64,000 nucleotides of DNA from Macrostomum lignano (Eukaryota), in the NCBI GenBank assembly GCA_002269645.1, contig NIVC01001247.1:282928-346927 (forward strand). Direction: 5' to 3'. Numbering within the stretch: the stretch's first letter is position 1; every line of letters starts with the position of its first letter. Made by a program: the position numbers and the translations under genes. Shown in pieces: positions 1-64,000 of the stretch. The notes under the pieces are model-generated. The model saw nothing but the letters and a program-made list of their open reading frames with translations, did no database searches and was not told the origin of the DNA.

Positions 1-2330
1 ACTGAACACAAAAATCATAGACAAATAATTATAAAGGAAACAATAAAACAAGCATTTCTGAGCTTTTGAACCCCGAAGCAATCAGTTAAAATGGATTATA
101 AATTAGTAAACTAAGGGAGTGTATCATTTTAGATGAGTGTACCTGCTAAAATATAAAATTTAAAAAAACAAGGCAAGTAAAATTTTTGAAAATAAAGTAT
201 CCTATTTGAAATTAAAAGTTTATTTATCTATCCATTTCAAATCACTTTCTTCACAGATATAAATAAAAAATTATTTTTTAATCAGATTTTCGTGTCTTTC
301 CCATGCTTAATTCTCGACACATACATTAGTTTGTTTTGAATGAAACCCTATTTAAAATATAACTTTGCAAGCAGCAAAAATTAAAGCATAGTCCAACATA
401 CTGACTATCGAAAAAATTCACCAATATTTAGTTCGGTAAATAGAACCTTTTTGACAAAAAAATCGACTGAACAACAATATTTGAAGTATGAGCGCATCCC
501 TGCTAGTATGCTCGTAGAATGTACTTACCCACAGTTGCACAATTTACAGATACATTGCTCGTTTCGTGACATATTTTTTTCGGATTTTGTAACAACAGAA
601 GAATATGACCCTATGTAGTTCTAGACCGACCAGAAGTTAAAAAAATTAATGCTTAAAAAGCTACATGCTAAGTAACCGTTAAAATCGCACTAAAAACATT
701 GTTATGGTAACTATTTAAAAGTAAAACACAGTATAAGCTAAACTGTTTTATTAAAGGATAGTTTTAGCTAATACAATCTAGCATTATAACCAGAAAAACA
801 ATAAAAACGAAAAATCTTGTCTAGAATTGCTACATCTTTGTTAGCTACTATATTTATTACGATACAACTATTAGCTAAACTGCCGAAGTTCTATTCTCTT
901 TCATACGGTATTATTAAATTGAATATAATGCTAATAAATCTGGTATAAATTACAATTCTTTAACAGCTTTTGATAAGTGAATGCTTTGAAATGCTTTTCC
1001 TGACGATGCACACTTTGAACTGCATGTACGATGCAGTTGACAGTTTTTTGTTCTATTTAAAAAAATTGTCTACTTCTGCTGAACGTCTACCAGCTTATTT
1101 TCCGTTGCGTGCACACCTGGCTCACGCGGCTTGGCGGCAGAATTAAGTATTGCAATCTTCTTTCCGTCGCTTGGGGCGAGAGATGGAATTTTCAGATTTT
1201 TACCTTTCGTGCGCAGTGCTGAGTTTTGCATCTGCCATCAACCGTTTATAATTTCTTCCCAATTTCTTGCCTCTCATTAATTCCCTTTTTCAATCTTCCG
1301 CAGGCCAAACTGGATTATTTAAGATTAGGACGTCCAAATTCTCTCAGAGCCATTTGACGCGTTTTGAAATCTCATCCCCAGTGGGAAATTCTGGTACGCC
1401 CAAGGGTGCGCAGACCGCGGCGCCCGGTGGCCTGTGGCCGGTAGCGGGGCGCACTCTTTGTCCAGTCGGGGCGCCGGCCTTATACCCGGCGCCCGGTGGA
1501 CTGCCCAATAAATTAAGGCAAGAATTGGTTTACTCTACTAACAGTAGTATGCATGGCTTTTACTGATATATTTTGCTCTGGCAGCAGGCTAGCTTTCTGG
1601 TTGTTTCAAAATTGAATTTATTTCCAAATAATTTTCAGAGCTATCTGATTTTTTAAGCAATTGTCTCTTCCATTATAAATTTAAACAACCTTGCTGCTAC
1701 TTGCTTACGAAGTTTGCCTTTTGTGAATTTTTTGCAGTTTTTTAGAAAATTAGTTTAAGTCTATGAATGAAATCGAATAAGAAACTTAAATCTAATGAAA
1801 TTTGAATTTATTTAGCGAAGGTAAATGGAACTGATATTAAAACACAATATTAGAACGAAAAATAGTTGGCAACAAAGGTGTTGAAAGAATGTCAGTTTTA
1901 GAATCATTTTGTGACAGCATTTACTCGTAAAATACGTGCTCTCATAATTAGAAGATTTTAAATTGTCCATCATCCAGCTCTCGCTGATCTTCGGACCAGT
2001 TTGATTTACTTGATTCGGTTTCGTCATCAGATTCGAGAGAGCAGTCAGTGCGGTAGTTTGTTTTCGACTTTGCTGAACGGGGGCGATGGTTGTTCCGCTT
2101 TCGAGGCTGAGAATCCAACTGAATACTCGCTCGCTTTCTGGATTGGGAGCTCGGCTTTGCTGTCGCCGCTGGCGGCACTTCTCCCGCTGATAGTCGCGAT
2201 GGTGTCTGTGACATTGGAAAGAAAACAAAAAATTACTGCATGCACATTTTATCTTACTGACAGTAGTATTTAATGCTTATCAATCATCGTATTCATCGTT
2301 CATTATTCAGTTTAGATACGTTTTTACTCA

Positions 2331-5300
2331 CTAGGGAAAAGAAGATGAATGGCTGTGTCTTTGCACGGCGCTGCCAGAAGCGGGACTTTGAGTCGCTGCC
2401 ACCAGAGACTGTCTTTGCACGGCGCTGCCAGAAGCGGGGCTTGGAGTCGCTGCCACCAGAGACTGTCTTTGCACGGCGCTGCCAGAAGCGGGGCTTGGAG
2501 TCGCTGCCACCAGAGACTGTCTTTGCACGGCGCTGCCAGAAGCGGGGCTTGGAGTCGCTGCCACCAGAGACTGTCTTTGCACGGCGCTGCCAGAAGCGGG
2601 ACTTTGAGTCGCTGCCACCAGAGACTGTCTTTGCACGGCGCTGCCAGAAGCGGGACTTTGAGTCGCTGCCACCAGAGACTGTCTTTGCACGGCGCTGCCA
2701 GAAGCGGGGCTTGGAGTCGCTGCCACCAGAGACTGTCTTTGCACGGCGCTGCCAGAAGCGGGACTTTGAGTCGCTGCCACCAGAGATCGTCTTTGCACAG
2801 CGCTGCCAGAAGCGGGACTTTGAGTCGCTGCACCAGAGATCGTCTTTGCACAGCGCTGCCAGAAGCGGGACTTTGAGTCGCTGCCACCAAAGACCGTCTT
2901 TGCACGGCGCTGCCAGAAGCGGGGCTTGGAGTCGCTGCCACCAGAGACTGTCTTTGTACGGTGCTGTCAGAAGCGGGGCTTTGAGTCTGGACTCCGGAAA
3001 GCAGCTGGCTTCCTGTGCGATGCGACCGCCCCTTTAATCGGTCACCGCCATGCTTTAGCTGCTGTCTGCAAGTATTTCTTACAGATTGTTCAGAGGGCCT
3101 GCCGGCTTCAGCGGTCGCGCCATAGATGAATGTGATTGCTTCTGTTAGGAAAAAAGTTGAAAGTTACTATGAATAGCATGCACTGTGCTCGACTAATTTC
3201 TTGATATTTAGCTCTAAAAGTCTCTTTAGGCCGTATGAATAAACTGAGCAAATGCTCCAACTCAAGCAAATGCTCAGGTCAATAAGAATAAGTTGAGCTT
3301 TTGCTCATGAGCAAATGCTCATGAGTAAATGCTCGTGAGCATTTGCTCCGACTCATGAGAAAATTCTCAGCTGCAGAGCAATTACTCCAGTCAGTAAGAA
3401 TAAAAACATGGCCATAGACAAAAGATCGGAGCAATTGCTCACAAAATGTTGAGACAGCTACCTAGCTGACTCAACTGGCAAGCAACTGCAGTTGAATAGC
3501 GGAATTTATGCCTGAAATCGCTCCTGCAAGGCGCAAGCTCTACCTTGAAAGGCTTTCGTCTGATGTCCTTCGAGATTGCGAGTACCAGCGGCTGTTCAGA
3601 TTCTCCCGCGACAGCGTTGACCTGCTCACGGCAAGCTTCCTTGACAACAGTCAGGAATCACGAGGGGGTGCTCTGTCACCTAAGGTGCGCATGGAAGTTG
3701 CTCTGCGATACCTGGCGAATCCTGGCTTTCAAACCGGCATCGCAAACGAGTTCAACATCCATCAGACAACCGTATCGAAAACTGCTTGGCATGTTGTGCA
3801 ACGAATTTGTGCTCAATCGCAACGATGGATCAAATGGCCGACACAATCTGAGCACCAGCTGCAGGAAGCCAAGCAGAACTGGTTCCAAAAGTTCCGGTAC
3901 CCGTCAGCAATCGGTCCTGTTGATGTCTGCCTTAGCCTTCAGTCTTGCCTTCATATTGGCCGGCTTTTTGTTTATTTTTTTTGAATACGTGCTCTTGCCA
4001 CTAAGCTCCAACTCGTTCTGGATAGATAGCAATGCTGCCTTTTTCTTCTCCGCGATACCAGGCGTCTTTGCTTTGTCAGCAAGACACGGATGGCGTATTA
4101 CGATATTCACAAACTGCTCGTCGCTGGCATCATCAGTATCCATTTCAGATCAGTGCTTGCTAAGCTGTGTTTGCTATGCTGAGCTATGCGGCTATGCAAC
4201 ACTATACTTAGCTTCGATCGTTAGTGAGTGCTGCCGCTTCTCTTGCTGCTGCTGCAGCTCTGCCTGTCTATGGCTTTAAGCAGCCAGGCTGCTGCTCAAG
4301 CGGTTGAGCAATTACTCTGAGTCTGAGTTTTTTGTTTATTCATACTGAATTGTTGCATTTGCTCTGACTCTGAGTATTTACTCAGCCTCGAGAAAATGCT
4401 CCAGCTCAGAGTGCGAGCATTTGCTCAAGAGCATTTGCTGATTTTATTCATACGGCCTAATGAACGTTGATTAAGTAGACTTACTTTGGAAATGGCTGAG
4501 CAGAGTGCTCTGAAATCCAAGCTGCGCATCAGCAAGGTTGGTCGCAACTCCAGCAGCAACAGCTCGGCTTCGCATGTCTGACCCGATTAAATTAATAACC
4601 GCCTGCATCTCTTTCGACAAGCTCTCGTTAAGCATTGCCATTAAAGCATCGGACCACTTGTCTCGCTTGCATGAACGTAGCAGGCTCTTCTGTTTAGATT
4701 TTTACAGGTGAGAATACTTATAGATTGTTATTTCACAGTGATAGTACTAGTGCGCTTTGAGTAGTAGTTAGAGCATTTCTTCTAATGAAAAGAAAATAAA
4801 AAACTCAGTCATGAACTTACCAAAGTAGAAATATGTTCATTTGGATTGGAAGCGAATTGCACATATTTTTCCCAGGAGTTGATCGGCCAGAATGAAGGCT
4901 CAGAATTATCAGTTGGAATGTCAGCGCCAACCGGTTCCAAAAAGCGTAGCACGCTCTGCACTTCAGTGCGCATTGCGGTGATTTGTTTGGTCAAACCATT
5001 TTCTAATGCTTTCAATTCATTCTTGCGCATAGTAAGTTCGCGTAGGGCATATAAGGACAGAAACTTGATGCCTCTTGGACTTTCCAGCTCAAAGCTAACA
5101 CCGGCTTGGATCTGCTCTTCTAGTTTTCTAGGAAAGCCAGAACCAAAATTAAAAGATGAAATGGTGGGAGGCGACTTAGGAATCGTCGATCGATCATCTG
5201 CTACGAACTCAGCTTCTATTTCAGCTTCCGCCTCAGCTTCCACCTCAGCTCCCATCTCAGCTTCCACCTCAGCTTCCGCCTCAGCTTCCGCCTCAGCTCC

Positions 5301-6212
5301 CATCTCAGCTTCCACCTCAGCTTCCACTTCAGCTTCCGCCTCAGCTTCCACTTCAGCTTCCGCCTCATCTTCCACTTCAGCTTCCGCCTCAGCTTCCACC
5401 TCAGCTTCCACCTCAGCTTCCACTTCAGCTTCCGCCTCAGCTTCCATATCGGCGTCTACGCCAGCTTCTGCTTCATCATCACTAATAGGAGGCATTGGCG
5501 CTAACTGTGCAATCGTAGGCGGATGTTGTTTAGGCAGCAAAGCTGGAGGTTGCAAACAGCGGCTGCTCTTATCTTCGAAGATTGCCTCGGAATCGGTGGC
5601 TGAGCCGTCTGACAGATTCTGTTTGGGATGGTTACGGCATGAGAAATTATCAAGTTAATGTCAGTTTTAAAGATTATTCTCACATTTAATTTCTTCCCTT
5701 TTCTTAAAAATTAGTTTAAAAGGTAAAACGGAGAAAACAAAGTTCTCGATAAAAATTATATGGGCTGTGCTTAATTTTACCTTAGTCTGGTAATGCCTTC
5801 GTGCTTTCTTCATGTCACGCTCCTGAAAGACTCTGGGTTGAACCAACTCGAGAATTCGGTTCAGTCGGGTCTTTTTGGCCACCAATTCACGCACAAAGCG
5901 GAAGCTCCCAGGCTCTAGGTTGTTGCTTAGTATTACCTTTAAATTAATGAGAAAATATGAGCGTACAAATATTAGATCGATTCAAGAATTTTAACATTTC
6001 AAATATCGTTGGGATCGGTTGCTTACCTGAATAATTAGAGCAGAGTAAAAACAGCCTTCATACAAGGCTTCACACTTCCACTTCTCAGTGGAGTCCCTCT
6101 TTTCTAACCATTCCTCTTCCTTAAGGTTTTGAAAGCCTTCAGGAAGCTTCAGTTCGCTTTCCGAGACCTCAACAATTTGACGGTCGTCTTTAAAGATCAC
6201 TAAAAACTTCAT
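2331..6212 (-). CDS. Spliced accessory protein of CMC element 1 (DUF4806/BEN-like C-terminal region inferred)
   Basis: GT-AG, phase-consistent exons 6212-6027, 5936-5781, 5618-4821, 4689-4485, 3141-~2331; exons 1, 2 and 4 are the same length (186, 156, 205 nt) as in the homologue of element 2 and translate to aligned peptides ([12 protein letters not shown].., ..[11 protein letters not shown].., ..[16 protein letters not shown].., [16 protein letters not shown]). One-base loss at ~2830 in the repeat shifts the frame; 3' end uncertain (a further exon at ~1948-2205 is possible). Confidence 0.75.
2352..2990. repeat. 54-bp tandem repeat (~11-12 copies) inside last exon of accessory gene
   Basis: Unit GACTGTCTTTGCACGGCGCTGCCAGAAGCGGG(GC/AC)TT(G/T)GAGTCGCTGCCACCAGA; minus-strand coding frame reads SLVAAT(P/Q)[11 protein letters not shown]. 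Confidence 0.95.
3508..3924 (+). pseudogene. Truncated Harbinger (HARBI1-like) transposase, N-terminal HTH part
   Basis: [49 protein letters not shown] matches the Harbinger N-terminus up to the first catalytic Asp (IG.ID); homology stops there. Confidence 0.85.
3904..4143 (-). pseudogene. Truncated Myb/SANT-like DNA-binding partner gene of Harbinger
   Basis: [35 protein letters not shown]...NMKARLKAK resembles Myb_DNA-bind_5/MADF-type domain; convergent orientation typical of two-gene Harbingers. Confidence 0.7.
5215..5450 (-). repeat. Coding low-complexity repeat (AEAEVE)n
   Basis: TCAGCTTCC(G/A)CC units in exon 3 of accessory gene 1. Confidence 0.9.
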
Positions 6213-7284
6213 TGTAGCATGCAGACTAGACTATGCTAGTGCAAAACTGAGTACCAAATAAAGCAAGAGTTTGGAGCTCACACTATAGTTTATGCTTATT
6301 TAATGATTCAGTGGTTTAGGTTGCTTCTAGAAGCAATTGTCTTCTATAGTTCTTCGAATGAAAAAGGCCGCCCTGGCTTTTCCAATTTCATTGGCCCTAC
6401 CGTCCCCGCACCCATACCTGTCCAATCAGCGCGCACAAACCCCCAAAGGAATAGTTTTCAATTCTTCCCAGCTTTTGTTCATATACTTTCTTTAATACGA
6501 AATAAGCAATCGTAGTAATTACTGGACACGCGTGGTACCTGCGGTTTAGGCTACTGGTTTATTCTGGTTTTCTATTATTACTTCTGTTATTATGTACTCT
6601 AATTTGGTAGGTTGCTGCCACCAGACTAATGTCCCTTATAATAATAGTTTTAGATTAAAATAAGTGAGACAAGAGTCGACTTCATGGAAGATTATTGGAA
6701 TAAACAAACAAAAGAAAATGATATTATTGAACCAAATATGCAAAGATTTAAGCACTATTATTACTATGTTATTAGAACCGGTAGACTCCTGGTTCCTTTC
6801 CCTTACTTCTATCTAACTGACTGTACTAATTCCTATTCTCGGTAGACTCCGTTTTGACTAAGCGGTAGACTCCTCTTAGCCTCCCTATTTTACCCCGATC
6901 TTACCTTTTATACTTTCTTATATATATTCTTTTATTTTATAAAGGGGAGACTCCCTTAGTCTGGCTTATTTGAGACTTAGATCTCTTACAAATGTTGTCC
7001 AATGGACGGTCCTGAACAGGATGCTTTTCCCGAGGCCAAACAGCCTTTTACTAATAGAGAAACCCGCTAAGACTCGAATTCCCATAGCTTCAGATATTTT
7101 CCCGAAGGTGAACTACTAATAGTAGCGTAAAAGCAAAACTGCTTATTCTCGAATTCATGCTACTAAAATAATTCATCCCGACGAATGGCAAACGCCTTAG
7201 CAAAACTGCTTGAAACTAAACCCCCTACTACATTACTTTATTACAACAGTCAACTATCATCAAAGTCTGATTCGGACGAAAACA

Positions 7285-9288
7285 ATGACAAGGCAATTGA
7301 GGCGACAAGCAAATAAGGATTTGCTGGGCTTGTTCATGGAAGGAGAACAAGAAGCTTTGGAAGACATCGCACTGCAAGAGAAAAAAAGAAAAGTAGTCGA
7401 AGCAGATGATTCTGGGAGAGTCGCCGGTTTCATCGCTTCGGAGTCCTCTGTAGCAGAAGTCAATGAAGGTACGGATCCAGATCTTGGCAACGACAATGGC
7501 AGCTATCCTGATTTTGACGAGTTCGCGCGAGTTTGCAGCGATGAAGATGAGGAGATTGACAAGAAAGAGGATGACCGCTCTTTAGAAGATAAAATATTCG
7601 CCTTGCTGGTAGTCTACTTTTCTTGTTTCAACCTAAGTCGTGGATCTAAAAAATTCCTTGTTGATGGTCTAAGAGACATAGGCTTGCCTGCGCCGAAGTC
7701 TGTCAACTCTATTGAGGCCGTCATCAATGCTGGCGATCCAACGGAAAAATTGGAGTCCATGGGAAAAGGCCATTTTCGCTACATTTCGATTCTGAAAAAT
7801 CTAGAACTAATGTTTCGCAAAAACCAGCTGCACATGAAGCCAGAATATCTACAACACGATAGTGAAACTGAGAAGGTTTACAAAATTGAAGCCATCGTTA
7901 ATTTTGACGGCTTGCCTTTGTACCGAGCAAGCCACTTCGGTCTTTGGCCCATACTAATGTCTATTCCCAGCGTATTCAGCAGACCTTTTCCAGTAGCCGT
8001 ATGGGCTGGTTGTGGCAAGCCACCTCTGAATGATTATCTTCGACAATTTTGCGACGAGGCTAAACGTTTTCTTACGGGTCCCATAAAAATTATCGAAAAT
8101 TTAAGCATCAGCTTCTCGACTATCCGATTTGTTTGCGATGCGCCTGCTCGAGCCTGGGTCTCAGTAACTCAAGGGCACATGTCGTACGTCGGTTGCATGT
8201 ACTGCAGGGCTACTGGACCTTATACCGACAACAGAGTAACAATTTCAACGAGCGTCGGGGAGTCTCGTAGCAGCCAACAATACCGAGAGGGAAAGGAGTC
8301 TAACCAGGAAAATAAAAAAATCGCTCTATCGCCCCTTTTAAATTTGCCTAACATTAGTTTTGTCGATGCTTTTCCCCCTGACTACCAGCATGCCGTCTGC
8401 CTTGGAGTCACAAGGAAGCTATTTTACCTATTTTTCGACAAATCTAATGGCAAGAAGTGTCTCGTCTATCCCGGTCCGATGAGCCTATTGGGCGACCGAA
8501 TTACTATGGCTGCCGGTTGGACACCTTCAAACTTTCAACGAAGACCCCGGAAAATCGACTTGGAACTAAAGCACATGAAGGCTACTGAATTCAGACAGTA
8601 CTTGCTGTACCTAGGACCTGTCCTCTTCAAAGGCATTTTAAATGAAGAAAGGTATAACCACTTTCTTTACCTCCATTTCGCCATTTACGCATACTCCAAC
8701 GAAAGGTACTCCAAGTGGTGGACGCTGGCAAAAACTTGCATTGAAGTTTTTGTTGAACGGGCTGCCCATCTTTACGGCCAGAAGTTTATAAGTTTCAATC
8801 TTCACACTATTCTTCATTTGGATGAGTTTGTCCGAAAGCTAGGCAGTTTAAACAACTTTTCGACTTTCCCTTTCGAAAACTTTCTTGGATCTGTAAAGCG
8901 CCGCGTAAAGGTGACAAGGCACATGGCAGCGCATTCAGTTAAGCAGGTGCTCAGAGTTCGCGATCTTCTGTTGAATGAGCAGCGCATTCCACCGTTGAAA
9001 TTCAGCACAAAGCGAGGTGATAATTGTTGCATAATCGACAAAGTATGCGTCCTAATCGAAGCTGTAAGTGAAGCTAATCAAGTCACTGGCAGGATTTTAC
9101 ACCCAGTTGACAACATCTACGCCAACCCATATCCATCTTTGCGTCTGGGAATCGGCTTGTACAGGATGACATCTGGTGTTCTAACTGGCACACCTGAGCG
9201 AAAGTGCTGGATTTTGCCTGCGAATCTGCTTGCCAATCTTGCTGGAGCGGACAGGGATCCAGCAAGCCATTTTTTGTCATTCCTCTGA
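7285..9288 (+). CDS. CMC-type DDE transposase (~667 aa), uninterrupted
   Basis: Motifs FDGLPL..S..LWPIL, KP, CDAPAR..GH..Y.GC..C, DYQHAVCLGV, F.RRPR..KATEFR.YLLYLGP, NLHTILHL, FSTFPFEN; first ATG at 7285 aligns with start of the paralogue at 29248. Confidence 0.9.
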   Translation: MTRQLRRQANKDLLGLFMEGEQEALEDIALQEKKRKVVEADDSGRVAGFIASESSVAEVNEGTDPDLGNDNGSYPDFDEFARVCSDEDEEIDKKEDDRSLEDKIFALLVVYFSCFNLSRGSKKFLVDGLRDIGLPAPKSVNSIEAVINAGDPTEKLESMGKGHFRYISILKNLELMFRKNQLHMKPEYLQHDSETEKVYKIEAIVNFDGLPLYRASHFGLWPILMSIPSVFSRPFPVAVWAGCGKPPLNDYLRQFCDEAKRFLTGPIKIIENLSISFSTIRFVCDAPARAWVSVTQGHMSYVGCMYCRATGPYTDNRVTISTSVGESRSSQQYREGKESNQENKKIALSPLLNLPNISFVDAFPPDYQHAVCLGVTRKLFYLFFDKSNGKKCLVYPGPMSLLGDRITMAAGWTPSNFQRRPRKIDLELKHMKATEFRQYLLYLGPVLFKGILNEERYNHFLYLHFAIYAYSNERYSKWWTLAKTCIEVFVERAAHLYGQKFISFNLHTILHLDEFVRKLGSLNNFSTFPFENFLGSVKRRVKVTRHMAAHSVKQVLRVRDLLLNEQRIPPLKFSTKRGDNCCIIDKVCVLIEAVSEANQVTGRILHPVDNIYANPYPSLRLGIGLYRMTSGVLTGTPERKCWILPANLLANLAGADRDPASHFLSFL

Positions 9289-10384
9289 CAGGTGACTCCG
9301 AGGAGGCCTGATGTAGGACGCGTGAGTCTCAAGTGAGTACTAAAAATATCTTTCTCTGTTTTTTTATATCAATCCGATTTCCTTCTATCTCGATTCTCGT
9401 ATTCCCTGTATTCTGCAATTATGCAATTTCTTCCTGAATATGTTCTCAGCTTCAACACGCAGACATGATTGTAGATTGTGAGTTAAATATTAGTATATTA
9501 CGATGCATACTCGATCGCAAACTGCCATTTTATCTTTACTTTTACGATCCGCAGTTTCACGAGTTTACTACAAGCCTGGCGATCGGTCATTCATGAACTG
9601 GAGTTATTTTAGAGACTGATTATATTGCTTCTATCTTTATTGTTTACATTCTTGAACCCTAGAATTAGGTACAGCTTAAAATTCGGTGTTATAGAGGCCG
9701 GACGGGTAATTTAGCTCAAAACTGTGTAGGAGGGGTGGAGGGGCCGGAAACTTAGTGGGAGGTGATGCGGCTGAAATGGGGGATTTATTTTCTTAAACCC
9801 CAGTATATGAAATACTAATGGTATTGTATACAGTATTCCTACCTCCAATTCAAGCCAACAGAATTTTTGTAATATTTTACTTATCCCATTGATAATAATC
9901 AACTAGCTGCACAACTGCAATTTCCATCTGTTACCATCTGGTTTTACTTTTAAGCACATATAAAATGCTATGAATATTTTCTTTCTTTTGCTGGCACCTA
10001 TTTTAGGTCAGATCGAATCAATACTTTCCGTATCAAAGTATTTATGTGTTTATGCTAGGTTGTAACTTATAAAATATATATATATAGTTCAGACCTTGTC
10101 AAGCCTCGCACGAAATTCGTCTTTGTTCTTCCTTTATCTTTGGTGCAATATGGGAATAGAAAAAACTTGATGACCTGCACTGATAAGGAGTCAGGACAGT
10201 TTGTTTGTTTCGCATAGGTTCGCTTAAGCAGGCAAGAACGATACAACGTAGAAATAATTATGCAACTTTGTGCAAGGGTATGCCGCCTACTTACATGTAA
10301 AACTTTGAAATGAGTATTTGTTTACGCCACTATCCAAGGGGGGGGGGCGCGGCCGCGGGAGACCGACAGCGGAGACCGCCACAA

Positions 10385-10475
10385 TTTTCCCGCCAGACAA
10401 TTTGCCCGCCAGACAATTTGCCCGCCAGACAATTTTCCCGCCAGACAATTTGCCCGCCAGACAATTTGCCCGCCG
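10385..10475. repeat. 16-bp tandem repeat x6 bounded by a 14-bp inverted repeat (possible small MITE)
   Basis: CCCGCCAGACAATTT(G/T) x6; GACCGCCACAATTT at ~10374 and AAATTGTGGCGGTC at ~10506; no TSD found. Confidence 0.7.
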
Positions 10476-11694
10476 CCCTATTTCACTTTGAATAGAACGG
10501 CGATCAAATTGTGGCGGTCAAATGTACTCGTAGATGTAGTAGACCCGGCGGCCGCCCCCTTTGCCATGGCTAGACTTGCATATAAGGGGGGGTAAATTTT
10601 GAGCTTACTTTGGCTTTTTAGGCCAAAACAAAAATTTGGGCAAATCTGCCCCCACTACTTTAAAAATCCTGAATTGACCACCAAATCGGACTCATCTAAA
10701 TGAAAACTTAAGAATACAAGCAACATTGTACATGCGCTAGTGCTTAAGTAGTGGAGTATTAAAAAATATATTTTTTGTTGCGTTGATTTCGAAGATCAAA
10801 AGGTATTACTTATAAGTAGGTAGGCTAAAACGCACACTTTTGCGTTCACATCCAATTTCTGAAGTGTATGAAACTCAGAAAAATTTGCACGAGTTGCCTA
10901 TACCCCACTTTGGAGCTTGCAGCATTTTTTTCAAAGAGATGGCTGCTCAAAGGGTTAAAAGTTCAAGTTAGCTGTAGTATGAGGATTGGTCAATGCAAAT
11001 AAATAATGAGCTCATTATACAAGAAAATAATTAATAAGGATATCAATAGTTCGCCCCACTGTCCACTGCACGTACTGAAAGGCGTACTGTCAGGTTTGAG
11101 CACAAAAACACCCGAAACTAAAAAAATCAACTTTAAAAATTCTGCTCTTTACATAATTTCCTCACAAAAATATTTCATACGTACAAAGAAGAAAACCTAC
11201 AAACTTTTATCTTGCGGGATGGGGCGTACCCTTGAGGGCCGCCGTGGCGACGGCCTAGAGGGTACGCCCCAATTTTTCTAACCACTGGGTCTCTCCATCG
11301 CATAAAACTGTTCAAGATTTTCAGTGTATTAGCGCGGAAAATGTGATAAATCATTTTATGAATTCCCGCGCGGATGGAAAGATTTGAGTCAGAAGATTAT
11401 TTTAGCTTCCTGCTTCCTGCATGCTTAATTACCTGTGCAGAGCTAGTGGGGCATTGTACCATTCATTGGCAAGTTGGCGCAACTACATACATGTCTACTA
11501 TACACATGTACGTGCAGTAAATGTAATTACCGTCTGCTAACGTGCGTCGCATTTCCATTGCACGTTATATAATTTGAGTTGCTGTCTCAGGGAAGTGCCA
11601 GCTATAATGGAACCGGGGTAAGTCGTCTTCATGGTGCTGTCTTTATGGTAAGCTGTCTCTACTCATGGGGGTGCTGTCTTTATGGTAAGCTGTC

Positions 11695-13038
11695 ACTACT
11701 AAGCAACGGTAGATCCGCCCTTTTTGGAGGTGGGGTGGGTGTCAACCCTCCTCGCCTCTCATTGGCTGGCGCGCGCGCCGCAGGCGCGTGGCGCCAAGCG
11801 CCAATCAGGCGCCCATGCCGCAGGCGCACCCTCCCGATATGTACCGATATGTATCCCGCAGGCGCCCATGCCGCAGGCGCACCCTCCTCATATGTACCCC
11901 GATATGTATGCCCTCCCTCCCGGTATGTATGCCGCAGGCGCACCCTCCCTCCAGAGCAGCAGGCGCCCATGCTGCAGGCGCCCCATGCCGCAAGCACCCC
12001 GAGTGTACACTCTCCCATGCCGCTGGCGCCCCGAGTGTACACTCTCCCGAGCCGCAGGCACCCCGAGTGTTCACTCTCCCCAGTACGGGTGTACACTCTA
12101 CCACTCTCCCGATATGTATGCATACACAGATATCTAGTCAGCGATATTAGGCTAGTGAAAACTACTTATAGTAGATGAAATTGCGTATATTTACATAAAA
12201 AGTAGATAAAACATATTGGTAGGTGTGAATAATGACGCATAATGCATATTAAAATGTACATATTGGAGCATAATAGGAATATGAGCAGCAAAATACACAC
12301 AATGTAGGCGCATCAATATATTGACAGAAATAGACAAAGCAGGTACTGTAGGCGCTACATAGGTGGAAATACACACAGTATATTGCACACACTCTAGATT
12401 CCAATTATGTAGGTGCATACATACACACACTGTAGGTGCAAATTGAGTATAATACAGGAAAATTACATAGCATATAATGTAGGCGCATTTTAAACAATAC
12501 ATTTTTGCATAATAACCCGCAGGTACAAATTTCAGTGCATAGGCTAAAATACACACACTGCAAATTGAGTATAATGCAGGAAAATTGTGACATATACAAC
12601 ATATGTATGCAAATTAAGCATATAATGTAGGTGTAAAATACAAGCAACCGGCTCCCTAGTAAACAGACACGCCCCCAGAGCCAGGGCCGAGGGATCCCAA
12701 GTACAGTGCGGTCAGAGAGAAATTCCATTCCTCCCCAAGCCCTAAATAAGGTTTTTTCAAGGGGATCCCAAGTACAGTGCATGCAGAGACTGCATACAAA
12801 TAGGGTTATATTCAAGAGGGATCCCAAGTACAGTGCGCTCCCAGGTGTCAAATGATGCCCCAATGTACAGTGGAGGTAGAGTAACAGACCGCATACAAAG
12901 AGAATTCCAGTCAAACTTTACAGCACCTCCCACCCCAAATGAGGGTTTTAGTGGATCCCCAGAGGGTAGCTCTCCAAGTTGAGGGATCCCCCCGTGTGTT
13001 GCGAGGCCCAAGTACAGTGCAGGCAGAGAGTAATAGAG
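11695..13038. repeat. Left terminal inverted repeat (~1344 bp)
   Basis: Reverse complement of 19165-20509 with only a few differences seen (e.g. ~11887-11889 CTC vs CCG, 1-bp indel near 12993); ORF track mirrors. Confidence 0.95.
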
Positions 13039-13202
13039 ACCGCCCCGAGGGAATAGGTGTCAAATGGGAGTTTTAACACTTGAAGGGATCCCGTCCAATG
13101 TACGGGGAGGTGTCAAATGATCCCCGCCAGAATGCACAGTTGGGGTTAGTTTAGGGGAATCCCAGGCAGAGAGGCGTAAAAAGACAGATCCTTATCTTTC
13201 AC

Positions 13203-16200
13203 TCACTCACGAAAGCCATACGGGCGGCTAGCGGCCCCATACACCCTCTTAGTCATTACACGTTGGAATGTCTTGTCCATCTCGAGGGTCCGGATTGTAC
13301 AGCTAGCCTTATCGCGCCTGAACTGGGCCTGGGGCAGCCGTACAGTCCCGCCGTGGCGCAGAATTTCCTGCAGCTCGTCCTCGCGCTCGGAAATCTCGGG
13401 GGTGACTCTGATGCCCTTGCACTTGAGCACCGAGTACAGCGACCCGTCGGGCTTCTCCACCACGTACCGGTAGAGCTTGGGGCCTCCCGTGGTGAACTGT
13501 ACCATGCGGCAGCCAGCAGGTACCTCGTCAGTCCACTGCCCCAAACTCGAACCGCCCGGAGGCTCGTACTCGCCCGGGGAGCAGCGGTATACGACCCTGG
13601 GAGGAGGAGAAGGATAAAAAAGTGTTAAGGGGAGAAAGAGAGACAGAGACAGTGAAAAAATTACTTACGAATCGGTATCGGCGTAAATGACGCGGGTTCC
13701 TAGACCCTCCAGAGACTCGTAGAGTCGCAGCCGGGCGTGGGAGGTGGTGAAAACGCCAATAGGTACATTGGCGTACTTGAACGCCCGCTCGCCAGCACCG
13801 CCAAATCGGGGCTTGTACTCGAGCATCATGAAGCTCTCCCCAATTGGCTCGCACGACTTGACCTTGATCGAGGGGTCTGTCAGGCGCTGCAGCCACGCCT
13901 CGTAGCTGTCCACAATCTCTGTGGAGGTCAGGTCGTCGCGCTGGCAGAACTTGCCCCAGAGCCTGCAGGGAAAAATAAATTTTTGTATATCTGGCTACTG
14001 TAAGTAGAAAAACACGGCCCCCACTGCAAGTAGAAAAACTTACGAGTTTAGAAAAATCTTGGCAACAAAGCGCAGGCCAGGATTTTCTTCCACCTTTTCC
14101 AGCCGGACGCCTTCGCGCTCGAAAAAGCTGGCCATGTAGGCAGCCTTGGCGTCCTCAGCCATCCCCGGCGAACCGCTAGACTCGGCTTTGAGCTTCAAAA
14201 AAGTGTTTACATAATCTGCAAACAGGCCCGTGCGAGTCTCGGTCCAATAGGCCAGGGCATGAACTGACTGCAGCTTGTAACCCAACTGCAGGGCCTTGTG
14301 GAGCTCTGGGGTCGACCACGTGCCGCGGAGCATTCTCTCAGCGTCAGTGTGTGTACACTCGCTGCTGCACTGGGTCTCCATGCAGACGCGGCAGAGGCCG
14401 AAAACCAGCTTCTTGTTAATCTTGGCAGGCAGTAGCGGGATGTGGAGATTGGTTGGCGGCAGAATCGACACCTCGGCGATGCCAAAATACCGGGCCAGCT
14501 GCTGCTCATCCAGTAGATGAGGCTCGGGGTGGTGTACCGGGTGCCCGACAGGGTACTTGTCAAACTTGTTGACAGTCGGGTAGAGCGACACCTAGGGGAT
14601 AAGGATAATAGAGAATTAGAGGATAAGATAAACTCAAACGCATGTCAACTGTGTGTACAAGTGTACAAACTTACCACATCCCGATAGCGCAGCTCTACAG
14701 TCTCGGTGGCCTCGGCGTGCGGGACAAAAGCCTCGGTACGGCCGCCAAACAGGGCATCCTCCAGGCGGATAGGCTGCTGGACTGGCGCTCCCTCGTCCTG
14801 ATAGTCGTGCTCCCACAGAACACGCACATTGTATGCAGTGGAGAGCAACCGGGTGAAGCGCTCAGTCTCCTCATAAATCGCCCGCATTGGCTGGTTCTTG
14901 AGCGGGTGCAGCACGTCGCCGTTGGGGAAGCACTTGGGACAGCCATGGAAGAAGCAGCCATGAAACTGCAGCACTGTCCTGGTCTCTGGGTCGAAGCCGT
15001 CGACCTTACGACCCATGGCGAAAGCCTCGCCGCCCGAGTCCGCTGTCCGCAACCGGCCGCCAAACTCGGTTGCATTCAAATGCGCAAGCCAGCACCGCGC
15101 CTTGTGCGACTGTACATCGGACCGGCGGGAAATCACCCCAAGAGTGTTGGGCTCCATAAACTTGGTGGTGAAAACAGCCATAGCCAAGCCCGCAATGGTG
15201 TTGGATTGAACAAATGCGTCCAGTCCGCAAATGTCCTTAATCAGGCGGGTGTACTTTAGACAGCCTTCCCGCAAAATTAACGTGTCCTGCAGGCAGTAGT
15301 CCAGGTACTCCTTATTGAAATTAAACACCTGTCCCTCCTGCTTGGCCAGCCAGTCTGCGATGGAGTCGTGCTGCTTGTTTTTCTTTCCTCCATACATATC
15401 AATTGAGCAGTAGGGTCCCACGTACCCCCAATTTTGTGGCTGATTGAACACGTGCGGGAAATCTCCTTTGGTCAGTTGGGTGCCCAAACCAAGCGCCTTT
15501 GGGAATTGCGCCAGACCAATAGGGATGAAGTTGAGGCTGTCCTTGAATGTTATCTTGTCGCACTTCATATACATTAGGCGGCTGTTCTGGAAGATCACTT
15601 GCGGCTTCTTCTTGGCCAGTCCGTTGAGTAGGGCGCCGAGCAGGAGGAATGCGTCATACGCAGAGCCATTGTGCGCAATAGCAATTGCCCCCTGCTTGAA
15701 CACACTAGTCAGCCAGCAGTAAAAGGCATCGATAGAGTGCGGCCCGACAGATACAAACTCTCGCATCCCACAGGCACAGTCATTGTGCGAGACACAGCTC
15801 GTGAAATCGAGCGCCAAATCGCGTCCCGCAATGCAATTGGCTGAGCTGTGTAGTCCCCCGCACACGCTGCAGCGGGACCTGGGGAAGAGTTTGGGACACG
15901 CCTCGCAGGAGGTGGCAGCCGTAACCAAGTGTACCCGGTGCTGCTTGCCAGAGTCCACGTACGTCTCGAAATCATAGTAAACATACGGGGCGCTAGACTC
16001 TTTGGCTTTGGGCGGGGTGACAAAGCACTCGTGGGTGGCAGTTTCGTCGTACTGCTTGCAGACTGGACACTTGGCGTAACCACACTGATGCTCAGGGGGC
16101 TGGCCTACTTTTAGTTCTTCTAGATAGCCACACGTGCCGCAAACGTGGACCGAATCACAGCGCGATCTGCCCGCCTTATTCTTGCGCTTGTGATTTTCTA

Positions 16201-18223
16201 GGCACTGAGCATTATAGCAATTTAGCCCGCAATCATGGCATCTTACATATGCGCGGTCTGCCTTGCAGTTGGAGCCCGGAGTCTTGCATGTACTGCAGGC
16301 GTCAGCGCACTTGTGCTCGGCGTTGGCGCAGTCGTAGGCCATCTCGCACTTGGCGCAGTAGTGATCAGAGCCGAAAAACGCAGGCAGCTTGGTGACCACA
16401 TTAAAGTGCTGCTCGACCAGGTGCAGGTGCAGAATCTCGGTGCCAGGCAGGTTGAAGATGCACCTGTTGGCCTCCTCTGCCCTGTACACTCGTACACCAA
16501 AATCGTGGCCTGGATGCAGCCGGTTCAGGGCACGGATCGCTTCGGGCAGTGCATCCAACCCGAAAGGACCGGCCTGCGAGACGGTTTGAAGAGTCTGTGT
16601 GGAGGGGTAAAATATTTCTTTTAGTATTCCCTGATACTGTGTAAAATTCTTTTAGTATTCCTTATCTTAAAAATTCTTATCAGAGTATGGTTCTTTTAGT
16701 ATTCCAGGACTGTGTAAAATTCTTGTCAGGAAAAATACTAGAAACTTACCGAGTAGAGGCCCGCTTCGATTTGCAGCTCAGCCACCAGATTAGTCTGCTT
16801 GGGCGAATTGGCCTTGATCGTGCGCCACACCTTCTCGGTGATGGACTTGGCCACGAATTGCAGGTAGGCGCAGGCCACGACCAGAGCGCGCAGCAGGCAT
16901 CTCTTGTCCGAGTTGGTGATGCGGACATAGTGCTTGGAGAAGGCGTGGCGCTCCTCTAGATGTTTGTTCTCGAGGGCGCAGCCACCTCGGGGCACCCAGG
17001 CTTTTAGCAGACGGATGGAAAAGTTGCCTGACAATACAGTGGCATCCGACTGCACAATCTTGTCAATGTGCTTAAACAACAATTCAGCCGTCATGCGGGC
17101 TGCACGCACCGGGGGAGTATGGGCTGCTTTGAGCATATTATCACTCTCGAATTTTGCAGCCATGAAATCCTCGGCGGCCAAATCTTGCTTAAAGACATCG
17201 AGCATGTCGGCAAACACCTCCCGCAAATCTTCGGTGTTGGTAATACGCACCACATACTCGACACCCTTTGCCCTAAACTTGGGCAGGTCACGCTGATTAT
17301 CCAGCCGGGCCGTAAAACCTGCATGGGGGAATGGGGGAGTGTGAGTCAGCCCGGGTCTGTCTGGGGAATGGGGGCTGGATAACTCACCCGGTCCGGTAAC
17401 AGATTCCGGCTGTGTTGGCGGGACAAACGCGTCTGAAAAAACACAAGGAGATAAAAAAACCAGAAGAATCTGTCATTTTCCTGGCCCCAGCATGTTCCTA
17501 TCAGTTCTCTGTCGCAGCAGTCCCAGTCTTTGTTGTTTACTCTGTAGCACCCCTCCCCTGCAACTCTCTGTTTTTTGCAGCAATTTCTTATCTGTACCCT
17601 GCATGCTGCGGCCTGTCTAGACAGCCCCTGCCAATTTCTTATCAGTCTGTCCCCGCGCTACACAGTCCCAGCAACTCTCTGCCCCCACCCGGCTGAAACT
17701 TGTCTAGCCCTCCCCCAACGATTATCTGTTACAGACCGCGCCAATTTCTTATCAGTACTCTGCCGCAGCACCCTAGCAACTGTCTGTTTTTGCAACAATT
17801 TCTTATCAGCTGCCGCACACCCCTCCCTGTCTGGACAACCCCCTACCCGAGGCCCCAGTCTTTGTTTACTCTGCTGTCCCACAGACCCTGCAGCTGCTGC
17901 TGCTGCTGCTAACCCGGCTGAAACTTGTCTAGCCCTCCCCTGCAACTCTCTGTTACAGACCCTGCCAATTTCTTATCTGCACCCCACCCTAGCAACTCCT
18001 GTCTAGACCCCTGCAGCTGTCGCAGCAGTCCCAGTCTTTGTTGTTTACTCTGCGGTCCCACAGACCCTGCAGCTGTCTCAGCAGCTCACCCCGTGCCGCA
18101 GTACCACCCCACCCTAGCAACTACAGTCTAGCCTAGACGGTCAGAAATTAATTAAAACTTACCATAAAGACGTTGCCTCTTGTCAGCCAGGAAAGCAGTT
18201 GCTGCGGCGCTGCGTTTAGCCAT
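13203..18223 (-). CDS. Protein-primed family B DNA polymerase (pPolB), 7 exons, ~1276 aa (1269 with alternative acceptor)
   Basis: Exons 18223-18163, 17432-17388, 17318-16750, 16594(or 16573)-14675, 14591-14044, 13962-13669, 13596-13203; all GT-AG and phase-consistent. ExoI YYDFET, ExoII IAHNGSAYD, ExoIII YCLQD, motif A YRDV|VSLYP, motif B KIFLNS|LWGKF, motif C YADTDS|VVY, KCKGI; N-terminal RITNSDKRCLLRALVVA typical of Polinton PolB. Confidence 0.93.
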
Positions 18224-18465
18224 TTTGCAAACAGAGAGCGTGAGAGAGCGGAGAGAGAAGGATTATCTCTCTACCCTGGCTCTGGGGGTCTGTATATATA
18301 CTAAAAAATCTGCTCAGCTCGCCTGCTATTGGTCAAATCGCCAAAAACCAACCAAAATCATCAAAAATCACCCCCAAAATCACCACCCACCCCACCCTCC
18401 ATCCGGGGGTATATAAGGCGCTGCACGGCTGTCAGAGAGCTCTCTGCTGCTGCTGCTGCTAAATC
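18224..18465. promoter_or_regulatory. Putative bidirectional promoter between polB and PC4-like gene
   Basis: 242-bp head-to-head spacer with TATA-like elements (GTATATATAC ~18291-18300; GGTATATAAGG ~18408-18418) and ATTGG/CCAA(T)-like motifs between them. Confidence 0.55.
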
Positions 18466-18963
18466 ATGTCTTCTATCTCTCTATACGAAAACTTTGTGGC
18501 GCGGAAGCCCACATTTGAAACTGAGCACAACTTGATTGAAATTCGGCGTCTCTACACCAACGAGGCTGGAGTGTGGAAGGACGGCTTCCCTGCAATCTAC
18601 TTGGCCGAGCCAGAGTGGAAGAAGCTCGAAGCTGCGCGCCCTGACCTGGAGGCTGCTGCCCGCCTTCACGTGAACAAGCGGGTCCTGTTGGGCAATTTCA
18701 AGGCAGTTGAAGCTTCGCGAGGGAGGATCCGTTTGCTGCGCAATTGGCTCAATCAGGACCCAAAGTTTAATTGGCGCTACACGATCGAATTCACGCCTGA
18801 ACTGTGGCGCAGGATGTTTGCCGCCCGTTTGGACAAGCTCTTCAAGCCGGCACCTGAGGCACCCCCTCCAGCCAAGCGAGTCAAGACAGAGGACAATCTG
18901 CAGGACTGCCTTGACAGCATCAAACCCTACCCTTGGGGAAATCTGTTTGACGAGGGTTGCTAA
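18466..18963 (+). CDS. PC4-like putative single-stranded DNA-binding protein, 165 aa, probably two PC4-like repeats
   Basis: LIEIRRLYTNEAGVWKDGFPAIYLAEPEWKKL resembles PC4 consensus (IDIR.YY...G...P.KKGISL...QW..L); second degenerate copy RIRLLRNWLNQDPKFNWRYTIEFTPELWRRM. Confidence 0.65.
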   Translation: MSSISLYENFVARKPTFETEHNLIEIRRLYTNEAGVWKDGFPAIYLAEPEWKKLEAARPDLEAAARLHVNKRVLLGNFKAVEASRGRIRLLRNWLNQDPKFNWRYTIEFTPELWRRMFAARLDKLFKPAPEAPPPAKRVKTEDNLQDCLDSIKPYPWGNLFDEGC

Positions 18964-19164
18964 TTGAGGCGTGCCGCATCCGTACAGCGCGAACCCGATT
19001 TTTGGTAAGCTTAATTTCATATAAATCGTATATAAATTACATATAATCTGTCTACATTGAATATTTTTTACTTTGACAGATGTTTCGAGAGCGCTGATGA
19101 GGAGGAGACTGCCCTGGCTGAAGATCGCGCTCGAGTTTGACTGATAAGGGAATTTCTCTTTGTA

Positions 19165-20509
19165 CTCTGTTACTCTCTGCCTGCACTGTACTTGGGCCTC
19201 GCAACACACTGGGGGGATCCCTCAACTTGGAGAGCTACCCTCTGGGGATCCACTAAAACCCTCATTTGGGGTGGGAGGTGCTGTAAAGTTTGACTGGAAT
19301 TCTCTTTGTATGCGGTCTGTTACTCTACCTCCACTGTACATTGGGGCATCATTTGACACCTGGGAGCGCACTGTACTTGGGATCCCTCTTGAATATAACC
19401 CTATTTGTATGCAGTCTCTGCATGCACTGTACTTGGGATCCCCTTGAAAAAACCTTATTTAGGGCTTGGGGAGGAATGGAATTTCTCTCTGACCGCACTG
19501 TACTTGGGATCCCTCGGCCCTGGCTCTGGGGGCGTGTCTGTTTACTAGGGAGCCGGTTGCTTGTATTTTACACCTACATTATATGCTTAATTTGCATACA
19601 TATGTTGTATATGTCACAATTTTCCTGCATTATACTCAATTTGCAGTGTGTGTATTTTAGCCTATGCACTGAAATTTGTACCTGCGGGTTATTATGCAAA
19701 AATGTATTGTTTAAAATGCGCCTACATTATATGCTATGTAATTTTCCTGTATTATACTCAATTTGCACCTACAGTGTGTGTATGTATGCACCTACATAAT
19801 TGGAATCTAGAGTGTGTGCAATATACTGTGTGTATTTCCACCTATGTAGCGCCTACAGTACCTGCTTTGTCTATTTCTGTCAATATATTGATGCGCCTAC
19901 ATTGTGTGTATTTTGCTGCTCATATTCCTATTATGCTCCAATATGTACATTTTAATATGCATTATGCGTCATTATTCACACCTACCAATATGTTTTATCT
20001 ACTTTTTATGTAAATATACGCAATTTCATCTACTATAAGTAGTTTTCACTAGCCTAATATCGCTGACTAGATATCTGTGTATGCATACATATCGGGAGAG
20101 TGGTAGAGTGTACACCCGTACTGGGGAGAGTGAACACTCGGGGTGCCTGCGGCTCGGGAGAGTGTACACTCGGGGCGCCAGCGGCATGGGAGAGTGTACA
20201 CTCGGGGTGCTTGCGGCATGGGGCGCCTGCAGCATGGGCGCCTGCTGCTCTGGAGGGAGGGTGCGCCTGCGGCATACATACCGGGAGGGAGGGCATACAT
20301 ATCGGGGTACATATCGGGAGGGTGCGCCTGCGGCATGGGCGCCTGCGGGATACATATCGGTACATATCGGGAGGGTGCGCCTGCGGCATGGGCGCCTGAT
20401 TGGCGCTTGGCGCCACGCGCCTGCGGCGCGCGCGCCAGCCAATGAGAGGCGAGGAGGGTTGACACCCACCCCACCTCCAAAAAGGGCGGATCTACCGTTG
20501 CTTAGTAGT
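19165..20509. repeat. Right terminal inverted repeat (~1345 bp)
   Basis: Reverse complement of 11695-13038. Confidence 0.95.
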
Positions 20510-21740
20510 GCTGTCTCTACTCATGGGGGTGCTGTCTTTATGGTAAGTTGTCTCTACTCATGGGGGTGCTGTCTTTGATCGGGTCGCTGTTTTGAATTGG
20601 GGTGCTGTCTTTGATCGGGTCGCTGTTTTGAATTGGGGTGCTTGCTGTCTTTGATCGGGTCGCTGTTTTGAATTGGGGTGCTGTCTTTGATCGGGTCGCT
20701 GTTTTAAATTGGGGTGCTTGCTGTCTTTGATCGGGTCGCTGTTTTGAATTGGGGTGCTGTCTTTGATCGGGTCGCTGTTTTGAATTGGGGTGCTGTCTTT
20801 GATCGGGTCGCTGTTTTGAATTGGGGTGCTGTCTTTGATCGGGTCGCTGTTTTGAATTGGGGTGTTGTCTTTGATAGGGTCGCTGTCTTAAATTGGGGTG
20901 TTGGCTTGATAGGGTCGCTGTCTTAAATTAGGGTGTTGGCTTGATAGGGTCCATGTCTTAAATTGGGGTGTTGGCTTGATAGGGTCGCTGTCTTAAATTG
21001 GGGTGTTGGCTTGATAGGGTCGCTGTCTTAAATTGGGGTGTTGTCTTTGATCGGGTCGCTGTTTTGAATTGGGGTGCTGTCTTTGATCGGGTCGCTGTTT
21101 TGAATTGGGGTGCTGTCTTTGATCGGGTCGCTGTTTTGAATTGGGGTGCTGTCTTTGATAGGGTCGCTGTCTTAAATTGGGGTGTTGGCTTGATAGGGTC
21201 GCTGTCTTATATTAGGGTGTTGTCTTTGATAGGGTCACTGTCTTAACTTGGGGTGTTGGCTTGATAGGGTCGCTGTCTTAAATTGGGGTGTTGGCTTGAT
21301 AGGGTCGCTGTCTTATATTAGGGTGTTGTCTTTGATAGGGTCACTGTCTTAACTTGGGGTGTTGGCTTGATAGGGTCGCTGTCTTAAATTGGGGTGTTGG
21401 CTTGATAGGGTCGCTGTCTTATATTAGGGTGTCGTCTTTGATAGGGTCACTGTCTTAACTTGGGGTGTTGGCTTGATAGGGTCGCTGTCTTAAATTGGGG
21501 TGTTGGCTTGATAGGGTCGCTGTCTTAAATTGGGGTGTTGGCTTGATAGGGTCGCTGTCTTAAATTGGGGTGTTGGCTTGATAGGGTCGCTGTCTTAAAT
21601 TGGGGTGTTGGCTTGATAGGGTCGCTGTCTTAAATTGGGGTGTTGGCTTGATAGGGTCGCTGTCTTAAATTGGGGTGTTGTCTTTGATAGGGTCGCTGTC
21701 TTAAATTGGGGTGTTGGCTTGATAGGGTCGCTGTCTTGGG
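20510..21740. repeat. 36-37-bp G/T-rich minisatellite, split by the Polinton-like insertion (two units also at ~11625-11694)
   Basis: 37-bp GCTGTCTCTACTCATGGGGGTGCTGTCTTTATGGTAA units grade into 36-bp GGGGTGCTGTCTTTGATCGGGTCGCTGTTTTGAATT and GGGGTGTTGGCTTGATAGGGTCGCTGTCTTAAATT variants. Confidence 0.95.
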
Positions 21741-22499
21741 ATGCTGTTTTGATCGCTTTAGCATTGCGTGTACACATATTTTATCAGGCGGATATGCCAG
21801 CTGTTCATGATTGTAGCAGTTAACTATTGAGTCATTGCCCGCAGTACTATGAGAAAAAAGAACTACGAGTTTAAATGTACTGAAAGCACGGAAGGTGCAT
21901 GCGTAGTATATAGGCATCCTGCAGTTGGCTAAGGATGTCATCGATTTCATCGGGAGTCCTAAATTTCTAAGCTTGTAAGTGTATGAATTTTCCTCAAAAG
22001 CCCCCAAGCGCGTGAGGTTACGGGGTAGAGAGAATTCGTATCGATTTTTTGAGTCCTACTTAAAGCGAGAAGCAGGAGGCTTTTGCAGGTTTAAAAAATT
22101 GTAAGCAGTTGGATTTCAGAGGCGAAGTTAGAGAGCGCATTAAGATTTTGGATGCTGGATATAGGCTCTTAGTGAGCAATTAGTGAGGCTGAAACACGAC
22201 ATGAGCCTAGAGTTGTGACTCAAGCGAGGCTCAAATTCCATCTGCAATTGTAATAGGCTTAACAACAACAAAACTGTATACGAGCTAGTAGACTACGTAT
22301 TGACTGTACTGTAATTAAAATTAATAAAGGAGCAATTAAACAGCAGGCATGAGGCATCTCAATTAGAATATTACATGTACCTACATGAATTTTTTTAAAA
22401 CAAATTCACTATATGGCGTCTTAATAGACATGAATCAATAGCTATGACAGGTATAGATAATAAGAGATATGTAGACAGGTAGACAGAACACAAATTGAC

Positions 22500-23110
22500 A
22501 GGTAGACAGTAAGCAGTTGTCTGTCTTGATCTGTCTTGTCTTGATCTTGTCTGTCTAGACAAGTAGACAGAAGACAGGTAGACAGAATACAGGCAGACGG
22601 AAGAAAGGTAGACAGGTAGACAGAAGACAGGTATACAGAATACAGGCAGACGGAAGAAAGGTAGACAGGTAGACAGAAGACAGGTAGACAGAAGACAGGT
22701 AGGCAGGTAAACAGAAGACAGGCAGACAGAAGACAGGTAAACAGGTAGACAGAAGACAGGTAGACAGAAGACAGGTAAACAGGTAGACAGAAGACAGGTA
22801 GACAGAAGACAGGTAGACAGAAGACAGGTAGATAGAAGACAGGTAGACAGGTAGACAGAAGACAGGTAGACAGAATACAGGCAGACGGAAGAAAGGTAGA
22901 CAGGTAGACAGAAGACAGGTAGACAAAAGACAGGTAGACAGAAGACAGGTAGACAAAAGACAGGTAGACAGAAGACAGGTAGACAGAAGACAGGTAGACA
23001 GAATATAGGTAAACAGGTAAACAGACGACATGTAGACAGAAGGCAGGTCGACAGGTAGACAGACGACAGGTAGACAGAAGGCAGGTCGACAGTAGACAAG
23101 TAGACAGTAG
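22500..23110. repeat. Purine-rich 8/15-bp tandem repeat
   Basis: AGACAGGT and AGACAGAAGACAGGT units. Confidence 0.9.
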
Positions 23111-23487
23111 GCAAACCGACCTAAAAGTACACTGCAGGTGCTCACAAAGTCAATGAAATTCGAATTTTAGAGTTATTGAGCACGAATGAGAGTAGCGTGG
23201 ATTGATTGGATATATTGGGAACACGGAAGCATGGGAAACAACGCGACTGGTGGAGAGCGCGCTTCGCGCAAGTTCGTGACTTTTCTACCATTCTTAGCCA
23301 TGCACGAATCATTTCGACTAACATTGAAAATGCGATCTAATTCCAAATTTATCATTAATATTCATTTATTAAATTTACGATATAACACTGCAAAACAACA
23401 ACTCTCGTTCATACAAGCTACAAAAAAGGGACCAAATAATGTTAAGTTATAACAAATTGAAATTAAGAATTATACACGCTATTGCAA

Positions 23488-23680
23488 AAAAGGGGTGTCA
23501 GGATTAGCCCAAAAGGGGTGTCAGGATTAGCCAAAAAGGGGTGTTAGGATTAGCCAAAAAGGGGTGTCAGGATCAGCCAAAAAGGGGTGTCAGGATTAAC
23601 CAAAAAGGGGTGTCAGGATTAGCCAAAAAGGGGTGTCACGATTAGCCAAAAAGAGAGAGAAGAGGGTGTCAGGATTAGCC
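23488..23680. repeat. 23-bp minisatellite (~8 copies)
   Basis: AAAAAGGGGTGTCAGGATTAGCC units. Confidence 0.9.
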
Positions 23681-24819
23681 TAAATTAGTTAATTAGAAGC
23701 GAGTAACAACTAACAAGCAGGGCATAAAGTCGTTCTGTCTATAGGCAGGACAAAAATTGTTGGGGCAACCCGCACTCACGGTACGACACTAGACTAGGTG
23801 TTATAATTTATAAATAATAGCGCACAACAGTAGCTTATAGAAGGAAAAAATTATAAAATAGGAAAAATATAAAAGCGATCCAGCATCCTGCTTTTATTAA
23901 GTCGCTTTCCAACCCAATTTGACATACACAATTTACGATTAACTGTAATATTTTAGTTATTGTATAGGAAATCTTCTTTGTTAGGAGAGAGGAGAGACTT
24001 TGAAAAGCATTTTATAGCATACTTGCAATGTAGACGTGTAAGTGTAAGGATATTTTCTAAGCACACAAAAAGAGTACGAGCCTTAATTACAGGGTATATG
24101 ATACGAACCTTTTATATTGAGCCTTCCTTACATATTGACAGAACTTTATCAATGGATTAGCTGCTGCGTCGCAGGCTATTAAAATTCAAATGAGTTTAAC
24201 TTTTTTACTAATTATCCTCCGGACTTTAAAACAGCCGTAAATGTACATCCCTAATAGATTTACATTTGTACTAAGATAGCGAAAATGATTTTCTACCCCG
24301 TCTCCTTTCCCCAAGCCACCCACCCCATTTCCTCGAGAGCTATTTTTAGATCAATATTGTACATTCCCCTATGTACATACGTTTAACTGTCTTCCCTCCG
24401 CTTAAACTTGTGCCCGAAAATGTACACCACTGCAAGAGAATAAATCGATTTTTTCTACCCCTAAACAAGCCCACACTAGAACCTCGGCCATTCTTTCCAC
24501 TAAGCGCTAAAATCAATATTTTCCACAGATTAAATTCTACTGTATAGCGGAAATCTAAAAAGTACATCTAGTCAGTTTCGCTTAACTTCCCAGTGGAGCA
24601 ATTCATATACGCCCCACTATACATTTTATCCTACGCCCCTTCGATGCGCGTCTAGCGCCCTGGCGCACAATTTGTCCAGTCAGGGCAACTACGTTTACCC
24701 TGCGCCCTTTCGACAGTCGAATAAATAATAACGGGATATCCTATTTATTCTACTTATAGTAGGAAGTAAGTAAATACCGGTATATGTATTCACGGGCCAT
24801 ACTAATGGATCCCAGCCTG

Positions 24820-24905
24820 CACCCTGCTGCTCCCCCGCCCTGTTGCTCCCCCGCCCTGCTGCTCCCCGCCCTGCTGCTCCCCCGCCCTGCTGCTCCCCGC
24901 CCTGC
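24820..24905. repeat. 16-17-bp tandem repeat x5
   Basis: CCCTGCTGCTCCCC(C)G units. Confidence 0.85.
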
Positions 24906-25371
24906 TGCTTCAAATGAATTTTTATTTTAATGTTAACTGCAGCCTACAATTTCCTAAGATTCAAAGATAGTCATTATTAGAAAATCAGGTATAATATCAG
25001 AAATATAAAATGGACAATCGCTTTATTTTCCATACTGGAAACACTGCCACGATTCATGGTTAAGTAATACGTAAATTTGTATTCACCTAATTTGTAAACG
25101 GAATTGTAGTTTTGCGATTTAAATCTGATATCATTTTGATATCTTACAGTTACAGTTACATTTTCTAAAGTGACTGCTCATAATTAATAAAACTGAAAAG
25201 GGCTATGCTCCGTTAATAACATCAAGGAGCTAAGCTAAGAAGGTAGCGCATTTTAAAATGATTATTAAGATTAGCATCAGATTTTAATGTTGAATAATGA
25301 TATAAATAGAACACAGATGCCAAAAACGCATATTTAAATGTTACTATCTACCAATCCATATCAAAGCGAAG

Positions 25372-25921
25372 CAGGGGCGTAGCCAGGAATTTTGATTGGG
25401 GGGGGCCGTGAGTTAGGGGGCGCCAGCTTCTTATAGGGGGGCGCCAGTTTCTTTTAGGGGGGAGCGCCAGTTTCTTATAGGGGGGGGCGCCAGTTTCTTT
25501 TAGGGGGGCGCCAGTTTCTTATAGGGGGGGGGGCGCCAGTTTCTTATAGGGGGGGCGCCAGTTTCTTTTAGGGGGGCGCCAGTTTCTTTTAGGGGGGCGC
25601 CAGTTTCTTTTAGGGGGCGCCAGTTTCTTATAGGGGGGCGCCAGTTTCTTTTAGGGGGGGGCGCCAGTTTCTTTTAGAGGGGGGCGCCAGTTTCTTTTAG
25701 AGGGGGAGCGCCAGTTTCTTTTAGAGGGGGGCGCCAGTTTCTTTTAGGGGGGGGCGCCAGTTTCTTTTAGGGGGGGTGCCAGTTTCTTTTAGAGGGGGGG
25801 GGGCGCCAGTTTCTTTTAGGGGGGGGGGCGCCAGTTTCTTTTAGGGGGGGGGCGCCAAGGCCAGAGTTGGTGATTGGGGGGGGGCCACGGCCCCCTTGCC
25901 CCCCCTCTGACTACGCCCCTG
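25372..25921. mobile_element. hAT-type non-autonomous element (MITE), 550 bp
   Basis: TIR CAGGGGCGTAG(C)CAG / CTGACTACGCCCCTG; exact 8-bp TSD AAGCGAAG (25364-25371, 25922-25929); interior is ~20 copies of G(n)CGCCAGTTTCTT(T/A)TAG. Confidence 0.9.
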
Positions 25922-25964
25922 AAGCGAAGTGAAATTAAGGACAAAACATTATCTAACCCTGCTT

Positions 25965-28896
25965 TCACAGTCGAAACAATTTCTGTCTATTTCCTCTTAA
26001 TTCATCCATCAAATTTTCTGCATCACTGTCGCTAGAGCTAGTGCAATTCTGGTCATCGTCCGGGACATTGTCGGCCTGCTGGGAATAGGCGAAGCGTTCA
26101 ATCGACTGACGCTGATTCTTCTGTGACCCATGCCCACCTGCACCACATGCTGAACGCTTTCTGCTGTCCACCGGTGCTGCAGTTGCGCTGGACGCCTGGT
26201 GAGCAGTGGCGTGGATCCGATGTCGAGTTGGGGTTGCTGGTGTAGTGGCTGTAGCAGATACGGGATGCGATGAAAATGCACCAGCAGCTGGTGTCATTAC
26301 CGTTGAAGCTGGAGAGACATATGCCGCTGCAGCCGCTGTAGATGTGCCCGCTGGGTCTCTGGCCAGGCTTGCTCGGTGACGCCGCTTTTTTAAACGGTCC
26401 GTACCGCGGTGCAACAGGTCTTTGCATATATCATGCACCTTAGCCGGTGTTGGCTTGGCTTCGTCCAAAGCATATAAGCTCGTGATGGCATCTGCGTGTG
26501 TTATAGTTTTATAGATAGATTTAGGAAAAATTCCAACTCTTAAGGTATTAGATAATATTACATTTCTACTAACAGTAGCTGATTTAGGAGTCAGTTCATG
26601 TTTAAGTTTATTTTTCAGATTTACGAAAATTTGCAGCATGAAAATTCTGCGAAGTTATTTAAGAATTATTTGAATGCCGCTTGAGTGGTCTCATAAAGCT
26701 CATGATATTGCATAATGAAATGATTCTCACCTTGAAAATAATTCAGGAGTATTACTTTAAAGCCCAGATGCTGATCAGTCAAAGCTGTGTTAGCTCCTGC
26801 CAGACGAGCTCGACTCTGCATATCTCTTCCGTTGAAGTTGACAGCTGCCTGTAGGTCGGGAGTCAAACAGGAGTCCATCATCGTCCGAACTGTCTCTGAC
26901 ACTGTCGACCGCTTAGCGAGAAGAAGCAGAGTTTTCTATAATGACAGAAACAACGGATATGGTTGACAAGTAATAGTTGAATCCGTGATTATCTGAGATT
27001 GTGTTGTCACTTGTCGTCAGGGAGAGTGCAAAGAGAATGAAACAGACGAGTCTAACATAGAGGGGTGCAGAAATTGAAAAAAATGAGACAAAAATACGAT
27101 AATTTAGCTAAATTGAGGTTGAGATTAAAATGAGGTAATTAATACGCTCGTAGAGGGGTGATATAAATATTGAGGACTAAACTTGAGTCTAAGATTAAAA
27201 TCTGCTTGAAATATCTGGCTCAAAACTTACCATTTCTGAAAGCATCTCTGTTGGCTGCAACTCAACGAACTCCACATACGCTTGCCAGCTACTGATGGGC
27301 CAGAACTGTGGTGAACGTGGACCGGTGCTGTCGACTGACGGTGCAGGTGCAGCTCTGCGCGAATTGACGCCAGTTCTTCTAGGCAGCGCTTTTGTTGGGC
27401 TTCCAATTTACTGTTTTTCACCATTTGTTCGCGGAGAAGTGACAGCTGCACGAAGAGGATTCCACGAATACTTTCTAAAGGAAAGTCGACCACCGACTGA
27501 ATCTGCCGCTGAAGCACGTGTACCGGACTTGGCCCGAAGCCAAATACTGAAGGCTTTGGGACAGCTGAGATGTCTGCGGCTGCTGCCTCTTCGACCCATG
27601 GAGCCATCACTGCAGCTTCAATTATTGTGATTGCTTCCTCATCCGCTTCCACTTCCGCTGCCGCTTTCGCTTCCGCTGCCGCTTTCGCTTCCGCTGCCGC
27701 TTTCGCTTCCGCTGCCGCTTTTGCTTCCGCTGCCGCTTTCGCTTCCGCTGCCGCTTTCGCTTCCGCTGCCGCTTTCGCTTCCGCTGCCGCTTTTGCTTCC
27801 GCTGCCGCTTTCGCTTCCGCTGCCGCTTTCGCTTCCGCTGCCGCTTTCGCTTCCGCTGCCGCTTTTGCTTCCGCTGCCGCTTTCGCTTCCGCTGCCGCTT
27901 TCGCTTCCGCTGCCGCTTTCGCTTCCGCTGCCGCTTTCGCTTCCGCTGCCGCTTTCGCTTCCGCTGCCGCTTTTGCTTCCGCTGCCGCTTTCGCTTCCGC
28001 TTGCACTGCAGCGCTTTCCAAAAGCTCCGTCTGATTTCCGCCTGATATCAAGTGTGCAGGCAGCGGGCACAGCGTCGCTAATGTCTCAGGCAGTTGTTGA
28101 TTTGGTAGCTGAAGTTGCGGGCGCCGCTTCTCAGTCGATCGGCCGTCCCAGAAGTGATCTGTGTCGGACGCAGAGCCACTGGACAGGTTCTGTGAAAATA
28201 TTTAATTTGGATTCTGGTCTAAGTACATTCAAAGTGTATAATCTTCTAGTCTAATTTGAATAAGCATAGTATTTCTCCTTCTTCTTCTCGAATTCATTTA
28301 TCACTATTCACTGAGACATTCAGAAACACGAAGCTCACCCTTCCTTGATACAACCGACGGGCCTGGCGCTGATCGCTCTTGCAAAAAACTCGTGGAAGCA
28401 CGAGAGCTAGAATATCCTTGAGCGTCTTTTTTTTCTTGATTAATTCTCGAGCAAATGCAAGGGCCGGTGAATCCAAAGAGTCGTCTAACACAACCTAAAA
28501 TGAAATATAATTAGGTCTATAATGCGTGTATAAATGAGCTCAATTACTGAACTTCAGCGACAGCTAGTAGTTAATGTCTGTACGCGCAGCAATTTGGTGA
28601 ATTTTATTTTTTCAAATCGGCCCTAATCTCAATGGCAGTCGTAATTAAATCAATAATTCGTTGATAACTTAAGCTTGTAACTATATAAAGTTATAAACAA
28701 AAAAGCTCACCTGGACAATAATTGCAGCAAAGTGCTGCCCTTCGTAGAGTGCCTTGCAGAACCATTTCTCAGTGCTATCTTTCAAAGCAAGCCACTCTGA
28801 GTCTGTCAAGTTTTCCAACTCTTCCGGGAGAATCAGATGCTCTTTGTTTGCCTCAACAACCTGTCTATCAGCTTTGAAAATTACAATAAACTTCAT
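25965..28896 (-). CDS. Spliced accessory protein of CMC element 2 (one apparent frameshift)
   Basis: Exons 28896-28711, 28494-28339, 28189-~27232, 26935-26731, 26491-25965; homologous to accessory gene 1; homology (FWPISSWQAYVEF) resumes in another frame after ~27350, so frameshift or assembly indel. Confidence 0.75.
27652..27999 (-). repeat. 18-bp coding repeat (AAAEAK) x~19
   Basis: GCTTCCGCTGCCGCTTT(C/T) units. Confidence 0.95.
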
Positions 28897-29247
28897 GATA
28901 ACAAAAATAGTTTTTATATGCTATAGATGGATAGATATTTTATGAATTCGATGAGAATTCTTACATCTAGCTAATTTGATCTGATGCAAAGTGAAAAAAG
29001 CTCATTTGAGAAAATTTAAGCAAGGCTTCAGCTTCGAGAGGTTGGCACAGGGCGATCTCATTGGTTCCGAGCATTGATAAACTCAGGAACCAATTTCTAT
29101 TGGGTCTTACCAAATATCATGTATCTTCAACACATAATCGCATTCGACTTACCATAACCTATCTTAACCTTTCCTACCCATCTTTTTACCTGATTTACCT
29201 ACATACAATTAATAATCTACTACAGGTAAAAGCATCTTTCAAACAAA

Positions 29248-31197
29248 ATGTCTTCCAAGAAAAATTTGCAACGACTTGCAACAAAGCACTTGCTATCTTC
29301 ATTTGTTGATAAAGAAAAGAGAGAGCAGGACAAGGTCACCACAGAGGCATCAAGCGGAGCGGAAGAACAACGGATGGACGTCGATGAAGGTGACCAGGAA
29401 GAGTTAAGTAATGTTGACTTTGATGAGATGGAGTGGAATCGTGATGCAGACGACATCTCCGAAGATGACACCGAAGAAGAAGATAATCGGCCTTTAGAAG
29501 TAAAGCTAGAAGCATTGCTTCTTCTATTTCTCTCAACGTACAATATTTCTCGCAGCGCCATGGCTTTCCTTCTCGCCGGACTTCGAGAAATCGGCATTCC
29601 TGCTCCAAAATCTGTTTTCCGACTGGAACGGCTTCTGAAGAAAGAATTTCCTGTAGGGGAATTACTGGCCATGGGGGATGGACATTTTAAGTACATCTCA
29701 ATACTCAATAATCTCCAACTATTAACTCGTCATGGGTTACTGCAACTTGCGCCTGAAAATCTGCAGAAATCAAGTGGTTCAACAAAAGTGTACACATTTG
29801 AGGCCCACCTGAATAGTGACGGATGTCCTCTTTTCCGTGCGAGTCAATTTGGCTTGTGGCCATTATTAATGACAATTCCAAAAGCATTCGCTAAGCCATT
29901 TCCGGTGGCAATTTGGGCTGGTATAGGCAAGCCACCATTAAAAGAATATTTGCAAGAATTCTGCGCGGAGGCGACGATGTTCTTATCTGAACCCGTTAAA
30001 ATCTCCGATGAGATAAGCATCATGCTCTCCGCTATTTACTTTATATGCGACACCCCTGCGCGCAACTTCCTAATGTGCACATCCGGTCACACATCTTACG
30101 TTGGTTGTCAATACTGTAGAGCCGTGGGTTCACGTGACGACAACAGAGTTGTCTTTTCAACAACCATCGCCGAGAGTCGTTGTGGACAGATATATCGCGA
30201 AGGAGGTGAAAGCAATCAAGCTGAATCTAAAATATTGTCACCGCTGCTGCACTTGCCGAATATGGACTTCGCGAACTGGTTCCCACTCGATTTTCAGCAT
30301 GCAATCTGTCTTGGAGCCGTGAGAAAAATTATGAACTTTTATTTTGGAAAAGGAGGCTGCAAACATTCTAGGAAAACAGTTAAACATCTGTCGGACTACA
30401 TTGATGAAATTGCCTGCTGGACTCCAAGCAACTTTCAAAGAAGGCCACGGCGCATTGACAAGTGCTTGTCATTTCTGAAGGCAACTGAATTCAGACAGTA
30501 TGTTTTGTATCTGGGTCCTGTACTTTTTAAGAGATACATACCAGAAAAACTTTACAAAAACTTCTTACTTTTGCACTTTGCCGTGTTCTGCTACTCATCC
30601 GAGAAGTACTCTGAACTTTGGTCTCAAGCAAAAAGTTGTATCGAAGTCTTTGTAGAGCAATTGTCCAAAATGTTTGGCAAAAAAGCTATCAGCTACAACA
30701 TTCACGCTCTGCTTCATTTCGACTACTTTGTAAGGAAATTTGGTAATCTGAACAACTTTTCGACTTTTCCCTTTGAGAACTATCTTGGTTCCATAAAGAG
30801 GAAAATTAAAGTCACCAGGCATCCAGCTGCACATGCTGTTGTTCAAGCGCTCAAAGTTCGAAATTTGAATTTGAAGGATCATTGTCTCCCGCCCTTAAAG
30901 TACAGCACAAAGAAGGGTGACAACTGCTGCTTCGTTGGTTCGCAGTGTGTGCTAATTCAACACGTGACTATTAACGGCAAAGTGTCAGGTAGAATTCTGC
31001 GGCCTACTGAAAGCCTCTATACGTATCCATTCCCTTCGCTGCTTCTTGGAATTGGTGTATATCACCTGACATCCGAGATCACGACTGGACAACCAAGCCG
31101 CAAATGTTGGCTCCTACCCCATGCGACTTCGGCAGCAGCTGAGGGCGAGACAGTGGACTCATTCTATGTAATTCCACTAGCAGGGCACGATGAATAG
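29248..31197 (+). CDS. CMC-type DDE transposase (649 aa), uninterrupted
   Basis: SDGCPL..LWPLL, CDTPAR..GH..Y.GCQYC, DFQHAICLG, KATEFRQY, NIHALLHF, FSTFPFEN; colinear with 7285-9288. Confidence 0.92.
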   Translation: MSSKKNLQRLATKHLLSSFVDKEKREQDKVTTEASSGAEEQRMDVDEGDQEELSNVDFDEMEWNRDADDISEDDTEEEDNRPLEVKLEALLLLFLSTYNISRSAMAFLLAGLREIGIPAPKSVFRLERLLKKEFPVGELLAMGDGHFKYISILNNLQLLTRHGLLQLAPENLQKSSGSTKVYTFEAHLNSDGCPLFRASQFGLWPLLMTIPKAFAKPFPVAIWAGIGKPPLKEYLQEFCAEATMFLSEPVKISDEISIMLSAIYFICDTPARNFLMCTSGHTSYVGCQYCRAVGSRDDNRVVFSTTIAESRCGQIYREGGESNQAESKILSPLLHLPNMDFANWFPLDFQHAICLGAVRKIMNFYFGKGGCKHSRKTVKHLSDYIDEIACWTPSNFQRRPRRIDKCLSFLKATEFRQYVLYLGPVLFKRYIPEKLYKNFLLLHFAVFCYSSEKYSELWSQAKSCIEVFVEQLSKMFGKKAISYNIHALLHFDYFVRKFGNLNNFSTFPFENYLGSIKRKIKVTRHPAAHAVVQALKVRNLNLKDHCLPPLKYSTKKGDNCCFVGSQCVLIQHVTINGKVSGRILRPTESLYTYPFPSLLLGIGVYHLTSEITTGQPSRKCWLLPHATSAAAEGETVDSFYVIPLAGHDE

Positions 31198-31654
31198 ATT
31201 TCTCAGGTAAATATAGTTCATTGGCCTTTCTACTTACTTGTGTCTGTGTTTTATCAATCAATTTAAATAAACACCTGTCAGTAAATTAAAAAAGTTCTAA
31301 ATTATTATTTAATTATTTAATTAGATTCAATTATCGACTTTCATTTCTAAAATAATTATGTTAACAGGATCGATAGCGTCATCGACATCTTCCGATTCGT
31401 CCTGCGCTGTGTCCCAGAGAAGATGAAGTAAAGCTGTGATTCCATAAAGCAGCTAGAACAGCTGGAATTCCATAAAGACTGGAGAGGGCTGATAATAAGT
31501 AGAGCCATAAGTTTTCATGGAGTCTTGTGAAAGCCTTCACTTCCTATCCTATATACCAAAATGAGTCGTCTGTATGTACAGTATGTATGAATGTTATTTT
31601 TAAACCCCCATCTCGATCATTTGTAGAAGTCTGTGTCACTGTCAGTGTAACACA

Positions 31655-31770
31655 AACACACACATATATATATATTATATATATATATATATGTGTGTGT
31701 GTATATATATGTACATATATATATATAAAACATATATATATGTGTGTGTGTGTTTGTGTGTATATATATA
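31655..31770. repeat. (AC)/(AT)/(GT) compound microsatellite
   Basis: Direct reading. Confidence 0.9.
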
Positions 31771-34700
31771 CTTGTGTTGTTCCCTTGCTCCCCATTAATA
31801 TTTTATTACCTTTGCGACTTACTGTGTATATTCTTGTTAACCTGTGCTTGTGTTGTGAGCCAGCCACAACACAAGTCGTGCTGGTTTCTACGATATCCCA
31901 CTATGAAAAATCCATGGAACTAGCTCTTGTTGAGGCATCAAACTAGCTATCGAGACTTTATTTTTAAGCCTCGTATTCTAATTCTATGCTAGATTTCCAG
32001 GAATTCGAGGCTGGTTCGAGAATAGTTTGCGAAAACGCTACCCTAGAACACCTGGTGTTTCCGTGTCCTTAATATGGCTTGTGTAAAATCCGAGACCTCT
32101 CTGTCTCCTTTCTTTATTGCATTTCCTAAGGGAAGCTAACAAAGGGGAATCACAGTCACTGAACAAAGTAAGCACTAAGGGTTGCGTAAATACTCGTATG
32201 AATTGCGTTTTAGACCGCTTTATTAATCAAGCCATATTGTTATGAACCCCTTTTCGCGATCGATTCTTCAACTATATAGTTGAGATTATTCTCACTGCTC
32301 CCAAAAAATTACTAAGCTAAGGCCCCAAAGCCTTCAAATTTGTGCAGACCTTGTGCAGTATGTTTACATCCGAATGCTAAATATTCAAATGAGTGCGTTA
32401 CTAAGTGTCAAGCTAAATATTACTTTAGAGTTAATCTTCAAGTTCAATGCTTGGCAGGCTTGTCATTTGAGTATTCGAATTCTCAGTAAAGAGTATTGCA
32501 GCTTTTATCTAAAGGCAAATTTCTCAATGACTCGTAAACTTGTGCACCCAGGTCAAGTAATTTTCCAAGAAATGCCTTTTCTATTCATCCTGTGTGAGCA
32601 TTTTTGTAAGAATTAGCTGGTAAAATAAACTGAGTCTTGCTTTCAATTCCTTGCAATCAATATACATGTACCTATATTTGAAAATGAGGAACCTAATACT
32701 TGTGTTGCTTTATTATTGTCAGATTATAGTTTTTAGTATATACATGTTAGGACATAGATAACTTTAATGGAGACTCAGATATGAGATTCTAACCGATTAT
32801 TAGAGCGTGCCAGTCGGTGTCACCCACAAAAAGAATGTCTCTATCTCAATCAGCTTTCGACTTCGAGATTTTTGAAGGGCGCTTATGCTTTCGCAGTTTT
32901 TGTACAGATGTTAAGAAACGGCGAATGCAACTGCTTGTTATTCTGAGTCTGTTTGAAATATCTGATACCATTTATTTTTCGTAACTTGTGATACGGTATA
33001 CATGTATATAATTAAGCCAATATATACCAAAGCTCTATACGAAAGAACAAAGCAAACCAAACAAAGATTTCCTAGCTCTGCTTCTCCCCTCTTCCCCTTA
33101 AGAGTGGTGTGCCACGATTTGCATGGATTTGGCCTTAAAAAATCGGGATACCGAACCGAAGCAACTGAAGCAGAAATTCGTTTCTGCGTTGTGCCTCTAA
33201 CGGGCGACAGTGATTAGATTCAAACGGATTTGTTATTAGCTCGACTCGTATATAGCCTAAAGTTTATGTCAAGATTTCTAGATTGTATATTGGTATTAAT
33301 TGAAACGTATATCGTTTCCCACAGCTGTTTTGGAATCATCAATCAGCTGCTTTGATTTCTCGACTCCGCCCCGAATGCATTTGCCGAAAAAACTACTAGC
33401 TTATGCGACTGTGAACTGGCATCATCGATACACAAAGAGACTGAAACCTCGAGAACGCTAGCTATAAGTCCGTTTTTGTTCTGCCTTGCTTTCTTGGTTC
33501 TGCTTTGTTGAAGGCCTTCCTAATGTATCAAAACCAAGATTTATATCTGTTTAGCTGCATAGCTAACAAAAATCGTGGAAACCCATTCTATTCATGGTCT
33601 GAGAACCCTGATCATGCATGGACGACTATATATAAGCACCCGGACAGGAAACGGAAAATACATTATTTTTTTCTGTACAACATGGGGCAAAGTTCCTTCT
33701 GAGGAAGAGAGGAGTGGGGGCCCTTCTCCGCAACACTCTTTCCCTCACGGCATCCCAAACAAGCAAACGCGTACATATCGCGTTCCAGCCTGAAGCCAAA
33801 GTGAGCAAGTGCATGAAAAGACAGTGACACAGACTGTGGGGTTGTACATTGACAAGTGGTTTGAATAAGGATAACTGTTGCCTTTTCTCTCGATTGCACT
33901 ATAATTTAGTGACTCTAAAACGTTATTTATCTGCATTTTTTCACCAACTGTTTGCTGATTATTTTAAATTGCCAATCCTGCATAAATAAACAGTGCCGAA
34001 TTCTGAAATAGTAGTTATTGGCATTGGCATGTCATCAATAAATGAGATTCTGTCTTGCGCTCAAAACTTATTTTCCATGATTGATTCTTTTGGTGGCTGA
34101 GGAACGGACTGGCTGGGGGAAGAAGAATGCCCTCATCTTGTACAGGCGGCAATTTCGCTTTCAGTCCAGTAGAATCTAGGAGTCCATGGATCGTGCCTGG
34201 ATCAAACAAAGAGGCTGGAAAAAAAACTTTTTTCTTATCGGGGGAGTATCGGACGAGACAGTAGGAACCTGGTGGCGTGGCAAAAAAGATGTCGGAAGGA
34301 GAAGCTCGAGAGGCTAATAAATTAGATTTTTGCTTCTAAATGGAAGAAGCAAAAGAGATAAAGGGTTCCGAATGCCGTGGGTATCCTCATGCCCATTTCC
34401 AAACATATACAATATAGACAGGTAAAGTGAAGTAAAAAAGCCTCTAGGACATAAAAATGGTTTATCTCACCGCTCGATCGATACAGAGCGGGTCTCTTTC
34501 TTGGACAGAGCATATGTCCAACAGATACGGCTCTGTTGGACCAATGCTATACTTTTTGCGGCCTCAGTCATACATATCGGGGGAAGAACCTTCTGTGTTG
34601 ATTTTTCGTCCCGGCAAGCCTCGAGATTTGGTCTGTGACTCGAAGAATAAGAACAAAGAGGTTCGGTTGTCTCCAGAGCGGCCAGATGTGGGTCTGCGAT

Positions 34701-34867
34701 CTGTGAAGCATCTGCATTTGGCCCCCTGTCTTTAGCAAACTCAGCATTGCTTTTCCTGTGCCTGGTCCCCTGGGTCCAGGAAACTGCTTTCTCCTGGTCA
34801 AGGAAGCTGTATTAGTAGACTTAACATGAAATTCTACAGATCACTAGAGCGTATCAGTCGGTGTCAT

Positions 34868-37800
34868 CTGTAGAATTTCATATTTGACTCTAGTAAAACA
34901 GCTTGGCAATTGCTGATTGATTATCCTGGATTTCCCGTATTTTAATGCATAGAAAATTTTCCGGAATCGCCGCCTTGGAATATCTAGAAAGCAGATTAAG
35001 CTAGAGACACGATTCTTTCTAGGGAAGATAGGGACTGACACGCTCTAATGATCTGTAGAATCTCATATTTGAGTCTTCTAATACAGCTTGGCAATTGCTG
35101 ATTGATTTTCGCGAATTTCACCATTTGAATGCATTGCAATTTTCTGGAATCGCCGTTTTTGAGTGAATATCTGGAAAGCAGATTAAGCTAGAGACACGAT
35201 TCTTTCTGGGAAGACAGGGACTGACACGCTCTAATGATCTGTAGAATCTCATATCTGAGTCTTCTAATACAGCTTGGCAATTGTGATTGATTTTCCTGGA
35301 TTTCCCTTATTTAATACATAGAAATTTTCCGGAATCTCCGCCTTCGAATATCTGGAAAGAGATTAAGCTAGAGACATGATTCTTTCTAGGGAAGACAGGG
35401 ACTGACACGCTCTAATGATCTGTAGAATCTCATATCTGAGTCTTCTAATACAGCTTGGCAATTGCTGATTGATTTTCCTGAATTTCACCATTTGAAATCA
35501 TTGCAATTTTCTGGAATCGCCGTTTTGAGTGAATATCTGGAAAGCAGATTAAGCTAGAGACACGATTCTTTCTGGGGAAGACAGGGACTGACACGCTCTA
35601 ATGATCTGTAGAATCTCATATCTGAGTCTTCTAATACAGCTTGGCAATTTGTGATTGATTTTCCTGGATTTCCCTTATTTAAATACATAGAAATTTTCCG
35701 GAATCTCCGCCTTCGAATATCTGGAAAGCAGATTAAGCTAGAGACATGATTCTTTCTAGGGAAGACAGGGACTGACACGCTCTAATGATCTGTAGAATCT
35801 CATATCTGAGTCTTCTAATACAGCTTGGCAATTGCTGATTGATTTTCCTGGATTTCCCTTATTTAAATACATAGAAATTTTCCGGAATCTCCGCCTTCGA
35901 ATATCTGGAAAGCAGATTAAGCTAGAGATATGATTCTTTCTAGGGAAGACAGGGACTGACACGCTCTAATGATCTGTAGAATCTCATATCTGAGTCTTCT
36001 AATACAGCTTGGCAATTTGTGATTGATTTTCCTGGATTTCCCTTATTTAAATACATAGAAATTTTCGGAATCTCCGCCTTCGAATATCTGGAAAGCAGAT
36101 TAAGCTAGAGACACGATTCTTTCTAGGGAAGACAGGGACTGACACGCTCTAATGATCTGTAGAATCTCATATCTGAGTCTTCTAATACAGCTTGGCAATT
36201 GCTGATTGATTTTCGCGAATTTCACCATTTGAATGCATTGCAATTTTCTGGAATCGCCATTTTTGAATGAATATCTGGAAAGCAGATTAAGCTAGAGACA
36301 CGATTCTTTCTGGGGAAGACAGGGACTGACACGCTCTAATGATCTGTAGAATCTCATATCTGAGTCTTCTAATACAGCTTGGCAATTGTGATTGATTTTC
36401 CTGGATTTCCCTTATTTAAATACATAGAAATTTTCCGGAATCTCCGCCTTCGAATATCTGGAAAGCAGATTAAGCTAGAGACATGATTCTTTCTAGGGAA
36501 GATAGGGACTGACACGCTCTAATGATCTGTAGAATCTCATATCTGAGTCTTCTAATACAGCTTGGCAATTTGTGATTGATTTTCCTGGATTTCCCTTATT
36601 AAATACATAGAAATTTTCCGGAATCTCCGCCTTCGAATATCTGGAAAGCAGATTAAGCTAGAGACACGATTCTTTCTAGGGAAGACAGGGACTGACACGC
36701 TCTAATGATCTGTAGAATCTCATATCTGAGTCTTCTAATACAGCTTGGCAATTGCTGATTGATTTTCGCGAATTTCACCATTTGAATGCATTGCAATTTT
36801 CTGGAATCGCCATTTTTGAATGAATATCTGGAAAGCAGATTAAGCTAGAGACACGATTCTTTCTGGAAAGACAGGGACTGACACGCTCTAATGATCTGTA
36901 GAATCTCATATCTGAGTCTTCTAATACAGCTTGGCAATTGTGATTGATTTTCCTGGATTTCCCTTATTTAAATACATAGAAATTTTCCGGAATCTCCGCC
37001 TTCGAATATCTGGAAAGCAGATTAAGCTAGAGACACGATTCTTTCTAGGGAAGACAGGGACTGACACGCTCTAATGATCTGTAGAATCTCATATCTGAGT
37101 CTTCTAATACAGCTTGGCAATTGCTGATTGATTTTCGCGAATTTCACCATTTGAATGCATTGCAATTTTCTGGAATCGCCATTTTTGAATGAATATCTGG
37201 AAAGCAGATTAAGCTAGAGACACGATTCTTTCTGGGGAAGACAGGGACTGACACGCTCTAATGATCTGTAGAATCTCATATCTGAGTCTTCTAATACAGC
37301 TTGGCAATTGTGATTGATTTTCCTGGATTTCCCTTATTTAAATACATAGAAATTTTCCGGAATCTCCGCCTTCGAATATCTGGAAAGCAGATTAAGCTAG
37401 AGACACGATTCTTTCTCTAGGGAAGATAGGGACTGACACGCTCTAATGATCTGTAGAATCTCATATCTGAGTCTTCTAATACAGCTTTGCAATTGCTGAT
37501 TGATTTTCCTGGATTTCCCTTATTTAAATACATAGAAATTTTCCGGAATCTCCGCCTTCGAATATCTGGAAAGCAGATTAAGCTAGAGACATGATTCTTT
37601 CTAGGGAAGATAGGGACTGACACGCTCTAATGATCTGTAGAATCTCATATCTGAGTCTTCTAATACAGCTTGGCAATTGCTGATTGATTTTCGCGAATTT
37701 CACCATTTGAATGCATTGCAATTTTCTGGAATCGCCATTTTTGAATGAATATCTGGAAAGCAGATTAAGCTAGAGACACGATTCTTTCTGGAAAGACAGG

Positions 37801-40110
37801 GACTGACACGCTCTAATGATCTGTAGAATCTCATATTGAGTCTTCTAATACAGCTTGGCAATTGCTGATTGATTTTCCTGGATTTCCCTTATTTAAATAC
37901 ATAGAAATTTTCCGGAATCTCCGCCTTCAAATATCTGGAAAGCAGATTAAGCTAGAGACATGATTCTTTCTAGGGAAGATAGGGACTGACACGCTCTAAT
38001 GATCTGTAGAATCTCATATCTGAGTCTTCTAATACAGCTTGGCAATTGCTGATTGATTTTCGCGAATTTCACCATTTGAATGCATTGCAATTTTCTGGAA
38101 TCGCCATTTTTGAATGAATATCTGGAAGCAGATTAAGCTAGAGACACGATTCTTTCTGGGGAAGACAGGGACTGACACGCTCTAATGATCTGTAGAATCT
38201 CATATTTGAGTCTTCTAATACAGCTTGGCAATTGCTGATTGATTTTCCTGGATTTCCCTTATTTAAATACATAGAAATTTTCCGGAATCTCCGCCTTCGA
38301 ATATCTGGAAAGCAGATTAAGCTAGAGACACGATTCTTTCTGGGGAAGATAGGGACTGACACGCTCTAATGATCTGTAGAATCTCATATCTGAGTCTTCT
38401 AATACAGCTTGGCAATTGCTGATTGATTTTCGCGAATTTCACCATTTGAATGCATTGCAATTTTCTGGAATCGCCATTTTTGAATGAATATCTGGAAGGC
38501 AGATTAAGCTAGAGACACGATTCTTTCTAGGGAAGATAGGGACTGACACGCTCTAATGATCTGTAGAATCTCATATCTGAGTCTTCTAATACAGCTTGGC
38601 AATTGCTGATTGATTTTCGCGAATTTCACCATTTGAATGCATTGCAATTTTCTGGAATCGCCATTTTTGAATGAATATCTGGAAGGCAGATTAAGCTAGA
38701 GACACGATTCTTTCTAGGGAAGATAGGGACTGACACGCTCTAATGATCTGTAGAATCTCATATCTGAGTCTTCTAATACAGCTTGGCAATTTGTGATTGA
38801 TTTTCCTGGATTTCCCTTATTTAAATACATAGAAATTTTCCGGAATCTCCGCCTTCGAATATCTGGAAAGCAGATTAAGCTAGAGACACGATTCTTTCTA
38901 GGGAAGATAGGGACTGACACGCTCTAATGATCTGTAGAATCTCATATCTGAGTCTTCTAATACAGCTTGGCAATTGCTGATTGATTTTCGCGAATTTCAC
39001 CATTTGAATGCATTGCAATTTTCTGGAATCGCCATTTTTGAATGAATATCTGGAAAGCAGATTAAGCTAGAGACACGATTCTTTCTGGGGAAGACAGGGA
39101 CTGACACGCTCTAATGATCTGTAGAATCTCATATCTGAGTCTTCTAAAACAGCTTGGCAATTTGTGATTGATTTTCCTGGATTTCCCTTATTAAAATACA
39201 TAGAAATTTTCCGGAATCTCCGCCTTCGAATATCTGGAAAGCAGATTAAGCTAGAGACACGATTCTTTCTAGGGAAGATAGGGACTGACACGCTCTAATG
39301 ATCTGTAGAATCTCATATCTGAGTCTTCTAATACAGCTTGGCAATTGCTGATTGATTTTCGCGAATTTCACCATTTGAATGCATTGCAATTTTCTGGAAT
39401 CGCCGTTTTTGAGTGAATATCTGGAAAGCAGATTAAGCTAGAGACACGATTCTTTCTGGGGAAGACAGGGACTGACACGCTCTAATGATCTGTAGAATCT
39501 CATATTTGAGTCTTCTAATACAGCTTGGCAATTTGTGATTGATTTTCCTGGATTTCCCTTATTTAAATACATAGAAATTTTCCGGAATCTCCGCCTTCGA
39601 ATATCTGGAAAGCAGATTAAGCTAGAGACACGATTCTTTCTGGGGAAGATAGGGACTGACACGCTCTAATGATCTGTAGAATCTCATATTTGAGTCTTCT
39701 AATACAGCTTGGCAATTTGTGATTGATTTTCGCGAATTTCACCATTTGAATGCATTGCAATTTTCTGGAATCGCCGTTTTTGAATGAATATCTGGAAAGC
39801 AGATTAAGCTAGAGACACGATTCTTTCTGGGGAAGATAGGGACTGACACGCTCTAATGATCTGTAGAATCTCATATCTGAGTCTTCTAATACAGCTTGGC
39901 AATTTGTGATTGATTTTCCTGGATTTCCCTTATTTAAATACATAGAAATTTTCCGGAATCTCCGCCTTCGAATATCTGGAAAGCAGATTAAGCTAGAGAC
40001 ACGATTCTTTCTAGGGAAGATAGGGACTGACACGCTCCAGCGATCTGCAGAACCTCATATTTGAGTCTTCTAATACAGCTTGGCAATTTCTGATTGTTCT
40101 TACTGGATTT
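34868..40110. repeat. ~185-bp satellite array, ~28 monomers of two subtypes (A ~184 bp, B ~187 bp)
   Basis: Shared core GAAAGCAGATTAAGCTAGAGACACGATTCTTTCT..GGGACTGACACGCTCTAATGATCTGTAGAATCTCATATCTGAGTCTTCTAATACAGCTTGGCAAT; A has CCTGGATTTCCCTTATTTAAATACATAG, B has CGCGAATTTCACCATTTGAATGCATTGC; 371-bp periodicity in ORF track (39067, 39438, 39809). Confidence 0.97.
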
Positions 40111-40759
40111 CCCATTTAAGAATTGATGACGACACTCATAAAGCAGAAATTTAAAAAATCATCAAAGTTTCATTTCGTAGTTACCTACTTTCAGTAGCAT
40201 TTATTGAAAAATTCTTGGCTGAAAGATTCTGAAAAAGCTACTTTTTTGCCGAGAATGATTTTGATAACATACGAGCGTATTATTTCTTGAAATGAGGTTA
40301 TAGACTTGAAAATTGTTCAACAAATAAAAATGGAGATCCAGGAACATAAAATTACTAATAATAGACCCTAGACTTATGAAAAGCGTGTTTTTTTACACAG
40401 TGCCCCCCACTCTGCGCCCTCTCGATAGTAAGTAGTACAGTGAAATTGTGAAAAACTCGGCGTCGAAATTTCGATGTTCTGGCGCCCAGCGCCATCTGTT
40501 GGACCGGGCGCCAGTGCACCACTGGGTTGTGTAGCTTTTGTGTAGCGTTAGCGTAGCGTTTGGATTCTGTGCCATACAGGAAAGAAATATTTTTTAAATA
40601 TTTGTATTAAATCTAACGAGCCTGTTGTAATTCAATTTTCAGTTTTAAATCGGTGTTGTAAAATAATTTACAAGCCCTTCGCCGAAGAAGCGGGTAGACT
40701 CTGGTCTCTGGTGCCTGCTCGATGCGAGTAAAGTCTTGCTCGTTCCAAGCTAATTTGGA

Positions 40760-43700
40760 ATGGACCCGACGGTCTTAGAGATTCTTCCACAGCCGCCTAA
40801 TCCGACACCCTTGTTAAACTTCTTCCCGAATGAGGAATATTTTGACTTTTTAAAGTCTCGTTACAATGAACTAAAAACAAAGCCTGGAACTAGAGATGGA
40901 CTACTTGGAGTCGAGGAATGTAAAAACGAAGATGATGAAAAGACATTTGGGTTTTTTGCAAAGGCTTTTATCTTTGTCTTTTTGGGAAACGAATATCTAT
41001 TTAGGAATCAAGCAACGGAAGGTCAACGATTCCTCAATTTGTTCAAAAATTTAATTGGCAAACAAGCTGCAGACACGCTTAACCACGCTGCCTCTCCGAA
41101 TTCGGACCCTGAATGCAGTGGTGGTGTAATCGACGAGGGCAGTATGAAAAGGGGAAATAATACCCGAGCTTCTTCAAAGCTTTCTAAAGACAATAGCGAA
41201 GGAAATTGTGCTATAACGTCTCAACTGTCGGAACCTGAAGGCAACGTTATTGACTCCAAAGAAAACAGAACAAACCGACGAATCAGTGTAAAAGCTAGCG
41301 CAAAGTTTCTTATGGTTAATAGATATGCAGACAAGTATGAAGAGCTTATAAAAGAATGTTTCAAGCCTAAGTCTAGCAACAAAAGCGAAGAGTCAAAGGC
41401 TGCGTCGAGTCAACTGACATTTGAGTGGACGCATGAGCATTCTTGCACACTTCAGTTCATCACTTTACATTATATAGTGGGCGAATGCCGTTTAATGCTC
41501 TTTAACCGGACCAATGTCCGAGCGCATAGACTAAGAGAGAAAACAAAGTTTCTTTTCTGGCTGTGTACTGATTATATTCGAAGAGCGCCCGAAGAGTCCA
41601 AAGTTTTTGTCGACCTATCCAGACACGCGACTGGAAGCATTCTTTTTAGCTGTGGAATGCAGCAGGGTACCTTTGAACATTGGTATCTATCTAAAGCATT
41701 CCTTTGTTTCGAAGCCATGATTAATTGGAAGCCTAGAAAACATTCAAGAACAGTTCGCAAGCTAGACTCGGATATTAGAGTTGACGATGGATCTATCCAA
41801 GGAATTCTAAAGTTGACGGCCATTTTTATTGAACTTCGTCAGGCTACGAAGGCTCGAAAATTGATCGATCAGGCTCTTAAACTCAACAAGTTACCAGCAG
41901 ATACTGAGATCGTTTGCAAGAGTTACTTTACTGCCTATGCCATGTACTTGTACGGACTAATTGATTTTGAGGAAACTTGTCCTCTAGCCAGTAAACTTAA
42001 TGCGGGTTCTCGTTTACTTGACCGCGAAAAGCTTATGAAAGCATATGGAAGTGCAAAGAAACACCTGCGCGAGTGTTTAAAAAATTTAACGGAAGAAATC
42101 TCCGAACTTGGGCTTACCGCTTCTGCGTACACATTGATGGGCATTGTTTGCGTGAACGAAGCAGCGGACTTTACAATGGAGCATGAAGGCGGTTTGTAAT
42201 ATTTAGAGAAGGCTGTTTCGTTAGAGTCTAAATTCGAAACCAACACTATTATGGCTGCAAATGTGATCCAGATTTTGCAGCAAGGTACCACGCTGGCAAC
42301 TACGCAGGCTGCTCGAGACAAGTGTCGAGAATTGTACTTTACCGTAAGCATTAATAATTGTTATTCTTGGTAATGATTTAAATGAATTTTTTTCACTTAT
42401 TATAGCATATCGGTACTTCAGTAAGAGCTAATGTATCACATTTTAATTCTAGATCGTTACTACAAGAGAACCAGAAACAATTCGAACTCAAGTCGACGTT
42501 CCTACCGATGTTGAAACATTGGGCTTTCCTTCATCTGCCGAATCTACATCCCAGTATAACACGAAGGATGTTTCTCCTGCAAGTGCGTCCAGTCAAAGCG
42601 ATAGTGTCTTTAATGTAGTTGCCATAGCAAGAGAGTTCACCTATGGATATCGCGAAGGAAGCTTAGCTTACTGGAAGAAGAAATTAAACAATATTCTGGA
42701 CCGTAGCAAAATATTACACAGATTGGTTTTCCTTCTATTTCTCTCGAGACATCATCTACGCTCGTATTTCTTGAGAAAAGCTGAATGCCGGCAAGCTAAA
42801 GTCTCACGCCTAATCTCTCTTGCATTTGGTCTGAAGCTAGAAACCAATGGAAGCTTTACATTAAAAGATCTGTCTGAATCTTTTCCACGCCATTGCAGAG
42901 AATTGATCTTTGTAGTCGCATTCTGGACTATCAATGAAGGCATGCTGGCTCTTGGTAATGCCCTCGAATATTATCAGCAAAAGTCCGCCGCAGAGGTGCG
43001 GCAACGTTGGGACGATTGCGATGAGTCATTCGCTTTGCAGCTTGTTTCTTGGGCTTTGTATAGTTTTCGGCTGAGTAACAAGAAAAGCAACGATTGGAAA
43101 AGAGCTCAAGAATGTTTCAGGCGCGGTCAGGATTTGTTCAACGCGATCCGAAATAGCTGGAAATCTGACGAAATTCCTGCTCTTATTTTCTTGGAAAATT
43201 ATTTAGCAGAAGGCTTCTACCGACTAAATGACGTCGTAGCATTCGATGATCGCTACAAGACCGATAAAAAACTCATTACAACCACAGTTGACTTGCTACA
43301 AGACCGAAACCGATTAAAACGTTTAGAAAGAAGTCACAATGGCCCAGGAATCGAGACTTTATTGAGTTACTTAAACTCTGTGTGCGTGAACTTTCCCGCA
43401 TTGTTGAATCGTCTACTGAACCAATCAGCTGGGAGGCGTAATCGCAGGCTTCACGGTGGTCTCGTCTCTAGCCTTTTAGAGTCAACTGGCATCCTAGAGA
43501 CTTTCGACTTTATAATAGACACGTCGCAGGCGTCCGACAAGCTGAAACAACTGGATGAGGCTTACGTCCTGTGCCAAAAAAGAGGTCTAATGGATACAGA
43601 GGCCCACGCTTTGGTGCACATGCAAGCGGGTCTTCAGCTATTACGCTATGGGGAAGTTAATCCGTTTAAGCCTCATTACGACAGTTTCAGTGCTGCAATT

Positions 43701-44754
43701 TTAAAGTTTAGGAAAGCTGCTAGAATTCTCGAGCTTATCTGCGGCGATGATGTCAAAGTGACGTACTGTTACACTGTTTTAAGCGTTCTCTACTCCAGTC
43801 AGATGCAGATTGACGAGCAAGAATCTAGATGCCTTCAGTGTCTCAGAAAGTGTGCCAGGATTGAGAGCAATCTCATCTTCAAGGAAGCATCGCCCAGTCC
43901 CTGGCTATGGAAGTGTTTAGATGTGGCCCGAATTTGCAGAGAGCAGTTTCGCATGGTGCGGCAAAACACGAATGATGAGGATGCGCTGATTGAAAGCGAA
44001 TGGCAAAGTATATTCGATAAATTGTTTGTAAGTTTTTCACTATTATGCATGCAATCTTTAAGAAATATTATGGACGCGGTACATTTAATCATATTTGTCT
44101 TCGGCAGGCCCTTCTTGGTCGAAAGACTTTGATGTGTCAAATGCCAGTCGATATTAACGATGCATCGAATTCCGAGACTATGTTGGCTGAAACTCTATCA
44201 GGTGAGTGTAAATTTGCACGTGTAGCCATTTGGTATTTGAGACTTGGTTTACCTGAATGTAAAAACACAGTTTAGAACACACTTTCTCATTGTTGAATGG
44301 ATTTTTTTAATTAAGATTTTTAATTCCATCTAGCTATAATGACAAATAAGATTTCCTCCTTTTTTTAAAAACATCAATCAACGTTACAGATGCGTTGGTA
44401 GACTGGGAAGAAAAGCGAACTGTCAGCATGAAAGGCCTCACGAATCTGTTTAGGGATCGCCAGTTTCCAGAGGACTGTCTACCAAGCGATGGCGAGATCA
44501 GAGTCTACGCTACTTACCTCAACAAGCTGTTTAGTCAGCACTGGGAGCTGTGCCACAACGGCGACAATCGAGATTGTCCGCTGGAAAAACTTGACGTGGA
44601 GCGAAACCACTTTTTGCTGGGTATTTCCGAGTACTCACGCAAAAGCGTCAAGGAAAAAAACAAAATTTTCACCCGACTACAACGGAATCACAATCTGCTG
44701 TTAAATGAATGCAAGTTTGCTAAACGCTTTCACTACAAATTTGCGAATTTTTAA
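40760..44754 (+). pseudogene. Alpha-helical (TPR-like) repeat protein paralogue A, 4 exons, one in-frame stop
   Basis: Exons 40760-42343, 42453-44027, 44108-44201, 44390-44754 phase-consistent (~1205 codons); TAA at 42197-42199 interrupts region homologous to B and C (..GL*YLEKAVSLE vs LAYLQEAVQVE / LAHLKEAVSIE). Confidence 0.7.
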
Positions 44755-46000
44755 ACTTCACTTTTTTATTTAAGCGATTGAAATGGAATTCAAAATGTGA
44801 TTCGGTTTTAGTTGCTTTATTATTGTGCTGAATAGTCGCGTTTTTTATCACGAATCGTATATTAAACTTTCTCTTTGTTTACTTTGAATTAAAACTTCTG
44901 GATTCGTGTGAGCTGAACAAGTTTTATTTTATGGTGGTATGAACGAGCTCTTTACATAAATTTTACTGTCAGTTTATGAATCTCCCTAACTCTTAGTTAA
45001 GTGCATAGAATAGCGCCAATGTCTCAAATATTATTGTACATAATCGGTTTGAACTATGATCTTTTTGTTTGTTTGATTTTGTTTTATCGAAATCGACAAA
45101 ACGTTAACAGCTGTTTGAAAGCATTACTGGTAGCGACTTTCAGTAGGTATTTTGTCGAGCTATTTGGGCTAGTTAAGTGATTTATCAGGTAACAAATTGT
45201 TTTGCTACTCTGCACAGCTTTTTACAGGTTTGCTCTGAATAGTTTGCCACTTAATAACCTGACATTTTTCTGTCTAACACTTCGTTCGATATTTTGTTTC
45301 TTGCAGCTGATCTGTTTTATTGCACTGTACATATTTGGCTTTAAAATGATCCGTGTAAATTTTATGTTTATTTATTCAATATAATAATAATAAGGAAAAT
45401 TTTATATTTGCTACTGACTTCACTCCTGATTTGAATTTCAAACCGCCTAAACAATATATTAAGACTGCGTAAATGTTTAAAAGCTTCAGGGTTTTTGATT
45501 TATTGTGATATGGGTTTTTACAAGCAGTTATGCCGGTTATATGTATTAGTTCTATTAGTTACACCTGTTTTGAAAACTTTAACGCGTCTCCCAAAATCAA
45601 CGAATTTTAATTATGTCTAAATTAATTGTTCAGAATCGGTAAAATTTACAGTTAAGGATAAAGCAGTTTTGCTTTTCCGCTACTATCAGTAGTTTGGCTC
45701 CAGGAAATGTTAGTAATTGGAGTAAGTAGATAAGGCTAGGCGGGTTTGCCTACAATTAAAAAAAGCAGTGGAACTCTCGGAAGAACAAACGTTTTAAACA
45801 CATTTATCGTGGAATATAATCCTTTTGTAGACCCGGCTTGGGCTATTGAATTTTTAGGAAAATAGCTATAGCTACTTTTTGATTTGGTCTAGGTAGCAAC
45901 GTTTGCTATAGTATTCTCAATTATCACTGATTACAGCTGAATCTCATTTTTTACTTCAGACTGAGAAAATCTACATTTAGCTACCCTGACCCTAAGAACA

Positions 46001-49000
46001 ATGCAGAATCAGGAGCGGGTTGAAATGCGAATCTGGCTTCAAGTCGTGCCTCGGGAAGAAGCTCTTCAATACTGGCAGGAGCGTCTTAGGCTTGTCGAAG
46101 CTTCAAGTTCGGAAAATTCGGATCGATCTCAACAAATTCTGCGACGAGCTGTCTGTCACGTGATGCTTGGCCTTCATTACCTTTTAATGCAAAATCTCAG
46201 CGACGCTAAAACTATTCAACAAAAGTTTATGAACTTATTGGGACGAAATGCTATTAAAGATCTTTGGAGCTACATTACCTGCAGCGATAGCGAGAAGTAC
46301 TCAGAACAACTCAACAAATATTTAGCAAATTTTAATTTTAACGAAGAAAAATCAGTTTTATATTTCGTTACTGTCGTTTTCATAGCAAACGAAGGTCAGA
46401 TGGCCCTACGCGATCCAAAAAGGTGCGGATCGTGGGCCTGGTTCTGGCTGGTTGAAAGCGCCCAGAGGCTCGGCAAGATTTGCCTTCAAAGCAAAGAAAT
46501 CGGTCCAGAAATGACTGCGTGCGTTCGATTCAGCATTGGCAGCTTGCTGCTCAACTGCGCCAGCGTCAAAGACGTCTACGCGCACAAGTACTTGTTGAAG
46601 TCTTTCTCGCATTTTCAGGCTGCAATTGAGAGACGGATGAGAAAAGGCCTCACTCGCAGAATCGATGCTGAAATTGTGTTGAACGAGCAGTCGATGGTAG
46701 CTATTGTTAACATGGCCACGTGCTTTTTGGAGCTTCGTCAGATGGATAAGTGCACTGCGCTGATTTGTCAAGCCCGTTTGCTGCTAGGCAAATCAACAAT
46801 TCTAGACGAGCTTTCCAAGCACTACTTGAGTGCTTTTATTGACTACGTTGATGGCGTCAATGACTTCGAGCGTACAAGTCCTTTGCACAGCAAGCTGAAC
46901 GCTGGGTCGGTTATTTTAAACGCCCGAGAGCTAAGAGAGCTATACGACAGCGCTTTGGAAAAGCTGACTCGCAGCGCGTACCGGCTGAGACAGAGCTTTT
47001 CTAAAAGTACTATTTTTGCGTCAACGCTTACAATGCTTGGAATTGTGACAGCTAATAGAACGGCGGAGTTTAATGATACTTCTCTCGCGTATCTCCAAGA
47101 GGCAGTTCAGGTGGAGATGGCTCTATCGCAAAGGAGTAACACGATGCGCTATTTGTTGCAAACAATTAGCGTCGCTGCAGGATTGTTTGAGAACGATGAG
47201 AGCGCTATTGCACTCCGATGGAAAGAGCTGCACAGCTCCGTGGTAAGTCTTAGTATCTCATTCAATATTATCTACGGTTAAAGTGTTAAATGGGAATATT
47301 CTAATGATTAGCCGAATTTTTTTCTTTAGAAATCTCTGCATCATAACGACCTTAGTGCGACCAAAGAAGAGCATCCAATAGCAGGTGTGTCTGACGTCGA
47401 TTTTGAGCTGAATCGACTGAGCTCTTCGTCAACTGTATCTTTGCTACCTCTGGAGGCAGCTGAGACAGCTGAGCACCAAAATCCTTCTCTTCCTCTTGTT
47501 GACCTCCGATTCACCGACTGTTATAGACAAGACTGTTTAGATTATTTTAGGCGAAGATTGCGAGAGTGCATCGCGACTGACTCAGCTCTAGCAGCGATAT
47601 TATGTCGCCTATTTATTGCCAGGTTCCACCTGATTCGGTGTGCAATAGATCTTGCTGGCGTGGAGCAAAATGCTGTTCAAGAGCTTCTTTCGCAGAAATT
47701 CTCTTTGCACATCAGTAGACAAAGCAGCTTCAAGCTATCTCAGTTGCGCAGGAAATTACAGCGTGGCGAAGTAGCAGAAATGGCAGAAGCCGTAGCCATT
47801 TGCTGCGCTTTCTGGCAAGCAAATGAGGCAAAATTTGTGCTTTTGGGCTTACAGTTGGGAAAAAATTGGCGTCTGAATAGATCTTCACCTGTTGGTTACT
47901 CAGTGAACTCTCCAAAGACTGGTAGGTACATCAGGGAAAACTGGTACTCTTTCACCGACTCAGTCCTGCTGCGTTTCTGGTCTGACAATTGGCGATTGGC
48001 CAGGTGCCTGATGAATAACAGTAGAAAGTTGAGCAACGAGCTGCGCGGAGCTTTCGAGGCGAGCGCGGCCTGGTTCCACCTGGGTGCGGTACTCGACAGC
48101 AGTCTCGCCGAGGTTTGCGTCGACCTCAACGAACTGTTGCCAAGTAAGATGCTACGCAGCGGACAGATTAAGCGGTGTGCCAAATCTTTGATTCAGTCAC
48201 TACAGTCTTGGCTTCCAAAACTTGACAATGGTTTATCGGACCCTGTGTTTGCTCTTGCCGGACACAGAATCGCAATATTGGACGATGCACTCGGTGCAAC
48301 CAATGATATCATGAACTCATCGGATAACATTACAACAGTGTTGGATTTGAATCAGGATTATGTGAATGTAGAACTTCTCCCCATGCCTAAGCCGAAGCGT
48401 AGACTGGCGCCGTTCCAAGAAGCTTATGATTCGTGCACCTCTACCGGACTTCTAGATACGCCGTTGCACGCCTGTGTACACTTATCCACTGCAGTCATTC
48501 TTTACAAAAGCGCGGTCAAAGATCTCACAAAACCGGCTTATTCACAGTATAATGCCGCTGTGCTTAAACTTCGTCGGGCGTCGAGGGTCTTGGAGCTGTT
48601 GGAACCGCTGCATCCTCTAACTGGGGATTGCTACGCTTTGCTAGCTGTGATGTACTATAATATGATGCAGCTGGAGGACCAGGAAGAGAAAGCGCTGAAT
48701 TGCTTGAGGGCCTGCCTAAAAATCCAGCGCAACCTGATTGCTAACGGATGCGCAACCAGTTGTTGGGCTTGGCGATCTATTGATGTAGCGAGGAATTGAT
48801 GTGGCTGTGTACTTTGCAACGTCGGATCGCCAGAGCGAGTGGTCTGGCATAGTGACTGCTGCTGACGTGAGTTCAAGATGTCAAGCTGTCTATTGGTTTT
48901 GATAGGTTTATTAATCGAAGATCTCTAGCCAATTTTGTTAGGGCATTCACCGCCAGTGCTGCAGGTTAAGCGGAGTTGGCCCTGGTTAGTATTCATATGA

Positions 49001-49802
49001 AGTGGCTTATGTCGATCACCCTTTAAGGTAGCCGCAGTAAGCGAGAGGCAAAATAGGCCTAGCTTGAGTTCACCCGCTGTTATAGGGTAGAAGCTCTGAG
49101 CTGCAGTAGGAACAGAGTGAGAATTGTAACCCCACAGTTTCGATGTACAGCATCAGATGCGCCGTGAACGCTCAGTGTTTCTCTTAACCCAAATGGGCCA
49201 ATTTCAGGCAATCATAGAAATGAGTAGAGATTGCTCTGTAGAGACAAGAAGTCTGCTGCTAGGCGATGACGCTATATGGACGGAACTTCGACTTGGCGAC
49301 CGGTTCGTTGCTGAGCGATTAGTTGGTGCGTTTCTGGAATATTTTTGAAAGGCATTGGCTAAAATTAATATGCGCTCCTACATCTTTTACTTCTACTGTT
49401 TACATCTTCCCAGATCCCATTATCGATTGGGAGGGCAAACAGCATCTCAGAGAAACCTGCGAGGCTATGTTTGGTCGAGTTTATCCTGAAGACAACCTGC
49501 CAACCTACACTGAAATAATGTGCTACTCGCACTACCTGATGAAGCTATGGAACGCGCACGAGAATGTCTGCGATAGCGAATGGATCTACCTCTGCGTGCC
49601 AAAGTGTCGCATGACGCGAACGTCTAACAATATCCCTAGGCGGAACGACTTTCTCAATGGTTTGAATGAGTACACGCTGGCTGCGCCGCGTGACAAGCAG
49701 AAAATACTTCGCAGACTGCAAATTAATCACGAGCAGCTGTTGCAGATGTGCGAACCGGCTCAACTCATTGATGCCAGTTACGGTAGAGACACAGAGTGTT
49801 GA
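46001..49802 (+). pseudogene. Alpha-helical repeat protein paralogue B, 4 exons, one frameshift
   Basis: Exons 46001-47242, 47330-48866, 49151-49325, 49414-49802; exon 2 has net +1 nt, matching a 16-bp-period duplication (ATTGATGTAGC 48779 / ATTGATGTGGC 48795); SEWSGI in shifted frame matches SEWQSI of A. Confidence 0.7.
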
Positions 49803-51228
49803 TAATAATTCATCGTTTTCAGTAACAATCTATCGGAAAAAATATTGAGCGTATTTGCTTTTTTTCTGCTTGTGTGCTATCTAAAACTGTTCTTGTAAAA
49901 AATAGCAGCATGTAAAAGTTGCCTATAAAACACGCCTGGCTTACTTTCAATGGTTCAGGCCATTTTTCTAGCTCGCATCTTCTCTACGATTCTTTTGTCT
50001 ATCGATTTTAACACATGGCTGAAATTCAAAAAGTTTGGAGTCAATGGAAATCGGAAAATCTCATTTTTTATTTGACCAAAAACATATATGCATGTACAGT
50101 GTATGTGTATTTTTTTAACAAGAATTGGTGCTTCCTTATTTGGCCTATGGTGACTCATAGAGTTACAGAAAGGGTTGTATATCAAAAAGATCCTTAGCGG
50201 TGCAGTACTTTAGTGCATGACCTCGAAATGAAATAATGATGGATTTATGCGCCCTAAGGAAGGGCAGCGACATGGCATATTCACTTAGTGGATCATCATT
50301 TTTATGCGAAGCATCAACCTCAAAAGTCAGCTTTGCCGTATAAAGCTAGTGTCTTACTGCACCCAACTTTCTGAAAAATGTTTTATGATTCCAACATAAT
50401 TAAATTTATCACCATTTTGTTTTAATATTTAATATTTTATGCCCGCCTGTATGCATATTTATATCAAATAGCTATACAAGCGTACTGTAACTTTGCTGTT
50501 GAGAATTCGAGTCAACGCGTTTCCTGAAACGAAGTGCTTATCCCCACTGCGTGTCGATAATTCCAATTTTATTAACACGGATCCGTGTCGATAATTTTCA
50601 GCTTGTCCCCATGGCAGCTTTGTTGGAATAGATCGGCACCTTCAAATGAATTAGTTCAAGGACCCCAGAGGTCCTTCTGAATCTGGTATTTACATATAGT
50701 TTATTAGCATGCTGTATGTAGTTTTGTATTTTTAATTCTAATCAAAAATCTACTATTGTTTTTTTTTCCTTTTGGATGTTCGTCATATGTCGTTATATCC
50801 ATATTTTTATTCTAAACAAATCTTCTTGGCAAAAAACCGTCTTTTTGTTTTCACTATTTTAAGAATCTTCCGAATAAACTACTGAATAGTATTAAGTACT
50901 TTGTTAACACTTCCACGTCGTTAAAAGGGTTAATTTTTAATTTTCGCTTAGCTGCCGACGTGACTGAGTGATCATATAGATTTGAATAAAGTTCAATAAG
51001 CTGCCGTGGGGAAATGCCGTGGAGAAATTGAACAATTTTTTCTAATAGCCACATCTAGGGTTTCAGAAGTTTTAGAAATAGAACTATAGAAGATAAATAC
51101 GGACAGCTTCTAATGATTTGATATGCAGTTGAAGAAAAGATCTGCAGCTTTTGTATATGGGTTGTTTTCGATCTTGTGCCGAACTCCCTATCAATTTCAG
51201 CAGGCCGGTCACTAAGGCCTCGGAAACT

Positions 51229-52533
51229 ATGAGCTCTGGTCAAGAGCCCATCATCCGAGTGGGTACCTGGTTGCGGTTTGTACCCGAGCAGGATCATACA
51301 GAGTTTTGGACAGCCAGAAACAACGCATTTAAATTTACATGTGGTGACGCGGCTCCGTTCGCCAGAGCTTGCTCACTGGTGATTCTGGCAAACGAGCAGC
51401 TCAGGCGTCGTTGCAGCAGCGACCTGGCTAGCGCCTGCGAACTGCAGAACGAATTTCTGGCACTAATTGGCCAACAAGCTGAAGAACTACTCTGGTCATC
51501 TGTCAAATCCGTAGACAAATTGGATCGTATTGCTGCTTTCAGACAATTGGCTAATCAGTTTATTGATGAAGAGGGTGGACAAAGAATAGGAATGGCATTC
51601 GCTAGCGTTCTGTTCTTAGTTAACGAGGCCCATCTGGCGTTGTGCAGCGACTCGCGTCGGGGCAGCTTCGCTTGGCTGTGGCTGACGGAGGGTGCCTATC
51701 GGCTTGCTAAATATCTGCTGCGACTGGGCGACTCTTGGCCAGCCCTGGCCCCAGAGCTGACTGGCCTCATGTGCGAGTCCGTCTCCAGGCTAATGTTGAA
51801 CTGCGCTACTCAAAAAGATGTTGGCGGGCGTAGATTTTTTGAGAAAGCGCCACAGTTTCTAGACTTCTCGTTGGAGCGTAGAACGCGTAATAACAAATTG
51901 GTTCGGCGCAGCGACTCGGACATTGTGCCAAGCACCCAGTCGATTGTCGTTATTCTACGAATGGCCTCCTGCTTTGTTGAACTGCGTCAGACTCGAAAGA
52001 GTCGTGCACTGATTGCTGTAGCGCGCAAGCTCATCGACTGCTCAGACCTTATTAGCGAACGTTCCAAGATTTATTTCATTGCATTTTCTGACTACATCGA
52101 AGGAGTCAGCGAGTATGAAGAGACCTGTCCTCTGACAGCTAGATTGAAGAAGCAGCCGTTGAATCAAACTGTTTCTACTGAAGAATTGATGAAGATTTTA
52201 GAGAAAGCCAGCGTCTTTCTAAGTAAAAGCGCGTTTGCTTTAAAGGAACACTTTCCCGGCAGCCCTTTAACCGCATCTGCTTTTACTTTTCTGGGTGCTG
52301 CAACCGTTAATTTGGCCGGCGAATTCACACAGGATGCATTGGCTCACCTCAAGGAAGCTGTTAGCATCGAGCTTACTTTGAGCACTTGTTCCCATACTAG
52401 GAGCATTTTGCTGCTAGTGCTTCAATATGGCTGCGAGATATCTGCAACTACTGACAGCGACTTGAGCAGCTGTTTTAGCGAGATGTACAACACTATGCTG
52501 CTGTTGAGTCAAAATGCTAACGAGGAACACTAA
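51229..52533 (+). CDS. Alpha-helical repeat protein paralogue C (single module, ~434 aa)
   Basis: Aligns with first module of B (W(L)R.VP, NEAHLAL.D.RRGS.AW.WL.E.A.RL, DS.IV....S...I..MA.CF.ELRQ, E.T.PL..KL); ATG 51229 aligns with start of B; upstream exon possible (acceptor ~51200). Confidence 0.75.
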   Translation: MSSGQEPIIRVGTWLRFVPEQDHTEFWTARNNAFKFTCGDAAPFARACSLVILANEQLRRRCSSDLASACELQNEFLALIGQQAEELLWSSVKSVDKLDRIAAFRQLANQFIDEEGGQRIGMAFASVLFLVNEAHLALCSDSRRGSFAWLWLTEGAYRLAKYLLRLGDSWPALAPELTGLMCESVSRLMLNCATQKDVGGRRFFEKAPQFLDFSLERRTRNNKLVRRSDSDIVPSTQSIVVILRMASCFVELRQTRKSRALIAVARKLIDCSDLISERSKIYFIAFSDYIEGVSEYEETCPLTARLKKQPLNQTVSTEELMKILEKASVFLSKSAFALKEHFPGSPLTASAFTFLGAATVNLAGEFTQDALAHLKEAVSIELTLSTCSHTRSILLLVLQYGCEISATTDSDLSSCFSEMYNTMLLLSQNANEEH

Positions 52534-55500
52534 TTGCCAACTAAATATTTACCATTGGAGATTCTTTCTGATTTATTAAAACACACTAAAAAGCCCCGTT
52601 CACACCGCCATCACACAACCAATTTGTGCAGAAGGATGAAATTTGAATTGGTGTACAAGTGATCACACGAAATTTGGCCTTTTTGATGGCGGTGTGAATG
52701 AGCCTTACAACACAGTCCTTACAATCACATGTAATATATACAATGTTATATGTTACAAGTAGATGCCTGTTAAAATAAATATTAATAAATAAAAATCTAA
52801 AAACTATAACTATAATCAGACTATAAAGGTCATGCAACAGTACTTTTTCAGACTATAGTTATTCAATTTGCGTCGAAGTGCCAGGTGATCGTATACTGTA
52901 CTGTAAATCAGAGTTGGCTCAAACATTAGCTATTGCGCTAAGCACAAACAACTCAGTAAATTTACATGTTGTATATACTAAAAATGAGTACGCCTGGATC
53001 GATAAACAATTGCCACAGAATCAGCAACAAAGAACAGCCTATTTTAGCCTTATTAACTTTAGTAGGAACTTGGGAGTATACATGTAGATAGCTAAAATAA
53101 ACACCAAAAGAAACAATTTCTTACATGTATGTAAAAAATGTTCGTGTAGTAGTTTAGTTACTTTAGTTACGTCTTTAGTTTAGACGCCGCACTAGTCAGC
53201 TGTTTCCCTCGCTCTCGCCCCAGGCTTCTGCGAGGGACTCCCCAGAGTCTGCCGCTGTGCAGTTGCCTGTCCCTTCTTGCCTGTCCTTTGGCCTGTCCCT
53301 TGCCCGTTTGTCTGTCTGTCTGTTTGTTTTCGCTTGCCCCTTTTGTCTCGTGTTCCCGTTTTGCAGTGCCCAGACAGCAATTGGTCTGGGCGTGCCTCGA
53401 TCTGTTTCGTTCTCTGTTAGGCACCTCCAAATTTGGAGTGCCTTCCTGTTTTCCGGTCTCAAGGGCACGAGTGATTTCACTTGTGGGCCTTTTCCCCCTG
53501 TCATGTGAGCTAGTCATATGATGGGCCCTCTTCCTTCTTTAGTCCAAAGTGCAATGATTTTATCATTGTACGCTGGGCTCGTGTTTATGGGGAATCACGT
53601 GCGCCAGGACCCAGCTGCCTCCTCTGAGGCAGAACCACAGATACTAGAACAACTAGAACAGATACTAGAACTAGAACTAGTTGTTCTAGTATCTGTGGCC
53701 TAGAGCGAGAAGCGAAGCAACGAGGGAGGGAAGGGCGAGAGCGGCCGCTGACTGCAGTATAAGCATATATTTAAACAGAATCTCGTGTTCTATTGTGTAA
53801 GAGCATCGTTCAAGATCCGCAGGTTTTTCAACAGCTTACAAAGTGCTCGTCCGTTAGTAGTATACATATTGCCTTCCAAACTAATAAGGTATATATATGT
53901 CATTGTTTGTATTGTGTATTTATTAGTGTATACCAGGTTTAAAGCTGTAAAAATGACAAGACATCATTTGTATGCTGGGTTTGTGCGCCAATTCAAAAAT
54001 GCAGATTCAATATATCTACTATGTCATGTACGATTGTACGTTGGGATATACCGTGATGTATACTGAAAAATAGTAAGACCATTGTTGTATGCCAGGAAAT
54101 CCTAGCATGTTGCCTTCCAAACTATAGCATATAGGCCTATTAAGGTTAGGAAATTGCTTTATTCTAAAGCCAGTAAAGAAATTTAATATTTAAAAAAAAT
54201 TAACAAAGATCAAGCAGACCTTACTTGAAGTACATTGTAAGTAAGATGTAGTAGCCTAGTAGGCCTAGCTTAATAGGCCTAGTTTGTTAGAATATTGGGC
54301 TTATAACCTAGACCAAACTAAGGATTAGGGCTATATATACACAAGAAATGAGTATATAAATTAGAATGATCTAGCATTAGGCATATGATTGGACCGGCAA
54401 TCTTCTCAAATTGTTCGTTTAGTTATTTCCAGAATTATTTCGTCCTCTATTCAAGGGTGGTGGGGGGGGGGGGGGTTGGGGGTTGGAATTAAACAAACAT
54501 TTCGAGAAGATAGCCATTGGACCTTAGTATAAAAATTAGTATATAGAGAAGCCTTGAATTGGTATTTCTTGGTAACAAAAATGGGCCTAATTATATTACA
54601 AAAATAGTTCTTATGTTGCAGGCCTTTTGTCTCTCTATAAGAATCCCACTAAATGCCACCAAAGTTGTTGTAGGGGTAACTTCTGTCCCTACAAATGATT
54701 TCACCGCTGTCACTAGAGTTGTTACAGGGTGCTTATTTATTCCTTTTTGCTAGCCTTACTTGCTGCCACCAAGCTGTTACAGGGGTTGTCCCTTCTTGTT
54801 AGTATTGCTGGTTCTTACTTATCCTTTACTCGCGTAGCGCATGTACTTCTATTGGTAGCGTCTGTACTTCTATTGGTAGCGTATGTACTTTTATTGTACT
54901 TTCTGGCCTGAGCGGTCTAATAGCACTGTCTGTTCTACTCCTATGCTTCCCCTAATATTATTCTCTCAGTCCTGGGCGTTCCCGGGATCAGAGGGTCACA
55001 GCTCTAAGCGAAATCTCTGCCCTGAGGCGATCTTTCCCTCGCTCTGAGGCGGTTCTCCTGCCCTGAGGCGAATTTACTATTACTGCCCTGAGGCGGTTTC
55101 TCGCTTTGTAGCGGTCCTTTAGTAATACTCCCAATTTGGGGCTTTATACTGTCGCAATGAATAAGTCGAACAAGAATGCTTTAGAATATTTATCGAGTGA
55201 ACTGATTGTCACTGTCTTGCCTGAGAATGCAGGAAGAGGTTAACCTCGTGGCCCATTCTGAGCTCCTATTTATACAGTCTGGCTTATGTATTTAAAACAA
55301 AATTGGTTTCGTACAATATTAATTGCATTCACAACATTAAAACAAAAATATTAGCATTTTGCGGGAATTCAAATAATGGTCTTTCTAAGAAACACGAGTA
55401 AGTTTTAAAGCATTTATACTGTATTTTAAAAGGCCCTTCCTCACTTATTAATTAATAATAGATTTATAATAGATTAATAAAAAAGTTTTTATTAATCTAT

Positions 55501-57221
55501 TTTTGCATATATTTAAGCCCTAATGTTTGCATTGCAAGTTTAAAATTTAGGTTGTTGTTTTTGTTTTTGTCTTGCTATATTCTTGTATGCAATATAAGTC
55601 TATTGGCATACATAATTATTAGCTTTGCAGATTTCTTTCCAACATATATTATTATACAATCCTAGGCCTAAACTTGAAAGTTAGGAAATTCAATTTGGGA
55701 TCCTATCCCACTAAAACAGTAGTGTCTTTGAGCATGATGCTTAACTCTATATTGCTTCAGTTCACTTAGCTATAAAGTATTAGTATTAGCTAGGCCTAGG
55801 ATAATTAAAAGTGTATAGCAACTCCTAGCCTTAGTCCTTGACTAAATAACTATATACAGCCTTCAGATTTGCCATATAATAGCTATAGCTAAGCTGTCAG
55901 CTGCATATCTGGCTCAATTAGGGCGAGTATAATTGATTGTTATCATCATTATTATTAGTAGGCCTAAAACTAATAGTTAAAAAATTAATTAATAACTAAA
56001 TTATCAATATAATGGGTAATATATTGCTTATATACATATATATTCATTTGTGCACATAGGTCATTAGCTTATGTGCATGCAGATGCACATTATGCTGATA
56101 TGCATATGTATCTATTCTTTAGATATGCATGTGCCTATGCATATGTAAATCTGCCCAAGTTTGCACCTATTACATTTTCTTAGGTATGCTAGATACAAAA
56201 ATGAAGACTTATTCTAATAGGGATGACAGACAGTTTACCTTTGATGAAAAATGTAAGATTTGGATAAGTTGGTCATTTTTGTGGTAGGAGGCACTTTATA
56301 ATATTTGTACTTTATAGTTATTTTAAGATTTATAATTCATATACTTAAAAAATTCTATCAAAAGAATTATATATTCAAAATGCCTTCCAAATAAGCATGG
56401 AAAAATGTTCAAAAAATTGGCCAATTTAACTAATACAAAAGATCACAACTCTGTAATAATAAATAAGTAAAATTAAATAAAATGACACTTAATACCATTT
56501 TAGTAAGTCTCTGCAATTTTAGGTTTCATATCATTTACTTAAGATTAGCAAGATAATTTTTAGTTGAAGCCACAATGGCTATTATCAAAAGGTAATATTT
56601 TTGTCATCAGAGTGATTTTTGCTTCTTTTAAAAACATGTTACCAAAAATTGTTGCCAAAATGACTATAATTATTGTATGCCACGGCCACGGCTTATTAGG
56701 AGAGTTGTTAAGATATCAAAGCTTAGGGAGAATTGCTAAGATTTTAAGGTATATATGATTCATATAAATAATTTTTTGGCCAGATGGTTCTCAAGTCAAG
56801 AAAATCAACAACAAACAGACAACAGCACAAAATTAGTATATAGATTGGCTGTGCTATTTAGTTTTAAAATAAAAATGACTTAGTTTATCAATAGTTTACA
56901 TAGGCCTAACTATTTTGGTTTTTCCTTTTTTTATTGCTTATTGTTATGTTTTCTTTTATCAATTTATCTTTTTTCTATTTCTTTCTATTTGCTCTTTTCT
57001 TTTTATTTCCTAAAATAGGTCAACTTTGTGTTGCATACTTATATAAAAAATGTACAAAAATATTTCATATGCTTAAGAATAACTTAATTAGAGATTGATT
57101 ATAACAATAACAATAGCAAGTACAACTACGCATATGATAAAATAAAAAACTATATATATATTGTTTTTGTAATATTTTATGCAATGATTAGTAGTCATTA
57201 GAAGTCATAAAATCTATTTAT

Positions 57222-57997
57222 CTCTACATATAAAAATCAAAACTCTATGTGTGTATGTGTCTGTCTATTTGTGGATAATTTTATTTGCTATGGACTCCCA
57301 AACTGCTCAACCAAATTACACTAAATTATGCACCCACCCTAAACTCACTACGGAGAATGTCTTAGGCTACTTTAAAATTTCCTAAACTCAAGTCTTCCTA
57401 TCTAAAAGTGCAAAAAACTGCTCAAAATGCGCAATTTTTTCACTAAATTCTCCATAGCACCACCCCACTTCTATCGATTCTCTTCAAATTTGACACGACA
57501 ATCTTCAAATATTTTGACACAATCATGTAAAATTTTGAGTCTCAAAGTTAATCCTGAACAGCACTGTGCACTTTACAGCGCTGTAGGCTGTTTTTGTCAA
57601 TGAGACAGCCACCCCAACCTCCACTCGCCTGCCTCTCTTTCCCGATCTGGGCCCAGATGTGTAAAATGGGTTTTAAAATTGACCAACTTTCAGCTTCCAT
57701 AAGTTTGGTCCACATAAAGCAACTGACTTAAAACTTGACACAATTTTTCATTGACTGTCTCTGTCTTAATGTTAAGTTTCAACTCTGTAACTCAATCAGA
57801 ACAGAAACTGTAAGCATGTGAAGTTTGTCTGCTTTTTGTTGTTTGTGCCACTCACTCACTCATTCCCTCGAATCCCCCTAGCCCAGACCAAGGGTCAGGC
57901 GATAGGGCTCAGTGTACATAGCAAATGTACAGTGTTTTGGAATAAATTTTTAAAGCCTTCTCTGCACCCCGCGAGTGAAGAGGCTACGTTTAGCAGT
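57222..57997 (+). mobile_element. Degenerate non-autonomous Helitron-like repeat (tentative)
   Basis: 5' TCTACATATAAAAA followed by TGTGTGTATGTGTCTGTCT tract and 3' GC-rich CCCGCGAGTGAAGAGGC..AGCAGT resembling invertebrate Helitron ends; hairpin and CTAG imperfect. Confidence 0.35.
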
Positions 57998-58369
57998 CAT
58001 GCAGTTTATCAGTGGATGGCAAATCAAGGCAATCCAATCCAGCATGGTTTGTAAAAGTGAAAGATTTATGAAAAAGCGATTTATGAAATTTATGAAATCC
58101 TACTAAATTAGCCACACCATGGAAAATTTAAGTTTCTCCTAAAGGTACTTTAAAAATTAAATGGCCTAAGAAATGCATATTTCCTTGGTTGTTAGACTGA
58201 TGACTGCAGTGGGGCTGAAGATACACAAATTCCTTTCAGGATTGCGAATTGGCCAGAAAGATGGCATGATCAGAGCATGAGAACAATCATGAGAGTACTA
58301 CGTCCTACAAACTGGCTTTCCAAGCAGGGATGGGCAGACTTTTTACCTCCAGACCTCAAAGTATCCAGC

Positions 58370-59152
58370 TCATGGTTGAGGGGCAGATGAGAGTGAAAAG
58401 AAGAGGAATAGAATAGACGATTAGAAAAGAAATGAGAGGCGAGAAAAGGATAAGAGAAAAGATAGAATATAATAGGAGAGACAAGGGGTGAGGACGATGA
58501 GAGAGGGGTGGGAAGAAGTGGGAGGAGAAAAGTGAGAAAAAGGGGGAGAGAAGAAGGGAGGGAGAAAGAAAAGAGGGGCGAGAGGAGAAAGTAGAGGTGA
58601 TAAGAGGGAGAGCGAAGAGGGGAGAGAGGAAAGAAGTCAAAGGAGAGATGAGAGGGGAAGAAAGAAGAGATAAGGTTGTAGAGATGAGAGAGGTGTAAGG
58701 AGAGATGATAAATGAAAGATGAGAACTGAATGAGGAGAGAGGAGGGTGGAGAGAGAAGAAAGGAGACACGAGAGGGAGGGAATATAGAAGAGGGAAGAGA
58801 AGAGAAGAAAGGAGAAAGGAAAGAGAGGAGTCAAAAGAGGGGGAAAAGACAAAAGAGTACAGAGGAGAGGTGAGAGAACATATAAGAGAGTAAAGATGAC
58901 AGATGAGAGAGGGGAGATAAGAGAGCAGAGACAAGAGTGAACAGACGAGAGATGGGAGAGTAGAGAGAACAGAGGAGAGATAAGAGAGAAGAGATGAGAC
59001 AGGAGAGGTGAGACAAAATGAGATACGAGAAGTGAGTAGAAGCGAGGGAGGAGAGAGGAGAGGAGGGGAGAGAATCGAGAGAACAGGGGAGAGAAAGGAG
59101 AGACGAGAGAAAAGGAATAATGGAGAGAGTCGAAAGGAGAAGAGAGATCAGA

Positions 59153-59234
<82 letters not shown>

Positions 59235-59640
59235 AGAGAAAAAAAAGGGGAGAGAGGAGGGAGGAGAGTAGAGACGAAAGAGTAGTGGAGAGAGAGATAA
59301 GAGAGTAAAGAAGAGAAAGTAGAGAGAATAGAGAAGAGAGGAGAGATGATAAATAGAAGAGTGCAAATTAGAGATAAGAGAGAAGAGATGAGACGAAATA
59401 GGTAAAAAATATATTGGAGAGAGGATCGAGATTAGAGGAGAAATTAGAGAGATGATTGAAGAAAGGAGAGAGGAGAGATGAGGGAAGTGTTGAGAGAGCG
59501 GAGAGTGAGGAGTGAGAAGAGGGGAGAGAGAGAAAAGAGAGCAGAGAGAAATGAGAAGAGATAAAAGAGAAGAAAGGAGAGATGAGAGAGCAGAGACGAG
59601 AGAAAAGAGAGGAGAGGCAAGGGACGAGAGAGAAGAGGGA
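58370..59640. repeat. GA-rich low-complexity tract with pure (AG)n at ~59155-59230
   Basis: Direct reading. Confidence 0.95.
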
Positions 59641-59949
59641 ACAGAAAAGAAGACAAAAGTTGCAATGGATCCAAGGGACGTAGGGAGAGTCAGAGACAGA
59701 GGCCAGAGTTTGCCAATGCCTGACATTCTGAGCAGTACCCCAGCCCACAATATCAAATGTTTGCCTCAAATCCTAATTTTACACGAGTATGGCCTCAGAT
59801 TCCAGAATACATGCAAAAATCTTGAGCCTTTTCAAATATCAGGAATTAAAAAAAGAACTTGAGTTTGGTTATAAAATTTGCAGGTGCCTTTACACCTTTG
59901 TTTGCATTCTGTTTTGGCTGGAAATGATTCTTAGATTTGGAATTTTCAG

Positions 59950-62412
59950 GAGCATCAGCCGGAGGATGTCCTGTTTTTGCCTGCTCACGAGCTGCCATCT
60001 CAGCAGCAGTCGTCGCACCAGCCATACCGGCTATGGCGCAGTTCCAGCAATAGCGGCGACTGCGATATTGACGATGACAGCTTATTGATCATCGGGTCTC
60101 GGGTTGGATCGCGGGTGCCTCCATTGCTAGGCTGGATGCAGCTGTGTTTGGCTCTGGTTGGCTTCAGCTTCTGGTCTGCCAGCGTTGCCATTCGGGCTAA
60201 TAGTTTTAACCAACTGAATCGGATTAGTGAGGCTAATACGACTGTAGTTAACGTTAATTGGTCAGCGTTTGATGTGTCAGGCGCCTTTGGCTTCCCATTG
60301 TGGTGCGCAATTTTGGTAGGTTGAATAAGACCCGCTTATTCGGATTGTCTTGAGTTACTTGGAGTAAGCCGCTCACAAATTCAACTTCTCTTGGGATTCC
60401 ACATTCATTGGGGGCTTGAGCACCAAAATTGGTCCCGGAAGTGACTCTAGAAAACAACTCAATTTAGTCCACTTGAGTTAGCAGAAGCGAGTAAGCGCTA
60501 ACACAACCACTCTATGACGGCTATTTCTCGACTTACGATCCAGCAACTCGCAAGTCGCTAGAGTCGCCCCAAAGTCGCTAGAGTCACCTAATAACTTTTT
60601 AGCGATCTGTTTCTCTTTTACTTCTTCAGATGTTACTATTAAGTATTTTGGCTTTGAGCTATGCGCGAACCTCGAGAACCATTGCTGTGAGTTTTTTCTT
60701 ATATAAATTTTCTAACAAAGACAGCTAGGCATCTGTTGTTAGTGGAATTAAAACAAAGTACGCAATGTCCCCGAATTCGCCCCCCCATCAGCTGCGCATG
60801 TACCGCTGCCACTGCCTGCTGTGTCTGCTGCTGCACTCAGTCGCTCTGCCGCCGCTGGCGGTGTCATGGACTCAGCCGCAACCAAGGCAGCTGCTTACCG
60901 CTCTGCAAGCGCTCAGTGGCCTGACTGTGCTACTGTGCTGGGGCCTGCTATTGGCCTGCGTCCTCTGTGACCATTGCGTTGGTAAGAACGTTTTTCAAGT
61001 GGCCGGTTTGTTCCTGCGAGCCCTGCGCAACCGCGGCGGTGTTGGCTCAATCAGCGAACTGGACGAGTCGGCTAGCTATAACTCACTCACTGTAAGCATT
61101 TTTCGGATGTCCTATTCTGCTCAAATACCCCCCACTTACTGCTATCCCATTCTCAAATATCCCCCATCTACCGATATCCCATTCTCAAATATCCCCATTT
61201 ACCAATATCTCATTCTCATCAAATATCCCCCATTTACCGATATCCCATTCTCAAATACCCCCACTTACTGATATCCCATTCTCAAATATCCCCCATTTAC
61301 TGATATCCCATTCTCAAATATCCCCATTTACCGATATCCCATTCTCAAATATCCCCATTTACCGATATCTCATTCTCAAATATCCCCCATTTACCGATAT
61401 CCCATTCTCAAATACCCCCACTTACTGATATCCCATTCTCAAATATCCCCCATTTACTGATATCCCATTCTCAAATGTCCCCATTTACCGATATCTCATT
61501 CTCAAACATCCCCCATTTACTGATATCCCATTCTCAAATATCCCCATTTACCGATATCCCATTCTCAAATATCCCCATTTACCGATATCCCATTCTCAAA
61601 TACCCCCACTTACTGATATCCCATTCTCAAATATCCCCATTTACCGATATCACATTCTCAAATATCCCCCACTTACTGATATCCCTTTCTCAAATATCCC
61701 CATTTACCAATATCTCATTGTCATCAAATATCCCCACTTACTGATATCCCATTCTCAAATATCCCCATTTTCCGATATCCCATTCTCAAATATCCCCATT
61801 TACCGATATCACATTCTCAAATATCCTCATTTACCGATATCCCATTCTCAAATATCCTCATTTACCGATATCCCATTCTCAAATATCCTCATTTACCGAT
61901 ATCCCATTCTCAAATATCCTCATTTACCGATATCCCATTCTCAAATATCCTCATTTACCGATATCCCATTCTCAAATATCCTCATTTACCGATATCCCAT
62001 TCTCAAATATCCTCATTTACCGATATCCCATTCTCAAATATCCTCATTTACCGATATCCCGTTCTCAATTATCCCTATTTACCGGTATCTCATGTATCCC
62101 ATTCTCCTCAAATATTGCCATTTACAGATATCTCATTCTTAAATATCCCTATTTAGTGATATCCCGTTCTCATCGAATATCCCCATTAACGAGCCATTTG
62201 ATAATAACTTTGAATGTCAGCTCGGCCCGACTGGCAGATCCGTCAGCTCAAACGAGGCATCTCAGCAGCAGCAGCAGCAGCGATTTTCTCAGCTTCCTTC
62301 ATCTCCGGCTGACCAATCTGGCGATGACTCAGTCAGCAGAGAAGATTTCGAGGTGGGCGATCAGTTTAGAGAACAAAGGAAAAGTCTGCTCACCCGTCAG
62401 CTGCTGGTGTGA
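59950..62412 (+). CDS. 3' four exons of a small multi-pass membrane protein (MS4A/CD20-like topology, tentative)
   Basis: Phase-0 GT-AG exons 59950-60315, 60630-60686, 60792-61091, 62221-62412 join in frame; hydrophobic segments LGWMQLCLALVGFSFW, FGFPLWCAIL|MLLLSILAL, CLLCLLLHSVALPPL, LSGLTVLLCWGLLLACVL; start exon not located. Confidence 0.6.
61120..62160. repeat. ~31-bp intronic minisatellite
   Basis: GATATCCCATTCTCAAATATCCCCATTTACC units. Confidence 0.95.
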
Positions 62413-62724
62413 TTGATTGCTAGAAATGTCACTGGATTAGTTTGCAGTTTGCTTGGCAACTCTGTTGTTTTTACATTAATGTCTTATTATTAATGTCTTT
62501 CGTATCTTTATTGTTATTTGTTTATATCAAGTTATTGTGCAATTCACTCGCATTACGCCAGCTCGTTTGTTATCAGTTTTTATCTGTTAAGAATAGTTTT
62601 CTTAATGTGACATAAAATTTTCTTTGTCTAATAAATTAATTTTTATTGGCTTATTAGAGTCGCCTTTCTGCAGCTGCTGGCCTGGCTTCAATTTTCTGTC
62701 CGCCTTCTGATCTAATCTGAGATT

Positions 62725-63625
62725 TGATCCGCCCTCCTTTAATCCACCATCTGATCTGCTCCCTTTAATCCACCATCTGATCCGCCCCCTTTAATCCACC
62801 ATCTGATCCGCCCCCCTTTAATCCACCATCTGATCCGCCCCCTTTAATCCACCACCTGATCCGCCCCCCTTTAATCCACCATCTTATCCGCCCCCCCCCT
62901 TAATCCACCATCTGATCCGCCCCCTTTAATCCACCATCTGATCCGCCCCCCTTTAATCCACCATCTGATCCGCCCCCTTTAATCCACCACCTGATCCGCC
63001 CCCTTTAATCCACCACCTGATCCGCCCCCCTTTAATCCACCATCTTATCCGCCCCCCTTAATCCACCATCTGATCCGCCCCCTTTAATCCACCATCTGAT
63101 CCGCCCCCCTTTAATCCACCATCTGATCCGCCCCTTTAATCCACCAATCACCATCTAATCCGCCCCCCTTTAATCCACCATCTGATCTGCCCCCCTTTAA
63201 TCCACCATCTTATCCGCCCCCCTTTAATCCACCATCTGATCCGCCCCCCTTTAATCCACCATCTTATCCGCCCCCCTTTAATCCACCATGTGATCCGCCC
63301 CCTTTAATCCACCATCTGATCCGCCCCCTTTAATCCACCACCTGATCCGCCCCCTTTAATCCACCATCTTATCCGTCCCCCTTCAATCCACCATCTGATC
63401 CGCCCCCTTTAATCCATCATCTGATCCGCCCCCTTTAATTCACCATCTGATCCGCCCCCCTTTAATCCACCATCTGATCTGCCCCCCTTTAATCCACCAT
63501 CTGATCTGCCCCCCTTTAATCCATCATCTGATCCGCCCCTCCTTTAATCCACCATCTGATCCGCCCCTCCTTTAATCCACCATCTGATCCGCCCCTCCTT
63601 TAATCCACCATCTGATCCACCCGCC
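62725..63625. repeat. 26-27-bp minisatellite
   Basis: TCTGATCCGCCCCC(C)TTTAATCCACCA units. Confidence 0.95.
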
Positions 63626-64000
63626 CCATTAATCCCCCATCATATTTGCCTCCAAATCCACTATGCCCTAGAAACTTATGTCTAATATACAGATCAGATT
63701 ATATTAGACTTATTTATTTACACTTAATAGTTCATGTCCTTGTCTTCAACCTACCTTAATCTCGGTGTTAGTTTATTTATTTAATTTTTTCAGTCGCTGT
63801 CAGCCTGCTTTTAATCTCATCCTTGTAATAATAATAAATATAGTTTTGCAGTTTTTGACACTTTATAATTTTCATTAAATAAGAATTAGGCGAAAAATTT
63901 TCAACATATTGTTGTATTGCCTCTTTTTGTATGTACTTTTTATTGATAGCTGATTTTCGCCTGTCTTTATTAAGTACTTCCTTTGGTGTCACAGAAACCA

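Follow-up and report, generated by a model that had tools for sequence, protein, structure and literature searches.

How the gene for a protein-primed family B polymerase (pPolB) has come to carry six introns, three of them inside its catalytic motifs, and what kind of element such a gene belongs to, are the questions raised by a locus of the flatworm Macrostomum lignano (contig NIVC01001247.1, assembly GCA_002269645.1). The window is the whole 64,000-nt stretch of this contig that was analysed, and all coordinates are window positions. According to excerpts of the respective papers, a Polinton is defined by an rve integrase and a pPolB in one element (PMC5499653), and intact vertebrate Mavericks are intronless (PMC8097293), in contrast to the six spliceosomal introns of the flatworm gene. 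Polintons are thus sought as single, intron-free elements combining polymerase and integrase; the flatworm lineage violates both rules, so that co-location screens would miss it.

The gene comprises the following parts:

18163..18223, minus strand: exon 1, coding part from the ATG (exon translation, RNA-like contigs)
17433..18162, minus strand: intron 1, 730 nt, ranging over copies from 488 to 1188 nt (contigs, genomic copies)
17388..17432, minus strand: exon 2 (exon translation, RNA-like contigs)
17319..17387, minus strand: intron 2, 69 nt (exon translation, RNA-like contigs)
16750..17318, minus strand: exon 3, predicted terminal-protein region and OTU-like Cys motif DKRCL
16595..16749, minus strand: intron 3, 155 nt (exon translation, RNA-like contigs)
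14675..16594, minus strand: exon 4, 640 aa, with a Cys-rich region, exonuclease motifs YDFE and AHNGSAYD and a putative VSR-like nuclease insert (DGF..FHGC)
14592..14674, minus strand: intron 4, 83 nt, in motif A (YRDV/VSLYP, phase 0; contigs, genomic copies)
14044..14591, minus strand: exon 5, Pfam PF03175 (translation, Pfam)
13963..14043, minus strand: intron 5, 81 nt, in motif B (FLN-S, phase 2; contigs in 4/4 runs, genomic copies)
13669..13962, minus strand: exon 6 (exon translation, RNA-like contigs)
13597..13668, minus strand: intron 6, 72 nt, in motif C (DTD-S, phase 2; contigs in one run, genomic copies)
13203..13596, minus strand: exon 7, end of motif C to the stop (exon translation, RNA-like contigs)

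Translated separately, all seven exons are free of stops in the carried phase; their lengths total 3831 nt (1276 aa plus stop), and the ends GT..AG were found in six introns of six. The product was identified by PF03175 on exons 4 and 5 and by the alignment of motifs A, B and C with homologues. The insert of exon 4 is presumably VSR-like, a label given by motif, and the terminal-protein and OTU-like labels of exon 3 are suggested by the domain order in an excerpt of PMC11161782. The original prediction of one frame of about 1276 aa, joined from seven GT-AG exons and broken in motifs A, B and C, was borne out by phase-carried translation, with the breaks at YRDV/VSLYP, FLN-S and DTD-S. The predicted size of the 730-nt intron also held; the range of 69–176 nt given for the five short ones becomes 69–155 nt, because the acceptor of intron 3 is at 16595 (155 nt) and not at 16574. 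The latter site was unused in RNA-like contigs.

Splicing was studied in four runs from four studies, whose contigs were flagged 'RNA?' by the tool, none of the listed runs being recorded as RNA; genomic copies of the gene served as the control for spliced joints. All six predicted junctions were found in the RNA-like contigs. Introns 1, 2 and 4 were skipped in three of the four runs each and intron 5 in all four, while the joint of intron 3 was exact in one run and was present in the other three in a form with variant letters. Intron 6 was skipped in one run only, in a single 1615-nt contig spanning introns 4, 5 and 6. In genomic DNA, GT..AG was retained at introns 4–6 in 29/29 further copies and at introns 1–6 in every covered copy (17–21 of 23 loci, a set overlapping the 29), and no intronless copy was found among those covered. 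The observation that these introns are really spliced is therefore confirmed; their ends and exact removal, in runs that are probable RNA, are those of U2-type spliceosomal introns.

The same six positions, anticipated as a check on related pPolBs, are occupied by equivalent introns in a sister family (family 2) with 53–73% amino-acid identity to family 1. The similarity of introns 3–6 between the families is no higher than that of shuffles, and synonymous divergence is near-saturated and similar for the polymerase and capsid/integrase halves described below (0.73 and 0.69). The introns thus appear to be old, a conclusion supported by their positions being common to families with near-saturated synonymous sites. 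They may have arisen in the polymerase lineage ahead of the family split and been kept since. The expected purifying selection was found as well, with dN/dS about 0.12 (0.12 within A1, 0.12 for A1–A2, 0.11 for C1–C2 and 0.22 within C1; the letters are explained below). Spliceosomal-type introns within integrated Polinton-like elements are also described for dinoflagellate viruses in an excerpt of PMC12166617, where they arise from active intron-generating transposons, mostly after integration; the flatworm introns differ in being old, unrelated in sequence between families, present in all covered copies and clustered in motifs.

The gene belongs to an 8.8-kb element with the following further features:

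11689..11694, no strand: left 6-bp target-site duplication gctgtc (sequence)
11695..13038, plus strand: left terminal inverted repeat, starting with ACTACT, its first 23 nt also found on capsid/integrase elements
18410..18416: TATA-like word between pPolB and the PC4-like gene
18466..18963, plus strand: PC4-like gene, 165 aa, divergent from pPolB, product likely ssDNA-binding
19005..19079, plus strand: GT-AG intron, 75 nt, 3' of the stop of the PC4-like gene, joint in 4/4 runs
19165..20509, minus strand: right terminal inverted repeat, finishing with AGTAGT
20510..20515, no strand: right 6-bp target-site duplication gctgtc (sequence)

The 1.35-kb repeats are 99.7% identical, left versus right, across 1346 nt, and pPolB and one PC4-like gene make up the gene content. 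The PC4-like assignment came from an atlas lead (0.88); the window's own 165-aa protein gave no Pfam PC4 match, and its sister-family homologue (44% identical) gave one at E 1e-5. No rve integrase was found in this element or in the other polymerase-only copies tested, and genes of capsid, packaging ATPase and protease are absent from such elements. A domesticated single-copy host gene was ruled out by copy number and target duplications. Of the proposed long nuclear residence, the age of the introns stands and the settled resident gene does not, the element being multicopy and mobile, with exact target duplications. Nor is it invisible to ORF-based screens, as had been supposed: exon 4 lies inside a 668-aa stop-free frame matching PF03175 at E 1e-17, and UniRef holds 39 models from Macrostomum lignano. 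Screens demanding all core genes within 20 kb would miss the spliced element.

The missing genes are found elsewhere. Polymerase-only elements are designated here A, capsid/integrase-only elements C and non-coding satellites B, digits 1 and 2 denoting families. C elements (about 10 kb) have the same 23-nt tips as A and encode an integrase (rve E 1e-9), a double-jelly-roll capsid protein, an ATPase and a protease, the Pfam matches of the last two ORFs being weak. For the capsid protein, a double jelly roll fold was predicted with pLDDT 92 (35 when modelled from a single sequence); it matched the PBCV-1 MCP at E 9e-18, and no sequence match was found in the PDB. Tip-bounded elements carry either pPolB and PC4, or the capsid module and integrase, or no genes, and never both sets together; the closest pair among 59 capsid and 96 polymerase loci is 47 kb apart. 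A joined A+C element could have been missed, because scoring covered 135 of 380 capsid candidates and the assembly consists of 5269 contigs. Elements of type C 13.9 kb long were rejected as joined forms, having no pPolB; the insert of one of them is a P-element-like transposase. Exact 6-bp duplications flank 13/13 A1, 5/6 C1, 6/6 A2 and 4/4 C2 elements, and the split arrangement was found again in the sister family. Family 1 ends are ACTACT...AGTAGT and family 2 ends ACTACGTA...TACGTAGT. Variants of the 23-nt tip are identical between A1 and C1, and those of a 16-nt tip between A2 and C2; just inward the sequences diverge, terminal sharing between A and C being limited to about 23–38 nt. Together, A and C span about 19 kb. 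Their gene sets are complementary and lie on separate DNAs with common termini, as in a bipartite virus-like replicon.

In our opinion, the element with the spliced pPolB is likely (probability about 0.8) one of two linear DNAs into which a Polinton has been split, the one serving replication, and the same-tip element of about 10 kb would be the other half, since they have the same ends and complementary genes on separate elements. The pPolB mRNA would be made by the RNA polymerase II and the spliceosome of the host; pPolB and the PC4-like protein would copy A, C and B by protein-primed, strand-displacing synthesis starting at the tips that these have in common; the rve integrase encoded by C would insert all three in trans, and C may package them.

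It is very unlikely that A is a self-copying satellite borrowing the integrase of one-piece Polintons, C elements being independent deletion derivatives. Polintons of the ordinary one-piece kind, with integrase, pPolB and capsid of their own, are indeed present in this genome, and tips alone suffice for mobilisation, because non-coding satellites carry A/C tips; but in the one-piece elements the motif at or close to the left end is AGTAGT and not ACTACT, the capsids have about 30% identity to those of C and form a separate group in a quick tree, and A and C have family-specific tips and tip variants in common and diverged in parallel. Hardly probable at all is the view that A and C are degraded pieces, with no working pair, of a one-piece Polinton extinct or absent from the assembly. 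Many copies are broken, rearranged or invaded by transposons, and the partial scoring of capsid candidates leaves it some room; against it, each half is bounded by a pair of tips of its own, with exact duplications at many different sites, both halves are under purifying selection, and the same split recurs in a family near synonymous saturation.

The split Polinton resembles several known systems. Like Polintons/Mavericks (Alpha-class adintoviruses; VSR-type pPolB2, 10.1101/2023.08.22.554363), A has a PF03175 pPolB, long inverted repeats and 6-bp duplications, and C has an rve integrase, a double-jelly-roll capsid and ATPase-like and protease-like ORFs, but here polymerase and integrase/capsid genes are on different elements. 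Repeats and duplication of A (1346 nt, 6 bp) are within the Polinton ranges (100–1500 bp and 5–8 bp), whereas its 8.8 kb compares with 13–25 kb, and the ends ACTACT...AGTAGT are reversed relative to vertebrate ends of the AGTAGT...ACTACT, AGAGAG...CTCTCT and ACACA...TGTGTGT types. Bidnaviruses, as excerpts of PMC8502044 and PMC11071296 describe them, likewise have a segmented genome, an Alpha-class pPolB and common segment termini; they encode parvovirus NS1 and a single-jelly-roll capsid, whereas the flatworm system, known from integrated copies, combines a double-jelly-roll capsid with a retroviral-type integrase, each segment being integrated into chromosomes, and no NS1 family match was found among the C ORFs scanned. 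Linear pPolB plasmids (PMC11161782, excerpt) are also capsid-less DNAs with inverted repeats and pPolB; A differs in being nuclear, spliced and integrated with target duplications, and no RNA polymerase gene was seen in it. Neither split gene sets nor a spliced pPolB in an animal Polinton was found in the literature searched; supplementary element tables could list such families. In a laboratory flatworm, a segmented dsDNA element that integrates offers a tractable case for studying the origin and persistence of multipartite genomes.

C-element coverage in the runs is flat and low and therefore could be DNA; no CT..AC joints were found there, and two skips on a C element in one run were unlike splicing. 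Type B was rejected as a third coding segment in family 1 (no codon periodicity, many indels over 14 copies), and family-2 satellites gave no gene matches. Fold-back palindromic copies integrated with target duplications were also observed.

As to the introns within motifs, introns 4–6 coincide with protein conservation peaks 1, 2 and 5 (P about 7e-4, post hoc), and the three others are in the poorly conserved N-terminal region, so intron gain was not confined to motifs. Judging from the sequence data, placement in the motifs appears non-random, and this is supported by a distant metagenomic pPolB in which introns are predicted in each of these three motifs; the positions in motifs A and B differ between lineages. 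A search for the intron-motif pattern yielded 29 loci, 21 from metagenomes and 8 viral, of which 27 are unrelated, and exon-5 alignments revealed no closely related sequence among viral and metagenome contigs. Such introns are not required, since 140 of the 183 homologues examined keep all three motifs unbroken and the VSR-like insert is present without introns in a homologue of fish type.

The route that we favour, though tentatively and as less likely than not, is that the motif introns were gained through repair of cuts made by homing-type nucleases in conserved motif DNA: an intron inserted at the cut would destroy the site, and splicing would rescue the gene. Against this route, the word GGNCC still occurs 27 times in A (41 expected), an avoidance that is mild and not absolute. 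The three pPolB intron sites presumably lie within about three codons of PolB intein sites, and it is conceivable, though unlikely, that the motif introns descend from inteins or self-splicing introns which first homed there and were afterwards converted into spliceosomal ones. Introns of 69–155 nt (introns 2–6) are short for a group I/II intron or an intein. Inteins and self-splicing introns, including those of family B polymerases, likewise prefer conserved catalytic-domain motifs according to excerpts of PMC3159444 and PMC4760082; the flatworm introns, however, are short, host-type GT-AG and without a nuclease ORF, introns 4–6 (72–83 nt) being AT-rich with ordinary GTAAGT donors, and the variation of motif A and B positions between lineages also speaks against this origin.

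Rather unlikely, too, is random gain, after which motif introns persisted because they interrupt the DNA that is most conserved or serve as a safety catch released by splicing. The three N-terminal introns fit random gain; but such a catch would work from anywhere in the gene, because any stop-bearing intron blocks the protein. The benefit proposed from breaking conserved DNA is a shield against small-RNA targeting or against recombination with other Polintons; small RNAs would meet an mRNA in which splicing has restored the motif, which argues against the former. Repeated, intein-like intron placement in catalytic motifs would allow a specific mechanism of spliceosomal intron gain to be tested.

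A broader picture, doubtful as a whole, is an endogenous animal dsDNA virus with a bipartite genome, two co-replicating Polinton segments that swap 23-nt tips and integrate independently, accompanied by non-coding satellites; its motif introns would be armour against the nucleases of competing Polintons, gained by a route recurring in unrelated pPolB lineages.

The gene for a protein-primed family B polymerase (pPolB) is real and spliced. The original prediction, in which seven GT-AG exons join into one open frame of about 1276 aa, was borne out by the sequence, the exons totalling 3831 nt (1276 codons and a stop) and all six introns having GT..AG ends.

18223-18163, minus strand, pPolB exon 1, open in the carried phase
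17432-17388, minus strand, pPolB exon 2, open in the carried phase
17318-16750, minus strand, pPolB exon 3, open in the carried phase
16594-14675, minus strand, pPolB exon 4, open in the carried phase, Pfam DNA_pol_B_2 match
14591-14044, minus strand, pPolB exon 5, open in the carried phase, Pfam DNA_pol_B_2 match
13962-13669, minus strand, pPolB exon 6, open in the carried phase
13596-13203, minus strand, pPolB exon 7, open in the carried phase

The proposed junctions were recovered: four runs, each from a different study and flagged, as a guess, as probably RNA, yielded contigs in which introns 1-6 are skipped; a single contig joins across introns 4, 5 and 6, and the intron 6 joint was seen only in that run. 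Of the two acceptor positions offered for intron 3, 16594 stands, the intron ending at 16595, and 16573 was discarded. Among 49 database protein matches to pPolB, 39 are labelled Macrostomum lignano.

The element around the gene is bounded by inverted repeats of 1346 nt (99.7% identical), starts with ACTACT, finishes with AGTAGT and is flanked by a 6-bp target duplication. Its sole other gene is a divergently oriented 165-aa ORF beside pPolB, which is PC4-like (atlas lead 0.88; the sister-family homologue matches Pfam PC4). Some copies of such pPolB elements (type A) have an extra acidic low-complexity ORF of 340-376 aa 3' of the PC4-like gene, with no Pfam match (L097:1398-2525, L099:7539-8549, L118:1366-2430); the window copy is devoid of it and has longer inverted repeats than the ORF-bearing copies. 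The host site is a minisatellite of ~35-nt units (window 11630-11694 and 20510-21740), which run on past the target duplication on both sides. A DNA search gave A copies of 91-100% identity (best 40 of 112 candidates), and a protein search with all 134 candidates scored gave 56 family-1 and 40 family-2 polymerase loci, any assembly duplicates included.

Introns 4-6 keep GT..AG in 29/29 further copies checked, and introns 1-6 keep them in every covered copy (17-21 per intron, 23 whole-element loci); no intronless copy was found in these two overlapping sets. The expected purifying selection was supported by dN/dS of 0.12 against the window copy, pooled over 20 loci whose pairs are not independent. 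The suggested comparison with a related pPolB was also positive: family 2, 53-73% identical per exon, shares all six intron positions (three loci were read for introns 3-6 and one for introns 1-2), and sequence likeness of introns 3-6 between the families is no greater than that of shuffles. The simplest reading is that the introns were gained on the A polymerase lineage, since the same assembly contains an intronless relic of this polymerase class with all three catalytic motifs unbroken (L181) and two one-piece Polintons with single-ORF polymerases (1016 and 1112 aa), and since motifs A, B and C are all contiguous in 140/183 stored homologues. Intact vertebrate Mavericks are described as intronless in the consulted text of PMC8097293. 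No animal pPolB with spliceosomal introns came up in the literature searches or in the article text consulted, that of PMC12166617 and 10.64898/2026.10.13.758929 included.

Introns 4-6 fall on motifs A, B and C, which are conservation peaks 1, 2 and 5 among 1273 positions in an alignment of 29 non-redundant, mostly vertebrate homologues; the post hoc chance of at least three of six introns at positions so conserved is P ~7e-4. A search with the motif-C donor pattern gave 29 loci, including the near-identical metagenome contigs L222 and L227 (one case), whose pPolB is very divergent (PF03175 E 3e-4, below the cut-off). Its motifs A and B are interrupted by predicted 51-54-nt introns with in-frame stops, shifted by a few codons from the window positions; the motif-C intron was the search criterion, and about three further introns are predicted. 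In L227:1547-3267 and L222 the predicted introns measure 38-61 nt overall, and motifs A, B and C hold three of them. Repair of nuclease cuts in conserved motif DNA may be the source of the motif introns; we favour it tentatively, at somewhat worse than even odds, because endonuclease-VII domains, or a VSR-like insert, occur in resident pPolBs and because inteins and self-splicing introns prefer such motifs (PMC3159444, PMC4760082, in the parts consulted). Relatives with the same VSR-like insert and yet intronless count against this origin.

The pattern of the tips, the terminal nucleotides common to polymerase and capsid elements, was matched 39 times forward and 41 times reverse (control, 0) and bounds three types of elements.

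A elements: 8.4-10.5 kb, pPolB and PC4-like genes
C elements: ~10.3 kb, ATPase-like, protease-like, major and putative minor capsid, rve integrase, TBP-like, Fic and unknown ORFs, pPolB absent
B elements: 3.4-kb unit or fold-back dimers, non-coding

The C major capsid model (pLDDT 92) matches the PBCV-1 double-jelly-roll capsid (E 9e-18). The TBP-like product of C elements is matched at E 1.5e-4 and the Fic-domain product, in family 1, at E 4e-14; the two genes lie at L085:2112-2606 and 4146-4949. A2, C2 and B2 elements show the same arrangement in family 2 and have ACTACGTA tips. Exact 6-bp duplications flank A1 13/13, C1 5/6, B1 5/6, A2 6/6, C2 4/4 and B2 11/13, another A2 being without a matching tip. 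Three variants of the 23-nt tip, the window's own among them, are common to A1 and C1, which diverge immediately inside it; vertebrate Maverick end motifs are described in the consulted part of PMC8097293. A and C show synonymous divergence of 0.73 and 0.69, respectively, between the families, which is near saturation. Capsid loci (59, from the best 135 of 380 candidates) and polymerase loci (96) form three same-contig pairs in this fragmented assembly, 47, 166 and 469 kb apart. On the C element, no splice-like joints occur in the contigs of two probable-RNA runs, which span it completely; a third run covers it patchily.

Judging from sequence, A elements are outside Polintons as defined, yet likely work like the replication half of one. 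The short shared tips, partial capsid scoring, fragmented assembly and knowledge from integrated copies alone speak against such a split. The screen in 10.1101/2023.08.22.554363, as far as consulted, requires five genes within 20 kb; no bipartite Polinton came up in the literature searches or in the article text consulted, that of PMC8502044, PMC11071296, PMC5499653 and PMC6431247 included.

Starting from the observed architecture, splicing, mobility marks and selection, the following working may be proposed. Nuclear transcription and splicing would give a polymerase with the terminal-protein/OTU/exonuclease/palm order (PMC11161782, consulted part), which would copy any DNA bearing the family tip, and joint replication would exchange tip variants between pieces. 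The C integrase would insert each piece; one-piece Polintons could instead be the integrase source for A elements. Template switching during strand displacement would produce fold-back copies, and near-perfect palindromic A and B forms, mostly with target duplications, fit it (L066, L069, L076-L077, L078, L088, L095, L163, L177); these integrated forms resemble defective copy-back genomes.

A minimal family-2 element (L175, ~250 bp) consists of little beyond two tips and has an exact 6-bp duplication. Another family-2 element has a dUTPase gene in both inverted repeats (L171:795-1316, E 7e-31). THAP/P-element-like transposases were found as insertions in a C1 element (L082:3756-6698, Pfam-checked) and an A2 element (L171:2746-5645). 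A third capsid/integrase family (L136, L191, L195; capsid ~30% identical) is possibly another polymerase-less type, its flanks as read having a polymerase match limited to 35 C-terminal aa. Seven long frames in the window (7201-9288, 29230-31197, 40754-52533) run for 438-695 aa without a stop and gave no significant Pfam match; 34800-40140 is a satellite array whose 183-188-nt units pair into a higher-order repeat of ~371 nt.
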